Assembly (NCBI GenBank): GCA_018819225.1
Contig: JAHJQN010000004.1
Span: 194,813-258,812 of the forward strand
Length of the DNA stretch: 64,000 nt
Reading direction: 5' to 3'
Source of the DNA: Candidatus Micrarchaeota archaeon
GTDB lineage: Archaea; Micrarchaeota; Micrarchaeia; Norongarragalinales; SBBD01
The translations under genes were made by a program, and so were the position numbers. Positions 1-64,000 of this stretch are shown here, one piece after another. The notes below the pieces were generated by a model. That model ran no database searches. It had not been told where the DNA came from and was given only the letters and a program-made list of their open reading frames with translations. How positions within the stretch are numbered: position 1 is the first letter of the stretch; every line of letters starts with the position of its first letter.

Positions 1-423
1 TCGATTACTCCTAGTAATAACATCTTTTATCGTTCCCAATCGAACATTTAAATCGGCCTGTTTCCCTTCTCGAATGGCATCTTTGAATGCAATAACTCGC
101 GGATTTTCCATACCGTGATCTCGTAAGTGATCATGAATAGCGGTTAAAACGGAGGACACACGTTCTGACGGAATTCGTGTCAAATGACTTTGTTCTATTT
201 GTAGCAATAGTTGATCTTCAACCATTTTTCCATGAAGGGCGGTCGTAATATCTCTAAAAGTTGCAGATGGAAAAATTTTTCTCATTAGTTTGGTATGCGA
301 CTCTCCATTTCGTCCCAACATTACTATTGGTTCGGTTGGATGCACTATAAAAGTAATGTCTGAAGTCGGGGTCCGAATTAATCGACTGCTTTTCCGAACT
401 ATAATTTCTTCATTCCGATTCAT
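1..423 (-). CDS. hypothetical protein, N-terminal part only (gene continues beyond window start); low-GC
   Basis: Minus-strand reading frame from ATG at 423..421 (MNRNEEIIVRKSSRLIRTP...) runs open to position 1; AT-rich codon usage like neighbouring island genes; no recognisable motif. Confidence 0.4.
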   Translation of the reverse strand, partial: MNRNEEIIVRKSSRLIRTPTSDITFIVHPTEPIVMLGRNGESHTKLMRKIFPSATFRDITTALHGKMVEDQLLLQIEQSHLTRIPSERVSSVLTAIHDHLRDHGMENPRVIAFKDAIREGKQADLNVRLGTIKDVITRSNR

Positions 424-643
424 AATTCCGTTTCTTGTTAAGGGTATTTAAATCAGGCGCTGGGGATGGGAGCAGGAAGAAAAGTTCCGGTCCCTCTCGC
501 AAAAGGAAAGCCCCGGCGGGAACCGACCAAAAAGGTCAAAGCCCTCAATAAAACGACTCGGAAGCGGGAAAAAAAGGCTAAATGAACCTATTCAATAGAT
601 ATACAATAATCAGATCCGCACCATTATTCATTTAAAGCCCTTA

Positions 644-1864
644 ATGAGTATTAAGTTGATGTTAATTGAGCTTCGAATAAAGCCAGGTAAGTTAAAGCTA
701 GTTCGAATGATAAACAAAATTTCTAAAAAATGTCATTTATCAAGTCGAAAAATACACAGAATACCTCACATTACAATATACGGCCCTTTCAAAGGTCGTG
801 GTTCAAATATTCGAAGTATTAATCAGATTTTAGCTCAAATTGGATCAAAATATGGACCATTGGAATTCCAAGTAAAAGGTTTCGAGTGGATGCAGGGCGA
901 GCATGGAAAAGTCATTTACTTCAACATTATACCTTCACCAGATTTAATAAAAATTCAAAAAGAACTTGCGTTTGAATTAAGTACAATTACGCCTAGTAAT
1001 AAAGAATGGGATAAATTTGGAAAATATACATTTCATTCTACTTTAGCATACCGACTAACTGATTCAGAGTTTAAACGCGTTTGGTCTTACGTAAATAGTG
1101 TTCCAAATTTTAAAACTAAAGTATTGAGTTATTTTGGAATTATTAGTCCTGATCGGAAATTTAAAATTAATGATTTTCATTTTCCAATGACTGCGTTCCG
1201 AATTACATTCCTCAACGACTATAGCAAAATCATTTCAGAATATGATTTTGTTACTCATCATATTCTAAATCGTTATGAAGCATTAAACCCAAAAGAATGG
1301 TCTAAAACTTTATGGAAATATCGCATAAATCGCGGAATAGAATTGTCTAACAATATTTCTTCAAAATCCTCTAGCGGACCGTACATAATTAGCGATACTC
1401 ATTTTGGTCATGAAAATATTATCGAGTATTGTATTCGTCCGTTTTCGTCTATTCATGAAATGAATCGAGTACTTATTTCAAATTGGAATCGGATTGTCAA
1501 ACCTAATGATATTGTTTATTTCTTAGGCGATTTATCGTTTGGAAGAAGTAAAAAACCTCCGTCTTATTGGCTAAACCAACTAAATGGAGATATTAGATTT
1601 ATTAGGGGAAACCACGATGACTTAGTTTTGTTAGGGAAAAAACACGAATACATTGATTTTGAAGGGGAAAAAATACTATTAGTACATGATCCAAAAGAAA
1701 AACCAAAAAATTGGAGTGGATGGATTATACACGGTCACAATCATAATAATGATCTTTCACGATATCCTCTGGTAAATAATACGAATAAAACAATCAACGT
1801 TAGCAGTGAACTAATCAATTATTCCCCGATTTCTCTTAAATATTTACTTTCTTTTCGAAAATAG
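644..1864 (+). CDS. 2H phosphoesterase (LigT/2',3'-cyclic phosphodiesterase-like) fused to calcineurin-like metallophosphoesterase
   Basis: N-terminal half has two H-x-T/S-x motifs (HITIYGPF, HSTLAY) typical of 2H phosphoesterases; C-terminal half has MPP motifs DTHFGH, GDLSFGR, GNHDD; AT-rich. Confidence 0.7.
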   Translation: MSIKLMLIELRIKPGKLKLVRMINKISKKCHLSSRKIHRIPHITIYGPFKGRGSNIRSINQILAQIGSKYGPLEFQVKGFEWMQGEHGKVIYFNIIPSPDLIKIQKELAFELSTITPSNKEWDKFGKYTFHSTLAYRLTDSEFKRVWSYVNSVPNFKTKVLSYFGIISPDRKFKINDFHFPMTAFRITFLNDYSKIISEYDFVTHHILNRYEALNPKEWSKTLWKYRINRGIELSNNISSKSSSGPYIISDTHFGHENIIEYCIRPFSSIHEMNRVLISNWNRIVKPNDIVYFLGDLSFGRSKKPPSYWLNQLNGDIRFIRGNHDDLVLLGKKHEYIDFEGEKILLVHDPKEKPKNWSGWIIHGHNHNNDLSRYPLVNNTNKTINVSSELINYSPISLKYLLSFRK

Positions 1865-2138
1865 ACGGTATTCATTCTTCTTTTAAAGAAAATCTATCTA
1901 GCTGCCTTCAATAACAAATCGGTGTATGGGAAGATAATATTCGTCATTCCCATCAACAATCCATAAATTAACGATATAAACTCCTGGCCCATCCGTTAAA
2001 TAATCACCAATTCCTGCTTCGACTTCAAATAAACCCGAAGGATTCGCATTCCATTTTCTTGGATACATGTATCGGGCATCATCTAGAAAATGACCGGGTT
2101 CGATAATTGCGGTTACATAATTATTTTCTAACTTAAAT

Positions 2139-2537
2139 TCACCAGCCGAATTTAATCGGCTTCATAGAAAAACCAAACGGCGATACCCGTTTTCTACGTT
2201 TTTTTCTTTTCATTTTCTTTCTTGGTTTAATCGCTTCTCGGGCATGCCTTTGCATTCGTTGAAACTCAGCCCACGATTTCCTTCCCATGTTCTTGTTACA
2301 TTGATAGCAGAGAACAACCGTGTTCTTAATCGTGGTTTTGCCTCCAGTTGACCAAGCCCGTTTATGTCCAAATTGAGCGGCAGGGTAATCCAATCGTTTT
2401 CGACAATTTTGACATCTTTTTCCTTGTTGAGCCCAAACGATTTGTTTCTGATTCGTCGGAAGTGTTCTTTTGTTATCCCTCCTCGGATCATTAGCCCCCC
2501 ATATCATGCGTTCAAAATTTCGGTTAGTTCCATACAT
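2139..2537 (-). CDS. HNH endonuclease
   Basis: C-x2-C ... H ... N ... C-x2-C arrangement (CQNCRKRLD...HKRAWSTGG...NTVVLCYQCN), basic C-terminal tail. Confidence 0.75.
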   Translation of the reverse strand: MYGTNRNFERMIWGANDPRRDNKRTLPTNQKQIVWAQQGKRCQNCRKRLDYPAAQFGHKRAWSTGGKTTIKNTVVLCYQCNKNMGRKSWAEFQRMQRHAREAIKPRKKMKRKKRRKRVSPFGFSMKPIKFGW

Positions 2538-2563
2538 CTAAATCCCCCATTAAATCTTGATCG

Positions 2564-2860
2564 TTAGAATCTCCAGACTTCATAGCTTCGCTTGTGCTTC
2601 CTATAAGTCTTCCGTTGTAATTTTGAAAGACGTGCTCTACCCGATTTGACTTCTACTAGTTTTTTCTTTTTCCTTCCAGTACGCCAACTACGCTTTGAAA
2701 CCTCGTAGTCAGACCCCCGACCTGTTCTTTTAATACTATAGCCGTGTAGTCCATAACGGGTAATTGCCAGGTCTTCCGCCATCTTGCCTTTTGTTTTATT
2801 TCGAACTAAACGTGTACGTTTTGCTTCTCGCAATAATCCGCCAAGAAGACCCAATTCCAT
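2564..2860 (-). CDS. hypothetical small basic protein
   Basis: 98-aa Lys/Arg-rich ORF co-directional and 27 nt upstream of HNH gene; no motif recognised. Confidence 0.35.
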   Translation of the reverse strand: MELGLLGGLLREAKRTRLVRNKTKGKMAEDLAITRYGLHGYSIKRTGRGSDYEVSKRSWRTGRKKKKLVEVKSGRARLSKLQRKTYRKHKRSYEVWRF

Positions 2861-2979
2861 CTCCTAATGGCAAAGCGTTAAACTCCTTTTTTAAGGCATA
2901 TCCTACAAGAGAGTACAGGGACCTTTTTATTAGAATAAAAATATGAAAATCGATAGTGCACTTTAATAGTTGACGACAA

Positions 2980-3948
2980 ATGGAAGTATATGAAATAATG
3001 TCAACTCCGCCAATAACGGTTAGATTAACGGATAGTGTACATAAAATTCAAAAATTATTTTACAGGCATAAAATTGCTAGTATTTTTGTCGTTGAAAATG
3101 GAAGAGTTGAAGGGCTAGTTACAAGAAAGAACTTTTTTTCAAGTAAACATTTTCTTAGACACAATTCAACTGCAAAAAATGTAATGACAAGAAACGCATA
3201 TACAATTCATTCAACTGCCGGCGTAGATACTGCTTCGGATTTAATGATTCAATATGGTGTCAATAGTCTTGCTGTAATCAGAAGTGGAAAAATTGTAGGG
3301 GTAGTCACCCGATTTGACTTTAATAAACGCAAACGAGAGCATAATCCGCCAACCTACATTCAGTATACGCCAAATCCGCCATCAAACAATAAAAGTTTTG
3401 GTTTTTATATTTTTATAAGCATTATTTTATTGTATCTAGGCTACACTTTTATCTACCCCATTATTGAATTTAGTAATACTAGTTCAATAGAATTTCTAAT
3501 ACACCAAAAAATCAATTATGAACGCGGTAAATACAGACTTCCACATTTAATGTACGATAGTTCATTACAAAGAACTGCAGACAAGCATAGTATAGATATG
3601 GAAGAAAATAATTTCTTCGACCATATTAATAAACAAGGGAAAGATCCCGCTCAAAGACTCTACGAACAAGGATTCTCGTGTTCAAAACAATACGGTAACC
3701 TAATTTATTCAGGCGTTGGCGAAAATATTGCAAAAGAACCAATTTTTAGCCAAAGGGGATTTTTAGCCATTTTTCCATACGTTATTTGGAACGATAAAGA
3801 AAAAATTGCCTCGGCAACAGTGGAAGGATGGATGAAAAGCCCAAGTCATAGAGAAAATATCTTAACTGCTCATTATTCGTCTGAAGGAATTGGTGTTCAT
3901 AGAAGTACTTTTGGAGAGTATTTCTATATAACTCAAAACTTCTGTTAG
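2980..3948 (+). CDS. CBS-pair domain / transmembrane / CAP (SCP, PR-1-like) domain protein
   Basis: Two CBS-like repeats at N-terminus (VVENGRVEGLVTRKNF; VIRSGKIVGVVTRFDF), central hydrophobic helix (FGFYIFISIILLYLGYTFIYPII), C-terminal CAP signature (HRENILTAHYSSEGIGV...GEYFYITQNF). Confidence 0.65.
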   Translation: MEVYEIMSTPPITVRLTDSVHKIQKLFYRHKIASIFVVENGRVEGLVTRKNFFSSKHFLRHNSTAKNVMTRNAYTIHSTAGVDTASDLMIQYGVNSLAVIRSGKIVGVVTRFDFNKRKREHNPPTYIQYTPNPPSNNKSFGFYIFISIILLYLGYTFIYPIIEFSNTSSIEFLIHQKINYERGKYRLPHLMYDSSLQRTADKHSIDMEENNFFDHINKQGKDPAQRLYEQGFSCSKQYGNLIYSGVGENIAKEPIFSQRGFLAIFPYVIWNDKEKIASATVEGWMKSPSHRENILTAHYSSEGIGVHRSTFGEYFYITQNFC

Positions 3949-4032
3949 ACCGTTTTATATTGAGTAGTTAGGGCATTGTGATATCGTGTTCAAACCCGGC
4001 CTGCGGCATAGACAACGGTATACGGAAAAAAG

Positions 4033-5796
4033 CTATTTCGTTGGAATCAATCTCTCCAGATCATGCAAAATATGGGCAACGGATGTCCTCAATTCGTCCA
4101 AAATGTTACTTAACTCCGCGATTGTTACTTCAAGTGTTCCTACCCGTCCTTCAAGATCGGAACTCCCAAAAGGGGTAACCGAAGTGCATCCCTTGCTTTG
4201 TTTCTGAAGCCCCACAAGAGTACACATGTATTCCGTCTGGAACTTATTATTTTTTCCTTCAATGCGACGATGAGTGTAAGCGTTCACACCCGTGCAATAG
4301 AAGTCATAAAACGTGTTGCAAACCTGATTATCGTTAATGATATTATTTCCACTGGATAAAACAATTCCCCTCTCATTTCTGGAAATATCGTTATTCGTAA
4401 TATTAGTATCGGAGGTCACTTCAAGAGCAAGAAATTGATCTCTGAACTTATTACGAAAGATCGTTAGTGTTCCCTCAGAATTACCTAAGTTGGATGCGAT
4501 ACCCACATAATTGTTGTTTATTGTATTGTTCTCAAATAGCGATTGGGAAGCCGAATAATTGTGCCAGTACAGGATGTATCGAATGCCGTACTTGAAGTCT
4601 TGGATGATGCAATTCTTAACTGTTAAATTGCCATGGTGCAAGCTGTCTACTCCGCTGCCGAATCCTGATTCATAACCCGGCCCAGTAATGGAATGACCCT
4701 GACAATCCAAGGTTACGTCGTCTGATCCGATTATGATACAGCTATCGTTGTAGGTATCCACATGCAAGTCTTCTTCCAAGTAAGTGTCTTCGAAAATAAT
4801 ACCGCACGCAGAAGGCTCCGGTTCAGTTTCGTTCTGGGAATTGATTACGAAGTTGTCGAAAACGGAGTCCACGACGCCATCATGGCCGGCAACCGTCTCA
4901 AAAGAAAAAGTGATGGGATACTGATCGGTAAAATCGGTAATAATTGGAGGAGAACCATACACGTGCCACTCATTCGTCTGCGTAATCGTTCCGTTCGGCA
5001 ATATGGTTGTTAAAACGGCGGAAGAGTTACTGAACGAAATGTGGAGCTGGTAGTCTCCCAAATCGTTCCCCAACTGAACTTCCCCGTTCCAATTACCAAC
5101 CCATTTCTCAACCAACGTGCCATCCCTGAGTTTCAAGACCGTGCGAATCAAGCGGTTGCCGGAACCACTCGGGTAATACACGTAATAGGAAAGCTCATTG
5201 CCAGGATAGAATGAATGATTAGTCATAGTCATTCGTGTGCGGGCGTCACGGGCACCAAGCTGGCTGAGCCGATAGTTTTGAGTGAAGTTGTCACGGTAAT
5301 GCAAGTCAACGTGCCCAGACCCAGGCGTGCTTTCGTTCCATAACAGGTTCGTAGCCACTTCGTTGGAAAAGTCGTCGTATAACTGCTCGCCTTCATCTAG
5401 AACTGGAAGAGTCGTAAAGTTCTGGTTAGATGAATTAAGACAACCGAATTCATTGCAGTTCATTGTCATGACGTGATAAGTCGTGTTCGGCTCAAGGTCA
5501 TCGGAAATATTGAAGAAAAATGTTTGATTATAAGGAATACCTGCCCTGTAGTAAGAATACGTGTAATTATTCCAACCGCTACCCTCACCACTTCCAACAA
5601 AAAGAGTTGAATTAGCTGGCTGGTTAGTATACCAAGCAAACCACGCACTCGAACTCGTAATAAAGTAGACAGACAAATTGATCAGTGCAGGCGGTTCCGA
5701 AGGAATGGAAGGCGCTGACCCGAAATCATCTCCAGAAACGTAAGGAAAACTCGCCGCTAAACACAGAATCAATGCCCAAAAGCTAAAACGGTTCAT
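4033..5796 (-). CDS. secreted right-handed beta-helix repeat surface protein with many N-glycosylation sequons
   Basis: Signal peptide MNRFSFWALILCLAASFPYVSG (start chosen at internal Met, codon 5796..5794); parallel beta-helix-like repeats (NNTINNNYVGIASN, NITNNDISRNERGIVLSSGNNIINDN); >25 N-x-S/T sequons. Confidence 0.7.
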   Translation of the reverse strand: MNRFSFWALILCLAASFPYVSGDDFGSAPSIPSEPPALINLSVYFITSSSAWFAWYTNQPANSTLFVGSGEGSGWNNYTYSYYRAGIPYNQTFFFNISDDLEPNTTYHVMTMNCNEFGCLNSSNQNFTTLPVLDEGEQLYDDFSNEVATNLLWNESTPGSGHVDLHYRDNFTQNYRLSQLGARDARTRMTMTNHSFYPGNELSYYVYYPSGSGNRLIRTVLKLRDGTLVEKWVGNWNGEVQLGNDLGDYQLHISFSNSSAVLTTILPNGTITQTNEWHVYGSPPIITDFTDQYPITFSFETVAGHDGVVDSVFDNFVINSQNETEPEPSACGIIFEDTYLEEDLHVDTYNDSCIIIGSDDVTLDCQGHSITGPGYESGFGSGVDSLHHGNLTVKNCIIQDFKYGIRYILYWHNYSASQSLFENNTINNNYVGIASNLGNSEGTLTIFRNKFRDQFLALEVTSDTNITNNDISRNERGIVLSSGNNIINDNQVCNTFYDFYCTGVNAYTHRRIEGKNNKFQTEYMCTLVGLQKQSKGCTSVTPFGSSDLEGRVGTLEVTIAELSNILDELRTSVAHILHDLERLIPTK

Positions 5797-6044
5797 GTAA
5801 CTACACCCCCTATTGGCTACGGACAAACAACATTTTTTAAGGAGTGGCTTTGGTCGATTTCGGTTTGTTCGAGCGCATAACGATTTCAAAGAGGCGAATC
5901 TCGTCGATGGCCAAATAGAGCAGGGCTTAAATAGGGGTTTGCGGTCAGGGCAAGCGGGTGCGAGGCCAAAAGCCAGCCGGAACCGGCTTGGGATAGTAGA
6001 TTATGAGGGAATTATGGCGGGGGGCTTCGCTACCGTGGGCTGAA

Positions 6045-6174
6045 AGCCCCCGGCGAGAATCGAACTCGCGACCTCCTGTTTTCTCGCTCTTGCTTTTTTG
6101 GTCGAGCTTTTCTTAAAGAAAAGGTCGGGTGGCAAGGTTACGAGACAGGCGCTCTTCCGCTGAGCTACGGAGGC
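6045..6174 (-). tRNA. tRNA-Thr(CGU) with ~57-nt intron at canonical 37/38 position
   Basis: Reverse complement reads GCCTCCG-TA-GCTCAGCGGAAGAGC-G-CCTGT-CTCGTA[intron]A-ACAGG-AGGTC-GCGAGTTCGATTCTCGC-CGGGGGC-T; acceptor, D, anticodon and T arms all pair; intron 3' region (GCAAGAGCGAG) pairs with anticodon-loop/exon (CTCG..CTTGC) as expected for BHB. Confidence 0.75.
6098..6129. repeat. palindromic T-rich hairpin motif copy 1 (TTGGTCGAGCTTTTCTT-AA-AGAAAAGGTCGGG), inside tRNA-Thr intron
   Basis: 8-9 bp stem CTTTTCTT/AAGAAAAG; same motif recurs at 6204-6240, 7584-7622, 7842-7882. Confidence 0.6.
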
Positions 6175-6203
6175 ATAAATGTTTTTTCAAATGCCCATTT
6201 CAT

Positions 6204-6240
6204 TTGGCGGAGCTTTTCTTTATAAAAGAAAAGGTCCGCG
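6204..6240. repeat. palindromic T-rich hairpin motif copy 2 (TTGGCGGAGCTTTTCTTTATAAAAGAAAAGGTCCGCG)
   Basis: Perfect 9-bp stem CTTTTCTTT/AAAGAAAAG extended by GCGGAC/GCTCCGC; lies between tRNA-Thr and a 21-nt partial copy of its 5' end. Confidence 0.6.
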
Positions 6241-6244
6241 CTTC

Positions 6245-6265
6245 CTTCCGCTGAGCTACGGAGGC
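6245..6265 (-). repeat. 21-nt partial duplicate of tRNA-Thr 5' end (acceptor + D-stem/loop)
   Basis: cttccgctgagctacggaggc identical to 6154-6174. Confidence 0.7.
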
Positions 6266-6304
6266 AACTTTATTTTTTATGAACCGTTTGTTTTAAATGG
6301 CAAT

Positions 6305-6353
6305 GGGGGGTAGGGGCGACCCGCGTAAGGGGAACTCCCCTTGGAGGGGGTCC
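6305..6353 (+). ncRNA. GC-rich structured element copy 1 (GGGGGGTAGGGGCGACCCGCGTAAGGGGAACTCCCCTTGGAGGGGGTCC)
   Basis: Two hairpins (GGG-GCGA-CCC GNRA-like; AAGGGGA-AC-TCCCCTT); second copy at 48061-48108 with two compensatory base-pair changes in the second stem. Confidence 0.45.
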
Positions 6354-6520
6354 TGGGGTGCGGAGGCATTCTGACAACAAAATGCGCATTGTTTATGGAC
6401 GGCTTTTGTTTAAAAAAACGTTGGATACTGGATCCGGGGATGCAACCAGACATTTAATAATATTCAGGCGCTCTTTTCAATCGTATTTCACGAACGAAAT
6501 CAAGGGAGGCTGATAAACGG

Positions 6521-7105
6521 ATGCCACACAAATGCGTCAAATGCGGAAAATTGTATCCGAACATGGCGCCAGAGCTCATGAAAGGCTGCGAATGCACGTC
6601 CCGCATCTTCTTGTTCTTGCGCGAAAGCCAAGTCAGCGTCAAGGAGACCATGGAGTTGCTGCAGGAAGAGAGCCAGAAGCTCGTGGAAGACACGAAAGCC
6701 ATTCAAGAACTCGCCGAAGCCACGCCCATCACCATAGAAAAAATCGAGCTGCCTTCCGTACCCGTCAAGTCCATGGTGGAACAACAGGACGTGCACGGCA
6801 AGCCCCACGTCATTCGAGTACAAGAAAAGAAGGATCCTGAAAAAGCCGTGGATGAAATCGAGGAAGCGGACATGGAATCCGATCAAGAAGATGACACGGA
6901 CGGGCTCGTGGACGGGGACATGGAGAAAACCGTTTTACCCGTTGACGCGGACGGAGAACCCGTTGAAAACATCACCATCCTGGAAAAGGGATCGTACGAG
7001 CTCAACATCGAGTCACTCATGGCGGGTAACCCGCTCGTCATCCGAACCGAACGCGGAATATTCTACATACGCATTCCGACGCCCGTCAACCAAAGGAATC
7101 GGTAA
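6521..7105 (+). CDS. Zn-ribbon domain protein with acidic C-terminal region
   Basis: N-terminal C-x2-C ... C-x-C (HKCVKCGKLY...GCEC), acidic low-complexity middle; ends overlapping next gene start (ATGG). Confidence 0.5.
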   Translation: MPHKCVKCGKLYPNMAPELMKGCECTSRIFLFLRESQVSVKETMELLQEESQKLVEDTKAIQELAEATPITIEKIELPSVPVKSMVEQQDVHGKPHVIRVQEKKDPEKAVDEIEEADMESDQEDDTDGLVDGDMEKTVLPVDADGEPVENITILEKGSYELNIESLMAGNPLVIRTERGIFYIRIPTPVNQRNR

Positions 7106-7401
7106 TGGCTATTAACGAGATCGCATCCAAACCGGCTATCGACGTAGCGGAAAGCGTGGCGTTTTCCGGAGCGGACTTGATCATCATCGCCGGAGTCGTC
7201 ATTATTCTGGCACTCATCGTCCTCTTTATTTTCCGGCGGTTTCTCATCAACTCCGTCATCGGAATCATCGCCCTCATCGTACTGAATTATGCGGGCGTAG
7301 AGATTCCGTTGAACGTGGCCACCATTGTCGTCACCGCGATTTTGGGTTTAGTGGGCGTGGCGCTGCTCATCATCCTCAAGCTATCGGGAATCGCCTTTTA
7401 A
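7105..7401 (+). CDS. small integral membrane protein (3 predicted TM helices)
   Basis: 98-aa hydrophobic ORF translationally coupled to upstream gene. Confidence 0.5.
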   Translation: MAINEIASKPAIDVAESVAFSGADLIIIAGVVIILALIVLFIFRRFLINSVIGIIALIVLNYAGVEIPLNVATIVVTAILGLVGVALLIILKLSGIAF

Positions 7402-7433
7402 TGGTTCCCGGGACTAATTTTGTTTCCAGGCAA

Positions 7434-7557
7434 GGGCCCGTAAGAGAAACCATCTCCGGGACGCTCAGCTTGGATAGAGCGATTGCCTCCTAATCACTCG
7501 CGGATTGCAAGTGGAGGGGAAAGCAATAGGTCGTGGGTTCGAATCCCACCGGGCCCG
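7434..7557 (+). tRNA. tRNA-Arg(CCU) with ~29-nt anticodon-loop intron and an unusual 20-nt insert between acceptor 5' strand and D stem
   Basis: GGGCCCG...[20 nt]...GCTC-AGCTTGGATA-GAGC-G-ATTGC-CTCCTA[intron]A-GCAAT-AGGTC-GTGGGTTCGAATCCCAC-CGGGCCC-G; acceptor strands complementary; canonical T loop. Confidence 0.6.
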
Positions 7558-7583
7558 CTTAATGCCAGTTCCCGTGGTTTCAT

Positions 7584-7634
7584 TGGTCGAGTTTCCTTCC
7601 CAAGAAAGGTCGTTCAGAATCCCGACCGGGCCCG
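7584..7634 (+). repeat. hairpin motif copy 3 plus degenerate partial copy of tRNA-Arg 3' end (GGTCGTTCAGAATCCCGACCGGGCCCG)
   Basis: TTGGTCGAGTTTCCTTCCCAAGAAAGGTCG followed by T-arm-like + acceptor-3'-like sequence sharing ACCGGGCCCG with tRNA end at 7547-7556. Confidence 0.55.
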
Positions 7635-7673
7635 TATATTAATTAAACTTGTTTTCCTGCAACCTATACCATT

Positions 7674-7790
7674 GCGGAGGTCGCATAGTGGCTATTGCGG
7701 CAGCCTGCTATCTTTTTGCAGCGAAGGCTGCGGAAGGTTGGAAAGCTGTTGGCGCTTCGCGCCTCGTGGGTTCGAGTCCCACCCTCCGCG
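7674..7790 (+). tRNA. tRNA-Ser(GCU), class II with long variable arm and ~16-nt intron
   Basis: GCGGAGG-TC-GCAT-AGTGGCTA-TTGC-G-GCAGC-CTGCTA[intron]G-GCTGC-variable arm (GGCGC-TTC-GCGCC)-GTGGGTTCGAGTCCCAC-CCTCCGC-G. Confidence 0.75.
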
Positions 7791-7841
7791 CTCAATAATG
7801 CGGTCGTTGGATACCATGGAACATATGGGTAACCGGTTTCT

Positions 7842-7897
7842 TTGGTCGAGCTTTCTTTACAAAGAAAGGTCGTTCGGAATCCTTACCCTCCGCGCTA
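7842..7897 (+). repeat. hairpin motif copy 4 plus degenerate partial copy of tRNA-Ser 3' end (GGTCGTTCGGAATCCTTACCCTCCGCGCT)
   Basis: TTGGTCGAGCTTTCTTTACAAAGAAAGGTCG (8-bp stem) then sequence sharing ACCCTCCGCGCT with tRNA-Ser 3' end. Confidence 0.55.
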
Positions 7898-7943
7898 TTA
7901 ACAGTTATGGATTGCGCGTAGGTTAATCATACAGGTAAAGCAA

Positions 7944-8882
7944 ATGAATTTCCGAAACGTATTGTATTTCATTGCGTTGATTGCCCTTGCGTACGCATTG
8001 CTCAAGATTTTTCAAGCCGAGCAGGCGCTCCCGAAACTCGATGCATTCATCGCGGCAGGCGCTATAGTCAGTTACTTGATCAGCATCGTGCTATGGAACG
8101 AAGCATGGGGCCAGTATTTGAAAATTGATTTTTGGAAAAGCAATACCATTGGATGGAGCGCGCAGTTCGCGGCATTGACGCCGTTAAGCATCGGAAACGA
8201 CGTATTGAGAGGTTATTTCGCGAAACAGCACGGCCACCGGTTTTCCGCAGGGATGGCGGCGAGCCTGGCCACCAAGTTTTATAAGATTGCGTTGGCACTC
8301 GTTTTTTCAGCTGCGGGTATCGCGTTATTGTTTTTGCGAAATGAAGAACTCCAGCAATGGATTGGATTAGGCGTCGTCGTACCGGTACTGCTGTTGCTGG
8401 GGCTATACGTTATCACGAAGGAAGGCTTCGCGGGAATCGTCAACAAGATCACGTTCAACCGTATCGCGAAAGGGCGTATGATCGAGTTCTCCGGCAAAAT
8501 GAAGTATTACGTTCACGCTCCATCGGGAAGCGTCTTGCTGATATTAATCACTTCACTCGCGTTCGAATTTCTGGCGTTCTACCTGTGTTTCCAGGCGTTC
8601 GGCGTGTTCTTGGAACCGTTCACCGCCTATTTGGCTTACGCGCTATTGTTCTTTTTGTCGAAAATTCCGTTGCTGCCGCAAGGCATCGTCATAACGGAGA
8701 TAGCGGGCGTCATGATTTTGAGGAGTGTCGCCGCGTTACCACTGGTGGCAGCAGGAATCCTGTTATGGAACGTTTCACGCGTGTGGGTTCCAGTCGTCAT
8801 GAGCTTTCTCGTTCTATCGTTATCAAAGCAAAAGTTGCCGGACTCCAACGAAATGAGGAAATGGGAGACCGAACGCCATTAA
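7944..8882 (+). CDS. polytopic membrane protein, UPF0104 / lysyl-phosphatidylglycerol-synthase-TM (flippase-like) family candidate
   Basis: ~8 hydrophobic helices, no soluble domain; family assignment by overall pattern only. Confidence 0.5.
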   Translation: MNFRNVLYFIALIALAYALLKIFQAEQALPKLDAFIAAGAIVSYLISIVLWNEAWGQYLKIDFWKSNTIGWSAQFAALTPLSIGNDVLRGYFAKQHGHRFSAGMAASLATKFYKIALALVFSAAGIALLFLRNEELQQWIGLGVVVPVLLLLGLYVITKEGFAGIVNKITFNRIAKGRMIEFSGKMKYYVHAPSGSVLLILITSLAFEFLAFYLCFQAFGVFLEPFTAYLAYALLFFLSKIPLLPQGIVITEIAGVMILRSVAALPLVAAGILLWNVSRVWVPVVMSFLVLSLSKQKLPDSNEMRKWETERH

Positions 8883-9523
8883 GCATCCGCAGCAGCGGCT
8901 TGAGCGAGGCGTTGCTTGGTGAGCTTCAAGGCGAAAAAGCGTTCGGATTCCAAGCGGTTCAAGTGATCGGAAATCGATTTGATCGTTGCTTTCAGTCGGG
9001 GCTGCACGTTGAATTCCAAGGCATTGACTTTGCGATTCGTGATCTCGATTTCCTTCAACAAACGTTTGAGAGCGGTTTCAAATTCGGCGAGCTTGATGAT
9101 GAGATTCAACGATTTTTCGAAGTGTTCGACGGCTTCATCGAATTTCGCGGAAGACCCTTGAAGACTGTAACCGCGGGAAAGCAAGTCCTTCGAGACATCG
9201 ACTCCGCGAATCTCGGCAATGCGCACGCCCATGATGTTCTTGGGTTTGACCTCGATTTCAGGCACTTTCTTGGAAGAAAGTGCAGCGGTTTCCACGAACA
9301 AATCGCCGTGGAACGCGCGGGCAATGGCGAGTGAACGAAAAGAAGATTTCAATTCACCATCGACTTCAGAACGCAGGTTCTTGGCTTTCTTTACCACTTG
9401 AAAGAACTCCAAAACAAGCGCATCACGTTTTTGTTTTAAAAGTTTGTGGCCTTTCGAGGCGAGAATAAGGCGTTGTTTCGTGTTCAACATTTCCATTCGA
9501 GTGGGCCTGACGCCTTCCACCAT
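8879..9523 (-). CDS. atpD: A/V-type ATP synthase subunit D
   Basis: N-terminal PTRMEMLNTKQRLILASKGHKLLKQKRDAL matches the conserved V-ATPase D start (PTRMELL..K.RL..A.KGHKLLK.KRD.L); coiled-coil, ~214 aa. Confidence 0.8.
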   Translation of the reverse strand: MVEGVRPTRMEMLNTKQRLILASKGHKLLKQKRDALVLEFFQVVKKAKNLRSEVDGELKSSFRSLAIARAFHGDLFVETAALSSKKVPEIEVKPKNIMGVRIAEIRGVDVSKDLLSRGYSLQGSSAKFDEAVEHFEKSLNLIIKLAEFETALKRLLKEIEITNRKVNALEFNVQPRLKATIKSISDHLNRLESERFFALKLTKQRLAQAAAADA

Positions 9524-9565
9524 ACGATTACACCAATCCGCAAGAAAAAGAATGCAGTAGAGGAA

Positions 9566-10378
9566 TTATAATCCTTTGGACGCGATTTCGATGCCATAGA
9601 TTCGGCGAGCGGTTTCCGATAGAACGCGGTCGACTTCAGAAATGGGAATGTTTCGTTTGGAAGAGATGCGCTCGTACACCTCCTGCACGTTCTTGGACTC
9701 GTTTCGGCCGTTCAACCATAAATAAGGGGAATCGGTTTCCGCTTGAAGCGAAGAAAGAGGGGCTTTCTTGATGATGGTGTCTCGGGCCTTGTTTTTCATA
9801 GTGCTTAAAGATAAGGTGTAATGGCGTCGAAGCGCTTCGGAGAGAAAAGGCGGGGCGTAGAAACAATGGAGAATCACGCTCAGCTTCGGGAATTCCGCCA
9901 ATATCTCGAAGGCAGGAGCGTGCGACTCGCGCAAGTGAATTTGGACGGGCTTGGAAAAGGATTCGGCGAGCTCGAGCTGCGCGCGGAACGCCTGAATTTG
10001 AACCGCATGATCTTTTTCCTTGAAATAATGGTATTCGAGACCGATTTCGCCGATGGCGATGGCCTGTTCCGCATGTTTCTTGAGAAAAGAGAGCTCGAGT
10101 GGAAGATTTTTTGTGACGGCGTCGTGCGGGGATAAGCCGATGACGGGATAGAGGAATCGGGGATGGCGTTGGCATAATGAAAGCACGTGCTCGGAATCGA
10201 TTTGAGACGTGCCAATGCATAAAACAGCGGATAGCGATTGGCGTGCCCGAGCGATTACGGACTCGACATCGGATTGAAATTTCTCATGCGTGAGATGAGC
10301 ATGGCCGTCGAACATACGGGTATATAGTTTCAATCGGAATAAAACGGTTTGGGGTGAAAGAAGAAGGTCAACTGCCAT
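9566..10378 (-). CDS. tatD: TatD-family metal-dependent hydrolase
   Basis: HAHLTHEKF near N-terminus, conserved His/Glu/Asp positions of TIM-barrel TatD fold, ~270 aa. Confidence 0.75.
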   Translation of the reverse strand: MAVDLLLSPQTVLFRLKLYTRMFDGHAHLTHEKFQSDVESVIARARQSLSAVLCIGTSQIDSEHVLSLCQRHPRFLYPVIGLSPHDAVTKNLPLELSFLKKHAEQAIAIGEIGLEYHYFKEKDHAVQIQAFRAQLELAESFSKPVQIHLRESHAPAFEILAEFPKLSVILHCFYAPPFLSEALRRHYTLSLSTMKNKARDTIIKKAPLSSLQAETDSPYLWLNGRNESKNVQEVYERISSKRNIPISEVDRVLSETARRIYGIEIASKGL

Positions 10379-10497
10379 GTATATAAATGTTTTACACCCT
10401 CAAAGAAAAACATCCGATTCCGTTTTTCCTAAGTGCCTGCAGACGCTTAGAAGGCAAGGGAAAAAAGGAAAACGATTCGATTGAAAGGATTGGAAAA

Positions 10498-12243
10498 ATG
10501 GCTGATTCGGCTTACCTATCCAAAATCGCGGGACCGGTGGTAGAAGCGACCAGCATCCGCGGATCTCAAATTAACGAACTGGTTCGAGTGGGGAGCGATC
10601 AGCTCATGGGCGAGATCGTCGCGCTAAAGGAAGATCGCGCGACCATTCAAGTCTATGAAGATACGAGTGGCTTGCGGCCCGGAGAAAAAGTCGAGCGGAC
10701 GGAACAGCCGTTAAGCGTGGAATTAGGACCCGGATTACTTTCGGGAATTTTTGATGGAATTCAACGCCCGCTGGATCGCATCAAGGAAATGGCGGGCGAT
10801 TACATTCCGAGAGGCATTGATGTCCCTGCACTGAATCGGAAAAAGAAGTGGACGTTCAAGGCATCCGTGAAAAAAGGGGATAGCGTCAAGGCAGGAGACG
10901 TGCTCGGAACCGTCAAGGAATTTGATTTCGAGCACCGGATTCTCGTCCCGTACGGGTTCGAGGGAGCGGTGAGTGACGTCAGGGACGGAGAGTTTACGGT
11001 GACTCAAAGCATTGCAAGCGTGGGAAAGAAGGATGTGACGATGATGCAGAAGTGGGGGGTGCGCACGCCGCGAAAGTCCAAGGAGAAACTGCGCATCGAT
11101 CGGCCGTTAATTACCGGGAAGCGTATTGTGGACACGTTCTTCCCGATTGCCAAAGGAGGGGTGGCGGCCATTCCCGGACCATTCGGAAGCGGTAAAACCG
11201 TTACCCAACAAGATTTGGCGAAGTATGCGGATGCGGATTTGATTGTGTACGTGGGATGCGGAGAGCGCGGGAACGAAATGACGGACGTGTTGTTCGAGTT
11301 CCCGAAGCTGCTGGACCCCAAGAACAAGAAACCGCTCATGAACCGAACCGTTTTGATCGCGAACACGAGCAACATGCCGGTCGCCGCCCGGGAAGCCAGC
11401 ATTTACACGGGGATCACGATTGCCGAGTATTATCGGGATATGGGTTATGACGTGGCGTTGATGGCGGATTCAACGAGCCGGTGGGCTGAAGCCATGAGAG
11501 AAATTTCAGGTCGCATGGAGGAAATGCCGGGGGAGGAAGGGTATCCGGCATACCTGGCCAAGCGTTTAGCGGAATTCTACGAGCGCGCGGGAAGAGTGCG
11601 CTGCCTGGGAACCAAAGACAGGTTCGGAAGCGTATCCGTTATCGGTGCCGTATCGCCGCCTGGAGGCGACATTTCGGAACCGGTTTCTCAATCCACGCTG
11701 CGCGTGACGAAAGTATTTTGGGCGTTGGACGCCGATTTGTCGCGTCGCAGACATTACCCGGCGATTCACTGGTTGAAAAGCTATTCGTTGTATTTAGACG
11801 ATCTCGAGAAATGGTATTTGGAGAACGTGGCCAGTGATTTTTACCAGATTCGCGGACAGTGCATGGCCTTGCTGCAGAAAGAAGCGGAACTGCAGAACAT
11901 CGTGCAATTGATTGGGCCGGACGCATTGCCGGACAAGGAGCGTTTGGTATTGGAAGTCACGAAAATGATTCGGGAAGATTTCTTGCAGCAGAACTCGTTT
12001 GAAGAGATTGACGTGTATTCCTCGTTGAAAAAACAGCACCTCATGTTGAAAACCATTCTCAAGTTCTATGACAAGGCGGAGCAAGCGCTGAAAATGGATG
12101 TGACGTTGGATCGCGTGTTGTTGGCGAAAGAGCGGCAGGTCATTGCCGGATTGAAACGGTTGAAGGATGAGGAAACCGTGAAGGCCGCGAACGGCGCCAT
12201 GAAGAGCTTGGAGACCTCTTTCGGAAAAGGGGAAAAGAAATGA
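10498..12243 (+). CDS. atpA: A/V-type ATP synthase catalytic subunit A
   Basis: Walker [12 protein letters not shown], catalytic-subunit-specific non-homologous insert; start set at [17 protein letters not shown] (internal Met of the 618-aa ORF). Confidence 0.9.
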
Positions 12244-13688
12244 TTAAGGAGTACCAAACCGTGCGGGAAATCTTCGGGCCGATTGTCTACGTCGAGGGCG
12301 TGGAGAATGCGGGGTACGGGGAAACCGTGGAAATCATTCTGCCGGACGGCACGAAAAAGAAGGGGCAAGTGCTTGAAACGCGTAAAGGGTTGGCGGCCGT
12401 ACAAATCTTCGGTAACACGGAAGGGTTGGATACCCAGGAAACGCGCATTCGTTTTACAGGGGATACGTTGCGGTTGGGCGTTTCCGAGGACATGCTGGGA
12501 CGCGTGTTCAATGGAAGCGGTGACCCCATCGACAAGGGATCACCCATCATCAGCAAGGAAAAGTCCGATATCAATGGTTCGGCATTGAATCCAGTGGCGC
12601 GGGACGAGCCCAAGGAATTCATTCAAACCGGCATCTCGACCATCGACACGATGAACACGTTAGTGCGGGGTCAAAAACTCCCGATTTTCTCGGGAAGCGG
12701 TTTGCCCCACAATGAGATTGCCGTGCAGATCGCGAGACAGGCAACGGTTCTCGGAAAGGAGGAAGCGTTTACCGTCGTGTTCGGAGCCATGGGAATTACG
12801 CACTCGGAAGCCTCCTTCTTCATGCAAAACTTTGAAAAAACCGGGGCCTTGGAACGAGCGGTCTTGTTCTTGAATTTGGCGAACGATCCGTCCATTGAAC
12901 GATTGATTACGCCGCGATTGGCGTTAACCACGGCCGAATACTTGGCGTTCGAAAAAGATTATCAGGTGCTGGTTATCCTCACGGATATGACGAATTACTG
13001 CGATTCGCTGCGCGAAATTGCGGCGGCACGACAGGAAGTGCCGGGACGACGGGGATACCCGGGATACATGTACACGGATTTGGCCAATATTTACGAGAGG
13101 GCCGGACGCGTGCGCGGCAAAAAAGGAAGCATTACCCAGCTCCCGATCCTGGCGATGCCGGACGATGACATTACGCATCCGATCCCGGACTTGACGGGAT
13201 ACATTACGGAAGGACAAATCGTGTTGTCGCGCGATTTGTATCGAAAAAACATTTATCCGTGCATAGACGTGTTGCCGTCGCTATCGCGATTAATGAATGC
13301 AGGAATCGGAAAAGGCAAAACGCGGGAAGATCACGCCGGAATTTCATCGCAACTGTACGCGTCGTACGCGGAAGGAAGGGATTTAAGAAACTTGGTCGCG
13401 GTCGTCGGGGAAGAAGCGTTGACGGAACGGGATAAGAAGTTCCTGAAGTTTGCTGACTTGTTCGAGAAACGGTTCGTGACGCAAGAACGCATGGAAAATC
13501 GCGGGATCGAAGAGTCATTGGATCTGGGATGGGAGCTGGCGAGCCTGCTTCCGGAAGAAGAGCTCAAACGCGTTAAACCGGAACACCAAGAGAAGTACGG
13601 GAAAAAGTTCCGGGGATCCGACCCTGAAAAGAACGTCGTGGAACACGAGGAACGCCAGGCCGCCAAACAGGAAGCGCGACCCCCGTGA
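12240..13688 (+). CDS. atpB: A/V-type ATP synthase subunit B, with ~35-aa charged C-terminal extension
   Basis: Overlaps atpA stop by 4 nt; conserved regulatory-subunit motifs ([33 protein letters not shown]). Confidence 0.9.
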
Positions 13689-13691
13689 AAA

Positions 13692-14357
13692 CTATTTGGG
13701 GACAACGCATTCGCCGTATCCGCTCGCCGGAACGCCCAAATGGTGCAGGCACGTATAACCCGACGGGCATAGCAGAGAGGTGACGCCTCCGCACGCCATA
13801 CCCTCGCTGGATTGAGAAACGAGCGGTTCGTTATTGAATGAAACGTGCACGGCATCCACGCGGTTATATACGGGGAGTACGGCGGAATAATGGGCGTTGC
13901 CCGTGCAGTCCTTGCATAACGCCGGATTCTCTGCAATCGTAATAAAGTTCACGGTGAGCTCCCGGTTTTTTAATTCCCATTCCGCGTTCGCGTAATGGGG
14001 ACACGTCGTCATACCGCGGACCACTGCAACGTATACGCCGTTGGAACGCCCGGAAATAATATTTCGGTTCATTTGGGGGCCGCAAGAGGATTGGACGCGC
14101 GCGGAAAGAACGCCGTTTCGATGCGGACCCGGAGGAACCGGGGTGGGAGTCACGTATTGCCAGGGATCCGGAACCCAGTAGACCAGAGATTGACTGCGAT
14201 CACCGCGGGCGGGATACGTGGGAATGGAGGTGGGTTCGATAGTGGACAAGACCGCGTGAGGTTCGGATTCCGTTGGAACTTTTTCCGAGGAAGCGACTTG
14301 AAGACAACCCGATAGGTATAAGGCGAAAATCAATAAGGAGAAGGTTGCGATCTGCAT
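13692..14357 (-). CDS. secreted cysteine-rich protein (lipoprotein-like signal peptide)
   Basis: MQIATFSLLIFALYLSGC signal/lipobox-like; 12 Cys in mature part. Confidence 0.5.
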   Translation of the reverse strand: MQIATFSLLIFALYLSGCLQVASSEKVPTESEPHAVLSTIEPTSIPTYPARGDRSQSLVYWVPDPWQYVTPTPVPPGPHRNGVLSARVQSSCGPQMNRNIISGRSNGVYVAVVRGMTTCPHYANAEWELKNRELTVNFITIAENPALCKDCTGNAHYSAVLPVYNRVDAVHVSFNNEPLVSQSSEGMACGGVTSLLCPSGYTCLHHLGVPASGYGECVVPK

Positions 14358-14387
14358 AACAGTCCGTAGACCATTCCAATCACAACC

Positions 14388-14400
14388 TTTATAAAGTATT
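14388..14400 (+). promoter_or_regulatory. TATA-box-like element upstream of r-protein operon
   Basis: ctttataaagtatttt ~90 nt upstream of Rpp29 start; archaeal TATA consensus-like. Confidence 0.3.
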
Positions 14401-14488
14401 TTCAGTACTTAGATGTTTCCGTCTCGTTGGATGGACTCCACCGGAGGGTTGAAAGCAACCGCGACGATTGCTCGAAAGCTGAGAGCCT

Positions 14489-14764
14489 ATGGATCCCAAT
14501 GTAAAGGCGTTCCTGCTCTCGGAATTCATTGGAGAAATGGTCCGCGTTCAAACCAGTAGTTGCAGAGACTTGCAAGGTGTCGAAGGCTTAATCCTGGACG
14601 AGACGAAATACACGTTCTTGCTGCATACCAGCAAAAAGCGTAAACGCGTTCCCAAAGCAGGTAACACGTTCTATTTTCCCGAAAGGAAAGTGGAAGCGAA
14701 AGGCTCTCTGTTGCTTTACAGGCCGGAGGACCGAACCAAGCTGTTGGGACGACGACTCCGATAA
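14489..14764 (+). CDS. rnp1: RNase P protein component 1 (Rpp29/Pop4)
   Basis: Sm-like fold pattern GLILDETKYTFLL; located immediately upstream of S17 as in archaeal spc-type clusters. Confidence 0.65.
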   Translation: MDPNVKAFLLSEFIGEMVRVQTSSCRDLQGVEGLILDETKYTFLLHTSKKRKRVPKAGNTFYFPERKVEAKGSLLLYRPEDRTKLLGRRLR

Positions 14765-14768
14765 GCGA

Positions 14769-15098
14769 GTGAACGATATGGCGAAGGAAATAACGCCTTC
14801 TCCCGAGAAGAAGGCATCCAAAACAGAATGCGCGGACCGACGGTGCCCAAAACACGGCGGCCTGAAGACGCATGGACGCATTTTTGAAGGCGTCGTGTCC
14901 AGTACGAAGGCGCCGAGTACGGCGAGCATCGTCATCTCGTTCCACCGGAAGGTCCCGAAGTACGAGCGGTTGGAAAAACGCCGCAGTAAATTGCACGTTC
15001 ATATTCCCGCTTGCAGGACCGTCAAAGAAGGCGACCGCATCAAAATCATGGAAACCCGCAAGCTCAGCAAGACCAAGAATTTTGTTATCATTGATTAA
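14769..15098 (+). CDS. rps17: 30S ribosomal protein S17
   Basis: OB-fold S17 pattern (GRIFEGVVSSTKAPSTASIVISF...RKLSKTK). Confidence 0.85.
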   Translation: MNDMAKEITPSPEKKASKTECADRRCPKHGGLKTHGRIFEGVVSSTKAPSTASIVISFHRKVPKYERLEKRRSKLHVHIPACRTVKEGDRIKIMETRKLSKTKNFVIID

Positions 15099-15108
15099 GG
15101 AATGGCGT

Positions 15109-15504
15109 ATGCTCGGAATGCCTGCTCGAATCACCAAAGCGTTGACCACGAAGAGTCGGCTCATCTGCGACGACAACAGCGGCGCAAAAATCGTGGAAAT
15201 CATTAACGTGAAAGGCGCGAAGGCGCGTGCGCGACGCTATCCCAAAGCGGGGATTGGCGACATCGTGATGGTGGCGGTCAAGAAAGGAAAACCGGAGATG
15301 GTCAAGCGAAAAGAATTGGCCGTCATCGTGCGCCAGAAAAAAGAATTTCGTAGAGGAAAAGGACGCGTTAAGTTCGAGGACAACGCCTGCGTATTAATCG
15401 ATGATCAGAACTTGCCGAAAGGAACCGAAATCAAGGGAGCCATCGCGCGTGAAATCGCGGACCGTTTCCCGAAAGTCGTGGCCATTGCCGCATCGGTCGT
15501 GTGA
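15109..15504 (+). CDS. rpl14: 50S ribosomal protein L14
   Basis: LICDDNSGAKIVEIINVKG motif; start set at MLGMPARITKAL (internal Met of longer ORF) directly after S17 stop. Confidence 0.9.
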   Translation: MLGMPARITKALTTKSRLICDDNSGAKIVEIINVKGAKARARRYPKAGIGDIVMVAVKKGKPEMVKRKELAVIVRQKKEFRRGKGRVKFEDNACVLIDDQNLPKGTEIKGAIAREIADRFPKVVAIAASVV

Positions 15505-15517
15505 GGAGAAACGATTC

Positions 15518-15925
15518 ATGAAATTGAATGCAACGATTACCAAACAACCGCGAAAGAAGCGCAAGGCCTTCTATCAAGGCGGGCTTCATCTCAAGCAGAA
15601 GAGCATTCACGTGCACTTGAGTAAGGACTTGAAAAAGAAATTCAACAAACGCTCCATGCTGGCGAAAAAAGGGGACACGGTGCGAGTGATGCGCGGCACC
15701 TTCCGAAAACGGGAAGGAAAGATTTCAAGCGTGGACACCAAACACGTGCAAGTGTTCGTGGAAGGCGTGATTCGCAAGCGTCAAGCGGGTCAAGAAGTAT
15801 TGGCCGCTTTTCATCCATCGAACCTCGTTATGTCAGAATATCAAGAACCGAAACACAAGATCAAGAAAAGCAAAAAGAAGGCGGTCAAACAGGAGACGGC
15901 TTCAAAATTGGAAATGAAAAGGTGA
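15518..15925 (+). CDS. rpl24: 50S ribosomal protein L24
   Basis: KOW motif KKGDTVRVMRGTFRKREGKI. Confidence 0.85.
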   Translation: MKLNATITKQPRKKRKAFYQGGLHLKQKSIHVHLSKDLKKKFNKRSMLAKKGDTVRVMRGTFRKREGKISSVDTKHVQVFVEGVIRKRQAGQEVLAAFHPSNLVMSEYQEPKHKIKKSKKKAVKQETASKLEMKR

Positions 15926-16656
15926 ATTGGGAGATGGCCCGCCATGGCAACTATCGACACTTGAAACGACTGGCTAAGAGCAAAGCGATTAAGATACCGA
16001 AAAAAGGAATGGTTTGGCTCGCGAAATCCGAACCCGGAAAGCACGAGAAAAACCATTGCATGCCGTTAGTGGTGCTCCTGCGGGATGTCATGAAGCTCAC
16101 TAAAAACGCGTCGGAAACCAAGACCGTGTTGAATGCGGGCCACGTGCTCGTCGATGGAGTCGTACAGAGAAAAACGGACGTCGGGATCGGTCTCATGGAC
16201 ATCGTGTCGTTCCCGAAACTCAAGAAGCATTACCAGATCTTTATGGTGAGGGGAGCGTTGGCCCCCGTCGAAATCTCGGATAACGAGGCGAAATTCAAGT
16301 CCTGCCGAGTCGTCAACAAAACGTTGATTAGCGGAAACAAGGTGCAATTGAACTTGCACGATGGACGCAACGTGATTATTGAAAAAGAGGAGGACCGCTT
16401 CCGGGTAGGGGATACGGTTCGCGTCACGATTCCGGACAACAAAATAGACTTGTTTATCAAGCTGGAGAAAGGCGTCAAATGCTACATTTTCAAAGGAAAG
16501 CACTCCGGCACGATCGGAGTCCTTGAAGAGATCGTGGCGATGCCCGGAGGACTGCCGTCGCAAGCCCATTTAAGCCTGGACGGTAAGCAGCTCATCACCC
16601 AAAAAAATTACTTGTTTGCCGTCGCGAAAGATTTTCCAGGAGTTGAAACGAAATGA
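15922..16656 (+). CDS. rps4e: 30S ribosomal protein S4e
   Basis: Archaeal/eukaryotic S4e N-terminus MARHGNYRHLKRL, S4 + KOW domains. Confidence 0.9.
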   Translation: MNWEMARHGNYRHLKRLAKSKAIKIPKKGMVWLAKSEPGKHEKNHCMPLVVLLRDVMKLTKNASETKTVLNAGHVLVDGVVQRKTDVGIGLMDIVSFPKLKKHYQIFMVRGALAPVEISDNEAKFKSCRVVNKTLISGNKVQLNLHDGRNVIIEKEEDRFRVGDTVRVTIPDNKIDLFIKLEKGVKCYIFKGKHSGTIGVLEEIVAMPGGLPSQAHLSLDGKQLITQKNYLFAVAKDFPGVETK

Positions 16657-17177
16657 ATCCCATGGAGGCCGTACGCCTCGAAAAAGTGACGTTGAATATC
16701 GGCATTGGAGGCGCCGGCGAGCGGCTGGACCAGGCGAAAGCGTTACTCGAACGCATTGCCAACCGAAAATCGATTTACACGCGAGCGAAAGCACGCAATT
16801 CAACGTTTAAAGTCCGGAAAGGACAGCCGATCGGAGTGAAGACGACGCTACGGGGAACCAATGCAAAGGAAGTGCTCACGCGTTGTCTGGAAACACTGGA
16901 CAATCTGCTTCGAACCACGAATTTCGATCGGTTTGGAAACGTGTCCTTTGGAATCAAGGAATACATTGACGTCCCGGGATTGAAATATGATCCGAAAATC
17001 GGTATGATGGGTTTCGACGTGAGCGTGACGCTGGCCAAACCAGGAAAACGCGTGTCGAGACGACGGATTGCCAAACGCAGGCTATCCATGAAACAGCGCG
17101 TGACCCCGCAGGAAGCCAAGGCCTACGTGGAAACGACGTACGGCGTCAAAGTCGAAGAACCCGAGGAAGAAGAATAA
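16653..17177 (+). CDS. rpl5: 50S ribosomal protein L5
   Basis: Conserved L5 core (NVSFGIKEYIDVPGLKYDPKIGMMGFDV). Confidence 0.9.
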   Translation: MNPMEAVRLEKVTLNIGIGGAGERLDQAKALLERIANRKSIYTRAKARNSTFKVRKGQPIGVKTTLRGTNAKEVLTRCLETLDNLLRTTNFDRFGNVSFGIKEYIDVPGLKYDPKIGMMGFDVSVTLAKPGKRVSRRRIAKRRLSMKQRVTPQEAKAYVETTYGVKVEEPEEEE

Positions 17178-17188
17178 AGGTGTGTTGG

Positions 17189-17350
17189 ATGACGAAGCTA
17201 AGCGTGGATTTGAAATTTAAACACCGCGGAAGACGCAAGTGCAAGTTCTGTGGAAACGTCAGCGGATTGATCCGCAAATACAACTTGTACGTTTGCCGAA
17301 AATGTTTCCGCGATAAAGCCGTTGAATTCGGTTTCAAAAAATTCGGTTGA
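17189..17350 (+). CDS. rps14: 30S ribosomal protein S14 (zinc-binding type)
   Basis: 53-aa ORF below ORF-track cutoff: MTKLSVDLKFKHRGRRKCKFCGNVSGLIRKYNLYVCRKCFR with C-x2-C...C-x2-C. Confidence 0.8.
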   Translation: MTKLSVDLKFKHRGRRKCKFCGNVSGLIRKYNLYVCRKCFRDKAVEFGFKKFG

Positions 17351-17742
17351 TGGATATGACGGACACCCTCGCCAACGTATTGAACACCATGAAGGTCGCG
17401 GAAATTCGAGGCAAGCAAGACACGCTCGTCCGGCCCGCTTCCAAAATGATCCGCAGCGTACTGGAAATCTTGAAGGAAGAAGGGTACATCGATGAATTCG
17501 AGCTGCTGAACAACGGATTGGACGGAGAGTTTTCCGTGAAACTGAGTGGAAAGATAAATGCGTGCGGAGCCGTGAAGCCGCGCTTCCCCGTTAAAACAAG
17601 TGATTGGGAAAAATATGAATCGCGATTTCTCCCCGCCAAAGGAATGGGAATCTTACTGGTATCCACGTCCAAAGGCATTGTAACGCACCAGAAAGCAAAG
17701 GAACAGAATGCGGGTGGACGATTGATCGCGTACGTGTATTAA
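17347..17742 (+). CDS. rps8: 30S ribosomal protein S8
   Basis: S8 signature DTLANVLNTMKVAE...GGRLIAYVY. Confidence 0.9.
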   Translation: MMDMTDTLANVLNTMKVAEIRGKQDTLVRPASKMIRSVLEILKEEGYIDEFELLNNGLDGEFSVKLSGKINACGAVKPRFPVKTSDWEKYESRFLPAKGMGILLVSTSKGIVTHQKAKEQNAGGRLIAYVY

Positions 17743-17746
17743 GGGA

Positions 17747-18262
17747 TTGAACATGATTTTAGAGTTGCCAAGCAACGTATCCGTCGAAGTCCAAGGTATG
17801 CGGATCGCCATCAAAACCCCGAAAGGAGAGGCGACGGTTAAATTTAACACGCGATTCACTTCCGTTAAAAAAAATGAGAAGGGACTGGAAATTCTTCCGG
17901 CTCGAAAGGAAAACCGTGCGTCGAAAGCGGCCATGAACAGCTTCAAGAAACACATTCAAAACGCCATCCAAGGATTGGAAACGCCTTTCCAAAAGAAAAT
18001 GCGCATCATATTTGCCCACTTTCCAATTTCCATCGAGGTTAAGGGCAATGAAATCTTGGTCAAGAATTTCCTGGGTGAAAAGGTGCCGCGCGTGGCCTAC
18101 ATCCAAGGAAACACGAAAGTGGAGATTAGGGGCCAGGAGGTTATCGTGAGTGGAAACAGCAAGGACGATGTGGGTCAAACCGCGGCCAACATCAGAAAAT
18201 CCGGACGCATTCGAAGAAAAGACGAACGCGTGTTCCAAGACGGCATTTACTACGATGAATAG
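17747..18262 (+). CDS. rpl6: 50S ribosomal protein L6
   Basis: Two-domain L6 pattern, position between S8 and L32e. Confidence 0.9.
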   Translation: MNMILELPSNVSVEVQGMRIAIKTPKGEATVKFNTRFTSVKKNEKGLEILPARKENRASKAAMNSFKKHIQNAIQGLETPFQKKMRIIFAHFPISIEVKGNEILVKNFLGEKVPRVAYIQGNTKVEIRGQEVIVSGNSKDDVGQTAANIRKSGRIRRKDERVFQDGIYYDE

Positions 18263-18265
18263 GTC

Positions 18266-18610
18266 ATGATCATGAAGAAACATCCAAAATTCCAACGCCC
18301 GAACCTGTCCGGTCGCAACATCAAGAAACGCGTCAAAGACTCGTGGAGGAAGCCGCGGGGTATTGACAGCAAACAGCGTCAAAAGCTCAAGTGGGCGGGA
18401 GCGGTCGTTAAAATCGGTTATCGAAGTCCGAGAAGCGAGCGCGGGAAACACCCGAAAGGGTTGCCGGAAGTCCTCGTGCATAATTTGAAGGAATTGGAAC
18501 TCGTCAAAGGAAATACGGTGGTGATCCGGTTGGGAGGAGCCCTCTCAAAGAGAAACAAAATAGTGCTAAGAACGAAAGCGAAAGAAAACAAGATGCATGT
18601 CGTCAACTAA
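18266..18610 (+). CDS. rpl32e: 50S ribosomal protein L32e
   Basis: KHPKFQRPNLSGRNIKKRVKDSWRKPRGIDSKQR typical L32e. Confidence 0.85.
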   Translation: MIMKKHPKFQRPNLSGRNIKKRVKDSWRKPRGIDSKQRQKLKWAGAVVKIGYRSPRSERGKHPKGLPEVLVHNLKELELVKGNTVVIRLGGALSKRNKIVLRTKAKENKMHVVN

Positions 18611-18627
18611 TGAAGGAGATCCCGGTT

Positions 18628-19074
18628 ATGGCTATACATACGGTTCGAAGACTGGCGGCGAAGATTTGGAGAAGCGGCGAGTCCCGCGTTCGGATTATGG
18701 ACGCGAAGCGCGCGGGCGAAGCGTTGACGACGGAAGACGTGAAACAATTGATTGAAGAAAAAGTCGTTATTCTGCTACCCAAACAAGGCGTTTCGAGAGG
18801 AAAAGCGCGCATCAAGCAATCCCGGAAAAAAATGGGGAGAGGTCGCGGTAAGGGAAGCCGTAAAGGCTCGAAATATGCCGGAATTTCCAAAAAAGACCGC
18901 TGGATTCGTAAAGTCCGAGCGCAACGAAGGCTGTTGAAATCCCGACAGGGAAAAATCCCGAATGCGGTGTACCGAAGCACGTACCGAATGATCAAGGGTA
19001 ACGCGTTCCCCGACAAGAAGCGTCTGGAGGACTATTTGAAGAAAATGGCGCCCATTAAAGGTGAAAAAGCGTGA
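18628..19074 (+). CDS. rpl19e: 50S ribosomal protein L19e
   Basis: TVRRLAAKIWRSGESRVRIMD matches L19e N-terminus; GGAG 8 nt upstream of this ATG. Confidence 0.85.
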   Translation: MAIHTVRRLAAKIWRSGESRVRIMDAKRAGEALTTEDVKQLIEEKVVILLPKQGVSRGKARIKQSRKKMGRGRGKGSRKGSKYAGISKKDRWIRKVRAQRRLLKSRQGKIPNAVYRSTYRMIKGNAFPDKKRLEDYLKKMAPIKGEKA

Positions 19075-19574
19075 CCGAAGCAACTGGAGCCATATTTGAT
19101 GTCCATTTTCGGAGGAGACGAGAAGGAAAGACGGATTACGTGAAGCGTCTTCACCACCTGAAATCCAGGAAAACGCGATTGATTGTGCGTCGAACGAATC
19201 GATTCATCATCGTGGCATTTGCCCAATATGATCCGAAAGGCGACCACATCATCGTGTCCAGGACCTCGAAAGAACTCAAGAAGATGGGCTTCGACGGGAA
19301 ATGCAATGTTCCGTCAGCCTACTTAACCGCGTATTGGTGCGCCAAAGAAGCGCAAAAGAAGAACGTGAAGGACGCCATTCTGGACATGGGGTTGCATGCC
19401 GCCACAAAAGGAAACGTGATTTTTGCGGCGCTGAAAGGCGCGGTGGATGGAGGCATTGCCATACCGATGGGTAACGACATTGCGCCGTCCGATGACCGGA
19501 TCAAAGGAAAGCACTTGAATGAAACGTTGCAGAATCAATTCGACGAATCCAAGAAGAAAATCGACGCTTCGTGA
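19071..19574 (+). CDS. rpl18: 50S ribosomal protein L18 (L5e family)
   Basis: RRRREGKTDYVKRLHHLKSRKTRLIVRRTNRFIIVAF. Confidence 0.85.
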   Translation: MTEATGAIFDVHFRRRREGKTDYVKRLHHLKSRKTRLIVRRTNRFIIVAFAQYDPKGDHIIVSRTSKELKKMGFDGKCNVPSAYLTAYWCAKEAQKKNVKDAILDMGLHAATKGNVIFAALKGAVDGGIAIPMGNDIAPSDDRIKGKHLNETLQNQFDESKKKIDAS

Positions 19575-19589
19575 ACAGGGGGATGACTT

Positions 19590-20426
19590 TTGGCAGAACG
19601 AGAATATCGAAAACGAACGATTGAAGCCCCTCCGTGGGTACCGCGAACGGAACTCGGAAAAAAGGTAGCCGCGGGACTGGTTACGAGTATCGATGAAGTC
19701 CTTAAAAGTGGAAAACCCATTCTGGAGACACAAATCGTGGACGCGTTGCTCCCCGACTTAAGGGAAGAGGTGCTGGATGTCACGAACACGCAACGCATGA
19801 CCTCCTACGGGCGAAAGATGACCATGCGCGCCATTGTGATCATCGGAAATCAGCGCGGATACGTTGGAGCCGGTGTCGGAAAATCGGCGGAAGCACGAGA
19901 TGCCATTCAAGAAGCCATTACGGATGCAAAGAAAAATATCGTTAAAGTCATGTTGGGATGCGGTTCATGGGAATGCGGTTGCGGAACCCCCCACAGTATT
20001 CTTCACAAAGGCAGTGGAAAGAGCTCGAGCACATCCATTCAAGTGATTCCGGCACCGAAAGGAGTGGGGATCGTGGCCGGTCAAACCTCCAAAAAAGTAT
20101 TGGAACTCGTGGGGATTAAGGACTGCTGGACGTTTACAAAAGGGCGCACCCGCAACATCCTGAACATGGTTCTCGCAACGCTGCACGCCCTGGATGCATT
20201 GAATCATTTCAAGAAAGGAAGAACGTACATGGAACCCGAACCCCTTCACGAAGGCGTGACTCAATCCATTGAACAGACTACGATTGAAGAGTCCCCGAAG
20301 AAAGAAGAAGCACCTGAAAAAGAAATAGCGGAAACCACTCCGAAACCTTCCAAGCCTAAAAAATCGCCCGTCAAGAAAAAAGACGTTGAAACGGATCAAG
20401 AAGTCAAGGAACCCGAGGAGGATTAA
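19590..20426 (+). CDS. rps5: 30S ribosomal protein S5 with ~55-aa Lys/Glu/Pro-rich C-terminal tail
   Basis: S5 dsRBD + S5 C-domain (VVIIGNQRGYVGAGVGKSAEARDAIQEAI...); tail KKEEAPEKEIAETTPKPSKPKKSPVKKKDVETDQEVKEPEED. Confidence 0.85.
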   Translation: MAEREYRKRTIEAPPWVPRTELGKKVAAGLVTSIDEVLKSGKPILETQIVDALLPDLREEVLDVTNTQRMTSYGRKMTMRAIVIIGNQRGYVGAGVGKSAEARDAIQEAITDAKKNIVKVMLGCGSWECGCGTPHSILHKGSGKSSSTSIQVIPAPKGVGIVAGQTSKKVLELVGIKDCWTFTKGRTRNILNMVLATLHALDALNHFKKGRTYMEPEPLHEGVTQSIEQTTIEESPKKEEAPEKEIAETTPKPSKPKKSPVKKKDVETDQEVKEPEED

Positions 20427-20428
20427 GC

Positions 20429-20899
20429 ATGAGCAACGTATTCGCCATTATTCGCATTCGAGGAAGCATGGAGACCCAACGAACCGTCGAGAAAGCACTC
20501 GTTCAATTGCACCTCACCCGCAAGAACCACTGCGTTTTCATAACGAACACGCCCTCTCACAAAGGAATCCTCCAAAAAGGAAAAGATTTTTTGACGTGGG
20601 GCGAAGTCTCCGCACCCGTTGTTCTTCAATTGTTGCAGAAAAGAGGCCGCGTCGCAGGAGATAGGCCGGTATCAGACGAATACGTGGAGAAAAACAGTCC
20701 GTTCAAGACCCTCAATGAATTGGCGGATGCTCTCGCACAAGGAACGGCGACCATGAAAACCGTGAAGGGATTGCGCCCCATGCTGCGTTTGTCTCCCCCG
20801 TTAAAAGGATTCAAGGCCAGCGTGAAACGCCCGTACCCGAAAGGCGTGTTAGGCTACCGCGGTGCCGACATCGAGAAACTGCTCGCGCGCATGATGTAA
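20429..20899 (+). CDS. rpl30: 50S ribosomal protein L30
   Basis: MSNVFAIIRIRGSMETQRTVEKALVQLHLTRKNHCVF ferredoxin-like L30 N-terminus. Confidence 0.85.
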   Translation: MSNVFAIIRIRGSMETQRTVEKALVQLHLTRKNHCVFITNTPSHKGILQKGKDFLTWGEVSAPVVLQLLQKRGRVAGDRPVSDEYVEKNSPFKTLNELADALAQGTATMKTVKGLRPMLRLSPPLKGFKASVKRPYPKGVLGYRGADIEKLLARMM

Positions 20900-21063
20900 A
20901 CCGTTTGGTTTGGAGATTAAATAGTTCATCACGAATAGCGTGCGCCTTAAACGCAATCCATATAAAACGGGAACGCGTATTCTTGTTAAGCGTTCATATT
21001 GGATAAAGAGGTGGAGCGAGATGAATGGACCAGGCGGGTGTTGTTAGACAAGTGACTTCCCAT

Positions 21064-21097
21064 GCGCGTTTCGGCGCGCCCTTTTTTCTTTTTTTTC
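21064..21097 (+). terminator. GC hairpin followed by 16-nt T-tract (putative operon terminator after L30)
   Basis: gcgcgtttcggcgcgc stem-loop then cttttttcttttttttcc; archaeal termination uses oligo-T tracts. Confidence 0.4.
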
Positions 21098-21230
21098 CAT
21101 CCACTCGAAGCATACCTTAATATTCTCAATTTTACCTATTTCTAATAGATGATGAGATTGCCCCAGACGGAGCCGAAAGGCTGTGACGAACGAGGTAGCT
21201 ACTGATAAATTCAATTAAAGTGATACCCGC

Positions 21231-21596
21231 ATGACCGTAGTGGAATACACGGATCCCAGAAGGCTGAAATCGCGGATTATGGAAATGAGGCCCATACTCG
21301 TGCATTTTGCGAACGAAGGAAGAATAAGGGGAGAAACCCATGCGACGGTATTCGAGCAGGTACCCCGGGGACTGCCGGTACGCCACGTGGATGTGGCACG
21401 CATACTAATAAAAGATCGACTGGGTGGATTAAAGTCAGCTGATCATTCCGATTTGGTTATGGGTCACCAGATACGCGAATTGCCTACGGTCGCGCTATTT
21501 CATATGGGAAAACTGATTGCGCAAACGTCCGAGCCCATCGACCGCACTCATTTTCCGACTTGGTTGAAACAGGCCTTGGAAAAAATTGGAAAATAG
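21231..21596 (+). CDS. thioredoxin-fold-like small protein lacking CxxC active site
   Basis: ILVHFANEGRIRGE resembles the Trx beta1-alpha1 segment but with no cysteines; lies adjacent to trxB. Confidence 0.35.
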   Translation: MTVVEYTDPRRLKSRIMEMRPILVHFANEGRIRGETHATVFEQVPRGLPVRHVDVARILIKDRLGGLKSADHSDLVMGHQIRELPTVALFHMGKLIAQTSEPIDRTHFPTWLKQALEKIGK

Positions 21597-22269
21597 GCGA
21601 TCTGAAATGAGAGCCATCGATATGCTGTCGGTTTCCCTCGTGATCATTGCATTTCTTTTAGCGATCGGTAGTTACGGAAATCTACCGGATCGGGTGCCCA
21701 CGCATTGGGACATTTCAGGCAAACCGGATAAGTACGATAGCCGGGAAATGGGGGCGTTTCTGATTCCAGGGATCATGGTCGTTCTGTTTGTTTTATGGGA
21801 ATTCATTCCCCGAATCGCCGTGTTTAAGAAAAATTTCAAGGCGCACATGAGTGAATACAAGCAGTTTCGAGCGGTATTCCTCTTGTTTTTCCTGCTTGTT
21901 TATGGCGCCATGCTCGCTCCGCATTACGGAATCTATTTTCACATGGGACAATCGATGCTAATAGGTATCGGCCTGCTCTTCCTGTATATTGGACAGGTGT
22001 TACCGCGTTTCAAGCGCAATTTCTTCGTAGGCATTCGGACTCCGTGGGCCATTGCCAGTGACGAAGTCTGGAAGAAGACGCACATCCTGGGAGGTAAGGT
22101 GTTCAAAGTTCTGGGAGTCATCATGCTGTTGTCTCTCTTCCTTGACCAAAAGGATGCGTTCCTCGTTATGATGGCGTCCATATTGGTAGGGGTATTCGGA
22201 TTATTCGTTTATTCGTATCTTGAATACCGAAAAATGCCTGCCAGCAAGCGAAACAACCGCTTTCAATAA
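21586..22269 (+). CDS. SdpI/YhfL-family membrane protein (DUF1648 + SdpI domains)
   Basis: PDRVPTHWDISGKPD (DUF1648-like) and GIRTPWAIASDEVWKKTH (SdpI-like), 4-5 TM helices. Confidence 0.6.
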   Translation: MENRRSEMRAIDMLSVSLVIIAFLLAIGSYGNLPDRVPTHWDISGKPDKYDSREMGAFLIPGIMVVLFVLWEFIPRIAVFKKNFKAHMSEYKQFRAVFLLFFLLVYGAMLAPHYGIYFHMGQSMLIGIGLLFLYIGQVLPRFKRNFFVGIRTPWAIASDEVWKKTHILGGKVFKVLGVIMLLSLFLDQKDAFLVMMASILVGVFGLFVYSYLEYRKMPASKRNNRFQ

Positions 22270-22343
22270 TGAATGGCTGCGGAACGAAAAGACTTAAAAT
22301 GGTTGTAATGCAATCATTATTGCACTGATAACGTTCAGCGCTA

Positions 22344-23288
22344 ATGGGTTTGGACATGTACGACGTGCTAATAGTAGGTGCTGGTGCGGCAGGGCTCACG
22401 TCCGCGTTGTATACGGCAAGGAAGAAACTCAAAACCCTTGTGATCAGTGCCGATGTGGGAGGACAGATGAATTTGACCTCGCATATCGAGAATTATCCGG
22501 GAGTGAGCACGTCAACCGGGCCGGGTTTGATGAAAAAGTTTCAGGACCAAGCCGTGAGGCACGGCGCCGAAATCGTGATCGGACACGTTAAAAAAGTCGA
22601 GAAGAATGAGAAGGGATTCAAGTCGTTGATGGCGAACGGACAGAGCATTGAAAGTAAAACGGTGATCCTCGCGTTCGGATTGGTGCCGCGAACGCTCGGT
22701 ATCCCCGGAGAAGAGCAATTCATCGGAAAAGGCATTTCGACTTGCGTAACGTGCGACGGCCCCCTGTTCAAAAACAAGACCGTGGCCGTCGTCGGCGGCG
22801 GCAACTCGGCCATCGAAGGCGTTTTGGAATTGGCCGAGTATTGCGAAAAGGTTTATTCCATTCACAGGCGAGATAAATTTACGGCGGACGCGCATACCAT
22901 TGACAAGCTCAAGCATACCCGAAACGTGGAAATGATTATGCACAGTGCGCTCAAGGACGTGAGAGGCTCTCCATTCTTGAAAAGCACGACGGTTATCGAC
23001 GTGAATACGCACAAGACGCGAGACATCGACGTGAGCGGAATATTCCTGCAGATTGGTCACGTGGTGGATACGGCCCTTGTCAAAGGAATCGTGGAACTGA
23101 CGAATCGAAACGAGGTCGTCATCAACGACCGGAACGCCACATCCGTTCCCGGCATCTTCGCAGCTGGCGATTGCACGAATATCCCGTTTAAACAAACGGT
23201 GATTTCAGCCGGGGAAGGCGCGAAAGCCGGTTTGGAGGCACAGCGCTATTTGAAAGGAGGCAAAGGGGTCTCCATCGACTGGAGTTAA
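22344..23288 (+). CDS. trxB: thioredoxin-disulfide reductase
   Basis: FAD site VLIVGAGAAGLTSALY, redox-active CVTCDG, NADPH site VAVVGGGNSA. Confidence 0.85.
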   Translation: MGLDMYDVLIVGAGAAGLTSALYTARKKLKTLVISADVGGQMNLTSHIENYPGVSTSTGPGLMKKFQDQAVRHGAEIVIGHVKKVEKNEKGFKSLMANGQSIESKTVILAFGLVPRTLGIPGEEQFIGKGISTCVTCDGPLFKNKTVAVVGGGNSAIEGVLELAEYCEKVYSIHRRDKFTADAHTIDKLKHTRNVEMIMHSALKDVRGSPFLKSTTVIDVNTHKTRDIDVSGIFLQIGHVVDTALVKGIVELTNRNEVVINDRNATSVPGIFAAGDCTNIPFKQTVISAGEGAKAGLEAQRYLKGGKGVSIDWS

Positions 23289-23351
23289 GGGGCTCCGAGT
23301 CTCCGCGAACCCTTTTTAATTTGCTTCACGTCTACCCCCACGGGTCTCATC

Positions 23352-24026
23352 ATGAATTCCATCAACGAACGGTTAATGCAGGTGGAGAAACGAATCGCGG
23401 CCAGTTGCGCGAAAGCCGGGCGTGATTTCGGAGAGGTTCGCATTGTCGCCGTTAGCAAGGGAAGGACGTTCGACGACATGCGGGAAGCTTATGACAATGG
23501 AGTACGATTTTTCGGAGAAAATCGTCTTAAAGAAGCAGAAGAAAAGTGGCCGTTGATGCCGGCGGAAGCGGAATTGCACATGGTGGGATCGCTGCAAAAA
23601 AATAAGGTCAAGAAGGCCGTGCAGATGTTCGAAACCATTCATTCACTGGATGACGAGGATCTGGCAAAGAAATTAAATCGGCACGCGGAAGACCAACAAA
23701 AACGCCTGAAAGTATTACTGCAAGTGAACATTTCGGGCGAAACCAGCAAACACGGTTTTTCCGTGAATGAAGCCTCACGGGCCGCGGAACGAATCTTGGA
23801 TTTCAAGAGCTTAGACTTACAAGGGCTCATGACTCTGGCGCCGTTCACGAAGAACGCGGAGGAGTCTCGCCCGGTCTTCAAAAACCTTCGCGAAATAAGG
23901 GACGGTATGGAAAAGGATATGGGATTGCGTCTGCCTGAATTATCTATGGGTATGAGTCAAGACTTTGAAGTCGCGATTGAGGAAGGGGCAACGTATATTC
24001 GTTTGGGCACCGCCATCTTCGGATAA
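23352..24026 (+). CDS. yggS: YggS-family pyridoxal-phosphate homeostasis protein
   Basis: VAVSKGRTF...HMVGSLQKNKVKKAV...YIRLGTAIFG family pattern. Confidence 0.8.
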   Translation: MNSINERLMQVEKRIAASCAKAGRDFGEVRIVAVSKGRTFDDMREAYDNGVRFFGENRLKEAEEKWPLMPAEAELHMVGSLQKNKVKKAVQMFETIHSLDDEDLAKKLNRHAEDQQKRLKVLLQVNISGETSKHGFSVNEASRAAERILDFKSLDLQGLMTLAPFTKNAEESRPVFKNLREIRDGMEKDMGLRLPELSMGMSQDFEVAIEEGATYIRLGTAIFG

Positions 24027-24446
24027 TTACAGCTTTTCCTTGATCTTATTGCGGTACGAATCCATCTCTCCTTCCTTATACAAGTTGCGCGGCCATTTGA
24101 GTTCAAGATCATCGCCCTTGAACCGCGGAATCACGTGAAGGTGGTTGTGGAAGATCAATTGGCCCGCGGATTCCCCGTTATTCTGAAGAATATTCACTCC
24201 GTCGCACTGAAGAGCGTCTTTCAATGCTTTCGCTATGCGCTGCGCCAATAACGCCATGCCAGCCAACTCCTCCTCGGAAAGATTCCATACGGATTCCGAA
24301 TGTTTTTTGGGAGATATTAATACGTGGCCTTTGTTGGCCGGATACAAATCCAGAAAGGCCATGAAAAGAGAATCCTCGTACACTTTAGAGGAAGGCACTT
24401 CCCCCGAAGCCACTTTGCAAAAAAGACAATCCGCCATCGCATTCAC
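24027..24446 (-). CDS. HIT-family nucleotide hydrolase
   Basis: Histidine triad HNHLHVIP, CLFCKV zinc-binding N-terminus. Confidence 0.8.
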   Translation of the reverse strand: MNAMADCLFCKVASGEVPSSKVYEDSLFMAFLDLYPANKGHVLISPKKHSESVWNLSEEELAGMALLAQRIAKALKDALQCDGVNILQNNGESAGQLIFHNHLHVIPRFKGDDLELKWPRNLYKEGEMDSYRNKIKEKL

Positions 24447-24491
24447 CCCCTAATCCACTCATGACTTAAAGAGCGGCGAATCTTTTATAAA

Positions 24492-24767
24492 CTAGGCGTT
24501 CTTCCAACAGCGAAACATGCCTCTGGCGACCGGCGTCAACGAGTAGCGTGAAGACAGGGGACGCTTACGGAGAATGTGGCGGTTGACCAAACCGCGTTTT
24601 TCAAGTTCGCGCAGGCGCGAGCTTAATACGCCTTGCGTAATACCCCGAAGCGCATGCTTTAATTCGTTAAATTGACTGGGATGGCGGTGTAAGTTCCGGA
24701 TAATGCGTACGGTCCACCGTTTTTCCAGAACGTCAAAATTGAGCACAATAGGACAATCCGGATGCAT
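24492..24767 (-). CDS. HxlR/MarR-type winged-helix transcriptional regulator, divergent from suf operon
   Basis: CPIVLNFDVLEKRWTVRIIRNLHRHPSQFNELKHALRGITQGVLSSRLRELEKRGLV; shorter start (Met at 24767) chosen because the longer ORF would overlap sufC. Confidence 0.6.
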   Translation of the reverse strand: MHPDCPIVLNFDVLEKRWTVRIIRNLHRHPSQFNELKHALRGITQGVLSSRLRELEKRGLVNRHILRKRPLSSRYSLTPVARGMFRCWKNA

Positions 24768-24872
24768 GTTATCGACCCGATGCGACCATTTACCGAAAGG
24801 TATTAATAGGGTCAAAGGTATTAAAAACATACCTATTGGCGACTCCTTTTTAATCCGTAGTGGGAGAGATTC

Positions 24873-25616
24873 ATGAGCGTTCTCGAAATTAAGAACCTGC
24901 ACGCAAGCGTGGACGGGAAGAAAATCCTTAACGGATTAACCCTTACGATACGCGCGGGAGAACGCCACGCGCTCATGGGTCCGAATGGATCGGGAAAAAG
25001 CACGTTGAGTCACCTCATCATGGGACACCCGAAGTATGAAGTGACGAAGGGAGACATTCGGTTGAACGGAAAAAGCGTATTAGAATGGCCTCCGGATGTT
25101 CGTGCCCGAAACGGAATCTTCCTGGCATTTCAGTACCCGGAGGAGGTTCCCGGCGTATTGCTTCCGAGCTTTCTTAGAAATACGTATACGGCGGTACACC
25201 CGAACGAAAAATTGCTTTCCGTTAAAGAATTCATGGATCGATTGCGAAAACAAATGAAGCTCATCCAAATGGATGAGAGCTTTATTGACCGTTACCTCAA
25301 CGAAGGATTCTCAGGCGGAGAGAAAAAAAGAAACGAGATTCTTCAAATGGCACTGATACAACCCCAAATCGCGATCCTCGACGAAACCGATTCGGGGTTG
25401 GATGTGGATGCCCTCAAAACCGTGGCTGAAAACGTGAAGCGAATAGCCCATGAGGATATCGGGCTGCTCATTATCACGCATTACCCCCGGATATTGAAAT
25501 ACATCCGGCCGGCATTCGTCCACCTAATGGTTAAGGGAAAAATCATCAAGTCGGGCGGACTCGATTTAGCCACGGAACTGGAAGAAAAAGGGTATGCGAA
25601 AACGCTTCGAGCGTGA
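24873..25616 (+). CDS. sufC: Fe-S cluster assembly ATPase SufC
   Basis: Walker A GPNGSGKST, ABC signature FSGGEKKR, Walker B ILDETDSGLD. Confidence 0.9.
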   Translation: MSVLEIKNLHASVDGKKILNGLTLTIRAGERHALMGPNGSGKSTLSHLIMGHPKYEVTKGDIRLNGKSVLEWPPDVRARNGIFLAFQYPEEVPGVLLPSFLRNTYTAVHPNEKLLSVKEFMDRLRKQMKLIQMDESFIDRYLNEGFSGGEKKRNEILQMALIQPQIAILDETDSGLDVDALKTVAENVKRIAHEDIGLLIITHYPRILKYIRPAFVHLMVKGKIIKSGGLDLATELEEKGYAKTLRA

Positions 25617-27079
25617 AGACCATGAAAACGCAAGGATATCGCGATTCATACACTAAAAAATACGGGTTCAAAACCCGGGCGAAAGTGGAGTACGAAACCG
25701 AAAAAGGATTATCGCCGTCCGTAGTCGGAACGATTTCCAAAACGAAAACGGAAGCCCATTGGCTCACTCGTTTTCGATTGAATGCATTGCAACATTTCGA
25801 GAAACGAACCCTGCCGCAATGGGGCGCTGATTTGTCAGAAATCGACTTCAATGATGTGGTATATTACTCGAAGGCCACGGAATCTCAAGCCAATCAATGG
25901 GAAGACGTGCCAGTCGAAATCAAGAACACATTCGAAAGACTCGGCATCCCCGAGGCGGAACGAAAATTCCTCGCCGGAGTCGGAGCCCAATTCGACAGTG
26001 AAAACGTGTATCATAGCCTACAACAAGCCCTTCACAAAAAAGGCGTCGTATTTGTGGATCCGGATACCGCGCTGAACCCGACTCCCGAACGCCTGAAAAC
26101 GCTGGGTTTGAAAGCCGGTGCCATGAAAAAAGCCTCCCAAAAATTCAGGGAGTGGTTTGGAAAAATCGTCCCGTTCCAAGACAATAAGTTCGCCGCACTA
26201 AATAGTGCCGTGTTTTCAGGCGGCAGCTTCATTTACATTCCACCGCACGTGGACGTCCAACTCCCACTTCAAGCCTATTTCCGAATCAACCGCGAAGGCG
26301 TTGGTCAATTCGAAAGAACGTTAATCATTGCAGATGAAGGCAGCAAAGTCCATTACATTGAAGGATGCACCGCCCCCACGTATCAAGACAAGAGCCGCTC
26401 ATTGCACACAGCAGTCGTCGAACTGGTCGCGCTTCCAGGAGCCCAAGTCCGTTATACGACACTGCAAAACTGGTCGAACAACGTGTACAATTTAGTCACG
26501 AAACGCGCATTCGCTTACGAAAATGCGGTGGTGGAATGGCTGGATTCCAATATCGGGAGCCGCGTGACCATGAAATACCCTAGCGTGCACCTTAAAGGCG
26601 CTCACGCAAAAGCCGACATATTATCGGTTACCTACGCAGGCGAAAACCAATATCAAGACGCTGGAGGAAAAGTCCTTCATCTCGCTCCGTACACGTCATC
26701 CAAAATCGTTTCCAAATCCGTCAGTAAAGACGGCGGGCATTCGTCATACCGAGGATTGCTTCATGTCGCGAAAGGGGCCACGAACGCCACCTCGTCCGTG
26801 CGCTGCGACGCCTTGTTATTAGACGAAAAATCGACCACCGACACCTACCCGTATAATATCATTCGCGACGAATCCGCCACCGTGTCTCATGAAGCCAGCG
26901 TCGGAAAAATCAGCGAAGACACCGTCTATTACTTGATGAGTCGAGGCTTAAGTGAACCTCAAGCACTCAGTCTCGTCGTCAACGGATTTCTCGAGATATT
27001 CAGCAAGGAACTTCCCATGGAATACGCTGTTGAATTCAACCGCCTCATCCAACTCGAAATGGCGGGATCCGTAGGTTAA
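25613..27079 (+). CDS. sufB: Fe-S cluster assembly protein SufB
   Basis: SufB/D beta-helix core, overlaps sufC stop by 4 nt. Confidence 0.9.
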   Translation: MKTMKTQGYRDSYTKKYGFKTRAKVEYETEKGLSPSVVGTISKTKTEAHWLTRFRLNALQHFEKRTLPQWGADLSEIDFNDVVYYSKATESQANQWEDVPVEIKNTFERLGIPEAERKFLAGVGAQFDSENVYHSLQQALHKKGVVFVDPDTALNPTPERLKTLGLKAGAMKKASQKFREWFGKIVPFQDNKFAALNSAVFSGGSFIYIPPHVDVQLPLQAYFRINREGVGQFERTLIIADEGSKVHYIEGCTAPTYQDKSRSLHTAVVELVALPGAQVRYTTLQNWSNNVYNLVTKRAFAYENAVVEWLDSNIGSRVTMKYPSVHLKGAHAKADILSVTYAGENQYQDAGGKVLHLAPYTSSKIVSKSVSKDGGHSSYRGLLHVAKGATNATSSVRCDALLLDEKSTTDTYPYNIIRDESATVSHEASVGKISEDTVYYLMSRGLSEPQALSLVVNGFLEIFSKELPMEYAVEFNRLIQLEMAGSVG

Positions 27080-27083
27080 CGCA

Positions 27084-28400
27084 ATGAAGAATCTACCGAT
27101 ATCCGAACAACAGATACGGGCCATTTCAACCGGTAATAACGAACCCGCTTGGATGCGTCAACGACGGATCAGCGCATTCAAGAAATATGACGAGCTGCCT
27201 CCCGAAACTTCCCCGCTTTTTAAAAAGAATTTAGACTTATCGGACATCCCGTGGAATCAATATCAGTTAAAACGAGCGGTACCTAATCCAACCAAACCGC
27301 TCATGCCGCAACCCGCGAACGCCATTATACTCGATTGGCCGACCGCGCTAAAAAAACACGAAAAGACCGTCCGGACGACGTTGAAAACATTATATTTGCA
27401 CGAACCCGAGAATGCGTTCACGGCATTAAATGATGCGGTTTTTCAAAACGGCTACGTCGTCATCATACCCGATAACACGCAATTAGAGACGCCCATTTAC
27501 CTTCCTGCTTACGTTAAAGGAACGAATGGAATTCAAGGGGTTCAAAACCTGATTATCGCGGGGAAAAAAAGCCGTTCTACTTTGATACAAGAAACCGTTA
27601 ACCAACTTCCCATCGGTAAAGGCACGTGTTTTCTATCGATGACGCGAATAGTCGCTCAAGAAAACGCGCACGTCAACGAAGGAACCTTGAGCGCACTCAA
27701 TTCGCAAACCGTATCCTTCACGCATAAAATGGCGGTGGCCGGACCCCGTGCCCAACTGGCGCTAGCCAACGGATTATTCGGAGGAAAAACCAGCATGTCA
27801 AGAACCGAAATCATGTTGCTCGGCGAACGCTCGCACGTTCTGGATGCGGAACTTTCATTTAGCGACGGAAACCAGCGAACCAATAGCACGGCAAATTTGC
27901 ATTTTAAAGGATTCAATGCGACTGGAAAAATAGTGCATAAGAGTATTTTTACGGACCATGCTAAAGGCGTATTCAAGGGAATTATCTCCATTCCGGAAAA
28001 AGCATTCGGTTCCAGTGCGTATCTTTCCAGCCATTCCGTTCTATTAAGCCCATACGCTCAAGCGGATACCATCCCGGCCCTTGAAATTAAAAACAATAAC
28101 GTGAAGGCAACCCACGCCGCATCCGTCGCACGATTGAATGATGAGACCTTATTTTACATCATGAGTCGCGGCATTCGATTGGAAGCCGCGAAAAAAATGG
28201 TCGTCCAAGGTTTCATGGAACCGGTGTTGCGCCAAATCCAAGTACCGGAAGTCCGGCAACACGTCCGGCAATTCATTGCACGAAAAATGGATGGAGAAAG
28301 CATTGAAAATGCGAAACCGACCTGCGTTTCCTATCTGAAAGAAATTCCCGTTAACGCGCCTGCTCCTCCACAATTCGAACGCCACTATAAATACCGGTAA
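27084..28400 (+). CDS. sufD: Fe-S cluster assembly protein SufD
   Basis: SufB/SufD-family paralogue directly after sufB. Confidence 0.8.
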   Translation: MKNLPISEQQIRAISTGNNEPAWMRQRRISAFKKYDELPPETSPLFKKNLDLSDIPWNQYQLKRAVPNPTKPLMPQPANAIILDWPTALKKHEKTVRTTLKTLYLHEPENAFTALNDAVFQNGYVVIIPDNTQLETPIYLPAYVKGTNGIQGVQNLIIAGKKSRSTLIQETVNQLPIGKGTCFLSMTRIVAQENAHVNEGTLSALNSQTVSFTHKMAVAGPRAQLALANGLFGGKTSMSRTEIMLLGERSHVLDAELSFSDGNQRTNSTANLHFKGFNATGKIVHKSIFTDHAKGVFKGIISIPEKAFGSSAYLSSHSVLLSPYAQADTIPALEIKNNNVKATHAASVARLNDETLFYIMSRGIRLEAAKKMVVQGFMEPVLRQIQVPEVRQHVRQFIARKMDGESIENAKPTCVSYLKEIPVNAPAPPQFERHYKYR

Positions 28401-28425
28401 CGAAACCGTATCGAAGGTTAATAAA

Positions 28426-29652
28426 ATGATCAACGCCGAACACGTACGAAATGATTTTCCCATTCTAAACAAGAAAAAACAAGGTCAGCGATTCGTCTAT
28501 TTAGACTCCGCGGCCAGTTCTCAAAAACCAATGTCCGTCATCGAATCCATGTCAAACTATTACAAGGAAACGCATTCGAATGTGCATCGCGGACTCTATG
28601 ATGCCAGCGTGGAAGCCACGCGACTCTATGAAGAAAGCCGGAAGAAACTGGCCCGTTTCGCGAATAGCCAACCGGAGGAAATGATTTTTACACGAAACGC
28701 CACGGAGTCCCTCAACCTCGTTGCCCGCTCGTTAGGCGATCAGCTCATCACCAAAGATGATTGCGTGCTCACCACGTACCTCGAACACCATAGTAACCTC
28801 GTGCCTTGGCAACTCCTCGTTCAAAGAAAAAAAGCCCGGCTCGTCGCCGCCCGCATCACTCGTGAAGGCACTCTCGACATGGCCGATTTTGAAAAGAAAT
28901 TGGACGAACAGCCCAAATTGGTCGCGATTACGCTTTGCTCGAATGTGACCGGAACGCTACCGGATATTAAAAAAATGGTCATGAAAGCCCACCAACAGGG
29001 AGCCGTAGTCGTTGTGGACGGAGCGCAAGGCGTTCCCCATATGGAAGTCGACGTGAAATCCATGGGAATGGACTTCATGGCCATAACGGGTCACAAAATG
29101 CTGGGCCCGACTGGAATCGGGGCCCTGTACGGAAAAAAAGAGTGGCTTGAAAACATGCCCCCCTTTCTAGGCGGAGGGGACATGATCAAGGAAGTGAAAA
29201 TCCAGCAATCCACTTGGAACGATTTGCCGTTCAAGTTCGAAGCCGGCACGCCCAATATTTCCGGAGCCATCGGACTCGGAACCGCCATAGACTATTTGAA
29301 CGATCTCGGCATGCATCAGGTTCGCGACCATGAAAAGAAATTATTCAAACACGCGTATGGGGCGTTATCGGAGAGGGGAATGACCGTTTACGGACCATCG
29401 GATGCGGATGAAAAAAGTGGCATCATCGCATTCAACATCGAAGGCCTTCACAGTCACGATATCGCGAGCATTCTCAATGAACGAAACATCGCGATTCGCG
29501 CAGGACATCATTGCGCGCAACCCCTCGTCAACGCGTTGGGGGCCGTGGCGATGGCCCGTGCCAGTTTTTACGTTTACAACACGGAAGACGACATTGATCA
29601 AATGGTTCTCGCGCTATCACACGCCCAGCGCATTCTAGGGAAATCCAAATGA
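28426..29652 (+). CDS. sufS: cysteine desulfurase SufS
   Basis: Class V aminotransferase; PLP lysine region ITGHKMLGPTG; RAGHHCAQP persulfide-cysteine motif. Confidence 0.9.
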   Translation: MINAEHVRNDFPILNKKKQGQRFVYLDSAASSQKPMSVIESMSNYYKETHSNVHRGLYDASVEATRLYEESRKKLARFANSQPEEMIFTRNATESLNLVARSLGDQLITKDDCVLTTYLEHHSNLVPWQLLVQRKKARLVAARITREGTLDMADFEKKLDEQPKLVAITLCSNVTGTLPDIKKMVMKAHQQGAVVVVDGAQGVPHMEVDVKSMGMDFMAITGHKMLGPTGIGALYGKKEWLENMPPFLGGGDMIKEVKIQQSTWNDLPFKFEAGTPNISGAIGLGTAIDYLNDLGMHQVRDHEKKLFKHAYGALSERGMTVYGPSDADEKSGIIAFNIEGLHSHDIASILNERNIAIRAGHHCAQPLVNALGAVAMARASFYVYNTEDDIDQMVLALSHAQRILGKSK

Positions 29653-30050
29653 ATTTGTATCAAGAAAACATTTTAGACCATTACCAGCACCCGCGCAATA
29701 AACGCGTAATGAAGAAAGCGGACATTCGCCGCCGGGAACCGAACCCCGTTTGTGGCGATGATATCGAGATATTCATCAAATTACGAAACGGAAAAGTGGC
29801 CGAAGCGCAGTTCGAAGGAAACGGATGCGCGATTTCCATGGCGGCCGCGTCGATGTTAACGGAAGAACTCATTGGAAAAACGCCGAAAGTCATTTTAAAA
29901 ATGAATCAAAAAAGCATGGTGCAATTATTGGGAGTCGATCCCGGTACGGCTCGAATCTCATGCGCGACCTTGGCATTAAAAGCCACTCAAAATGGGTTGA
30001 TTGCATCCTTGAATAAAACCAATAAACGTCATTCCAAAAAGGGGAAGTGA
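29649..30050 (+). CDS. sufU: SufU/NifU-like Fe-S scaffold/sulfur acceptor
   Basis: NPVCGDDIEI...GNGCAISMAAASM...RISCATLAL with three conserved Cys. Confidence 0.8.
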   Translation: MNLYQENILDHYQHPRNKRVMKKADIRRREPNPVCGDDIEIFIKLRNGKVAEAQFEGNGCAISMAAASMLTEELIGKTPKVILKMNQKSMVQLLGVDPGTARISCATLALKATQNGLIASLNKTNKRHSKKGK

Positions 30051-30051
30051 T

Positions 30052-30882
30052 ATGGATCGATTACGATTCGGAACCGCCGGCATTCCTTTGAAGACCGTCC
30101 AACGGAAAACCGTCTTCGGTATTGAAACGGTTCGATCCCTTCATCTCGATGCCATGGAACTCGAGTTCGTTCATAGCGTCCACGTCACGCCGGAAAAGGC
30201 CCCGTGGATCAAAGAGGCAGCGAAAAAAAACGGTGTCGCGCTCACGTGCCACGCCCCATACTACATGAACCTGAACGCGCAAGAAAAACCCACGTTGGAA
30301 GCCAGCAAGCAACGGCTCATAAAAAGTGCGCGTATCCTGGATCTCTGCGGAGGAAAAAGCGTAGCGTTTCATGCCGCGTTCTACATGAAACAAGAAAAGG
30401 AAACGGTTTATCAAAACGTACGACACGCTCTGAAAGAGATCATGCAGGTTCTGAAGGATGAAAGTATCCCGGTCATCATGCGTCCGGAACTCATGGGCAA
30501 ACCCAAACAGTTTGGATCCTTGGAAGAGATCATTCGTCTCTGCGAAGAAATTGAAAACGTTCAACCCTGTATCGACTGGGGGCATTTCATTGCCCGAACG
30601 AACGGGAAAACCAATTCGAAGGAAGCGTTTGTTGAAGTGCTGGAAACCATGGAAAACCGCCTGGGCCGTGAAACCCTCGACCACGTGCACTTTCACGTGG
30701 AAGGCATTGAATTCGCGGAAAACGGAGAGCGTCGTCATGTGGCGCTCAAGGATTCTCCTCTCAAGTACAAGGACTTGGCGAGCGTGTGGAAGACCTTCAA
30801 GCTCAAGGGAATCGTCATCAGCGAAAGTCCGAACATTGAATCGGACGCGCTATTAATGCAAAAACTCGTCCTCTCGAAATAA
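30052..30882 (+). CDS. xylose-isomerase-like TIM-barrel protein (AP endonuclease family 2 / endonuclease IV-like)
   Basis: Metal-ligand His/Glu/Asp pattern (HAPYYMNL...HAAFY...DWGHF...HFHVEG). Confidence 0.55.
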   Translation: MDRLRFGTAGIPLKTVQRKTVFGIETVRSLHLDAMELEFVHSVHVTPEKAPWIKEAAKKNGVALTCHAPYYMNLNAQEKPTLEASKQRLIKSARILDLCGGKSVAFHAAFYMKQEKETVYQNVRHALKEIMQVLKDESIPVIMRPELMGKPKQFGSLEEIIRLCEEIENVQPCIDWGHFIARTNGKTNSKEAFVEVLETMENRLGRETLDHVHFHVEGIEFAENGERRHVALKDSPLKYKDLASVWKTFKLKGIVISESPNIESDALLMQKLVLSK

Positions 30883-30991
30883 ACGAGACTCGGGAACGGT
30901 ATACAGGCGGTCCGCGTCCTCATTCCTTAGAGCGAAATGGCCCATAATCACTGGAAAAAAGGACCGGAGTTAAACCTTATCCATAATAACC

Positions 30992-31522
30992 ATGAGATTC
31001 ATATCCCTACTCGAACGGATATTGAAACAAGCTCTACGGAGCGATAGGTGGAATCCCATGTTAAACGAAGGAGACAAGGCTCCGGCATTCACGACCAGGG
31101 ACACGAATGGAAAAACCATTTCATCAAGCCAATTCAAAGGAAAACGATTCGTGCTCTATTTCTACCCTAGAGATGACACGCCGGGTTGCACCATCGAAGC
31201 CTGCAGTTTTCGAGATCATTTCAAGGAATTCAAGAAAAGAAAAATAGAGATTCTGGGCGTCAGCATGGACAATGAAACGTCTCACCAGAAATTCTCGAAA
31301 CGCTTCCAGCTTCCCTTCCCGCTATTAGTGGACGAACACGGGGAAATCGCTCAGGCGTACGGAGCGTACGGTGAAAAGAAGTTCTTGGGAAGAACGTTTC
31401 AAGGCGTCAAACGCATGACGTTCATCATCGATAAAAAAGGCCGAATCGCAAAAATATACTGGAAAGTGAAAACGTTCAACCACGCACAGGAAGTCATGGA
31501 ATTCGCCCAGACTCTCCAATAG
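30992..31522 (+). CDS. bcp: peroxiredoxin (Bcp / thiol peroxidase type)
   Basis: FVLYFYPRDDTPGCTIEACSFRD peroxidatic-Cys motif. Confidence 0.85.
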   Translation: MRFISLLERILKQALRSDRWNPMLNEGDKAPAFTTRDTNGKTISSSQFKGKRFVLYFYPRDDTPGCTIEACSFRDHFKEFKKRKIEILGVSMDNETSHQKFSKRFQLPFPLLVDEHGEIAQAYGAYGEKKFLGRTFQGVKRMTFIIDKKGRIAKIYWKVKTFNHAQEVMEFAQTLQ

Positions 31523-31619
31523 ATCATGTGAAAATAACTCGCGCCGTAGAAAAGGTTTACGGAGAACGTTTTAAAAATCCCATTTCCGTAAAGCGGTTAT
31601 TCAAAAAGAATGACGAGGG

Positions 31620-32810
31620 GTGGGATACGTCATGCAGATCGCAGACCGGCAACGACGACTCGGAACCGAAACCGCATTTGAAGTCTTGGCCAAAGCCAAG
31701 GCACTCGAAGCCCAAGGAAAGAATATCGTGCACCTTGAAATCGGGGAACCTGACTTTGACACGCCCCAAAACATCAAGAATGCAGGAAAAAAAGCCATTG
31801 ACAACGGTTTCACGCATTACGGGCCATCGAACGGGCTCGCGGACTTCCGAAACGTCATTGCGGAAGACGCGGGAAAAGCACGCGGAATCGAATATTCACC
31901 TGACGAAGTCGTCGTCGTACCCGGTGCAAAACCCATCATGTTCTACGCGATGCTCGCCTGCATCAACCCCGGGGACGAAGTCATTTACCCCAACCCCGGA
32001 TTTCCCATTTACGAAAGCATGATCGAATACGTGGGTGCAAAAGCCGTGCCCATTAAAATCAAGGAAGAAAAAGAATTCCGGCTGGACGTCGAGGATCTTT
32101 CGAAACTCATTACCCCGAAAACCAAAATGATCATCGTCAATTCTCCTGCGAACCCCACGGGAGGCGTGCTCGAAAAAAGCGACTTGGAAGCCGTTGCCGA
32201 GATCGCGAAAAAACATAACTTGTGGGTGTTAAGCGACGAAGTGTACAAGGAAATCCTGTACGAAGGAAAACATTATAGTATTGCGTCACTGCCGGAAATG
32301 AAGGAGCGCACCATTCTCCTCGATGGATTCAGTAAAACGTTTGCCATGACGGGATGGAGGCTGGGATACGGCATCATGAACAAGACATTGGCGCCTCACA
32401 TGACGCGGCTCATGACCAACTCGAACTCGTGCACGGCCAGCTTTACGCAAATGGCGGGAATCGAAGCGCTCAAAGGACCGCAAGACAGCGTAAAAAAAAT
32501 GGTGTCGGAATTCAAGCGGCGCCGGGACGTGATTGTGGACGGACTGAATGATATCCCGGGGGTTAGCTGTCTGAAGCCGAAAGGCGCGTTCTACGTATTT
32601 CCGAACGTGAAAGAGCTTACGAAAAACGAGAAAACCTCTCAAGAGCTTTCGGACTTCATCATGTACGAGGCCAACGTGGCGTGCTTGCCAGGCACCTCGT
32701 TCGGCGCTTCCGGCGAAGGATATTTGCGTTTCTCGTACGCGAACTCCGTGGAAAATATCCACGAGGCACTCAAGCGCATTCGGGAAGCACTTGAAAACAA
32801 AGGATTCTAG
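31620..32810 (+). CDS. class I pyridoxal-phosphate aminotransferase (aspartate/aromatic type)
   Basis: NPTG, SKTFAMTGWRLGY (PLP lysine), fold-type I pattern. Confidence 0.85.
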   Translation: MGYVMQIADRQRRLGTETAFEVLAKAKALEAQGKNIVHLEIGEPDFDTPQNIKNAGKKAIDNGFTHYGPSNGLADFRNVIAEDAGKARGIEYSPDEVVVVPGAKPIMFYAMLACINPGDEVIYPNPGFPIYESMIEYVGAKAVPIKIKEEKEFRLDVEDLSKLITPKTKMIIVNSPANPTGGVLEKSDLEAVAEIAKKHNLWVLSDEVYKEILYEGKHYSIASLPEMKERTILLDGFSKTFAMTGWRLGYGIMNKTLAPHMTRLMTNSNSCTASFTQMAGIEALKGPQDSVKKMVSEFKRRRDVIVDGLNDIPGVSCLKPKGAFYVFPNVKELTKNEKTSQELSDFIMYEANVACLPGTSFGASGEGYLRFSYANSVENIHEALKRIREALENKGF

Positions 32811-32833
32811 TTTAACCGAGAGGCGAAACGGGC

Positions 32834-34294
32834 TTGAATCTTTCAGGAAAAGAACTGATCGCTCTCGCAGAAATAAAGGAAAAATGGACCTACATGGGAC
32901 GATGGCTCCAACCCACGCTTTCCATGTGTTTCTGGCCGTTATGGGGACATCGACGTACCTATAACGATTTGGGTTTACCGCCCATTCCTGGCTATAATTT
33001 GCAACTGGACGGACATTACGTTGAGTTCAATCCGGACTTCCAGGTCATCGAGCAAGCGTGCCTCGAGGCCTGCGAGAAACACGATGACTCCTTTTTCCGA
33101 CAATACGTAAAAACGGCCGAGCGAACGTGCCGGAATCATCTGGATCTCGCCGGTAAACTGGATTCCAAAAAATCACCTTTGAAGGAAACACTTAAGGCGT
33201 TTTTTGATTCAACCAACCAGCTCGTTGTGCCATGGATTGCGGTCTTTCCGGTTGGTATGGGGGTTGATAAGGCGCTTTCAAAGCAACTGAAGAAAGAAGG
33301 AATCCGACAAATCGAGCTGTTAAGTCACTTCGAGCCTCCAAAGCCAACCATGCTTATGCAACAAGAAAGACAGGCGCGGGAGTTCGCCGAATACGTGAGG
33401 GACGCAGGCGTAATGCACGTTCTTGAAGAACCGCCTGAAAAAATCATGGACGTGCTTTCAATCAATCATGAACAACTGGCCAACCGCATTTCATCGCACT
33501 TGGAGGAATTCGAATGGGTCGGAACGCATCACTGCTGGGGCGAACCCCTTACGGCGGATCGGTTATTCACTCAAATAAAAGAGATGCCCCCAAAAAAAGA
33601 AGAAAAAGAGGAAATGAAAAAGATTTCTGAAGAACTTCAATGGCTTATCCGCTGGCAAAACGAACTCGCTTACTGGAGGCAATACTGTGCCGAAACCTCG
33701 GATGTAGGATTCTTCAAAGCAAGATCCGTATTGAACGAAGCGGCAGCCCAACTCGAATTGTCGTACGAGGAAATCATTTGGTTATCGGACCAGGAAATTC
33801 TCAAGGGACTCGAGAACGCAACCATTCCTTCCAAAGATGAATTGAAAGCAAGAGAAAGAGGGTTCGGGCTGACGGAAGGATTTGCGGACGATGAAATCAT
33901 TATTACGGGCGAAAAGCTGGAACATTTAAAGCGTATTCTGATCCCAACGGTCGACACAACCGTTCAAGAATTCGTTGGAACCGTTGGAAGCAAGGGATTG
34001 GTGATTGGAAAGGCGTTCGTCGCGTTCACGCCACAGGAAGCGGCACCCATGCAGAAAGGAAGCGTATTGGTGGTGCCGCAAACCACGCCCGATTACGTCG
34101 TGGTCATGAAAAAAGCGAAGGCCATCGTAACCGATGAAGGCGGCATGACGTGCCATGCAGCGGTGGTAAGTAGGGAGTTGGGCGTGCCGTGCGTCGTGGG
34201 AACGAAAGTAGCCACGCGAGTGCTCAAAACAGGGGATCTAATCGAAGTGGATGCCCACTCGGGAATCATCAGAAGAATCCGTTCCGGCGAATAG
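32834..34294 (+). CDS. protein with C-terminal PEP-utilising-enzyme mobile (swivel His) domain and uncharacterised ~380-aa N-terminal region
   Basis: C-terminus GGMTCHAAVVSRELGVPCVVG matches PEP-utilizers phosphohistidine domain; no ATP-grasp or TIM-barrel PEP-binding domain recognisable. Confidence 0.55.
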   Translation: MNLSGKELIALAEIKEKWTYMGRWLQPTLSMCFWPLWGHRRTYNDLGLPPIPGYNLQLDGHYVEFNPDFQVIEQACLEACEKHDDSFFRQYVKTAERTCRNHLDLAGKLDSKKSPLKETLKAFFDSTNQLVVPWIAVFPVGMGVDKALSKQLKKEGIRQIELLSHFEPPKPTMLMQQERQAREFAEYVRDAGVMHVLEEPPEKIMDVLSINHEQLANRISSHLEEFEWVGTHHCWGEPLTADRLFTQIKEMPPKKEEKEEMKKISEELQWLIRWQNELAYWRQYCAETSDVGFFKARSVLNEAAAQLELSYEEIIWLSDQEILKGLENATIPSKDELKARERGFGLTEGFADDEIIITGEKLEHLKRILIPTVDTTVQEFVGTVGSKGLVIGKAFVAFTPQEAAPMQKGSVLVVPQTTPDYVVVMKKAKAIVTDEGGMTCHAAVVSRELGVPCVVGTKVATRVLKTGDLIEVDAHSGIIRRIRSGE

Positions 34295-34331
34295 TATTTA
34301 AGTTGCGTGTTCATGAAAGATTGGAATCGTT

Positions 34332-35057
34332 ATGAAAATCGCGGCGCGTATCCGGAAAGCGTGGAGGAAGCTCAGGAAAGAGAAGCCACAAAACGGGATA
34401 TTATTTGAAAAAGAAAAAGGCCGCGTGGAACTCGAAGTCGCTAATGATTTCAAGATCCGACTCGATTTGTTCAAGGAATTCAAAGGCAGGAATCGATGGG
34501 GATTCGAGCTGACGGCCATGAACAAAAGCGACATTAAATACGCGGAAATCGTGGTCGCGTTCAATCGGAAAAAAGGAGTGCAAATCAAGGAGTTGCCTCC
34601 GGAAAGCATGCGCGTTAAATCCGTCGAGTTCACGAAAGACGAACTCTCCATCAACAACGTGCTCGTGGAAGTCTACCGATTATCCGGAAACGAAAAACAA
34701 AAGAAGAGTTTTGTCGTGCCCATGCACGAATACTTTGAAACCTTGCGCGGAACCAAATATTTGACGGTCGTGGAAGGTGCTGGAAACGACTCGGAAATCG
34801 AACGGCAAAAGCAGGCCTGGCGAACCGCCAACGCCGCCACGCTGAAAGGCTTGAGCTTGCCCCGCGTCCACACGGAAACCACGCTGGATTTGCAGGCTCG
34901 CATTCAAGAACTCGAAGAACAAAAACAGAATTTAACCAAACAATTCATGAAACGGGAAATCAGTTACAACGAGTACGCCGAAGTATTGAACTCGATCTCC
35001 AGGGAATTGAATGCGTCGAAAACCAAGCTCGACCACATGAAAAAGGATTTAGAGTAA
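34332..35057 (+). CDS. hypothetical coiled-coil protein
   Basis: 241-aa ORF, C-terminal heptad-like region; no motif. Confidence 0.4.
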   Translation: MKIAARIRKAWRKLRKEKPQNGILFEKEKGRVELEVANDFKIRLDLFKEFKGRNRWGFELTAMNKSDIKYAEIVVAFNRKKGVQIKELPPESMRVKSVEFTKDELSINNVLVEVYRLSGNEKQKKSFVVPMHEYFETLRGTKYLTVVEGAGNDSEIERQKQAWRTANAATLKGLSLPRVHTETTLDLQARIQELEEQKQNLTKQFMKREISYNEYAEVLNSISRELNASKTKLDHMKKDLE

Positions 35058-36518
35058 CTAGCCGCTACGCAATAACTCCACGAGCAAGCGTACCCCGAAA
35101 CCCGTTCCGCCTTTCGCCAGACCCGGTTTATCCCGCGTCGTCCATGCCACACCCGCTATGTCCAAGTGAGCCCACGGAATCCCTTCTTTCACGAACGCGT
35201 GCAAGAAAGAGGCGCCTGCAATGGTTCCGGCGGCTCCATTCGCACCAACATTCTTAACATCCGCGACATCGCTTTTCACGTGTTCCAAGTACTCGGGCCA
35301 TAATGGAAGTCTCCAGACGCGTTCGCCTGACACGCGTCCGGCTGATTCCAGTTTGGTTAAAAGCGGATCGTCCGTGCCCATGAGTCCGGCGGCCAAGTCT
35401 CCTAAAGCGACGACACACGCACCCGTAAGAGTCGCCAAATCCACGATGGCTTTCGGATTCATTTCGCTCGCAAATGCCAGCGCGTCCGCCAACGCCAAAC
35501 GACCTTCCGCATCCGTATTAAGAATTTCAATGGTTTTGCCGTTCCTCGCGGTAATAATGTCTCCGGGCTTGCTCGCCGAACCGGACGGCAAATTCTCGGA
35601 CAGTGCGAGGATGCCGATCACGCGTTGCTTAATTTTTAGTTCGGCAGAGGCTTGCAACACGCCGAGTACCGCGATGGCACCTGCCTTGTCAAACTTCATT
35701 TGATCCATGTCTTTCGAAGGCTTGAGGGAAATGCCTCCCGAATCAAAGGTAATCCCTTTTCCAACAAAAATGACGGGTTTTCCGGCGCCGGCATGCTCGA
35801 GGACCACGAGCACCGGCGGTTGTACGCTGCCCTGCGATACGCTAAGGAGCGCATTCATCCTCATTTTCTGCAATTCCGATTTTCCGTAAACCGTGCATTT
35901 GAGGCCGTGGCTTTTCGCCATTTTACCCGCAATATCCGCTACGTTCATGGGCGTCATCTGATTCGCCGGTTCATTTAACACGGCACGCGTCTCGTTCTGC
36001 ACGCGTGCCAACGCGCCGCCGAAACGAACCGCTTTATCGGTGCGCGCTATGTCTCGCTTTTCCACGAGCACATCCACGCGTTCCAGTTGCCCTTCTTTTT
36101 CCTCCTGACTCGTCCGATATTTATCAAACCGGTAAGACGCCAGCTCAACGCCTTCGGCAACGGCTTGCGCATGATTCGCAAGCGCCGGATGCAACAGCCA
36201 TGCGACGTGTTTGCGCTTAAGGCGAGACAGATGAAGAGTCGCTATACCAGCGGTTTCGCGGACTCGATCGCTGGAAAGTTCCTTCTTTTTTCCCATGCCG
36301 ATAGCGAGCAAGCGCTTCCAAGCCGCGTCGCACCTCAAAACAATAACCTGACCTTTTTTCCCGGTAAACTCCTCTTCCTTGAACGCGTTAGCAAGCTGCC
36401 CGCTGACCTGCGAATCGAACGGTTTAACGAAAACGGGAACGCCTTCATTCTCGAAGAGCGGTACAATGAGCGCATCGCACGCGTGTTTATGATCAACGGG
36501 TTGAACAGCCATTTTCAT
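35058..36518 (-). CDS. pepA: leucyl aminopeptidase (M17 family)
   Basis: NTDAEGRLALADAL and DxAG metal-binding region of M17 peptidases. Confidence 0.85.
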   Translation of the reverse strand: MKMAVQPVDHKHACDALIVPLFENEGVPVFVKPFDSQVSGQLANAFKEEEFTGKKGQVIVLRCDAAWKRLLAIGMGKKKELSSDRVRETAGIATLHLSRLKRKHVAWLLHPALANHAQAVAEGVELASYRFDKYRTSQEEKEGQLERVDVLVEKRDIARTDKAVRFGGALARVQNETRAVLNEPANQMTPMNVADIAGKMAKSHGLKCTVYGKSELQKMRMNALLSVSQGSVQPPVLVVLEHAGAGKPVIFVGKGITFDSGGISLKPSKDMDQMKFDKAGAIAVLGVLQASAELKIKQRVIGILALSENLPSGSASKPGDIITARNGKTIEILNTDAEGRLALADALAFASEMNPKAIVDLATLTGACVVALGDLAAGLMGTDDPLLTKLESAGRVSGERVWRLPLWPEYLEHVKSDVADVKNVGANGAAGTIAGASFLHAFVKEGIPWAHLDIAGVAWTTRDKPGLAKGGTGFGVRLLVELLRSG

Positions 36519-36600
36519 GAATCATACACCTATCAGCGCAAACACTGAAACCAGCCTCGTATATAAAGGATTTCATCTCCTGAAGCGGAAGCAAAATGAA

Positions 36601-37122
36601 TCAGATTTTACGCATGTGAAGCCCTTGCAGGAAAGGCCCGTAGTTCTCGCCGAACGTGACCGCTACGGCTCTCGCGCGCAAGGGATTCATGTAACGCATC
36701 GCGACTTTCTCCGTCGCAATCGCGACCGCGTACCGCGTATTGTAAACGATATGGTTCCACCGAGCGTGGTCGCGCAAGCTCACGGGACCGTGACGTTCGT
36801 GCATACGCAACGCGTATAACCGTTTGACCAACGGGGAATGGCGAATCGCTTTCAAAATGGTGTGCACGCGTCTCTGCGGTAATTTAGCAAAGCCTTCTTC
36901 AACGAGGTGCGCGCGATGCGACTCCGTGTCCATGCGTTTCAAGCGTTCGAGCGCCTCCGTTGCAATCTGGGGGTTCTGGCCGATCAGGCCCCAAGTGACC
37001 GCGCGCCATAAGTTAATATCCTTCTCGAGGAAGTGGCCGACGAACAAGTGTCTGCGTGCAGCACGGGTATGCATTTCCAAGGGTTTAACGCGTTCCATGA
37101 ACCGCATTATTGAAAAGCCCAA
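36601..37122 (-). CDS. hypothetical protein
   Basis: 173-aa ORF, helical, His/Arg-rich; no motif. Confidence 0.35.
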   Translation of the reverse strand: MGFSIMRFMERVKPLEMHTRAARRHLFVGHFLEKDINLWRAVTWGLIGQNPQIATEALERLKRMDTESHRAHLVEEGFAKLPQRRVHTILKAIRHSPLVKRLYALRMHERHGPVSLRDHARWNHIVYNTRYAVAIATEKVAMRYMNPLRARAVAVTFGENYGPFLQGLHMRKI

Positions 37123-37155
37123 TAAAAGGGTTTGCTTTCAATGAATTAATGTGAA

Positions 37156-37953
37156 ATGGAAAGCATGCAGAAAAAAGAAATCGATCGCAATCAAAAAGAA
37201 ATTGTTCAGCGGGTATACTATCTTCAACCCGTTCTTCCACCCGGGCCATCGATTCAACTGATTGGAATCCCTCACGGAACTCATCGATCAGCCATTCCAA
37301 GAGCAGTCTCTAGGTTTTTGAATAAAGCTCTATTGGACTATCCAGGACGGATTTATACGGAAGGGGCTATGAAAGGACCATCGTACGCTCTTCCGCGGGT
37401 TTATCGATCATCCGCAAAAGGAATCGAATCTCGCTCGGTCATGAATCATTCCTGGAGATTATTGACTCACGATCGGAAAAAAGGATGGCAAAGCGTATGG
37501 GGAACCATAACGAGTCCGTTATTTGATCGGGCAACAGGAGCGGTCGATTATTTTAAGCTCGGGAAACAAATTGCAACGAATCCTCTCAGCGATCGTCAAT
37601 TGGAATTAAATCGGAATTGGTTTAAATATCACCTAAAAAAAGAAACCAGCTTGCCGGATAAAGCCATTGCCCATCGCGCTGAATTCATCACGTCCATTCG
37701 AAGCGTGATGATGGCCGGACGGTTATTACAACATCGAAGACGTCATCAGCAACCCATCGTATTTGTTTCAGGTAGTATTCATGCAAGTGAAATTCACCAA
37801 TTTCTCAAGAACCCAGCTAAAACGTTGGAATACGTCAAAGGAGCCCATCCACGTTTTGGAGAAGATAATATGAGTGCACGAATGGGTTTGCTGGTTGCGG
37901 AAAGGGAGTTCACGAGATTGCGAAGAGAAAAGGAGCGAAGGGGTGCCTCGTAA
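37156..37953 (+). CDS. hypothetical protein (weak TraB/GumN-like resemblance), lower GC than flanks
   Basis: IGIPHGTH and VSGSIHASE segments faintly resemble GumN/TraB motifs; GC ~45% versus ~55% nearby. Confidence 0.3.
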   Translation: MESMQKKEIDRNQKEIVQRVYYLQPVLPPGPSIQLIGIPHGTHRSAIPRAVSRFLNKALLDYPGRIYTEGAMKGPSYALPRVYRSSAKGIESRSVMNHSWRLLTHDRKKGWQSVWGTITSPLFDRATGAVDYFKLGKQIATNPLSDRQLELNRNWFKYHLKKETSLPDKAIAHRAEFITSIRSVMMAGRLLQHRRRHQQPIVFVSGSIHASEIHQFLKNPAKTLEYVKGAHPRFGEDNMSARMGLLVAEREFTRLRREKERRGAS

Positions 37954-38069
37954 CGCCCTCGCAAGCACAAGCCATTGTTTAAAAATATTGTGTCCCCAAT
38001 ACTTTTCTCTTCTGCTAGAACTCGTCCGACGAGTAGCTGCAAGTGTGAATATCATCAAAGGGAGGGCAT

Positions 38070-38498
38070 ATGGCAAGACGAATTAAATCGCATAAACGAA
38101 AGCATTACGGTAACCGCACGTTCGGCCATGGAAACAAGAAGAACTGGCGCGGCAAGGGAAGCCGCGGTGGAACCGGTCGAGGAGGATACCACAAACAAAA
38201 CTGGATGCGTACCTTAAAGACCGAAGGCCCCAGGCAAACGGCTTCCGGATTCGTCAATCCGACCACCCGCCGGATCATCGCCGTACCCCTGACGCACGTG
38301 TCCACGCGAATCGAGAAAGGCGCGTTCAAGCAGGAAGGGAACGCGTACAACATCGACTTGACCCGCAAAGGCAAGCTCGTAAAAGTACTCGGAAACGGAG
38401 CGTTTTCATATAAGGCACACGTGAAAGCCAACGCGTTTACAGGAAGTGCGAAAGTAAAAATTGAGAAAGCCGGGGGAAGCGTGCTCGTCGCCCAATAA
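38070..38498 (+). CDS. rpl15: 50S ribosomal protein L15
   Basis: Gly/Arg-rich N-terminus GKGSRGGTGRGGYHKQNW, position directly upstream of secY. Confidence 0.85.
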   Translation: MARRIKSHKRKHYGNRTFGHGNKKNWRGKGSRGGTGRGGYHKQNWMRTLKTEGPRQTASGFVNPTTRRIIAVPLTHVSTRIEKGAFKQEGNAYNIDLTRKGKLVKVLGNGAFSYKAHVKANAFTGSAKVKIEKAGGSVLVAQ

Positions 38499-38569
38499 AT
38501 GCGGCGGAGTAAAACGCTTATAAACCCCGTTCAAGAAAAGCATTGAAAGAGGGAGAGAGGGTTCGAATC

Positions 38570-39997
38570 ATGAGCTGGCTGCAATCACTGGCGCCCATCA
38601 TCAACAATTTGCCGGAAGTAAAATCTCCGATCCGCGCGCCATCCCTCAAAGAAAAACTACTTTGGACCGGAGCCATCCTCCTCCTATTTTACATTCTAGG
38701 ACAAATCTATCCTTTGGGCGTTGATGCCTCGAGATTGGTGCGTTTCGAACGACTTGAAATCTTGCTCGGCAGCCGAACCGGAACCCTGATTACAACGGGA
38801 ATTGGACCCATCGTGCTCGCCAGTATCTTCTTGCAACTAGCGGTCGGCTCGAAACTCATCAATATTGATTTGAGCCAGCAGGAAAACAAGAAGTTGTTTC
38901 AGGGACTGCAAAAGCTTCTCGCCATCGGACTGAGCATCATTGAAGGATTCATTTACGCGAAAAGCATCGTGGTATCCACGGATGCCGCAACACCGGCATT
39001 GTACGCAGCCAACATGGTACTGGGCTTTGCTACGCCGGGCCAGCTTGCAATCGCCGCACAACTCGCACTCGGCTCGATCATGCTGCTGTATATGGACGAG
39101 GTCACGCAAAAATACGGAATCGGCTCAGGCATCTCGCTCTTTATTGCAGCAGGAGTTACGCAAGCCGTTTTCATTGGAGCGTTCAGTATTGCTTCGGAAG
39201 GAACGGCCATAGCCGGGCTTATACCGCAAGCGTTCATTGAAGTGTTCGGCGGTAACGTCGCTACCGCGTTTTGGGCGATTGTCCCCATCCTGTTCACGAT
39301 AGGCGTGTTCCTCGTCGTCGTTTATGCGGAAGGCATGCGCATCGAACTGCCTCTATCGTATGGAGGAGCACGGGGATTGGGAGCGCGCTACCCCATCAAA
39401 TTCCTTTACGTTTCAGTTATCCCCGTCATTCTGGCAACGGCCGTGCTGCTTAACATACAGGTATTCGGTTTATTCTTGTTCAACGCAGGCATGCCCATTT
39501 TCGGCAATTATCAAAACAACCAGCCCGTGGACGGCCTCGCCTACTTTACGACGGCATTACCCTCGCCATTGTTAATCGTGGGAGGCTATCCGGCGTATCT
39601 GGCGTTCATTTCCAACCCGCGCGAAATTCTTCATATTGTTACGTACGGTATAGCGCTAGTGTCGCTATGCATGGTATTCGGATGGTTCTGGATCGAAAGC
39701 ACGGGAGCCAGTGCAGCCAACGTCGCGCAGCAGCTTGAAAAGACCGGTTTGCAAATACCGGGATTCCGGCAAGACACGCGCGTCACGGAAAGGATTTTGA
39801 ACCGGTACATCCCAGTCATTACGGTTCTAGGGAGTTTGTTCGTGGGATTGCTGGCGTGGTTTGCGGACATCACGGGCGCTCTGGGAACCGGTACCGGAAT
39901 TCTTCTGACCGTCGGAGTATTATACCGATTCTACGAAGACTTGGCGAAACAGCAAGTATTTGAATTGTATCCCGCGCTTAAACGCGTCGTGCAATAA
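38570..39997 (+). CDS. secY: preprotein translocase subunit SecY
   Basis: 10 TM helices, conserved SecY segments; start at MSWLQSL preceded by GGAGAGAGGG. Confidence 0.9.
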   Translation: MSWLQSLAPIINNLPEVKSPIRAPSLKEKLLWTGAILLLFYILGQIYPLGVDASRLVRFERLEILLGSRTGTLITTGIGPIVLASIFLQLAVGSKLINIDLSQQENKKLFQGLQKLLAIGLSIIEGFIYAKSIVVSTDAATPALYAANMVLGFATPGQLAIAAQLALGSIMLLYMDEVTQKYGIGSGISLFIAAGVTQAVFIGAFSIASEGTAIAGLIPQAFIEVFGGNVATAFWAIVPILFTIGVFLVVVYAEGMRIELPLSYGGARGLGARYPIKFLYVSVIPVILATAVLLNIQVFGLFLFNAGMPIFGNYQNNQPVDGLAYFTTALPSPLLIVGGYPAYLAFISNPREILHIVTYGIALVSLCMVFGWFWIESTGASAANVAQQLEKTGLQIPGFRQDTRVTERILNRYIPVITVLGSLFVGLLAWFADITGALGTGTGILLTVGVLYRFYEDLAKQQVFELYPALKRVVQ

Positions 39998-40020
39998 ATG
40001 GAGCAGGTGAATCGACAAAC

Positions 40021-40503
40021 ATGGTTTTAGGACTCGAGGACTGGATCATTATTTTCCTTGCTGCAGGCGTGTTTTCGCTCATCGTCAACTTCGCGAACCG
40101 AATTCTGGGAATCCGAAAACGCACCAACGAATTGCAGAAACAAGTAAATGCGTACCAGAAAGAGTATCAGGAAGCAGTCAAGAAGAACGATGAAACGGAA
40201 ATGGCGCGCCTGAAGAAACGAGAACCCGAAGTCATGAAAATGATGCAAGAAATGCTATTCCTCCCGTTCAAGAACATGATCGTCGTCATCCCCATGTTTT
40301 TGATCGTGATCTGGATGGTCGGATCCGCGCTGCCGAACTTTGTCATCGATCTGCCCATTGCCCTTCACTTGAACGGAAACGAGTTGTTGGGATTAAACGT
40401 GTTCCAGTCGAGCACATACGGATCCCGAGGATTCTTCATCCTTTCCTCCGTGATATCGGGACTCGTCATTGAAGGCATTGCCGGAAAGCTTTTGAAACAA
40501 TAA
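40021..40503 (+). CDS. DUF106-family membrane protein (archaeal Oxa1/YidC/EMC3-like insertase candidate)
   Basis: 3 TM helices with coiled-coil cytoplasmic loop; conserved position after secY in archaea. Confidence 0.65.
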   Translation: MVLGLEDWIIIFLAAGVFSLIVNFANRILGIRKRTNELQKQVNAYQKEYQEAVKKNDETEMARLKKREPEVMKMMQEMLFLPFKNMIVVIPMFLIVIWMVGSALPNFVIDLPIALHLNGNELLGLNVFQSSTYGSRGFFILSSVISGLVIEGIAGKLLKQ

Positions 40504-40520
40504 AGAGTTGAGCAAACACC

Positions 40521-40850
40521 ATGGTCGCACCAAGATTTAAGAGAATGAAACGCCGCGTCAAGAAGAGTCCTAAAGGACGACGGGTCGTCATATACAAACC
40601 CGGAAAGCCCGCAGGCGCGGTATGCGCGATATGCGACGCGCGATTGAATGCCGTCCCCAAACGGGATCCGACCGCGATGCGCAAGCTGGCCAAGACCGAA
40701 AAAAGGCCTGAACGAATCTTCGGAGGCGTCCTCTGCCACGCATGCGTCGAACAATTGATTAAAGAACGCATTCGTCTCCAATCCGGAGACTTGCAGAAAG
40801 AAGATGTCGACCTCCTGCATCTGAAATACTTGGAGCGCATGAAAGGGTGA
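40521..40850 (+). CDS. rpl34e: 50S ribosomal protein L34e
   Basis: Zn-ribbon CAICDARL...CHAC and basic N-terminus typical of L34e. Confidence 0.8.
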   Translation: MVAPRFKRMKRRVKKSPKGRRVVIYKPGKPAGAVCAICDARLNAVPKRDPTAMRKLAKTEKRPERIFGGVLCHACVEQLIKERIRLQSGDLQKEDVDLLHLKYLERMKG

Positions 40851-41446
40851 ACCATGGCGTGCGCATTGCTATCTCGGGACTCGCCGGTTGTGGTAATACG
40901 ACCGCGTGCAAGAATGTCGCTAAAACCTTGAAATTGAAGGTCGTAAACTTCACGCTCCGAAATCTCGCGGAAGAAATGGGCATGACGCTAGATGAAATAC
41001 TGGATAAACGCAAAGACGACCCCAAATACGATTACCTGCTCGACCGAAAACAGATCAGCCTCGTTTCATCGGAAGACGACACGATTCTGGGAAGCCGGCT
41101 ATCCAGCTGGCTCATCTACGCGGACTTGAAAGTATGGTTGGATGCGTCCCTGCGTGAACGAGCCGCCCGCATCGTGGAACGGGAAGAACGCGAGTATTAC
41201 GAAGTGCTGGTAGAAACCAAGAAACGGGACGAGGAAGACATTGCCACGTACAAAAAGCTATATGGAATCGACATCATGAAACACGATGAAATCGATCTCA
41301 CGATCAACACGGAACGGTTTGATGCCAACGAGGTCGCGCAAATCATCATCAACACGGTACGCGTTCTCGAGGCCCGCAAGCCCAAGCACAACCGATACAC
41401 GCAACGCATCATGGACACCATCAACAAAAAAATCGGTAGAAGTTAG
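40847..41446 (+). CDS. cmk: cytidylate kinase (archaeal type)
   Basis: P-loop ISGLAGCGNTT; position after L34e as in many archaea. Confidence 0.8.
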   Translation: MNHGVRIAISGLAGCGNTTACKNVAKTLKLKVVNFTLRNLAEEMGMTLDEILDKRKDDPKYDYLLDRKQISLVSSEDDTILGSRLSSWLIYADLKVWLDASLRERAARIVEREEREYYEVLVETKKRDEEDIATYKKLYGIDIMKHDEIDLTINTERFDANEVAQIIINTVRVLEARKPKHNRYTQRIMDTINKKIGRS

Positions 41447-41467
41447 ATCATTCAACAGGTGACGAAA

Positions 41468-41632
41468 ATGCCAGCCATTCAAGTCGGACAGAAATGCGTA
41501 AAAACGCGCGGCCGGAAAGCCGGAAAAACCGTGGAAGTCGTCAAAATCGTGGACGGCAGCTTCGTGCAAGTCAAGGACGCCAAAGGCAAAGTCAATCGCT
41601 GCAATGTCCTGCATTTGGAGCCGCTTCCTTAA
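41468..41632 (+). CDS. rpl14e: 50S ribosomal protein L14e
   Basis: 54-aa ORF below ORF-track cutoff: MPAIQVGQKCVKTRGRKAGKTVEVV...NVLHLEP matches L14e (MPAIEVGRICVKTAGREAG...NILHLEP). Confidence 0.8.
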   Translation: MPAIQVGQKCVKTRGRKAGKTVEVVKIVDGSFVQVKDAKGKVNRCNVLHLEPLP

Positions 41633-41726
41633 ACCCGCAGTCTTTCTCTCTTAAACGGGTGTACGGCATTTGCACATCCTCCAAAAGCGTGAAGGAAAAA
41701 AAGGCGTTCGACCCCCAGAACGCTCG

Positions 41727-42605
41727 ATGTCCGAACGGCTCCGATACGGCGTGGTCTGCATCAACAAGCCCCCGGGACCCTCTTCCCACGAAGTATCGGC
41801 GTTCGTAAAGAAATTGCTTCGCGTGGAACGCACCGGCCATACGGGTACTTTGGATCAAAACGTTTCCGGCGTGCTCGTCGTCCTCATAAACGAATCCCGA
41901 AAAAGCGCGACGTATTTGATGCAAAGCCGCAAAACGTATGTCTGCGTCATGCGCACGGCTCAAGCCGTATCAAAAAGCGATTTGGAAGACGCGTTTCAGC
42001 ATTTCCGGGGGCCCATTTTTCAAAAACCGCCTGAAGCCAGCGCCGTACGAAGAGTCTTGAGAGTACGCCGCATCCATTCCCTTCAATTACTGGAGATGGA
42101 AGGCAAATCGGTATTGTTCCAATGCGAATGCGATGCCGGAACCTATATCCGAAAACTCGTTTATGATATCGGAGAAATTCTCGGGATGGAAACCGAGATG
42201 AAGGAACTGCGAAGAATTGAAGCCGCCGGACTATCGGAATCGCGCGGCATCACGTTGCAACAGTTGGCCGACTATTACTGGCTCGCAACAGAAAAAGGAC
42301 GGCCAAAACACCTGGAAAGCGCCTTAATTCCCATCGAAGAAGTCATCGAAAAAGCGCTAAAGAAAGTCGTGGTGACGGATGAAGCCCTTTCCAGCATCAG
42401 TCACGGCGTTCCTCCACGCGTTTCCCAAATCGTGGAGATGCCCGATCGAATTCACGTCGGCGAAACGCTCTCAGGATTTACGCTGAAAGGCGAGCTCGCA
42501 TTCATTCTGCAGGCGACGCTCTCCGAAAAAGAGATTCTCGAATTGCATGAAAAAGAGCACGACACGGAATTCGCGCGCGTGGTGCGAGTCGTGCACGCAT
42601 TCTAG
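41727..42605 (+). CDS. cbf5: tRNA/rRNA pseudouridine synthase Cbf5 (TruB family) with PUA domain
   Basis: VVCINKPPGPSSHEV...TGHTGTLDQNVSGVLVV catalytic Asp motif; C-terminal PUA. Confidence 0.85.
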   Translation: MSERLRYGVVCINKPPGPSSHEVSAFVKKLLRVERTGHTGTLDQNVSGVLVVLINESRKSATYLMQSRKTYVCVMRTAQAVSKSDLEDAFQHFRGPIFQKPPEASAVRRVLRVRRIHSLQLLEMEGKSVLFQCECDAGTYIRKLVYDIGEILGMETEMKELRRIEAAGLSESRGITLQQLADYYWLATEKGRPKHLESALIPIEEVIEKALKKVVVTDEALSSISHGVPPRVSQIVEMPDRIHVGETLSGFTLKGELAFILQATLSEKEILELHEKEHDTEFARVVRVVHAF

Positions 42606-42703
42606 CGAAAGACGTTCGCTTATTAAACGTTGGCGTTTACAAACCTTCTTGCGCTACTGCTTTTGTTTGGTGTCGCTCTTTCGAAGCGCTAGCGAGGAAT
42701 ATT

Positions 42704-43930
42704 ATGACTCAAGCAGCCGTTAACATCGGAACCATCGGACACGTGGATCACGGAAAAACCACGTTAGTATCCGCTCTCACGGGCAAATGGACGGACACGC
42801 ACAGCGAAGAACTCAAGCGCGGCATTACCATTAAATTGGGTTACGCGGACGTGGAATTTCGTAAGTGCCCCAAATGTCCAGCGCCCCAACAATACACCAT
42901 AAAAAAAGTATGCGAAGAATGCAAATCGAAAACCGAGCCGCTGAGAAAAGTCTCTTTTTTAGACGCCCCCGGACACGAAACGCTGATGGCCACCGTCATT
43001 GCCGCTAGCAGCATCATGGACGCCGCGCTCTTCGTCATTTCCGCCAACGAAAAGTGTCCGCAACCCCAAACCATCGAACATTTAGCGGTATTGGAAGCCG
43101 CAGAAATCGAACACGTGGTGATCGCGCAAAGCAAAGTGGATTTGGTTCCTAAAAGCCGCGCGCTCGAACACTATAAGGAAATCAAAGCGTTCTTGAAAGG
43201 CACGCGGTATGAAAACTCGGTCATTGTTCCGACGGCCGTCACCGCCCCGAAAAGCTTGCACTCACTCATTCAAGCCATTGAAGAAAACATTCCCACGCCC
43301 AAACGAGAGAACGATAAGCCCGCCCGGATGCTGATCGCACGCAGTTTTGACGTCAACAAACCCGGTACCGCGATAACGAAAATCGTGGGAGGCGTTCTCG
43401 GAGGCAGCATCGTGACCGGAACATTAAAAGTAGGGGACGAAATCGAAATTTCTCCCGGAATACTCAAGAAGAAAAAGGATCGCGAAGAATACGAGCGTTT
43501 CCAGACGCGCATTGTTTCCTTGAACGCGGGAGGAGAAATGCTGCAGAAAGCGTTTCCAGGCGGTCTGATCGGAGTCGCCACTTCCGCGGATCCTGCTCTG
43601 ACGAGAGCCGATTCGGTCGGAGGCAATCTGTTGGGCATGAAAGGTTCTTTACCGCCGGTTCAAAAACAAGTGCGCGTCGACATTGAACCGTTGAAACGAA
43701 CGCTGGACCTATTCAAGGCGGCTGCGGGCATCAACGAACCGCTGGTGCTCGGAATCGGTACGAACACGACCATAGGATTCATCGTCGATCGCAAGAAAAA
43801 AATTGCCACCATCAAGCTCAAGAAACCGATTTGCGCCAACGTGGGAGAGAAAATGGCCGTCATGCGGCGAGCCAACAACCGCTGGCACTTATACGGAACC
43901 GCGACCATATTGGAGGATAAAAACCCTTAG
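42704..43930 (+). CDS. eif2g: translation initiation factor aIF-2 gamma subunit
   Basis: G1 GHVDHGKTT, Zn-ribbon insert CPKCPAPQQY...CEEC, G4 QSKVD. Confidence 0.9.
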   Translation: MTQAAVNIGTIGHVDHGKTTLVSALTGKWTDTHSEELKRGITIKLGYADVEFRKCPKCPAPQQYTIKKVCEECKSKTEPLRKVSFLDAPGHETLMATVIAASSIMDAALFVISANEKCPQPQTIEHLAVLEAAEIEHVVIAQSKVDLVPKSRALEHYKEIKAFLKGTRYENSVIVPTAVTAPKSLHSLIQAIEENIPTPKRENDKPARMLIARSFDVNKPGTAITKIVGGVLGGSIVTGTLKVGDEIEISPGILKKKKDREEYERFQTRIVSLNAGGEMLQKAFPGGLIGVATSADPALTRADSVGGNLLGMKGSLPPVQKQVRVDIEPLKRTLDLFKAAAGINEPLVLGIGTNTTIGFIVDRKKKIATIKLKKPICANVGEKMAVMRRANNRWHLYGTATILEDKNP

Positions 43931-43937
43931 AAAAAAA

Positions 43938-44039
43938 GCGGGCCCGCCGGGATGTTCGCGGTCAAGAGCATTCGACCGATTCGAACCCGGATCTAAAGCT
44001 CCGCAAGCTTCCGTTCTGTCCAGGTTATACTACGGGCCC
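43938..44039 (-). tRNA. tRNA-like gene (possibly tRNA-Arg GCG) with ~27-nt insertion in the T-loop; D-arm pairing poor
   Basis: Reverse complement GGGCCCG-TA-...-GAAGC-TTGCGGA-GCTTT-AGAT-CCGGG-TTCGAATC[insert]CCCGG-CGGGCCC-G; acceptor and T stems complementary, D stem not. Confidence 0.4.
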
Positions 44040-44106
44040 AATAAAAAACGTTAATGCATTTACACGAAAAAGAATTTAAAGTCATGGACCAATGAGGAAT
44101 GGAACT

Positions 44107-44259
44107 ATGAAAGCATGTACCTCTTGTGGAAGAACAACGGAAGACTTCACGGCATTCCCGTGCCCGAAATGCGGACAAAAGGAACTCGTCCGTTGTAAGG
44201 CCTGCCGGGAAAACGTGAACGCCTACTCGTGCACCGAATGCGGCTTCGAAGGACCATAA
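44107..44259 (+). CDS. small Zn-ribbon protein (four C-x2-C pairs)
   Basis: 50-aa ORF below ORF-track cutoff: MKACTSCGRTTEDFTAFPCPKCGQKELVRCKACRENVNAYSCTECGFEGP; resembles the archaeal Zn-ribbon protein often found next to aIF2gamma. Confidence 0.5.
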   Translation: MKACTSCGRTTEDFTAFPCPKCGQKELVRCKACRENVNAYSCTECGFEGP

Positions 44260-44274
44260 GGCGATCCGCGCACA

Positions 44275-44703
44275 ATGAAAAAGCGCAAAGTCATGGCCTT
44301 TGGAGGCTTCGACGTACTGCACCTTGGCCACGTCCAGTTCCTGAAAGAAGCAAAAAAGAAGGGGGACGAACTCGTCGTCGTGGTCGCGCGAGACCGCGTG
44401 CTCCGACACGTCAAACACCACGAACCCTATTTCAAGGAAGCCGAGCGCCTGGAACTCCTTTCGAGCTTAAAATGCGTGGACCGCGCCATTCTAGGAGACC
44501 AACACAACACGTTGCTACCCATTAAATGGGAACGCCCCCAAGTCATCGTTCTCGGATACGATCAACCTAAACGCATTCCGGAATTGAGACGCGAGCTCCT
44601 CGCGATGGGCATCCGCATCGAAAAAATCGTGCGGGCAAAACCGTACGGCACCCGAAGGCATAAAAGCAAGAAAGTCAAGCACTATTTCGAACGATTCGTT
44701 TAG
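44275..44703 (+). CDS. ribL: cytidylyltransferase-family FAD synthase (RibL-like)
   Basis: AFGGFDVLHLGHVQFL (HxGH nucleotidyltransferase motif). Confidence 0.7.
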   Translation: MKKRKVMAFGGFDVLHLGHVQFLKEAKKKGDELVVVVARDRVLRHVKHHEPYFKEAERLELLSSLKCVDRAILGDQHNTLLPIKWERPQVIVLGYDQPKRIPELRRELLAMGIRIEKIVRAKPYGTRRHKSKKVKHYFERFV

Positions 44704-44737
44704 CACGGGATGTTATCGCACGCGCATGACCGAATAG

Positions 44738-45832
44738 TCAGAGCATGAATCCATACGCGTCCTCTAACAAACCGGCCCCCTTCTTCAACGTTCGACCGGC
44801 TAACGCGATTCCTCCCTCCTCCGGATAGGCATCGACCGCATACTGATCGTAAAGGAATTCACCCGTGCTCTTGAACAAGAAGCGATGCTTCGCCTTGGGA
44901 TACAAGTGTAATAACAAACGCCCCTTTCCATCGCGAATCACCCAGGAAGAACGATCCGCATCCCGCGAAATGGACGTCCCGGAAAGCGTGCGCTGTCGGC
45001 CGGTACGCGCGTCCCAGAACGTGGAGCGAGAAGGCGATATGGAACCGAACGAGTGACTCGGAACGAATCGCAGAGAAAACACGTCGAGTATGCTGCCGTC
45101 TGGAAAGTGAATGCGCGCCCAATTCCAGGGAATAAACGGACCCACCGCCACGACTTTCTGCAAATATCCGTGACCGGAAACCGGTTTTCCGTAAAGCGTT
45201 CCCTTGAATGTCGGGAATACATTCACGAGCTCGAAACCGAATACCGACGTCGAAAAATGTCCGATTTCATACGGTTTTCCGGATCGAGGAGCGGAAAACG
45301 AGATCGATGCAATCCGTTGACCGTTCTCTCGAATGGAAAACGAGTAGAACGGGTATTTTCCAGTAAGCGAAACGCGTTTCGAACGATCTTCCAGCGCGTT
45401 TTCAGGAGAATTTCGAACGGAAAAAACGGATTGAAATCCTTTAGAACGTTTTTTCTTTCCGGAGTACGACCAGTACTCGCATACGAGCGGGATCTCGGTT
45501 TTCGGCGACGCGGCATGCGATTCCTTCAAGCGACGCCGATTGATATTTACGGTTCCTTGCGCTCGACCGAACATGACCACGAGATGATTTAGGGTTTTCG
45601 CGTCCGACACGTAAAGAAACCAGTACTCTTTACCGAATACCGGCAGTTCCTCGAATTGGAAGAACATGCGATCAACCCCGGCGTGGCGATGCCTTTGGGA
45701 AAACAGGAGGGATAACGGTTTAATTTTTTGCAGAGGCCACTCAAAATCATGCAGGTGCCGGCGTTGGGACCGCGATAAACGCGCGATCACGCGATTCAAG
45801 GAAGGAAACCGGGCACGAGAGGGCATGAACAC
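44738..45832 (-). CDS. hypothetical protein
   Basis: 364-aa ORF; no confident motif (faint lipocalin/CrtC-like impression only). Confidence 0.35.
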   Translation of the reverse strand: MFMPSRARFPSLNRVIARLSRSQRRHLHDFEWPLQKIKPLSLLFSQRHRHAGVDRMFFQFEELPVFGKEYWFLYVSDAKTLNHLVVMFGRAQGTVNINRRRLKESHAASPKTEIPLVCEYWSYSGKKKRSKGFQSVFSVRNSPENALEDRSKRVSLTGKYPFYSFSIRENGQRIASISFSAPRSGKPYEIGHFSTSVFGFELVNVFPTFKGTLYGKPVSGHGYLQKVVAVGPFIPWNWARIHFPDGSILDVFSLRFVPSHSFGSISPSRSTFWDARTGRQRTLSGTSISRDADRSSWVIRDGKGRLLLHLYPKAKHRFLFKSTGEFLYDQYAVDAYPEEGGIALAGRTLKKGAGLLEDAYGFML

Positions 45833-45874
45833 CCTTCACCCTCGCGAAATAAATAGGTTTTGTCTTTCGCGAAA

Positions 45875-46253
45875 CTAATGATGCGCGTCGATTTTAATGG
45901 CCGCAATAATTAACAGGGCGATAAAAACCATGCCCGCGTTCATGAAGCTGCCGATACGGTAGTGAGAATTAATGATTAGAATTCCCAGTAGCGCGACAAC
46001 GATCCAGTTCCAGCTTGAATCCCAAACGAATACCATTTCGAACGCCTTATCCCGCAAACCAGTCTTTTCCCACCCAAACAACGAGAATCAAGAGCACTAA
46101 GAAAAACGAAGGCGTCCACATGTCGACGTACTGCGTACCAATTACCGTTAAAAATAAGAGCCCGGCTAACCCCCACAACACGTTGTCGTCCATCATGTCC
46201 ACGAGATATTCACACGCTATTCCCGAAAATGCAGGTATATATGCATTTTCCAC
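45875..46253 (-). CDS. two overlapping 68-aa hydrophobic ORFs, possibly one membrane-protein gene split by a frameshift
   Basis: ORFs 46047..46253 and 45875..46081 overlap by 35 nt in different frames; each has 2 predicted TM helices. Confidence 0.3.
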
Positions 46254-46405
46254 GCGTCGAACGGGAAAACCTTTTTAAACGTTCAATGGCAATAAATTTG
46301 AGCAGTCGATAGGCTTAACATGGCTGATTCTGAAGGGCAACCAATGCACCCTAAAGGGGTTACGCGGCGCGTCCTTCCAAAAAACGATATAGTGGGTGGG
46401 AAAAC

Positions 46406-47677
46406 ATGGCAGATAAACCGCATCTGAATCTCATTTTTACGGGTCACGTGGACCACGGTAAGTCGACGCTAGTCGGCCGCCTGTTGTACGATACAGGCGC
46501 ATTATCCGAGAACGACCTCCGCAAGCTTAAGGAGGAAGCCGAAAAAGTTGGAAAAGCGACTTTCGAATTCGCTTTCGCTATGGACCAACTCAAGGAAGAG
46601 CGCGAACGAGGCGTCACGATCGATATTGCGCACAAAGACTTTCACACGCAAAAGTACTACTTTACGATCATTGACGCGCCTGGACACAAGGACTTCGTCA
46701 AGAACATGATTACGGGGGCATCGCAAGCCGACGCAGCCGTACTCGTGTGTTCAGCGAAGGATGGGGTGCAGGCTCAAACCATCGAGCACGCGTTCTTGCT
46801 GAAAGTGTTAGGGGTACAACAATTCATCTTCGCGATCAACAAGATGGACGCCGTCAATTTTGATAGTGCAAAGTACGAGGAAACGAAGAACGCCTTGCAT
46901 ACAAAGCTCAAGCCCATGGGATACCCCGTGGACAAGATCGCCACCATTCCCGTGAGCGCGTATACGGGAGACAACGTGGCCAAGAGAAGCGAGAAAATGG
47001 CGTTTTATACGGGACCGACGTTCATCGAGGCGTTGGACGCGTTGAACATTCCCAAGAAGGCTACGGACAAGCCATTGCATCTCCCCATCCAGGAAGTGTT
47101 CACGATCACGGGACAAGGAACGGTTCCCGTCGGCCGCGTAGAATCCGGAATCATGAAACCCAACCAGAAAGTGATTATCATGCCGGAAGGCTCGATTGGG
47201 GAAGTGAAAAGCATTGAAATGCATCACCAGCAGCTCGAGCAAGCGGTTCCCGGAGACAACGTGGGATTCGCGTTGAAGGGAATTGACAAGAAAAGCATTC
47301 GGAGAGGCAGTGTCGTAGGCGAACCCGCGAACCCGCCGACCGTTGTCGAAGAGTTCACCGCTCAAATCGTGGTGTTAAACCATCCGACCGCAATCGGTAA
47401 GAACTACACGCCGGTATTCCACCTGCATACGGCTCAAGTAGCGTGCGCAATAACGGAGATCCTTGAAAAGAAGGATCCCAAGACCGGTCAAACCATGCAG
47501 AAGAATCCGGACTTCCTCAAGACCGGGGATGTAGCGATCGTCAAGATCAAGCCCTCGCGCGCCATCTCGTGCGAGAAGTACTCGGAATACCCTGCACTCG
47601 GCCGGTTCGCCATGCGCGACATGGGTCAAACCGTGGCCGCAGGAATTATTCTGGACGTGGTGCCTCGAAAAGCTTGA
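46406..47677 (+). CDS. tuf: translation elongation factor EF-1alpha
   Basis: [26 protein letters not shown] motifs. Confidence 0.95.
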
Positions 47678-47749
47678 TTCAGTAAGTGGATAGGGTCCTT
47701 CGTCTTTGCAAAGGGCCTCTTTCAACTTTTTTGGTTTTATGGGATCTTT

Positions 47750-48055
47750 ATGAACCGCGCTCGCATCAAACTCGAAAGCAAGGAATACACGGACTTGGAC
47801 GCGGTCTGCGTTCAAATCAAGGATATTGCCAGGAAAGCGGGCGTTGAGCTCAAGGGACCCATTCCACTGCCGACAAAAAAACTTCGCATCTCTACGCGGA
47901 AGACGCCGTGCGGGGATGGAAGCGACACGTACGAAAAGTGGGAAATGCGCGTGCACAAGCGCTTGATCGAGATCAAGGCAGACGACCGCGTGCTGCGCGA
48001 CATCATGCGCATCCGCATTCCTGATAGCGTCCACGTCGAAATGCTTCTAAACTAG
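47750..48055 (+). CDS. rps10: 30S ribosomal protein S10
   Basis: RIKLESKEYTDLDAVCVQIKDIARKAG...THKRLIEIKA typical S10; tuf-rps10 adjacency. Confidence 0.9.
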   Translation: MNRARIKLESKEYTDLDAVCVQIKDIARKAGVELKGPIPLPTKKLRISTRKTPCGDGSDTYEKWEMRVHKRLIEIKADDRVLRDIMRIRIPDSVHVEMLLN

Positions 48056-48060
48056 TTTAC

Positions 48061-48108
48061 GGGGGTAGAGGCGACCCGCGTAGGGGGTGGAACCCCCTGG
48101 AGGGGTCC
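48061..48108 (+). ncRNA. GC-rich structured element copy 2 (GGGGGTAGAGGCGACCCGCGTAGGGGGTGGAACCCCCTGGAGGGGTCC)
   Basis: Same architecture as 6305-6353; second hairpin AGGGGGT-GGA-ACCCCCT carries two compensatory pair changes relative to copy 1. Confidence 0.45.
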
Positions 48109-48114
48109 GCAGAT

Positions 48115-48168
48115 ATCATGCGCATCCGCATTCCTGATAGCGTCCACGTCGAAATGTTGCTTAACTGA
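48115..48168 (+). pseudogene. displaced duplicate of the S10 gene 3' end (last 17 codons + stop)
   Basis: 41 nt identical to 48003-48043, then ATG TTG CTT AAC TGA versus ATG CTT CTA AAC TAG: same peptide IMRIRIPDSVHVEMLLN* with synonymous changes only; out of frame with rps10. Confidence 0.7.
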
Positions 48169-48198
48169 TTCCGCTCAACGAATACGCTTTTCAACGAA

Positions 48199-48735
48199 CT
48201 ACTTCTTTTCGTTCATCAGCTTCTGGACGACATCATCCGACGTCGTGAAGCGGGCAAACTTTTCAGACTCCTTGACCTCCACGGCTTTCTTTCCCGCTTT
48301 TTTCTCGGGAGTCCTCGAGAAATAGAAGAGCAACGTTGCCGCGGAAACGGAGAACAATAGGAGTGAAAGCGTGAGGTTCAACTGGGCTTTCGAGCCCATT
48401 CCTAACGGTTCCTCCTCCTCACCCAAAATGTCATTTAACTGGGATTGCGCCTCCACGAGCTTGTCATACGCTTCCTGCTGTCGTCCCTGCGCTTTCAATA
48501 GTTTCGCGTGCGCCAGCAACACCTCCACTTCCGTTATTTGCTCGCCGCTATCTTTTGCCGCGCGTATAGCGGATTCGACTTCCACTTGCGTTTCCTGAAG
48601 CTCTTCAGCAGTCAACGCCCCCGTCAATGAAAGGCGACCTCCTCCAGGAGTTGCAATATACGCGTCATAGATCAAATAGAGTCCTGCAAATGAGGAGAGG
48701 AAGAAGAATATCAGCACGACGCTTTTGACGTTCAT
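48199..48735 (-). CDS. membrane protein with N- and C-terminal TM helices and coiled-coil/TPR-like middle
   Basis: Hydrophobic segments at residues ~6-24 and ~115-135; last gene of the giant-protein co-directional set. Confidence 0.45.
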   Translation of the reverse strand: MNVKSVVLIFFFLSSFAGLYLIYDAYIATPGGGRLSLTGALTAEELQETQVEVESAIRAAKDSGEQITEVEVLLAHAKLLKAQGRQQEAYDKLVEAQSQLNDILGEEEEPLGMGSKAQLNLTLSLLLFSVSAATLLFYFSRTPEKKAGKKAVEVKESEKFARFTTSDDVVQKLMNEKK

Positions 48736-48739
48736 GGCC

Positions 48740-49357
48740 TTACCCGCACTCGAGTGTTGAAATCATGTAGTCGGCTAGCTCCAAATCAGGGGCCAGCGGT
48801 TCAGAGATCGCTGCCGTGAACACGATCCAGTAGCTCGGGCACTCGTAAAACGCCTCTCTAACGAAAATAGTCTGGCCATCTACTGCTAGCTCGTCGTTTT
48901 CAATGGTAGTCATGTAGAGTTTGCGGCCGCGCTGTTCATATTCCGTCAATACGACGCCTTCACTTGTTGCTGACGCGCGAATCAATTGAGGAGTGAGTTC
49001 GTCTGGTCTCAAAATGCGTAGATCCATGATCTCGGATGAAAACGGGGGATAGAATGCCGCAATTCGCAAACGAATCGTGAATGCGGGTTCTAATTGAATG
49101 GAATACCCAACGGGATAACGAATGCGGTACCCGTAATCAGGATCGTAATAGGAAATGGTTTTTGATGCATATTTTTCATCCAGTTTCGGTAATTGTTCCA
49201 AACGCATCTCCTGAACAGACTCTGTGGCAACCGGAATGCGCTCCACCAGTTGTTGAGGAGCAGTATAAAGAGAGTAAGCAAAATAACCAAACACAATAAC
49301 CAACACAACCACTAGGAATACGTTCAAGAACGCTGAGGTTTTATGTTTCAAAGGCAT
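48740..49357 (-). CDS. N-terminally anchored membrane protein with extracytoplasmic domain
   Basis: TM FLNVFLVVVLVIVFGYFAYSL then 175-aa soluble domain; 4-nt gap to next gene. Confidence 0.45.
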   Translation of the reverse strand: MPLKHKTSAFLNVFLVVVLVIVFGYFAYSLYTAPQQLVERIPVATESVQEMRLEQLPKLDEKYASKTISYYDPDYGYRIRYPVGYSIQLEPAFTIRLRIAAFYPPFSSEIMDLRILRPDELTPQLIRASATSEGVVLTEYEQRGRKLYMTTIENDELAVDGQTIFVREAFYECPSYWIVFTAAISEPLAPDLELADYMISTLECG

Positions 49358-49405
49358 TTATGGATCCCTTATCGAAAAGTCATAATGTAATTGTTGGTAA
49401 TAAAA

Positions 49406-49681
49406 CTATCTTCTCACTTCAAACGAAGAAAAAGAACCCGTTGGTTCTGAATACGTCACGGAAGCATCTTGGACGTGCACGTAACCATCTTGAATCTTAA
49501 TCGCATCAACTAAATGCTTCAAAGCGTTTTCCTCTCCCTCCGCTTGGATTTCCACACGGCCGTCAGACAAATTCCTTACAAAACCTGCTACTGGAAAACG
49601 AGCTGCAATGCGTAAAACAGAATAACGATATCCAACTCCTTGAACGCTCCCCGAAACAATAACATGAACCGCTTTATTCAT
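49406..49681 (-). CDS. acyP: acylphosphatase
   Basis: VSGSVQGVGYRYSV...GFVRNLSDGRVEI acylphosphatase signatures. Confidence 0.8.
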   Translation of the reverse strand: MNKAVHVIVSGSVQGVGYRYSVLRIAARFPVAGFVRNLSDGRVEIQAEGEENALKHLVDAIKIQDGYVHVQDASVTYSEPTGSFSSFEVRR

Positions 49682-49692
49682 TTTCTCACGCG

Positions 49693-50496
49693 TTACTCAT
49701 GATGAACAGGGGGCATATGTTGTTGTAATAACCGCATTAATTCTTCATTCACTCCTCTTTGAATGCGCGCGGTCCCCCTTCCTTGCTGACGAGCCTCCTG
49801 ACTTGCCGCTAAATTTCCGATTTCATGCTGAGCCGTGTTCAATTGCTCTAACATTCTTTTAAGTACTCGATTGCGTTTATAAACTTCTAAAAACGATTGA
49901 CCCATCTCGACCCCGTGATTATTGATTATCGATCGTACGTTACGACGAACAGTAAAGAAATTGGTTTTACCCACAAAGGCGTTAACGAGATACGATTGGT
50001 TCTGGTGAGCACGACTTCTTACGGGACCCAAATCCGCTTGAACCGCTGCCTTGAACAAATCAGGATTTCTACGCAAATTTCCAGCGATTTCCGAATACTT
50101 GTCCACGATGCGCTGAACTTCCGTTAATTGGGTTCCTCGAAGTCCATGAAGTGCGCGTTGAAATTCAGCTGCGCGGGAAGCAAAATACTCGTAATCGCCT
50201 GCCGCCATTCGACTCGCCTCATTCACGTGATGCTCAGTACCAAACGTACGACCTAGACCTCGAAACATCTGGTTGTGAAGGGCTTGCCACTCTTCATTCG
50301 TGCTTGCTATGCTGTGCAAATCATGTTGAATGACGCTTCGGCGACGTCTCCCGAACCCGAAAAGCCTTCCGAGACGGCCAAAAACTCCCGTACGCGATTG
50401 CGGCACCTCCATTTCTTCCGTGTGCAACTTCAACCGCGTCGGTGGACGCGCCCCTTCTTCAAGGGGGCCATGATACTGGACCCGTGCTCTAGCCAT
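49693..50496 (-). CDS. hypothetical alpha-helical protein downstream of giant gene
   Basis: 267 aa, no TM, Arg/Gln-rich helical; 10-nt spacing to neighbours. Confidence 0.45.
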   Translation of the reverse strand: MARARVQYHGPLEEGARPPTRLKLHTEEMEVPQSRTGVFGRLGRLFGFGRRRRSVIQHDLHSIASTNEEWQALHNQMFRGLGRTFGTEHHVNEASRMAAGDYEYFASRAAEFQRALHGLRGTQLTEVQRIVDKYSEIAGNLRRNPDLFKAAVQADLGPVRSRAHQNQSYLVNAFVGKTNFFTVRRNVRSIINNHGVEMGQSFLEVYKRNRVLKRMLEQLNTAQHEIGNLAASQEARQQGRGTARIQRGVNEELMRLLQQHMPPVHHE

Positions 50497-50506
50497 ATCG
50501 AATCAC

Positions 50507-51190
50507 TTACGGAGCGGCCCCTCCTCCTGCAGGCGGAATTCTTCTAGAGCGTAGCTTCCGCATCCTTGAATCGCTTTGTTGGGCATATGCGCGAAGTAAA
50601 TCCAAAGCTTCTCGAGCAGCATGCCTTCTTGGAATTTCTGCGTTAATGCTTCGAGCCAGCAAATCAGGATTCTCAGTTAAAAATTTCTCTACCGTATGTC
50701 CGGAATATTCTTCACTTCGACCCGAATCCACCAATCGTTTAGCAATGGCATTGGCTCGGCTAGTAAATACCTGCTGAAAATGGCTATAACGAGTGGCCGG
50801 CAAACGTCGACTCACCATGACCTCGTGAAGTGCAGCTAAAGTTTCTCTACGCGGATCGCCGTGTCGAAGCTCATCACGCATACTCTCAATAGTCATATGA
50901 TCTCCCGCCACCCATGCACGCAGGACGTCCATGGTACGCCGCGTTTTTATCATATCTCGACGCGATCCAAAAACAGTTTCAACAACGGGCTCCAGATTCA
51001 TAGCTGGTTCTCGAGCAATTTTCTGAAGGACCGGTAATATCTGAGATTGATGCACAGTTGGATCCGTATTCAATAACTCTCTTGCTTCTTTAAAGGGATA
51101 AAGTGCTCTCCGTTTACCTCGTGCGCTTAGTTCTCCTTCCCGAGAGATCATTCGTTCACGCATTTGTTTCGGACCGGAAGGGGTCGCCAT
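50507..51190 (-). CDS. hypothetical alpha-helical protein immediately downstream of giant gene
   Basis: 227 aa, no TM, Arg-rich; 11 nt after giant-gene stop. Confidence 0.45.
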   Translation of the reverse strand: MATPSGPKQMRERMISREGELSARGKRRALYPFKEARELLNTDPTVHQSQILPVLQKIAREPAMNLEPVVETVFGSRRDMIKTRRTMDVLRAWVAGDHMTIESMRDELRHGDPRRETLAALHEVMVSRRLPATRYSHFQQVFTSRANAIAKRLVDSGRSEEYSGHTVEKFLTENPDLLARSINAEIPRRHAAREALDLLRAYAQQSDSRMRKLRSRRIPPAGGGAAP

Positions 51191-51201
51191 TCTACTTCAC
51201 C

Positions 51202-54200
51202 TCATGGTTCAATGGGAACTCCTGCGGATTGTCGCAGGGTGTTCAATGCTTCAGGATACTTCGTATCATCAAACTGTTTTTGCGCCACAGGAATCGCGTC
51301 TTCCACAGCCTGCGGGCATCCATCGTTGATACACCATTCGCGGAAACGCTTTAATAAAGCCTCCACTGCCTCTTTCGGCGATGCTGGAACCAAAGTCACT
51401 GCGTTCGTAACCGTTGCACCCGTGACCGTCGTGAAAACAGGTGAACGGAAGTCCAGTGGATCCGAGTAAGAATGAACAAGAGAAGGATCGGGAACAAACG
51501 AAGAGGCAACAGGAACATTAGGATCAAACATCGACGTAATGAAATAATCAGGGGACACTCCTTTGTTGAAAGAGGTCACTAAATTGTATTGAGGAATTCC
51601 GGCCAAAACCGTTCCTTCAGTAAGATAAAGGCACGCGTGTTCGGAATCCGGACACAATTCTTCCGTGTCCACCCGGTTCGCGCATTCATTCAAATCCTTT
51701 TCATTGCGGAAACAGTATTCTTTCATGGAAGCGGCTTGGCCTTCCTCATTATGGTATACGACGAGATGGTTCCCGAAACGGTAATCCAATTCAGCGCGCA
51801 CGGGACGCACTTCCGTGTAAAACAGCAAGGGCGCAACCAGTGATCCTATCAAGCTGATACCCCGGAAACTTTTCTTTGTAAACGACGACTCCTTAACTGC
51901 GTTCCCAACGGAGCGGAAACGTCCGGAGCGGGAACGAACCGCATCGAAATCATCGGCAAGCGTTTTGGATGCTTGTTCAACGGCATCGTCGAATTTAGTC
52001 AGGGTTCTAGCTTTCGTGGCGCGATCGCGTACGTGCTCAATGATTGCGCGTTCTTCCGTATTTGTCAATGCGCCACCCAAAGCATTCCGCAGTTTACCGT
52101 TCAATGAAGTGCGAACAAATCTGCCACTTCCGCCTTTGATTTCATTGACGGCCACTTCATCGTAATTGCGCAATACGTTTGCAAGTTCGTCGGGGGTGAG
52201 AATGCGTCTGAAATCGAGGTCAATAGGTCCTGCAGTTTGAGAATATAATTTCCATAATTCATCCGACACCGCTGACGGTCGGGCATCGCTCCTAAGGAAA
52301 GCAGATAACGTTTCCGATTTTCCATATAAATTATAATTTGGAGGCAGACGATTATTAATTAATTCATCCACTACTTTTTCTCGTATATTTGGATCCCTAT
52401 CAAGGGCGGTGAATAAACTTCTAATCTTGGTATTGAATTGATCTTGCGTCGGGGCTATTGTCCGAGATACGTCGGTGAGTTCATTATAGAGCGTCGTACG
52501 AGTTCCGGGTGCGGTAAGATCCACCCAGGCATTCATTCGCGCCCGTCCGTCCGCTCCAGAAAGGAGTTGAGTGAAATCATTGACGCTGCTTCTTGGCACA
52601 AGAGCAGTTTCTCCCGGGGTATGAATCAAGTTGACGAGCGCACGAGAAATCGTTGAGGAACTAATCGTGCCGCCGGCTGTTTGGGTATAACGAGTGACCA
52701 AAGCGTCCGCGAATTCAAGCGACATGCCTTGGTGCATGAAGTAATCGGTCATAAACGCTCGGCTGCCGAACGGACGGAATACTTTGGAAGCGCCCGCCAC
52801 AATGGGAACCGTAGCAGGAGTAATACCTGGTGCGAACTCGCTATCTAGGACCGTATTCGAGCCTCCGAGAATGGCACTTAATGCACCAGTAACCGCCAAA
52901 TTACCGATCAATTCATTACCTCCTCGACGTGCCACCTGACTGGCAAATGTACTAGAGAGTAAGCCGCTGGCTCCAGTTATTGAATTGACTCCAGGAACAG
53001 CACCGGTTGGAAGAACCAAGTTAAGATAGAAATCAGTTAGAGCAAATGTTTGGAACGAAATACATGCATTGATTCCTTCGCATATTCCGACGCGTGAAGG
53101 CGCAAGGGAATCAACGGCAATGGATGCGGTACAACCCGTGATTCCGGTAACCAAGCTGTAAACGCCCTGCGCAAGACGAGGGGCGAATACGGGAGCGGCA
53201 AAAATGCTTCCGACAATTGCGACTAATGCGCCCGGAGCACCAGCTAATAATAATGCACCGGTTGCTTTTCCTCCGTTTTCAATGCAGGCACCCGTATCTT
53301 CGAATGGAACCGCCTGTGATAAGGGGTAATCGTTGTATCCGTAAAGGGTGTTCAACAGCAAATCGGCGTGCCGTTCATCATCCGCGCTGGGCGCTTCGCG
53401 GTATGGACCAATAGAGAATATGCGGAATTTTTCAAAAAATCCAGTATCCCCTTCCCGTTTCTTATTGGTCCAAATAATGTGCGGATTCGGTTCTCTTCCA
53501 ATGATGACTTCCGGCGTGTCCGCGGTCAACAGGTTCGTGTTGTACAATTTTTCCTCGCATGCAAGAAAACGAGTTGGAGAAGGCAAAGAGCTGTCCACAT
53601 GCATTTCAATGAATGAAGATTTCAACCACTCCTCCTTATTAGGTCGTAGCTCACATAGACCCAGGCGCGCAGTTGCAATGTAAATACCGCATTGATCGGC
53701 AGTACCCGTTGCAGTATATTTGATTGATTTCTTGCCGCCGACAAAACCGAATTCACCTAAACCTTCTTGGAAAGCGGTTTGAAGATCGTTCAAATTGATT
53801 TTCGTGTTCGCCATTTGAACGACAACGCTTTTACGGTAATCGCGGTTGAATGCGCGAACAACGGGATCGGATGGATTGCAGAACTTATTGAGCTCTTCAT
53901 TGAATTTTTCGTCTTCTTGTGTATAGAAGGTTGTTATGAGTTGAGCCACTTGTGCTCCGAATCCCTTGAAAGCTGCTTTCGCCTCATCTGCAGTGCAGAA
54001 GTTTGTGGAACAGGGTATGACCGCGTCAGCCACTCGAATAATCCCTGACGGAACAACAGAAACTGGAGTGGTTGGAGCACTTGCAGGCGGAACAGATGGT
54101 GCAGAATGTGCCGGCACTGCTGGTGCGGGTGTTCCCGGGGGCACACCACTCGCAGGCGTTAATGATGGAGGCATAGCGGGTGGATCGCGGAGTATAAGAT

Positions 54201-57200
54201 CCCCAAGCGGTGTGCCGGAAAAGAGGTTTTTCATAGCAGGGTTCGCGGGATCGATTTCATACGATTCAACATTTACGAACTTGGAGTCCGTTTTTCCGTT
54301 GATGGATCCTTTGAACTTGATCTCCATGTATCCACTCCACGGGCGCAGAGACTCGCATTCTGAAATATAGCCTTCTCCGGCACGCAACGAAGTGGGAATG
54401 TCGCATCGTAAGAAACCGGTTCCGTTAGCGGAATAGGTTTGATAGTTAAGCGTCACCGACTCATCGAGATTGTTGGCCATGGAAATCCATCGCTTGTGAC
54501 CCAAATCCTTGAACACCAGTTTTTGGGGCGCCGTGGTTTTCACGTTTTGTTGCGAGCGGTCATAATTTACGTAGAAACCACCCAGCGCGTCTCGAAGTTG
54601 AGCGCGAAGAGAGCCTACGCACGAACCGGTTTTCTCGAAGGTGAGAATCAGTTTAGCGGGAACGAATTGCGCGCCGCTTCCCCGGTAATCATAAAATATT
54701 TTGACGTCGCCTTCCAAGGGACCGAGTTCATCCAACTTCTCTTGAGGCAACAAACAGCCATCATCATCCGTATACTGTTGAGGTACTTGAACCGAGAACA
54801 AGAATTGCTGCACCTGGCAAGCCGCATCCTCATTCTTATCCTGTTGGGCTTTACCCGCCAGAATCATGTGCGCGCCTTCATCCCAAGCGCTGGGTTTGCG
54901 AATCTTTCGAATCACGCCCTCCAACTCGGAACTAATGGACTCGCCAGAAAGCGCGTTACGGCTTTCCGCAGTCCAGCTCTTCTCGTCCTCATCACCGGAA
55001 ATATCCATGTAAACGCTTACTTCCGAAGGAGCGTCATTCAATACGCAGAATCCTTTCTCCACGATTCCTTCCACGTTCGAATCCGTGAACTCAAAGGTTT
55101 GCTCCTTGGGCTTGATGCGAATGGGCACGAAATTATCGGTAATCATGGCGAAGCCATCCGGATTGCGGGATGGACGCTCGCATAAAATCAAGGTAGTCTT
55201 CGAATCGGCGGGAACGGAGATCTGCTGGGGTTCGTCCTTCTCTTTCGGAAACGGATTCATGTCAGAGAACCAAATCTCTTTCACTTGAGGCAATTGATAA
55301 CTCGTTTCGCCGCGGACATTGATTTGTATTTCGCGGCACCCCTGCAAGTCAACGCGTTTCGTCATGCTATGGATTTCCGTGCTCACCTCCGGCGCGTCCT
55401 CAGGCAATAAGTATACGACGTCATCCGTGAACGTGGCGTGGAACTTGTATTTCTTGTCCGTATCCTGGCAGATGCGCGTCACGAACCGCGTGTCGACCGG
55501 AATGGAGAACGTGACCGCGTCTTCCGTTTCATCCGCTTTTTCGACGTCATCCGCCATCAAACGCATGCCATTGAATTCAAACAAATCATTCTCCGCGTTG
55601 TCTTCCATTGCGAGCTCCGTGCAAATGCTCAAGCGGTAAGACTGCATGATGTCGCCATTCTTTTCGAACGGTTCCTCAAGGAACTTGTCGAATGTTTCTT
55701 GCGGAACATTCACGTCCACATCATTCGGGAAGTGATGAAAAACAAAGTCAACGCCTTGCAAGCCCGCAAGGTCCTCATCGATCATGACGAACGTGATGGG
55801 AACATTGCGTTCCACGAACAAATCCTTGTACGGTTCAGCGGCTTGCAATACCGGTCGGAAGGGAAGCTCAACGTTGTAACTGTACGTCGTAACCGCGTTC
55901 TTGACCACGCGGGCGTTCACCGGAAAGTGCAAGACGACATCCTGCGGGAACGTGACCGTAAAGCGGTCCTCCCCGAAGCGTTGTTCCTCTTCCTGTAACA
56001 TGCTGTAATCGAATACGATGGACACGGATGGCGGTACTTTGAGGTCGCGGCGTTCGCCGAATTCCTCATCTTCAATCGAAGCGCCTTTGACGAGCATGCG
56101 TTGGTTGGACGGGAATTCTAACAGATGGCGGTCATCCTTTACGCTATAGCGCGCGTTGACGTTGAACGGCAACGTCATGTCGAAACCGACTGGCAAGCGC
56201 TTTTCATTACCCGTCATGCCAAAGTCAGGGCGACCGAAAATAATTTGAGTGAGAGGCATGACTTCGACCGTCCGGGAACCGTCCGGCGCTTTCAAGCCCG
56301 CACGAGCGACTCCGTTCAAGAAACTCATTTCCAGGTAATCCGTGGAAATGCTTTTCGCGCGCACGCCATCCGGAGCAATATTCAAGGATACTTCAGGGCC
56401 GTCGCGTACCAAGAATAGGACGCGGAAAGGCAGGCTCAGAACGATCTCGCCGTTATAGGTTCGTAATGCGAACGGCGATGGAATGCGCAAGGCACTACCG
56501 GCTGGAATCGTGACGCGTTTGAAATCACGCGCGTCCATTGAAATAATGGCATCGGAAGGCAACGAAATCGTGTTTCCGCTTTGGAATTGAAGGGCTTTTC
56601 CTCCGCTAAAACTGTCTTTCTTGACGCGAATGAATTCCTCGATGATGAACGTGGCTTCAACGGGGAACTCGACTTCTAAAGCGTCTTGAGAGGAAATGAT
56701 GGGCGTCAACGAAATCTGAATGGGTTGGTGCGCGTTGACGCGGACGCGGCGTTCTTCACCCGAATAGGGGCGATATTGAGTGGAACTCGTCGGGTACTTG
56801 ATGTCGAAATCGTTGATGGAAGCCGTTTCAAAAGCCCCTTCGCGAGCAAACTCGGTTTCCGTTGGGAAATCGAGGTATACGACGACGGGCAAGCGGAGTT
56901 CCCAACCGTATTGCATGAAGTTGCGCTGGTAAGGCGATAGGTAACTACGGTACGTATTGTAACCTTGCACGGGAATGCGTCGCGCATAGCGGGCGGGAAC
57001 TTCAAAGAAAGCGCCGGAAGGAATGACGGCCACTAGACTGCCGCCTCCTTGCTCGATGGAAAACGTGAAGGTGCTCGAGTAAGGCGAGGATTGTTGCAAA
57101 TCGTTGAGATCTCCCACGCGAACGTCTGCATCAAACAGCATGGTGTCCCCGCTCGGAAGCTCAATGAAAGTCGAGCCATCCGGATTAGTATGCGTAAGCG

Positions 57201-60200
57201 TATTGGGAGGCAATTGCAAGACGATTTGCATGGGAAGCGATATGCGCACGCCTCCACTCACGCTTTTCACTTCGGGTTCGACGGCTTGGCAAGTGTGATC
57301 AATGGCGGCCTCGCTTTCTCCGCATTCGAGGAACTCGCACACTCCCGAAGAACAGATTTCATCATTGGAACATTCATCATCGGCAACACAGCCGGGTTCA
57401 GGGGTCGGAGTGAACGTGACTCCTGCCGGATAGATTTCCACGCGAGTGGAAAGGCAAGCGAGATTGCCGGCTTGTGCGCGAACCTCGTAACGACCCTTCG
57501 AACTGTAGTAACAGGAGGCCGTGCAGCTACCCGTGGTTCCCGTGCAACTCACGGCATTGGATGTGCGGCCGTTACCGCAATTTACGACAACGACGTTTGG
57601 GGCGCGATTCAAGTCATAATAGTCAACAGTAATGGTACTCGTCCCTTCTTCCTCAATGCGGTTCGGATCCGCATTTAATGCACAAGTGGGTACTAACGGA
57701 GTGGGAACCGGAGTCGGCGTCACGAATTCCGTTGGTTCGGGAGTTGACGTCGGATCCTCATCGCCCGCATGCACGTCCCTGCAATTTTCGGATGAAGACG
57801 CGGTATACGTAAGTCCGACGCGCTTGCGGGACGTGATTCCGAGCGTGCTCGCGTAAAGCGTTAATGTACCGTCGCGTTCATCGTCCTCTAGATCGCACGG
57901 ATCCACGGGATACGCGCGCGCCACCACCTTAAATTCCGCTGAATCCCCTGCGGCAATGGTTTGCGAAAGCGGTTCCATGTATACGTTGGAGAGCGTGCTC
58001 TGGTAATTGATGAGAATGGGATAATCGGCGTCGTTGGTAACGACCATGGTTTGCGTGTCACGGGGTTCGCGAGGCGGTTTCAAGGTAAACTGCAGGGAAT
58101 CAGCTGAAGCAGACCACAACGCCTCCAAGTCCTGTTGGGTAAACGAAGAGGCGATCGTGAACGGAACGGATTCCTCTTGGTCGTAGCTGCCCAAGCGAGC
58201 TCGTACGAGGAGGCGGCCGGAAACGGTTTCGGATAGAGTGTTCGCACGAGCTGCAACGGGCAAAATAGTATCGAGAATGCGGGCTCGCAAATTGATGGAT
58301 TGGGTATCGCGCGCTTTCAAACGGAAGGAGGAAAGGTCGACGGATACGTCCGTATACTGGGGGTTGCGTCCAAACTGCATTTGAACGGAAACGCGTACTT
58401 CATTATCCAATAGGTTAGTGACGCTGAAACCTTGTTCTTGATTGTCGGTCGAATCAACGGTTAATGACAAGGTTTCCCCTTCCACGGAAATGAGTTCATC
58501 GCCAGTGACGCGCAGGAAACCGCGTTTGACCTTAAAGCCTTCGGCCTCGACCTGGTAGGTGACGGTCCCGATCGCGACGGGGTGAATGCCTTCCACGCGG
58601 TACTGGGCACTGCCATCCCGACCCTCGGAAAAAACGCCTTCAATGATGGCGCCGCGGAGGGCATCATTCCCGTTTCCAACGGATACGTAGGCATGAGAAA
58701 CCGGCAGCCCCAATGAATCTTCGACGGCAAACGTCACCATGTTGTCTTGAAGTGCTTGCAATGAAGACGGACGATTCGTCACTTTGAGATCGGGTTTGGT
58801 GCCGACCACGCGGACGTACAGCGAACGAGTGATCACGGTTTCCGCGTTGCGTACTTGAAGCTGCAATGCCACGTCATTCGAGAGACGCTGGGCTTGAATC
58901 AAGAACTGGCCTTCCGCATTGTCTTCAGAAGTCGTAATAGTGATCAGTTCCTGATCGCCTGCGGAACGCGCCACCGCGCGACTTCCACCGGATGAACCTT
59001 CCGTTAACGTGATCGATTCGTCGAGAGCAGATGAAGAAAGCTCGACCACGGTTCCTCTTGGAGCCGCTACGTGGAATTGAAGCGAAAAGGTTTCGCGAAT
59101 TTCCGCCTCATAATTATCCAAAGCGCGCCCATTTTGTCCTTCGAAGAAGTAATCCAAACAAAGATCGTCTTCACATAATCCACCAAATGAAATGGGTGCG
59201 GTAATCGTTTTCATGTTCGCGAGAATGGAAGATGTCGAAGCGGTTTCGTCGAGGGGATCGCGAAGGGTTTCGCGCGCGGTGTCGAAAGCCGAACGGTATT
59301 GCAACATAGCCGTTCCATCGGAAACCGCTTTGGTTCGCACAAACACCGCGATTTCCTTCGTGCCTTCAAACGGTTGGAACGTGAAATGAACGTATTTATA
59401 CGCGGGCTGGAATTCCGGATCCGCGAACTCCAATTCCTCCGCAGGCGTCGGGGAAGGCGTTTCCGTAGGGACATCCGTAACGATAACGGGGGACAAATCG
59501 TATAACGTTCCTTTTGTGACGAAAGCCGTGCCGGCTTCGTAACCAACGATTTCAACGAGCTCGTTATCCAGCGAAGAATCCGCTGAACCGACGCGCACGT
59601 GAACTTCAGCCCTTGAAACGTCGACATTGGGGCGAGTCAACAAGAATTTGGCTTTGTAAACCGTTGAAGGCGATAACGAAGAGGCTTTGTTGCTCTTCAA
59701 ATCATACAATCCCTGGAAAACGATTTGCGATCCTCGGGCGCCGGAAGGCAGCAGTTCAAACGAATCCCGATTCGTGATCCCGGGAATGACTTCAAATTCA
59801 GACGATAGCAAGGTTTCATACCCTTCCAGGGAAACGCGAGCAACATAAAACCCTTCCAAGATATCCACCGCGCATTTACCGCGTTCCGTGACGCACGAAT
59901 CCTCTTTAATAAACGTTCCGCCGGAAAACGATAATTCAACGAGGGCACCATCCAGAGATTGATTCGTAAAGTAATCATAAACGGAGACGACGAGCTTGGC
60001 TTTTCCGGGCTGCAAGATCACTTCAATCAAGTTGACTTCAGGTTCTTCCCCGGTTCCGTCAATCGAAATCAATTCCGGATTACTTTTTCCTTCCCGGCCC
60101 GCGAAACTGGCTTTGACAAAAATGCGTTCCAACGGAACATCGGGAAAATCAGCGGATCCATCGGCGGACGTGAACTTTTCGGAGATGCCCATGGGTTTCC

Positions 60201-61563
60201 CGTTCTCCCAGAATAATCCAACCGAAGCCTCGGGAATCGATTCCAGGGATTGGTCAATCACATTCACTTCCACTAACGCCGAATTTTCGTCGTTCGCCTT
60301 AACTAAAACCATTTCGTAACGTTCTCCGCGACGCGCCTCTTCAACGAACGCCGGAAGGAAACCGAACTTGTAAGCCGTAACATAATAGGTTCCGGGGTCC
60401 ACGTTCTCGAATGCGGCCGAGCCATTGCTCGGAATCTGTTCCTCAATGCGAGCCCCCTTGCTGTCATAAAGCCGCACAATCGGGTTCAACACATGGGTGC
60501 CGCCTTCATCGTTCACTTGAACCATGATGGACCGCTGAGCCGACTCGGGAATCGCGTGCAATGAGAGTTCAATAACCGTATCCTTTTCCACGAACACGGG
60601 AATGGAGGATAAGGACTCAAAACCGGCCGCTCGCGCGGATACGATGATGCGGGTGCCCAACAGAACGTCTTGAACCGGAATCCGGCCGTTTTCTCCGGTG
60701 AGGAGATTCGTATACAAGGCCTTTCCAGAAATGGCATCTGCAATGTCTACGCTGGCATTCGCAATGCTTTCATCGTTCGCGTCATCCGATACCAGGACGC
60801 GGACTTTTCCCAAAACGTCTCGATCCTTCGGAAGCAAAACAAAGGGCGTGAAGACCTCGTCACGCGTCCCAACCGAAATTTCACGGGAATCGTCAACGTA
60901 CCCTTCAGCGGAAACAATGATTTTATACGTGTTTTCGGGCTCGACTTCAAACGTCACCGATGAACCGGATTTTGAATCCTGAACGGGCACCAGCGTATCG
61001 GAATCCACGATCCAGAAAACCGCCGAAGGCGGGCCTTGAACCGACAAACTGATGCTCACGGTTTGTTTAACGACTTCTTCCACTAAACGTAAAGAAACAA
61101 TGTTATCGGAAGCGTCTTTCTCGATGGTCACGGTCTTACCCGCCGTAGAAAACTCGAGCGTTTCCTCATCCGAATTCAATGCCGAAATGCGGAACGTGAC
61201 CCCGATCGGCACATTCGAAAAAAAGGCGACGCCCTCGGAATCCGTGATGCCCTCCAATCGTTCGTGAATGCCTTCCGTGTCCACCAAATAAACGGCGGCA
61301 TTGATGACGGGAAATCCGTCGGCCGTCTGAATTTCGATGGCGACGTCCGATTGCTGAGGCCCTAACAGCGCGGTCCCCCCCAGTAAAAAGAATCCGGCGC
61401 CGCCGATCAGAAGCAGCAATATTAAAACAAACGCGGGTAGCGACGGAATGCCTTTTTCTTCAAGGGTTTCGGCAACGCTCTTGAACGGCAGTCCTTTTTC
61501 CTCGCTCCAATCCAAGAAATTGGCCCAACCATCCTGGATTTTTTCAAATAAGTCTTCTAGCAT
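51202..61563 (-). CDS. giant (3453 aa) signal-anchored multidomain surface protein: CarboxypepD_reg/Ig-like repeat array, Cys-rich modules, Pro-rich linker, ~950-aa C-terminal module with glycine-zipper hydrophobic segment
   Basis: Single uninterrupted frame of 10.4 kb; N-terminal cytoplasmic acidic 40 aa then TM (LPAFVLILLLLIGGAGFFLLGGTALLG); >=6 repeats of the DG.P...A.V.L.D..G....TD..G.A.F..V..G.Y pattern; PT-rich linkers; DPPAMPPSLTPASGVPPGTPAPAVPAHSAPSVPPASAPTTP linker; GALLLAGAPGALVAIVGSIFAAPVFAP GxxxG-rich segment. Confidence 0.8.
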   Translation of the reverse strand: MLEDLFEKIQDGWANFLDWSEEKGLPFKSVAETLEEKGIPSLPAFVLILLLLIGGAGFFLLGGTALLGPQQSDVAIEIQTADGFPVINAAVYLVDTEGIHERLEGITDSEGVAFFSNVPIGVTFRISALNSDEETLEFSTAGKTVTIEKDASDNIVSLRLVEEVVKQTVSISLSVQGPPSAVFWIVDSDTLVPVQDSKSGSSVTFEVEPENTYKIIVSAEGYVDDSREISVGTRDEVFTPFVLLPKDRDVLGKVRVLVSDDANDESIANASVDIADAISGKALYTNLLTGENGRIPVQDVLLGTRIIVSARAAGFESLSSIPVFVEKDTVIELSLHAIPESAQRSIMVQVNDEGGTHVLNPIVRLYDSKGARIEEQIPSNGSAAFENVDPGTYYVTAYKFGFLPAFVEEARRGERYEMVLVKANDENSALVEVNVIDQSLESIPEASVGLFWENGKPMGISEKFTSADGSADFPDVPLERIFVKASFAGREGKSNPELISIDGTGEEPEVNLIEVILQPGKAKLVVSVYDYFTNQSLDGALVELSFSGGTFIKEDSCVTERGKCAVDILEGFYVARVSLEGYETLLSSEFEVIPGITNRDSFELLPSGARGSQIVFQGLYDLKSNKASSLSPSTVYKAKFLLTRPNVDVSRAEVHVRVGSADSSLDNELVEIVGYEAGTAFVTKGTLYDLSPVIVTDVPTETPSPTPAEELEFADPEFQPAYKYVHFTFQPFEGTKEIAVFVRTKAVSDGTAMLQYRSAFDTARETLRDPLDETASTSSILANMKTITAPISFGGLCEDDLCLDYFFEGQNGRALDNYEAEIRETFSLQFHVAAPRGTVVELSSSALDESITLTEGSSGGSRAVARSAGDQELITITTSEDNAEGQFLIQAQRLSNDVALQLQVRNAETVITRSLYVRVVGTKPDLKVTNRPSSLQALQDNMVTFAVEDSLGLPVSHAYVSVGNGNDALRGAIIEGVFSEGRDGSAQYRVEGIHPVAIGTVTYQVEAEGFKVKRGFLRVTGDELISVEGETLSLTVDSTDNQEQGFSVTNLLDNEVRVSVQMQFGRNPQYTDVSVDLSSFRLKARDTQSINLRARILDTILPVAARANTLSETVSGRLLVRARLGSYDQEESVPFTIASSFTQQDLEALWSASADSLQFTLKPPREPRDTQTMVVTNDADYPILINYQSTLSNVYMEPLSQTIAAGDSAEFKVVARAYPVDPCDLEDDERDGTLTLYASTLGITSRKRVGLTYTASSSENCRDVHAGDEDPTSTPEPTEFVTPTPVPTPLVPTCALNADPNRIEEEGTSTITVDYYDLNRAPNVVVVNCGNGRTSNAVSCTGTTGSCTASCYYSSKGRYEVRAQAGNLACLSTRVEIYPAGVTFTPTPEPGCVADDECSNDEICSSGVCEFLECGESEAAIDHTCQAVEPEVKSVSGGVRISLPMQIVLQLPPNTLTHTNPDGSTFIELPSGDTMLFDADVRVGDLNDLQQSSPYSSTFTFSIEQGGGSLVAVIPSGAFFEVPARYARRIPVQGYNTYRSYLSPYQRNFMQYGWELRLPVVVYLDFPTETEFAREGAFETASINDFDIKYPTSSTQYRPYSGEERRVRVNAHQPIQISLTPIISSQDALEVEFPVEATFIIEEFIRVKKDSFSGGKALQFQSGNTISLPSDAIISMDARDFKRVTIPAGSALRIPSPFALRTYNGEIVLSLPFRVLFLVRDGPEVSLNIAPDGVRAKSISTDYLEMSFLNGVARAGLKAPDGSRTVEVMPLTQIIFGRPDFGMTGNEKRLPVGFDMTLPFNVNARYSVKDDRHLLEFPSNQRMLVKGASIEDEEFGERRDLKVPPSVSIVFDYSMLQEEEQRFGEDRFTVTFPQDVVLHFPVNARVVKNAVTTYSYNVELPFRPVLQAAEPYKDLFVERNVPITFVMIDEDLAGLQGVDFVFHHFPNDVDVNVPQETFDKFLEEPFEKNGDIMQSYRLSICTELAMEDNAENDLFEFNGMRLMADDVEKADETEDAVTFSIPVDTRFVTRICQDTDKKYKFHATFTDDVVYLLPEDAPEVSTEIHSMTKRVDLQGCREIQINVRGETSYQLPQVKEIWFSDMNPFPKEKDEPQQISVPADSKTTLILCERPSRNPDGFAMITDNFVPIRIKPKEQTFEFTDSNVEGIVEKGFCVLNDAPSEVSVYMDISGDEDEKSWTAESRNALSGESISSELEGVIRKIRKPSAWDEGAHMILAGKAQQDKNEDAACQVQQFLFSVQVPQQYTDDDGCLLPQEKLDELGPLEGDVKIFYDYRGSGAQFVPAKLILTFEKTGSCVGSLRAQLRDALGGFYVNYDRSQQNVKTTAPQKLVFKDLGHKRWISMANNLDESVTLNYQTYSANGTGFLRCDIPTSLRAGEGYISECESLRPWSGYMEIKFKGSINGKTDSKFVNVESYEIDPANPAMKNLFSGTPLGDLILRDPPAMPPSLTPASGVPPGTPAPAVPAHSAPSVPPASAPTTPVSVVPSGIIRVADAVIPCSTNFCTADEAKAAFKGFGAQVAQLITTFYTQEDEKFNEELNKFCNPSDPVVRAFNRDYRKSVVVQMANTKINLNDLQTAFQEGLGEFGFVGGKKSIKYTATGTADQCGIYIATARLGLCELRPNKEEWLKSSFIEMHVDSSLPSPTRFLACEEKLYNTNLLTADTPEVIIGREPNPHIIWTNKKREGDTGFFEKFRIFSIGPYREAPSADDERHADLLLNTLYGYNDYPLSQAVPFEDTGACIENGGKATGALLLAGAPGALVAIVGSIFAAPVFAPRLAQGVYSLVTGITGCTASIAVDSLAPSRVGICEGINACISFQTFALTDFYLNLVLPTGAVPGVNSITGASGLLSSTFASQVARRGGNELIGNLAVTGALSAILGGSNTVLDSEFAPGITPATVPIVAGASKVFRPFGSRAFMTDYFMHQGMSLEFADALVTRYTQTAGGTISSSTISRALVNLIHTPGETALVPRSSVNDFTQLLSGADGRARMNAWVDLTAPGTRTTLYNELTDVSRTIAPTQDQFNTKIRSLFTALDRDPNIREKVVDELINNRLPPNYNLYGKSETLSAFLRSDARPSAVSDELWKLYSQTAGPIDLDFRRILTPDELANVLRNYDEVAVNEIKGGSGRFVRTSLNGKLRNALGGALTNTEERAIIEHVRDRATKARTLTKFDDAVEQASKTLADDFDAVRSRSGRFRSVGNAVKESSFTKKSFRGISLIGSLVAPLLFYTEVRPVRAELDYRFGNHLVVYHNEEGQAASMKEYCFRNEKDLNECANRVDTEELCPDSEHACLYLTEGTVLAGIPQYNLVTSFNKGVSPDYFITSMFDPNVPVASSFVPDPSLVHSYSDPLDFRSPVFTTVTGATVTNAVTLVPASPKEAVEALLKRFREWCINDGCPQAVEDAIPVAQKQFDDTKYPEALNTLRQSAGVPIEP

Positions 61564-61595
61564 GGGGCTATCGTAGAAAATACTATTAACTCAGC

Positions 61596-61603
61596 TATTT
61601 AAA
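61596..61603 (-). promoter_or_regulatory. TATA-box-like element upstream of giant gene
   Basis: TTTAAATA on minus strand ~35 nt upstream of the ATG at 61563. Confidence 0.3.
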
Positions 61604-61639
61604 GGCTTACGAAAGCCGAAAAAAGCAACGGAATAATGG

Positions 61640-61978
61640 TTAAGAAAACCGGCGAGGCAACGCGTAAATGGAACCGCATTTCTTGCATACCTTCTCCTTG
61701 TGCTTCCAATTTAATTCAAACGAAGTCGATCCACATTCATTGCACGCCTTCACATCCGTTTTGTGAAAGTCTTTCCAGCCCGCCTTCCCCTCACGAGCCA
61801 CAAACGATTGATGCGAATAAGCCACGCGTTCTTTGTGGAGAGGCGACGGATGATCGGGTCGACCGCGTTTTTCGATCGCACGACGAACTTTCCGAGAACT
61901 GCAGCGCGGGCAATTCATCGGATCTTCTGCATCAAACTCCAACTTGCAATTTTCGCACGAGTACTTATCGGATTTCAT
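61640..61978 (-). CDS. double Zn-ribbon protein
   Basis: CENC...CPRC and CNEC...CKKC pairs. Confidence 0.5.
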   Translation of the reverse strand: MKSDKYSCENCKLEFDAEDPMNCPRCSSRKVRRAIEKRGRPDHPSPLHKERVAYSHQSFVAREGKAGWKDFHKTDVKACNECGSTSFELNWKHKEKVCKKCGSIYALPRRFS

Positions 61979-61984
61979 GGGGCA

Positions 61985-62263
61985 TCACGTCGAAAACGCC
62001 TTGGTAGACGTTTTAAATTCAAGATATGCCTTCGCGAGATCGGGGTCTCGGGCCTTTAACAAATCGCCGACTTCTTCTTTCACGCATAACGTACTGATGA
62101 CGCCGCCGTGCGTACGATCCTTTAATTTGGGAATCAGCTGCTCAAGGAGTTCCCGCGCGGTCGATTCCGAACCCCCGGCGTTCAAAATACTTTTCATCAC
62201 CTTGTCCGGTGAAAACGGTTCGACGCTGCCGTCAAATTTTCGAACGTTTTGAATCTCTTCCAC
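61985..62263 (-). CDS. stand-alone ATP-cone domain protein
   Basis: VRKFDGSVEPFSPDKVMKSILNAG matches ATP-cone N-terminal pattern (V.KRDG..E.F...KI...I..AG). Confidence 0.6.
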   Translation of the reverse strand: MEEIQNVRKFDGSVEPFSPDKVMKSILNAGGSESTARELLEQLIPKLKDRTHGGVISTLCVKEEVGDLLKARDPDLAKAYLEFKTSTKAFST

Positions 62264-63260
62264 GCGGAATTTCCCTCAAAATATAGCGTACAAAGCGCGC
62301 CATTCCCTCATGCAAAAGAATACGGGGACGGAATCCCAGCACCCGTTTCGCCTTGGAAATGTCGTACCGACGATCTTCAGTAAGCGTATGCAAATACGCA
62401 TTATAAAATCTTTGCTTGCGTCCAAGCAACCGGTCGCGAAAACGGAATCCCGCGAACAGGATGAAGGCGGCCGACCGCGAAATATGTTTCGTGGGAGGCG
62501 ATGCACCGAAAGCCGTCGCCAATTCCGAAAACAATTGTTTCTGGGTGTGCGTTTCGCCGGAAGTAATGATGAAATCCTCCCGGCCTTTTTTCAACATCAA
62601 CGCGCGGCGTATCGCTTGCACCACATCGTCCACGAAAATCAAGGGAATCGCATTCTCACCGGATCCGATCGTGCGCAATTGTCCTTTACGCAGCATGCGC
62701 ACCATGAATTCAAATCCGGATGTGAATCCTTCGCCGTAGATAATGGGCGGGCGTAAAATCACGTAGTCCAAATGACTTTCCTTCAACGCGGTTTCGGATG
62801 CCCGCTTGCTTCGACCGTACGGGCTAACGGGTTGGAACGGCGTGCGTTCATCGATGCGTTTTCCGCGAGGAGACTTAATGCCTCGGTAGACCGAGGTGGA
62901 TGAAAGAAATACGAATCGCCTCACGCCCTTCAATTCAGCCGCCCGAATCAATTGAAGCGTCCCTTTGTAATTAACCGTCCAATGGCGGGTCTCCGGAGCC
63001 CCGTAATCGATGAGAGCCGCCAAGTGAATCAGGCGATCCACGTGTTGGCAGGCTTCCGTCAACCCAATAAAGTCCGAAGAAGACAGGTCGTGGGAAACGA
63101 CTTGAACGCGATTTCCGAACAAGCGCTTCGCTTTAATGGGATCACGGACCAGAACGCGAATCCTTTTGCGAAAATTTTTTTGCGCTAATAAGTCGTTGAC
63201 GATCGCGGTTCCTAAACGACCCGTCGCTCCGGTCACCAGAATCCAGCCGTTCCGAGTCAT
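62232..63260 (-). CDS. NAD-dependent epimerase/dehydratase family protein
   Basis: Rossmann GxxGxxG ILVTGATGRLGTAIVNDLL, extended SDR YxxxK region. Confidence 0.8.
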   Translation of the reverse strand: MTRNGWILVTGATGRLGTAIVNDLLAQKNFRKRIRVLVRDPIKAKRLFGNRVQVVSHDLSSSDFIGLTEACQHVDRLIHLAALIDYGAPETRHWTVNYKGTLQLIRAAELKGVRRFVFLSSTSVYRGIKSPRGKRIDERTPFQPVSPYGRSKRASETALKESHLDYVILRPPIIYGEGFTSGFEFMVRMLRKGQLRTIGSGENAIPLIFVDDVVQAIRRALMLKKGREDFIITSGETHTQKQLFSELATAFGASPPTKHISRSAAFILFAGFRFRDRLLGRKQRFYNAYLHTLTEDRRYDISKAKRVLGFRPRILLHEGMARFVRYILREIPRGRDSKRSKI

Positions 63261-63304
63261 GAACTACAACAGAAATCTCCGATATATAAACCTCAAGGAG
63301 AGCG

Positions 63305-64000
63305 CTAATCGTGCAGCGCGTTCAACGATACCAACGAGAAAGGCGAGCGAACCACGCGCATCGAACGAGCCAGTTGAAGCGCCAAATACGCGCTCGTGAG
63401 CACGGGCAGGCCTCGTTGAACCGCTTCCCTGCGCAATGCAGAATCAGATCGAGCGTTGGAGCGGCTGCGAATCCCGTCAATGATGAACGAGATCTCTCCG
63501 TTCCTCAGATGAGTAAGCGCTTCTTCGGGGGACCACGCCGGTAAAACGCGAATGCCCGCTTCCCTGAACGCATTGACCAACGCCTTGCGCCACTTTCCGC
63601 ATGATCCGATGTAAACGGTTGGACCGAAGGAATGCCCTGCGGCGCTCATGGCCTTCAAGAATGCTTCTTCAAAAGTCGGCGCGACGCCCATGACTTCTCC
63701 CGTGCTCTTCATTTCAGGCGACAACACGGGATCGACATCCGCAAATTTTCGAAACGGAAACACGGGGGCTTTCACCGCATAGTATCCTTTCGGGGGAATC
63801 AGTTCGCGATCGAAATCCTTGAAGTATTCCGTCAGCTTCCCGCCCACTTGAATGGATGCCGCAATTTTCGCTAATGGAATGCCGGTCGCCTTACTCAAAA
63901 AAGGAATCGTGCGGGAAGCCCGCGGATTCACTTCCAAAACGTATACCGCATCGCCTTTCACGGCCATTTGAATGTTGACGAGTCCAAGAATATGAAACGA
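63305..64000 (-). CDS. carB: carbamoyl-phosphate synthase large subunit, C-terminal part (gene continues beyond window end)
   Basis: YVLEVNPRASRTIPFLSKATGIPLAKIAA (ATP-grasp end) followed by MGS-like domain (VYIGSCGK...IRVLP). Confidence 0.8.
   Translation of the reverse strand, partial: SFHILGLVNIQMAVKGDAVYVLEVNPRASRTIPFLSKATGIPLAKIAASIQVGGKLTEYFKDFDRELIPPKGYYAVKAPVFPFRKFADVDPVLSPEMKSTGEVMGVAPTFEEAFLKAMSAAGHSFGPTVYIGSCGKWRKALVNAFREAGIRVLPAWSPEEALTHLRNGEISFIIDGIRSRSNARSDSALRREAVQRGLPVLTSAYLALQLARSMRVVRSPFSLVSLNALHD

What the first reader, a model, noticed from the sequence alone, without database searches (positions are those of the whole stretch)
48199..61563. Co-directional gene set: giant 3453-aa surface protein plus five tightly spaced downstream genes (candidate undescribed surface or delivery system)
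Six minus-strand genes are separated by only 4-48 nt. They are the giant gene (51202-61563), two soluble helical unknowns of 227 and 267 aa, an acylphosphatase, an N-anchored membrane protein, and a two-TM coiled-coil membrane protein. Gene sets of the form 'giant multidomain extracellular protein plus small downstream partners' recall polymorphic-toxin/immunity or adhesin/accessory loci, but none of the partners matches known immunity or chaperone families. The set is delimited upstream by a Zn-ribbon/ATP-cone gene pair and downstream by the rps10 duplication and GC-rich element region.
Basis: partly seen in the sequence, partly recalled or inferred. Interest (0 to 1): 0.8.

Follow-up and report, generated by a model that had tools for sequence, protein, structure and literature searches.

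The report
Giant archaeal surface protein and partner
A tiny symbiotic-type archaeon (Micrarchaeota) encodes a real 3,453-residue membrane-anchored surface protein from a large, undescribed family of giant proteins, but only one of its five small downstream neighbours, a membrane-anchored PsbP-fold protein, stays with it across relatives, so this is a two-gene core rather than a six-gene system.

Summary
The six minus-strand ORFs and their 4-48 nt gaps are exactly as described. The giant ORF is not an assembly chimera: two assemblers give identical sequence, and five end-to-end collinear orthologues exist. The host is a Candidatus Micrarchaeota (DPANN) archaeon, and the locus lies in core chromosome.

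Thirteen related loci show unequal conservation:
- **267-aa basic protein and acylphosphatase:** present in one clade only. The 267-aa gene is inverted in three loci.
- **178-aa protein:** confined to the closest relatives.
- **227-aa protein:** barely conserved.

The giant has a conserved ~45-residue N-terminal head (…EEKGIPSLP) followed by one membrane helix. This head marks at least 800 protein clusters, mostly 2,000-3,600 aa. Next comes a β-sandwich stalk, then about 2,800 residues with no known domain.

I found no toxin, enzyme or secretion component. The best reading is a putative cell-contact surface protein with a dedicated extracytoplasmic accessory subunit. The function itself is inferred. 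Interest is moderate.

The parts
51202..61563 (-). Giant gene: 3453 aa, 378 kDa, pI 4.6. A type-II-anchored cell-surface protein.
   Evidence: The ORF is. A 100% identical database entry is annotated as a hypothetical protein of a Ca. Micrarchaeota archaeon. Orthologues are collinear from end to end.
61596..61603 (-). TTTAAATA box 40 nt upstream of the giant's ATG, preceded by a T-run. A candidate archaeal TATA box, so the giant gene may have its own promoter.
   Evidence: Read directly from the sequence. Its function is inferred, not tested.
61432..61563 (-). N-terminal 'head', residues 1-44: W-x2-[FL]LDW-x2-EKG[LI]P-x8-LEEKGIPSLP. Acidic and presumably cytoplasmic.
   Evidence: It aligns across P0001-P0009. 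A profile of the head plus the membrane helix finds 800 cluster representatives at E<=1e-3, always at the protein's N-terminus. It matches no Pfam family.
61366..61431 (-). Single N-terminal transmembrane helix, residues about 45-66.
   Evidence: Kyte-Doolittle peak of 2.64. The helix is conserved in all homologues.
57781..61365 (-). Conserved ectodomain stalk, residues about 67-1261. Its first ~600 residues are CarboxypepD_reg / SpaA / Big_1-type beta-sandwich domains.
   Evidence: Pfam PF13620 at E 4e-15, with PF17802 and PF02369 below their curated cut-offs. This is the best-conserved part among homologues, at 32-48% identity.
57253..57780 (-). Lineage-specific insertion rich in Cys and Thr/Pro, residues about 1262-1437.
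   Evidence: Cys positions are. The segment is absent from most orthologues in the six-sequence alignment. It is shared with L011 and P0031.
54196..57252 (-). Central region of about 1,000 residues (1438-2456) with no recognisable domain.
   Evidence: No Pfam hit and no PDB sequence hit. It is conserved at 30-37% identity in full-length orthologues.
52744..54195 (-). Pro-rich linker (residues 2457-2510) followed by a conserved Cys-containing module. The module includes a Gly/Ala-rich hydrophobic stretch (2766-2930) that carries conserved cysteines.
   Evidence: Alignment of five orthologues, hydropathy and invariant Cys columns. The AF2 model of residues 2500-3453 failed at pLDDT 34.
51859..52743 (-). 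Variable, charged, Cys-free, probably helical segment, residues about 2941-3235. An indel hot spot.
   Evidence: Poorly aligned and of variable length among orthologues. It is almost absent from the L020 orthologue.
51205..51858 (-). Conserved C-terminal domain, residues about 3236-3453: P-L-LF-x-[DE]-[VM]-RPV-x-A-x-LDYR motif plus six conserved Cys. There is no C-terminal membrane anchor or sorting signal.
   Evidence: Conserved in P0002, L010, L011, L012, L018, L020, L021 and P0031. C-termini were inspected.
50507..51190 (-). 227-aa basic (pI 10.8) soluble protein, 11 nt after the giant's stop codon. Poorly conserved.
   Evidence: No family hit. A local HMM finds only the three sequences it was built from: the window, the L011 208-aa protein and the N-terminal half of a 457-aa minus-strand protein in L010. 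It is absent from L020, L003 and L012.
49693..50496 (-). 267-aa basic (pI 10.8) soluble helical protein with an N-terminal basic motif (R-x2-R-x-[FW]G-x3-RRR-x-V-x2-[DE]L). A clade-specific neighbour of the giant's 3' end.
   Evidence: Homologues are co-directional in L011 and L020 and on the opposite strand in L003, L012 and L015. No significant known-family match was found. The best hits are a phasin at E 0.0013 (far below its cut-off) and apolipophorin-III at E 0.15.
49406..49681 (-). Acylphosphatase, 91 aa. The catalytic-loop motif GSVQGVGYR and the following R-N are present.
   Evidence: PF00708 at E 3.5e-22 and NCBIfam. Retained between the giant and p205 genes in L003, L010, L011, L012 and L020; also next to p205 in L015 and L019, where no giant gene is visible. 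Absent from L004, L006, L008, L018 and L021.
49398..49405 (-). TTTTATTA box, starting 48 nt before the p205 ATG. A candidate internal promoter for p205 and p178.
   Evidence: Read directly from the sequence. Inferred only.
48740..49357 (-). p205: an N-terminal membrane anchor plus an acidic ectodomain of about 140 residues with a PsbP/Mog1-like fold. It has the invariant motif YPxGY, invariant E109 and D191, and a Cys173/Cys204 pair. This is the conserved partner of the giant protein.
48199..48735 (-). p178: a membrane protein with two hydrophobic segments, a long helical E/Q/A-rich loop and a conserved C-tail EKFARFTT-x-DDV. It starts 4 nt after p205.
   Evidence: Hydropathy is. Homologues occur only in L010 (39% identity), L020 (35%) and, as a shorter form, L011.

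Best explanation
The locus encodes a giant (378 kDa) cell-surface protein of a Micrarchaeota (DPANN) archaeon, together with one dedicated accessory subunit.

**The giant protein.** A conserved ~45-residue acidic head and a single transmembrane helix hold its N-terminus in the cytoplasmic membrane. A stalk of beta-sandwich (CarboxypepD_reg/Ig-like) domains follows. It carries about 2,800 residues of cysteine-paired ectodomain with no known relatives, and I infer that this part projects away from the cell. The protein belongs to a very large, uncharacterised family of DPANN giant proteins that share the N-terminal head.

**The partner.** p205 is tethered to the same membrane by an N-terminal helix. 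It exposes a PsbP/Mog1-fold domain, a fold that elsewhere works as an extrinsic protein-docking subunit, chaperone or immunity protein. The most likely role is to bind the giant ectodomain at the outer face of the membrane, as an assembly, stabilising or docking factor.

**The other four genes.**
- p267 is a clade-specific neighbour. It is a basic cytoplasmic helical protein, possibly membrane-peripheral.
- The acylphosphatase is clade-specific and most likely an ordinary housekeeping enzyme caught in a syntenic block.
- p178 and p227 are restricted to close relatives.

**What is shown and what is inferred.**
- Shown: gene structure, family membership, co-conservation, and the fold of p205.
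- Inferred: extracellular topology, physical interaction between p205 and the giant, and a role in cell-cell (host) contact. The last rests on analogy with other giant surface proteins of episymbiotic DPANN/CPR organisms.
For: **The gene is real and chromosomal.**
- Two assemblers give identical sequence.
- Collinear orthologues of 3,220-3,657 aa exist.
- The neighbourhood is core genome: A-type ATPase, ribosomal proteins, SecY, Suf and EF1A.

**Surface topology.**
- A single N-terminal hydrophobic helix is conserved in all homologues.
- Beta-sandwich domains lie in residues 80-600.
- There are 44 Cys, many of them invariant among orthologues, and the pI is 4.6.

**Family.** The N-head profile finds 800 representatives at E<=1e-3 and 389 at <=1e-10, always at residue ~1. 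Of the top 150, 83 are >=1,500 aa. Sources name them Micrarchaeota or 'archaeon' 'carboxypeptidase-like regulatory domain-containing protein'.

**The partner p205.**
- Homologues lie directly after the giant gene, with gaps of 2-63 nt, in L004, L006, L008, L018 and L021.
- They lie two to six genes downstream, on the same strand, in the window, L003, L010, L011, L012 and L020.
- In L015 and L019 no giant gene is visible upstream of the p205 gene, because the contig ends first.
- p205 identity falls from 50% to 21% roughly in step with giant identity (48% to 32%) while all other neighbours change.
- Only 9 clusters of the family were found among 5.8 billion proteins, and every one whose context I examined lies in such a locus.
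- An invariant Cys pair and acidic pI fit an extracytoplasmic location.
Against: - No experiment or interaction model links p205 to the giant physically.
- The giant has no recognisable adhesin head, lectin or enzyme domain beyond generic beta-sandwiches, so 'host contact' is an analogy.
- The C-terminal third could not be modelled (pLDDT 34). Its Gly/Ala-rich hydrophobic stretch could be membrane-active, which would change the topology.
- In six loci of one clade the acylphosphatase and the p267-family gene also persist. They may therefore matter more than I allow.
- All the evidence comes from metagenome assemblies of uncultured organisms.
Confidence: 0.55

Rival explanations
1. Envelope-scaffold reading. 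The giant is a structural component of the Micrarchaeota cell envelope, such as an S-layer-associated stalk or spacer, rather than a host-contact protein. p205 would be its assembly factor.
For: - It is N-terminally anchored, with a long chain of beta-sandwich modules.
- The family is very widespread and often present in several tandem copies per genome.
- The locus lies in core chromosome.
Against: - The S-layer protein shown experimentally for a Micrarchaeon is a different, ~101 kDa protein with a PF05123 domain (10.1101/2021.04.28.441871). The giant has no such domain.
- Lineage-specific insertions and indel hot spots and paralogue arrays look more like fast-evolving interaction proteins than a lattice protein.
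Confidence: 0.2
2. Polymorphic toxin / immunity-like reading. The giant's C-terminal part is an effector delivered to or inserted into a neighbouring cell. A downstream gene protects the producer: either p205, whose fold is shared with the T6SS immunity proteins Tsi3 and TplEi, or the variable p227.
For: - The giant has a Gly/Ala-rich hydrophobic stretch near its C-terminus.
- The gene immediately downstream (p227) is the least conserved of the set.
Against: - The C-terminal domain is conserved, not swapped, among orthologues from different lineages.
- No toxin, Rhs, PT-domain or pre-toxin motif was found in Pfam, NCBIfam, PADLOC or PDB.
- p205 is best matched by PsbP itself, and the fold is functionally promiscuous.
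- p205 is membrane-anchored outside the cell and co-diverges smoothly with the whole giant. There are no arrays of orphan immunity genes.
Confidence: 0.08
3. All six genes form one co-transcribed surface or delivery system.
For: - The gaps of 10-11 nt between the giant, p227, p267 and the acylphosphatase leave no intergenic room for promoters.
- L020 keeps five of the six genes in the same order and orientation, and L011 keeps a comparable set.
Against: - p227 is missing in L020, L003 and L012.
- p267 is inverted in L003, L012 and L015.
- The acylphosphatase and p267 are absent from L004, L006, L008, L018 and L021.
- p178 occurs in only four loci.
- Toxin-antitoxin modules are inserted inside the block in L012.
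- The same close relatives also share unrelated flanking genes (epimerase and Zn-ribbon upstream; rps10 and EF1A downstream). Most of the order is therefore plain synteny.
Confidence: 0.07
4. No functional link at all. Every downstream gene, including p205, is an unrelated neighbour kept by chance synteny.
For: All loci are from one part of the DPANN tree, and functional data are absent.
Against: p205 adjacency survives divergence down to 21-29% identity, while every other neighbour is replaced. It becomes tighter (2-63 nt) in the most distant loci. The family is not seen elsewhere.
Confidence: 0.07

Closest known systems
SPEARE proteins of Nanohaloarchaeota (Hamm et al. 2019, PMC6642349)
   Same: Multi-thousand-residue, mostly extracytoplasmic, membrane-anchored proteins of DPANN archaea. 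They are proposed to mediate attachment to a host, and often occur in several copies per genome.
   Different: - SPEARE proteins are defined by serine-protease, laminin-G/adhesion and intracellular type III restriction-enzyme domains, and they usually have a C-terminal anchor.
- The present protein has none of those domains.
- It has an N-terminal anchor with a distinctive head motif, and a conserved small partner.
- It is not a member of that family.
PsbP / Mog1 / DUF1795-like fold proteins (PsbP, PnsL1, LpqN, DcrB, Tsi3, TplEi, Eag chaperones)
   Different: - There is no detectable sequence relationship: no Pfam, NCBIfam or PDB profile hit.
- It has a transmembrane anchor instead of a transit peptide or lipobox.
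- It has its own invariant motif set (YPxGY, E109, D191, Cys pair).
- It is archaeal and tied to a giant surface protein.
Large extracellular proteins of other episymbiotic lineages: lytic-transglycosylase giants of Woese-/Pacearchaeota (PMC8204110), giant proteins of Vampirococcus (PMC8080830) and giant genes of Omnitrophota (10.1101/2023.11.21.568195)
   Same: The general theme is the same. Organisms with ultra-small or predatory lifestyles spend a sizeable fraction of the genome on giant surface proteins thought to contact other cells.
   Different: Those proteins carry identifiable enzymatic or adhesion domains, or are bacterial. None is reported with this N-terminal head or a PsbP-fold partner. 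I did not read the Vampirococcus or Omnitrophota papers in full, so that part of the comparison is general.
Polymorphic toxin systems (Rhs, CDI, MafB and similar)
   Same: A very large exported protein followed by small genes. One downstream product has a fold also used by T6SS immunity proteins.
   Different: The C-terminus is conserved rather than polymorphic, and there is no toxin or pre-toxin domain. No secretion-system genes were found in the scanned parts of the window, and no immunity arrays were seen in the window or the fetched loci.
Micrarchaeota S-layer protein SLP_Mh (10.1101/2021.04.28.441871)
   Same: A surface protein of the same phylum, with an N-terminal hydrophobic segment.
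   Different: SLP_Mh is ~101 kDa, has a PF05123 S-layer domain and is highly abundant. It is unrelated to the giant by domain content.

Membership tests
DPANN 'N-head' giant surface proteins (uncharacterised; defined here) | Conserved head motif (…[FL]LDW…EKG[LI]P…EEKGIPSLP) at residue 1, followed directly by one TM helix | tested here: met
   The window protein is the top hit of the profile, at 98.3 bits over residues 1-65. Alignments are; hydropathy is.
DPANN 'N-head' giant surface proteins (uncharacterised; defined here) | Beta-sandwich (CarboxypepD_reg/Ig-like) stalk after the anchor, and a total length of thousands of residues | tested here: met
   PF13620 at E 4e-15 plus SpaA and Big_1 in residues 80-600. 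All six orthologues match PF13620. Of the top 150 head-bearing proteins, 83 are >=1,500 aa.
Giant + p205 two-gene module | A p205-family gene on the same strand, downstream of the giant gene | tested here: met
   Seen in the window plus L003, L004, L006, L008, L010, L011, L012, L018, L020 and L021. L015 and L019 are too short to show the giant gene.
PsbP/Mog1/DUF1795-like fold (for p205) | Three-dimensional fold similarity to solved members | tested here: met
PsbP family proper (Pfam PsbP) or DUF1795 | Sequence-profile match to the family model | tested here: not met
   No Pfam or NCBIfam hit at E<=0.1. The profile against PDB sequences gives nothing significant.
Polymorphic toxin systems | Variable C-terminal toxin domain on a conserved delivery body | tested here: not met
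   The last ~220 residues are conserved in P0002, P0031, L010, L011, L012, L018, L020 and L021.
Polymorphic toxin systems | Recognisable toxin, pre-toxin or Rhs/CDI-type domains | tested here: not met
   Pfam on the whole protein, on ten segments and on six orthologues, plus NCBIfam, PADLOC and PDB, all found none.
Polymorphic toxin systems | Cognate immunity gene immediately downstream that binds the toxin domain | not testable with these tools
   p227 is immediately downstream and variable. p205 has an immunity-like fold. No binding test or complex prediction was available.
SPEARE proteins | Serine protease, laminin-G/adhesion and type III restriction-enzyme domains, usually with a C-terminal anchor | tested here: not met
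   None of these domains is present. The anchor is N-terminal. The definition is from PMC6642349.
Archaeal S-layer protein of Micrarchaeota (SLP_Mh type) | PF05123 S-layer domain, size ~100 kDa | tested here: not met
   No PF05123 hit and a mass of 378 kDa.
Acylphosphatase (for the 91-aa gene) | PF00708 match above the gathering score, plus the catalytic loop Arg and Asn | tested here: met
   78.9 bits against a cut-off of 22.5. VSGSVQGVGYRY and VRN are seen in the translation. The role of these residues is from my general knowledge of the family.
Type IV pilin-like (class III signal peptide) substrates | Short leader ending [KR]-G, with cleavage before a hydrophobic stretch whose first residues are small or hydrophobic | tested here: inconclusive
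   The head ends …EEKG|IPSLP, followed by the TM helix. However, the leader is 38 residues long and conserved, and Pro occupies +2 and +5, which does not fit the usual pattern as I recall it. T2SSE/T2SSF genes neighbour only the distant giants in L007 and L009. None was seen in the scanned parts of the window.
Single operon of six genes | Co-directional order conserved across relatives | tested here: not met
   p267 is inverted in L003, L012 and L015. p227, p178, the acylphosphatase and p267 are missing from various loci. Co-transcription in this organism was not testable.

The most novel reading that the evidence does not exclude
The conserved N-terminal head (…EEKGIPSLP followed by a TM helix) may be a previously undescribed sorting or anchoring signal. 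It would mark a whole class of at least 800 clusters of DPANN giant surface proteins for a dedicated biogenesis route.

The pointers are:
- In two distant lineages, a miniature archaeosortase-like membrane protein with Cys, Arg and His motifs is encoded directly upstream of the giant gene, beside a type IV pilus-like ATPase and, in L007, a platform-like gene.
- Those two giants lack any C-terminal sorting signal.

In this subfamily, the PsbP-fold partner p205 would then be the extracytoplasmic receptor or chaperone of the system. If true, this would be an N-terminal, mirror-image analogue of the exosortase/archaeosortase C-terminal signals, specific to ultra-small symbiotic archaea.
Probability: 0.12. 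Interest if true: 0.8.

Novelty: new variant of a known kind. Interest (0 to 1): 0.45.

Why it matters
DPANN archaea are thought to live attached to other cells, yet the molecules that make contact are almost unknown outside the Nanohaloarchaeota. This work turns a single odd locus into three testable things:
- a sequence signature, the N-terminal head, that retrieves hundreds of giant surface proteins across Micrarchaeota, Diapherotrites and unclassified archaeal MAGs;
- a minimal conserved pair, the giant plus a PsbP-fold membrane-anchored partner, that could be expressed, modelled or localised in cultured Micrarchaeota;
- a clear statement of which neighbours can be ignored.

It also gives a new archaeal context for the PsbP/Mog1 fold as an extracytoplasmic docking module. 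The function remains inferred, so the value is as a lead rather than a result.

Tried and rejected
- **C-terminal model.** An AF2 model of giant residues 2500-3453, with a two-sequence alignment, reached only pLDDT 34 and pTM 0.25. It was unusable, and no fold search was run on it.
- **p227 and p267 as tandem paralogues.** I suspected this from a shared 'NPxxF' patch. hhalign gave 4% probability, so I rejected it.
- **Wider p227 and p267 families.** Local HMMs found only their training members. The 305-aa gene after p205 in L004 is not a detectable p267 relative.
- **Known-family searches on the small proteins and the giant's C-terminal third.** Pfam, NCBIfam, PADLOC and PHROGs gave nothing beyond the acylphosphatase. 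PDB sequence and profile searches also gave nothing significant. That includes the giant alone, its six-orthologue profile, and the p205 and p267 profiles.
- **Internal repeats in the giant.** BLAST self-comparison found none, and there are no tandem DNA repeats.
- **Locus searches.** The search for related loci with the seven-sequence p205 alignment was too divergent to seed. The four-sequence alignment worked but reaches only close relatives.
- **Unavailable or unsuitable tools.** The AFDB Foldseek library was not available. I did not use the sigma-70 promoter/terminator scanner, because the organism is an archaeon, and read the intergenic sequences directly instead.
- **S-layer identity.** Rejected on domain content and size.
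- **Multi-pass topology.** I considered a second membrane passage at residues 2766-2930 and 3237-3256. I think it unlikely, because those stretches are Gly/Ala/Ser-rich, only moderately hydrophobic in orthologues, and carry invariant cysteines. It is not excluded.

Full report
**1. The observation**

| Gene | Coordinates | Length (aa) |
|---|---|---|
| giant | 51202-61563 | 3453 |
| p227 | 50507-51190 | 227 |
| p267 | 49693-50496 | 267 |
| acylphosphatase | 49406-49681 | 91 |
| p205 | 48740-49357 | 205 |
| p178 | 48199-48735 | 178 |

- The gaps between them are 11, 10, 11, 48 and 4 nt.
- The co-directional run does not stop at the giant gene. The Zn-ribbon, ATP-cone, epimerase and one more gene upstream are also on the minus strand, at 76, 6, -32 and 44 nt. 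The only visible upstream boundary is a T-run and a TTTAAATA box 40 nt before the giant's ATG. A weaker TTTTATTA box lies in the 48-nt gap before p205.
- The ORF at 47375-48034 (-) is an antisense shadow of EF1A and rps10.

**2. Organism and reality of the giant gene**

- The giant protein is 100% identical to a hypothetical protein of a Candidatus Micrarchaeota archaeon MAG.
- The window is core archaeal chromosome: A-type ATPase, a ribosomal-protein cluster, SecY, Suf, aIF2-gamma, EF1A and intron-bearing tRNAs.
- The same six genes appear with 100% nucleotide identity in a 709-kb MEGAHIT contig and in a Logan contig.
- End-to-end collinear orthologues of 3,220-3,657 aa come from other samples: P0002, P0031, P0081, P0094 and P0095. 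An assembly chimera is therefore very unlikely. Long-read confirmation is still missing.

**3. Anatomy of the giant**

- Residues 1-44 form a conserved acidic head, W-x2-[FL]LDW-x2-EKG[LI]P-x8-LEEKGIPSLP. A single strongly hydrophobic helix follows directly.
- Residues ~80-600 match CarboxypepD_reg, SpaA and Big_1 beta-sandwich models. Residues 650-3453 match nothing in Pfam, NCBIfam, PADLOC or PDB sequences, even with a six-orthologue profile; PHROGs was run only on residues 2500-3453 and also found nothing.
- The first ~1,260 residues are the best conserved part (32-48% identity).
- Residues 1262-1437 are a Cys- and Thr/Pro-rich insertion shared by only a few orthologues.
- A Pro-rich linker (residues 2457-2510) precedes a Cys-containing module with a Gly/Ala-rich hydrophobic stretch.
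- Residues ~2941-3235 are a variable, charged, Cys-free indel hot spot. This segment is nearly absent from the L020 orthologue.
- The last ~220 residues are a conserved domain with an RPV-x-A-x-LDYR motif and six conserved Cys.
- There is no C-terminal anchor or sorting signal.
- The protein is acidic (pI 4.6), with many conserved cysteines, which fits an extracytoplasmic location.
- An AF2 model of residues 2500-3453 failed at pLDDT 34.

**4. The giant belongs to a large family**

- A profile of the head plus helix was searched against 1.84 billion cluster representatives. It found 800 proteins at E<=1e-3 and 389 at <=1e-10, in every case at the very N-terminus.
- Of the best 150, 83 are >=1,500 aa and 66 are >=2,000 aa. 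Most of the short ones are probably contig-end fragments.
- Where named, they are 'carboxypeptidase-like regulatory domain-containing protein' of Micrarchaeota or unclassified archaeon MAGs; P0006 comes from a Diapherotrites MAG.
- Related genomes carry several such genes in tandem.
- I found no description of this head motif or family in the papers searched. That is a limited search, not proof of absence.

**5. Test of co-conservation**

I compared 13 independent loci including the window. G is the giant gene, G2 and G3 are further giant genes, and (-) marks a gene on the opposite strand.

| Locus | Gene order |
|---|---|
| window | G - p227 - p267 - AcyP - p205 - p178 |
| L020 | G - p267 - AcyP - p205 - p178 |
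| L011 | G - 208 aa (weak p227 counterpart) - p267 - AcyP - p205 - short 2-TM protein |
| L010 | G - 569 aa (-) - 457 aa (-) - AcyP - p205 - p178 |
| L003 | G - p267 (-) - AcyP - p205 - TauE (-) - 73 aa - G2 |
| L012 | G - p267-fusion (-) - AcyP - toxin-antitoxin inserts - p205 - toxin-antitoxin - 67 aa - G2 - G3 |
| L015 | … p267 (-) - AcyP - p205 - 66 aa - G2 |
| L019 | AcyP - p205 (short contig) |
| L018 | G - p205, adjacent |
| L021 | G - p205, adjacent |
| L004 | G - p205, adjacent |
| L006 | G - p205, adjacent |
| L008 | G - p205, adjacent |

- **p205** is linked to the giant gene, on the same strand, in all 11 loci where the giant gene is visible. The link is tightest (2-63 nt) in the most divergent loci. 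Its identity to the window protein falls from 50% to 21%, roughly in step with the giant's.
- **The p205 family is tiny.** Only 9 clusters turned up in a profile search of 5.8 billion proteins, and every one whose context I examined lies in such a locus.
- **p267 and the acylphosphatase** persist in one clade only. p267 changes strand between two sub-clades.
- **p178** occurs only in the four closest loci.
- **p227** has only two weak counterparts and is absent even from L020.
- The close relatives also share unrelated flanking genes: epimerase and Zn-ribbon upstream, rps10 and EF1A downstream. Much of the six-gene order is therefore simple synteny.

**6. What the partners are**

- **p205.** It has an N-terminal anchor helix and an acidic ectodomain with invariant YPxGY, E109, D191 and a Cys173/Cys204 pair.
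  - With a nine-sequence alignment, AF2 gives pLDDT 86.8.
  - No sequence-level relationship is detectable.
  - From general knowledge of these families, the fold is a versatile protein-docking module. It serves as extrinsic subunits of membrane complexes, envelope-biogenesis factors, T6SS immunity proteins and chaperones of effector TM helices.
- **p227 and p267.** Both are very basic (pI 10.8), have no hydrophobic segments and match no family. The best hits are a phasin at E 0.0013 (far below its cut-off), apolipophorin-III at E 0.15 and syntaxin at E 0.04, which suggests at most an amphipathic helical bundle. They are not detectably related to each other.
- **The acylphosphatase.** It is canonical and retains its catalytic-loop motif.
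- **p178.** It has two hydrophobic segments flanking a long helical loop and a conserved C-tail.

**7. Mechanism**

The best-supported reading (confidence 0.55) has these steps:
- The giant is a type-II-anchored surface protein. Its beta-sandwich stalk projects a large, novel ectodomain.
- p205, tethered beside it, docks on that ectodomain as an assembly, stabilising or docking subunit.
- A role in contact with another cell is inferred only by analogy with other giant surface proteins of DPANN and CPR organisms (PMC6642349, PMC8204110).

Rivals:
- An envelope-scaffold role (0.2). The known Micrarchaeota S-layer protein is a different, 101-kDa PF05123 protein.
- A polymorphic toxin/immunity arrangement (0.08). 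This is contradicted by the conserved C-terminus and the lack of any toxin domain.
- The original six-gene system (0.07).
- No functional link at all (0.07).

**8. Unexpected side observation**

- In two distant N-head giants, P0006 in L007 and P0009 in L009, the gene directly upstream encodes a miniature archaeosortase-like membrane protein. It is 216 or 179 aa long, matches PF09721 at E 5e-6 or 1e-5, and has recognisable Cys, Arg and His motifs.
- A T2SSE ATPase gene lies beside it in both loci, and a weak T2SSF-like gene in L007. Neither giant has a C-terminal sorting signal.
- This raises the possibility that the head, with its 'GIPSLP' box just before the helix, is a processing or sorting signal.
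- No such gene was found in the window or the closer loci, and I could not extend the census. I give this 0.12.

**9. Verdict**

- What is really there is a conserved two-gene module: a giant N-head surface protein plus a PsbP-fold membrane-anchored partner. It is embedded in a clade-specific syntenic block in the core chromosome of a Micrarchaeon.
- It is a new variant of a known kind, the giant surface proteins of ultra-small symbiotic prokaryotes. It has a newly recognised family signature and partner.
- Interest is moderate (0.45). It is a useful lead for DPANN cell-surface biology, but the function is not demonstrated and there is no sign of a novel delivery machine.

Noticed in passing
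window 47999-48166: The last 55 nt of rps10 (47999-48053) are repeated at 48112-48166 with 93% identity. A 58-nt GC-rich insert lies between the copies. The independent Logan contig ends at 48127, inside this structure. It may be the scar of an insertion or integration at the rps10 3' end.
   Followed up: partly
L007:7280-7930 and L009:7417-7956: Miniature archaeosortase/exosortase-like membrane proteins (216 and 179 aa; PF09721 at E 5e-6 and 1e-5; Cys, Arg and His motifs) are encoded directly upstream of distant N-head giant genes. A type IV pilus-like T2SSE ATPase gene lies beside them in both loci, and a weak T2SSF-like gene in L007. Those giants have no C-terminal sorting signal.
   Followed up: partly
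L012, L003, L004, L016 (whole loci): N-head giant genes occur in tandem arrays in relatives. L012 has two within the fetched stretch (a 2471-aa gene and a 1634-aa gene cut by the locus end) downstream of its 3417-aa giant, itself an N-head protein (P0095). L003 has two, plus a 236-aa miniature version at 6494-7204. L004 has two, and L016 at least two. In L003, L012 and L015 the p205 gene is followed by a second giant gene, with a conserved 66-73-aa two-helix membrane protein between them; in L003 and L012 it thus lies between two giant genes.
   Followed up: partly
L012:8551-9785 and 10876-11528: Toxin-antitoxin modules (HepT/MNT, Fic and RHH-PIN) are inserted on both sides of the p205 homologue. 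The acylphosphatase-p205 junction therefore tolerates insertions.
   Followed up: no
window 6045-6174 (-), 7458-7557 (+), 7674-7790 (+): Rfam detects three tRNA genes of 100-130 nt, which are presumably intron-bearing. ARAGORN finds none of them.
   Followed up: no
window 1-4000: GC content is 34-37%, against about 50% in the rest of the window. The genes here include a 2'-5' RNA ligase/metallophosphatase fusion (644-1864) and a CBS+CAP-domain protein (2980-3948). This may be foreign or otherwise atypical DNA.
   Followed up: no
window ~2000-7200: An OapC origin-associated protein gene lies at 6521-7105, and the cumulative GC skew reaches its minimum at about 2-6 kb. A replication origin may be nearby.
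   Followed up: no
window 47375-48034 (-): This 219-aa ORF is an antisense shadow of EF1A and rps10. Its apparent conservation in L010 and L011 only reflects those genes on the other strand.
   Followed up: yes
L006:18672-22596 and L008:9549-11881: In the two loci where p205 directly follows the giant gene, a conserved string comes next: a DUF424 gene and five small, very hydrophobic membrane proteins of 84-159 aa. None of these lies next to the window's giant gene.
   Followed up: no
window 57253-57780 and 51859-52743 (giant residues 1262-1437 and 2941-3235): The giant has two plastic regions. One is a Cys-rich insertion present in only a few orthologues. The other is a charged helical segment whose length varies greatly and which is almost absent from L020.
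   Followed up: partly

What the first reader, a model, noticed from the sequence alone, without database searches (positions are those of the whole stretch)
51205..54190. Giant protein C-terminal ~950-aa module behind a proline-rich linker contains a glycine-zipper-like hydrophobic segment
After DPPAMPPSLTPASGVPPGTPAPAVPAHSAPSVPPASAPTTP (about nt 54050-54190) comes a distinct module. Its middle (about nt 52760-53270) is Gly/Ala-rich and hydrophobic with repeated GxxxG/AxxxA spacing (GALLLAGAPGALVAIVGSIFAAPVFAP...GNLAVTGALSAILGG). These features are typical of membrane-inserting or pore-forming segments. The module ends in a Cys-containing ~120-aa tail (CPDSEHAC...WCINDGCPQ). The molecule could therefore be anchored at both ends, or it could carry a membrane-active or translocated C-terminal effector, as in polymorphic toxin architectures.
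Basis: partly seen in the sequence, partly recalled or inferred. Interest (0 to 1): 0.6.

Follow-up and report, generated by a model that had tools for sequence, protein, structure and literature searches.

The report
Conserved membrane-binding tail of giant archaeal protein
The last ~950 residues of a 3,453-residue surface protein from a tiny symbiotic archaeon (Micrarchaeota) form a conserved, previously undescribed module with weakly hydrophobic helices that probably hold the protein's far end in a membrane; it does not look like a swappable toxin tip.

Summary
After the proline linker (res 2460-2500) come five parts:
- a six-Cys α/β domain;
- a ~170-aa low-charge Gly/Ala/Ser/Thr-rich helical region;
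- a fast-evolving Cys-free helical stretch;
- a short hydrophobic helix followed by an almost invariant RPVxAxLDY..NH motif;
- a ~200-aa α/β tail with three Cys pairs.

Only one helix (2768-2790) reaches ordinary transmembrane hydrophobicity. Glycine-zipper motifs are not enriched.

The module is rare: 17 hits among 1.84 billion representative proteins. Wherever the full protein is known, it sits at the C-terminus of a 2,700-3,650-aa protein. It is about as conserved as the rest of the protein, and no toxin, Pfam or PDB relative was found, so the polymorphic-toxin idea is not supported.

I favour, at moderate confidence, a second membrane attachment that works with the N-terminal anchor.

Two further findings:
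- A small membrane-anchored protein gene lies downstream in 11 of 11 loci.
- N-glycosylation sequons are strikingly avoided: 4 against 21 expected in this protein, and 1 against 42 across the C-modules.

A host-membrane insertion role stays open.

The parts
51202..61563 (-). Giant gene, 3,453 aa (NCBI MBU1197541.1, annotated 'hypothetical protein', Candidatus Micrarchaeota archaeon).
   Evidence: ORF list and translation. Exact match in the protein collection. Syntenic homologues in Micrarchaeota MAGs.
61378..61434 (-). N-terminal signal-anchor helix, residues 44-62 (AFVLILLLLIGGAGFFLLG). It follows a conserved 43-aa segment (nt 61435-61563) that is probably cytoplasmic.
   Evidence: KD 2.64, Hessa sum -3.1, Wimley-White -12. 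The N-terminal motif is conserved in P0003-P0006, P0011 and P0012. The cytoplasmic location is inferred.
54064..54186 (-). Pro/Ala/Ser-rich linker, residues 2460-2500, separating the ectodomain from the C-module.
   Evidence: A variable low-complexity stretch sits at the same place in the homologues.
53284..54015 (-). Domain A, residues ~2517-2760. An α/β domain with six conserved Cys (2518, 2523, 2562, 2625, 2637, 2669) and the motifs CxTNFC, CGIYI and IGPYKE.
   Evidence: AF2 pLDDT about 55-80 (ten-residue block means) over most of module residues 13-265, with low-confidence stretches. Six Cys in each of the 8 members that cover the domain. Alignment A1. No Pfam or PDB hit.
52774..53283 (-). 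Hydrophobic, low-charge Gly/Ala/Ser/Thr-rich helical region, residues 2761-2930. Helix cores: H1 2768-2788, H2 2797-2817, H3 2830-2850, H4 2885-2905. Conserved Cys at 2760, 2811, 2828 and 2834.
   Evidence: AF2 models long helices at low confidence. Net charge alternates between helices across the family. C2760, C2828 and C2834 are invariant.
51886..52773 (-). Variable helical region, residues 2931-3226. Fast-evolving, with no Cys and no sequon in any member. Basic clusters flank it at both ends.
   Evidence: Identity 17-31% per bin. Length 152-324 aa with 0 Cys and 0 sequons. All-helical but pLDDT <50. Flank charges +22 and +28 summed over 9 members.
51814..51885 (-). Short hydrophobic helix H5, residues ~3227-3250 (ISLIGSLVAPLLFY).
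   Evidence: KD 1.29, Wimley-White -5.5. AF2 models an isolated helix at low confidence. Conserved hydrophobicity and a preceding K/R cluster.
51766..51807 (-). Near-invariant motif RPVRAELDYRFGNH, residues 3253-3266. This is the best-conserved sequence of the module.
   Evidence: P3254, V3255, D3260 and H3266 are invariant in A1. P, V and H are >=90% conserved in the 14-sequence A2.
51205..51813 (-). C-terminal tail domain, residues 3251-3453. A β-sheet plus helices, ending in a three-helix bundle. Three Cys pairs: 3284/3294, 3304/3311 and 3411/3416.
   Evidence: AF2 mean pLDDT 75.7 and 75-93 in the full-module model. Cys are lost pairwise in divergent members. No fold match in the PDB.
48740..49357 (-). 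Conserved companion gene 'g205', 205 aa. It has an N-terminal TM helix and a ~160-aa domain with two invariant Cys.
   Evidence: A homologue lies on the same strand downstream of the giant gene in 11 of 11 loci that hold downstream DNA. Alignment A4. No Pfam or PDB hit.
49406..49681 (-). Acylphosphatase-like gene (91 aa) between the giant gene and g205. Conserved there in 8 of 11 loci. A functional link is unproven.

Best explanation
The C-terminal ~950 aa is a conserved module that defines this protein family. It attaches the far end of a giant Micrarchaeota surface protein to a membrane.

Proposed mechanism (all steps inferred):
- The N-terminal signal anchor (residues 44-62) starts export of the ~2,400-aa ectodomain.
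- Behind the Pro-rich linker sits a disulfide-bonded α/β domain at the membrane surface.
- The Gly/Ala/Ser/Thr-rich helices (2768-2905) enter the cell's own membrane as one or two helical hairpins. The conserved Cys at 2760, 2811, 2828 and 2834 lie at the outer face.
- The variable helical stretch, the short helix H5 and the conserved disulfide-bonded tail stay next to the membrane.
- There they probably engage the small membrane-anchored protein g205, which is always encoded downstream.

The result is a protein tethered at both ends. It is not a toxin-tipped filament.

Shown: the module's architecture, its conservation and rarity, its lack of known relatives, and its linked gene.
Inferred: membrane insertion, topology and the partner interaction.
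For: - A conserved low-charge, G/A/S/T-rich region of 149-172 aa occurs in all 9 aligned members.
- H1 reaches KD >=1.6 in 5 of 9 members: 2.15 in the window, 2.06, 1.99, 1.67 and 1.64.
- AF2 models five helices there; four are 21-32 residues long, which is enough to span a membrane.
- Net charge summed over the family alternates between helices: +8 between H1 and H2, -21 between H2 and H3, +17 between H3 and H4, -19 after H4.
- All conserved Cys lie in the segments predicted to be outside, and they occur in even numbers: 6, 4 and 6. The tail Cys are lost in pairs, as expected for disulfides.
- The module is always C-terminal in giant proteins that share the same conserved N-terminal anchor.
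- It is conserved like the rest of the protein.
- The companion gene g205, with an N-terminal TM helix and a domain with two invariant Cys, lies downstream in 11 of 11 loci.
- No toxin, enzyme or other known family was detected.
Against: - Apart from H1, no C-module helix is much more hydrophobic than β-strands of the ectodomain. Hessa sums are >= +5 and Wimley-White sums are -3 to -5.6, against -12 for the true anchor. In some members not even H1 passes.
- AF2 confidence in the region is low: pLDDT 26-63.
- The topology signals conflict. Basic clusters flanking the variable helical region (+22 and +28) suggest that it is cytoplasmic. Yet it has 0 sequons against 14.3 expected. The longer stretch 2835-3282 has 1 Cys against about 23 expected from the window's cytoplasmic ORFs, which suggests that it is outside.
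- H5 has only about 15-17 hydrophobic residues.
- No dedicated TM or topology predictor was available.
- There is no experimental evidence.
Confidence: 0.45

Rival explanations
1. Host-membrane insertion device. The whole chain after the N-terminal anchor is exported. The weakly hydrophobic Gly/Ala-rich helices are kept out of the producer's membrane, perhaps held by domain A or by g205. On contact they insert into the host cell's membrane, tethering the two cells or helping to open or fuse the membranes.
For: - The helices are only marginally hydrophobic, which would let them escape stop-transfer in the producer.
- H3 and H4 carry conserved acidic residues.
- The whole chain beyond about residue 1000, including the variable helical region, is kept free of N-glycosylation sequons: 1 against 41.7 expected in the pooled C-modules, while the reversed motif is 33 against 41.7. 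Residues 2835-3282 are also nearly Cys-free. Both fit an entirely extracytoplasmic, glycan-free working end.
- The module sits behind a flexible Pro-rich linker at the far end of a long repeat stalk.
- DPANN giant membrane-anchored proteins are generally proposed to mediate host contact (PMC5905446, PMC6642349).
Against: - There is no similarity to any known fusogen, pore-former or translocator.
- H1 of the window protein (KD 2.15) would probably be retained in the producer's membrane during Sec export.
- The charge alternation fits ordinary co-translational topogenesis.
- The host and the contact structure of this organism are unknown.
Confidence: 0.2
2. Not membrane-embedded at all. The Gly/Ala-rich helices are the buried core or the oligomerisation interface of an extracellular helical domain. 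The protein is anchored only by its N-terminus. The C-module is a distal binding or assembly head.
For: - Four conserved Cys lie inside or beside the hydrophobic region.
- Sequons and Cys are depleted right through residues 2835-3282.
- Hydrophobicity of H2-H5 is in the range of ectodomain β-strands.
- Helices H3 and H4 carry conserved acidic residues.
Against: - About 8-16% charged residues over 149-172 aa, with 38-46% G+A+S+T, is unusual for a soluble helical domain, and it is conserved in all members.
- H1 is clearly in the TM range in several members.
- AF2 does not pack these helices into a confident globular core.
Confidence: 0.2
3. Polymorphic toxin or translocated C-terminal effector, with a downstream immunity gene.
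For: - The general layout fits: a giant repeat-rich protein, a linker, and a distinct C-terminal module.
- A small gene is always encoded downstream. In principle it could protect the producer against a membrane-active module.
Against: - The C-module is conserved in orthologues like the rest of the protein, and its extreme C-terminus is among the best-conserved parts.
- The same module is present in all full-length relatives.
- No toxin or pre-toxin Pfam domains occur in 9 members.
- No structural match was found.
- The genes immediately downstream here (g227, g267) are unconserved basic helical proteins.
Confidence: 0.04

Closest known systems
Polymorphic toxin systems (CdiA, Rhs/YD, MafB-type; recalled from established literature)
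   Same: A giant, repeat-rich exported protein with a separate C-terminal module behind a linker, and a small gene encoded downstream.
   Different: The C-terminal module is conserved rather than variable. No VENN, PT-HINT or toxin domains were found. The conserved downstream protein is a membrane-anchored protein with an apparently extracytoplasmic domain, not a typical cytoplasmic immunity protein.
SPEARE giant proteins of Nanohaloarchaeota (PMC6642349)
   Same: DPANN archaeal proteins of several thousand residues, mostly extracytoplasmic, membrane-anchored, and proposed to mediate host interaction.
   Different: SPEARE proteins carry laminin-G, serine-protease, toxin-like and cytoplasmic restriction-endonuclease domains. 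They have one TM helix near the C-terminus. None of these domains is detected here. This protein has an N-terminal anchor plus a multi-helix hydrophobic C-module.
Polytopic membrane proteins with one huge extracellular loop between TM1 and a C-terminal TM cluster (YhgE/Pip, EsaA, ABC-2-type; recalled from memory, topology analogy only)
   Same: An N-terminal TM helix, then a very large extracellular region, then a cluster of C-terminal membrane helices. This would tether both ends.
   Different: No sequence match to those families in Pfam or NCBIfam. The helices here are far less hydrophobic. They are followed by about 520 more residues, including a disulfide-bonded tail.
Membrane-insertion regions of translocating toxins and Gly/Ala-rich viral fusion peptides (recalled from memory; analogy for the rival reading)
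   Same: Weakly hydrophobic Gly/Ala-rich helices with embedded acidic residues, next to disulfide-bonded domains and long helical stretches.
   Different: No sequence or fold similarity was detected. No evidence of triggering, cleavage or oligomerisation.
Micrarchaeota S-layer protein SLP_Mh (bioRxiv 10.1101/2021.04.28.441871)
   Same: A surface protein from the same phylum.
   Different: SLP_Mh is a 101-kDa protein with similarity to S-layer domain PF05123 and many predicted glycosylation sites. The giant protein has no PF05123 hit and avoids sequons.

Membership tests
Polymorphic toxin systems | The C-terminal domain varies between strains or orthologues while the upstream part is conserved. 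| tested here: not met
   Per-100-aa identity to the two syntenic orthologues is similar in the C-module and upstream. The last 250 aa are among the best conserved: 49-58% and 27-42%. True strain-level data are unavailable, because the protein is a singleton cluster.
Polymorphic toxin systems | A recognisable pre-toxin junction or toxin domain (VENN, PT-HINT, Ntox/Tox families). | tested here: not met
   No Pfam family at E<=0.1 that is shared by members or relevant, in any of 9 C-modules. No PDB sequence hit. No Foldseek hit at E<=1e-3.
Polymorphic toxin systems | A cognate immunity gene immediately downstream. | tested here: inconclusive
   The immediately downstream g227 and g267 are not conserved. 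A conserved downstream gene (g205) exists in 11 of 11 loci, but it is a membrane-anchored Cys-containing protein of unknown role.
Transmembrane glycine zipper (recalled definition: (G/A/S)xxxGxxxG or GxxxGxxx(G/S/T)) | The motif is present and enriched in the hydrophobic helices. | tested here: not met
   0 motifs in the window's residues 2760-2930 (1.5 expected). 0-2 in the other members, never above shuffles. Small-xxx-small pairs number 27, against 23.2 +/- 3.1.
Integral membrane (TM helix) segment | A stretch of about 19-23 residues with TM-range hydrophobicity. | tested here: inconclusive
   H1 scores KD 2.15 and Hessa sum +1.5 in the window, and KD >=1.6 in 5 of 9 members. H2-H5 score KD 1.0-1.6 and Hessa >= +5. 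The scales used are crude, and no dedicated predictor was available.
Integral membrane (TM helix) segment | Positive-inside charge alternation of the connecting loops. | tested here: met
   Family sums are +8, -21, +17, -19, +22 ... +28, -2 around H1-H5. This conflicts with the sequon and Cys depletion of the long helical region.
SPEARE proteins (PMC6642349) | Laminin-G or adhesion domains, serine-protease and restriction-endonuclease domains. | tested here: not met
   The Pfam scan of the whole protein finds only CarboxypepD_reg, SpaA, Big_1 and PEGA-like repeats at residues ~200-470. Nothing was found in the C-module.
Archaeosortase PGF-CTERM sorting signal (recalled definition) | A PGF motif, a TM helix and a short basic tail at the extreme C-terminus. 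| tested here: not met
   The sequence ends in a ~200-aa folded domain (...LRQSAGVPIEP), not in a TM helix. No NCBIfam hit.
Archaeal S-layer protein (PF05123-type) | The S-layer domain. | tested here: not met
   No PF05123 hit.

The most novel reading that the evidence does not exclude
The glycan-free distal part of this giant protein ends in a device that inserts its weakly hydrophobic Gly/Ala-rich helices into the host cell's membrane. That would tether symbiont and host, or help open the cytoplasmic bridge seen in DPANN-host pairs. The always-linked small membrane protein g205 would act as a holder or safety catch. This would be a new class of intercellular membrane-insertion or fusion machinery with no relative among known fusogens or pore-formers.
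Probability: 0.15. Interest if true: 0.9.

Novelty: new variant of a known kind. Interest (0 to 1): 0.5.

Why it matters
DPANN archaea depend on physical contact with host cells, and the proteins that make this contact are almost unknown. This module defines a rare family of giant surface proteins that, so far, comes only from Micrarchaeota. The family has:
- a conserved membrane-interacting end;
- a gene partner that is always linked to it;
- a strong, specific avoidance of N-glycosylation sites, in an organism whose other secreted proteins are sequon-rich.

Together these give concrete, testable handles for finding out how such cells attach to, or open, a partner membrane: topology reporters, liposome assays and localisation at contact sites. 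The result also removes a tempting but unsupported 'polymorphic toxin' annotation.

Tried and rejected
Searches that found nothing:
- The search for homologous proteins with the C-module and with a 14-sequence tail alignment both returned nothing. The protein itself is in that collection, so I treat this as a tool miss, not as absence.
- The full HMMER scan of representatives did find the family.
- Pfam, NCBIfam and PDB searches by sequence or profile: no relevant hits.
- Foldseek of the 949-aa model against the PDB and BFVD, and of the tail model against the PDB: nothing at E<=1e-3 and TM-scores <0.25, apart from a trivial three-helix-bundle match.
- The metagenome scan with the close-relative tail alignment found nothing. 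A second scan with another subgroup gave 3 loci.
- The tail and g205 profiles are unrelated.
- ARAGORN found none of the tRNAs that Rfam reported.

Ideas rejected:
- S-layer protein: the known one is a different 101-kDa protein.
- SPEARE-type protein: no shared domains.
- PGF-CTERM sorting signal.
- Cysteine-protease reading of the 'CGIYI' motif: there is no invariant His in domain A.
- Zinc-binding reading of the tail Cys: the Cys are lost pairwise.
Full report
ORGANISM AND GENE
The window comes from an archaeon. It encodes EF-1α and ribosomal protein S10. Its three Rfam tRNA hits are 100-130 nt long, which implies introns. EF-1α is at most 87% identical to MAG sequences; nearly all of the 80 best loci are labelled Micrarchaeota (or Micrarchaeia/Norongarragalinales) or simply 'archaeon', with single exceptions. 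The finding lies in one ORF, 51202..61563 on the minus strand, 3,453 aa. Its exact sequence is NCBI MBU1197541.1, 'hypothetical protein, Candidatus Micrarchaeota archaeon', on a 709-kb contig.

CHECK OF THE OBSERVATION
- the Pro-rich linker is residues 2460-2500 (nt 54064-54186);
- GALLLAGAPG... is residues 2769-2795;
- GNLAVTGALSAILGG is residues 2887-2901;
- CPDSEHAC is residues 3304-3311;
- WCINDGCPQ is residues 3410-3418.

Residues ~2760-2930 are low in charge and rich in G/A/S. The same composition is found in all nine aligned relatives: 38-46% G+A+S+T and about 8-16% charged residues over 149-172 aa. It is therefore a selected property.

The 'GxxxG/AxxxA' claim fails:
- small-xxx-small pairs number 27, against 23.2 +/- 3.1 in shuffles;
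- strict glycine-zipper motifs are absent from the window's segment and are not enriched in any member.

Only one helix looks like an ordinary TM segment. It is 2770-2788, with Kyte-Doolittle 2.15 and a crude Hessa sum of +1.5. The N-terminal anchor (residues 44-62) scores 2.64 and -3.1. The remaining C-module helices score KD 1.0-1.6. By the Wimley-White scale they are no more hydrophobic than ectodomain β-strands.

THE FAMILY
A full HMMER scan of 1.84 billion representative proteins found only 17 hits at E<=0.001. At least two of these are repeat-driven false positives.

The real relatives are fragments or giant proteins of 2,700-3,657 aa. They carry the module at the C-terminus. They share the window protein's conserved N-terminal segment, its signal-anchor helix and its CarboxypepD_reg-like repeats. 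Those with a named source come from Micrarchaeota.

Syntenic orthologues lie next to EF-1α and S10 in three MAGs.

Per-100-aa identity to the two orthologues with long overlaps:
- nearest orthologue: 24-43% upstream of the linker and 26-58% inside the C-module;
- second orthologue: 20-60% upstream and 17-49% inside.

The last ~250 residues are among the best conserved. Residues ~2950-3200 are the least conserved. This is the opposite of a polymorphic-toxin pattern.

ANATOMY OF THE MODULE
This rests on alignments A1 and A2 and AlphaFold2 models.
1. Domain A, residues ~2517-2760. An α/β domain with block pLDDT mostly 55-80 and some low-confidence stretches. Six Cys are conserved in each of the eight members that cover the domain. 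Motifs: CxTNFC, CGIYI and IGPYKE.
2. The hydrophobic region, residues 2761-2930. AF2 draws helices of 32, 27, 24, 13 and 21 residues at low confidence. C2760, C2828 and C2834 are invariant, and C2811 is nearly so.
3. A helical region of 152-324 aa. It diverges fast, contains no Cys and no sequon in any member, and is bracketed by basic clusters.
4. A short hydrophobic helix, H5 (~3232-3250). It is followed directly by RPVRAELDYRFGNH, the most conserved motif.
5. A ~200-aa tail. It is a β-sheet plus helices ending in a three-helix bundle, with mean pLDDT 75.7. Its Cys pairs are 3284/3294, 3304/3311 and 3411/3416. Divergent members lose these Cys pairwise. That points to disulfides, and so to an extracellular location, rather than a metal site (inference).

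TOPOLOGY EVIDENCE
The signals conflict.

For a membrane-embedded region: net charge summed over the nine members alternates cleanly around the helices. The sums are about 0 before H1, +8 between H1 and H2, -21 between H2 and H3, +17 between H3 and H4, -19 after H4, then +22. Before H5 the sum is +28, and after H5 it is -2. This is what a polytopic membrane protein obeying the positive-inside rule would show. It would place the long helical region in the cytoplasm and the tail outside.

Against a cytoplasmic helical region:
- the region has no N-x-S/T sequon, against 14.3 expected;
- residues 2835-3282, pooled over the members, hold 1 Cys, where the window's cytoplasmic ORFs (0.64% Cys) predict about 23.

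Both are marks of an extracytoplasmic segment.

I therefore cannot fix the number of spans. The options are:
- a two-helix hairpin (H1-H2);
- a four-helix arrangement with everything else outside;
- an H1-H2-H3...H5 arrangement with a cytoplasmic helical domain.

SEQUON AVOIDANCE
The giant protein has 4 N-x-S/T sites, against 21.3 expected. None of 500 shuffles was as low.

Five relatives have 0-5 sites, against 15-23 expected. The two most distant relatives carry sequons only in their N-terminal parts.

Controls in the same proteins are at expectation:
- reversed [ST]xN: 142 observed, 145.5 expected;
- QxS/T: 153 observed, 146 expected;
- DxS/T: 224 observed, 209 expected.

The pooled C-modules have 1 sequon, against 41.7 expected. 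Seventeen other ORFs of the window show no depletion (46 against 37.7). One of them, the ORF at 4033-5889 with an apparent signal peptide, is sequon-rich (19 against 10). Selection therefore keeps most of this protein free of N-glycans. I cannot say why.

GENOMIC CONTEXT
A 205-aa gene (48740-49357) encodes an N-terminal TM helix and a ~160-aa domain with two invariant Cys.

A homologue lies on the same strand downstream of the giant gene in all 11 loci that hold downstream DNA. It is directly adjacent in the three most divergent loci. It has no Pfam or PDB relative and is unrelated to the tail.

An acylphosphatase gene lies between the two in 8 of 11 loci. The two genes immediately downstream in the window, g227 and g267, encode basic helical proteins and are barely conserved.

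INTERPRETATION
I favour a cis membrane attachment, at a confidence of about 0.45. In this reading the hydrophobic helices embed in the producer's membrane, so the protein is tethered at both ends. The disulfide-bonded domain A and the tail sit at the outer surface, probably with g205.

Two rivals remain serious, at about 0.2 each:
- The helices insert into the host membrane. This is supported by the marginal hydrophobicity, the conserved acidic residues in H3 and H4, the glycan-free and Cys-free state of the whole distal chain, and the general idea that DPANN giant proteins mediate host contact (PMC5905446, PMC6642349).
- The helices are simply the core of an extracellular helical domain.

The polymorphic-toxin reading is close to excluded (about 0.04).

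COMPARISON WITH KNOWN SYSTEMS
- The protein shares only its general class with SPEARE proteins, and none of their domains (PMC6642349).
- It is not the Micrarchaeota S-layer protein (bioRxiv 10.1101/2021.04.28.441871).
- It has no PGF-CTERM signal.
- By topology it resembles membrane proteins with one huge extracellular loop, such as YhgE/Pip or EsaA. That resemblance is recalled from memory and has no sequence support.

I rate it a new variant of a known kind: a giant membrane-anchored DPANN surface protein with a module that has no described relative.

Noticed in passing
window 51202-61563 (-), whole giant protein; also P0002-P0006, P0011, P0012: Strong and specific avoidance of N-glycosylation sequons. 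The window protein has 4 N-x-S/T, against 21.3 expected. The family total is 39 against 145.5, while the reversed motif is 142 against 145.5. The pooled C-modules have 1 against 41.7. Other ORFs of the window are not depleted (46 against 37.7). Sequons are tolerated only in the N-terminal ~500-1900 residues, depending on the member.
   Followed up: yes
window 48740-49357 (-); homologues in L001, L002, L006, L082-L088: A 205-aa protein with an N-terminal TM helix and a ~160-aa domain with two invariant Cys is encoded downstream of the giant gene in 11 of 11 loci. It is directly adjacent in the three most divergent loci. It has no known family.
   Followed up: partly
window 49406-49681 (-): A small acylphosphatase-like gene sits between the giant gene and g205 in 8 of 11 loci. 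Whether this is functional linkage or plain synteny is unknown.
   Followed up: partly
window 49693-51190 (-): Two basic, helical ORFs with no TM-range hydrophobic segment (227 and 267 aa) lie directly downstream of the giant gene. They are almost unconserved even in the closest genomes: g227 has no hit, and g267 is 31% identical in L002 only.
   Followed up: partly
window 61435-61563 (-); L081 9261-9875, L084 151-618, L085 9456-9866: The 43-aa segment before the N-terminal anchor (...EEKGLP...LEEKGIPSLP) is conserved across the family. In three other loci a small gene just upstream of the giant gene encodes a mini-paralogue. This has a similar G(L/V/Y)PPLP-type motif, a TM helix and a short (~90-aa) extracellular segment.
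   Followed up: partly
window 4033-5889 (-): ORF with an apparent signal peptide (MNRFSFWALILCLAASFPYVSG) and 19 sequons against 10 expected. It is probably a heavily N-glycosylated surface protein. It has no convincing Pfam family.
   Followed up: partly
window 1-4000: G+C is 0.35-0.37, against about 0.50 in the rest of the window. The genes here include a fusion of 2'-5' RNA ligase-like and metallophosphoesterase domains, and a CBS-CAP protein. This may be foreign or recently acquired DNA.
   Followed up: no
window 6045-6174 (-), 7458-7557 (+), 7674-7790 (+): Three Rfam tRNA matches of 100-130 nt, which implies introns. ARAGORN in its default mode reports none of them.
   Followed up: partly
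window ~57270-57700 (-), residues ~1290-1430 of the giant protein: A Cys-rich module (...CGNGR...C.G..G.C...C.Y...). It is present once here and in three tandem copies in P0002 and P0003.
   Followed up: no
L081 1-9211; L082 1-5949; L084 15676-20863: In other Micrarchaeota the family member lies next to further giant surface-protein genes, including β-helix/NosD, PKD and CarboxypepD_reg types of >1,900 aa. This suggests clusters of giant envelope proteins.
   Followed up: no
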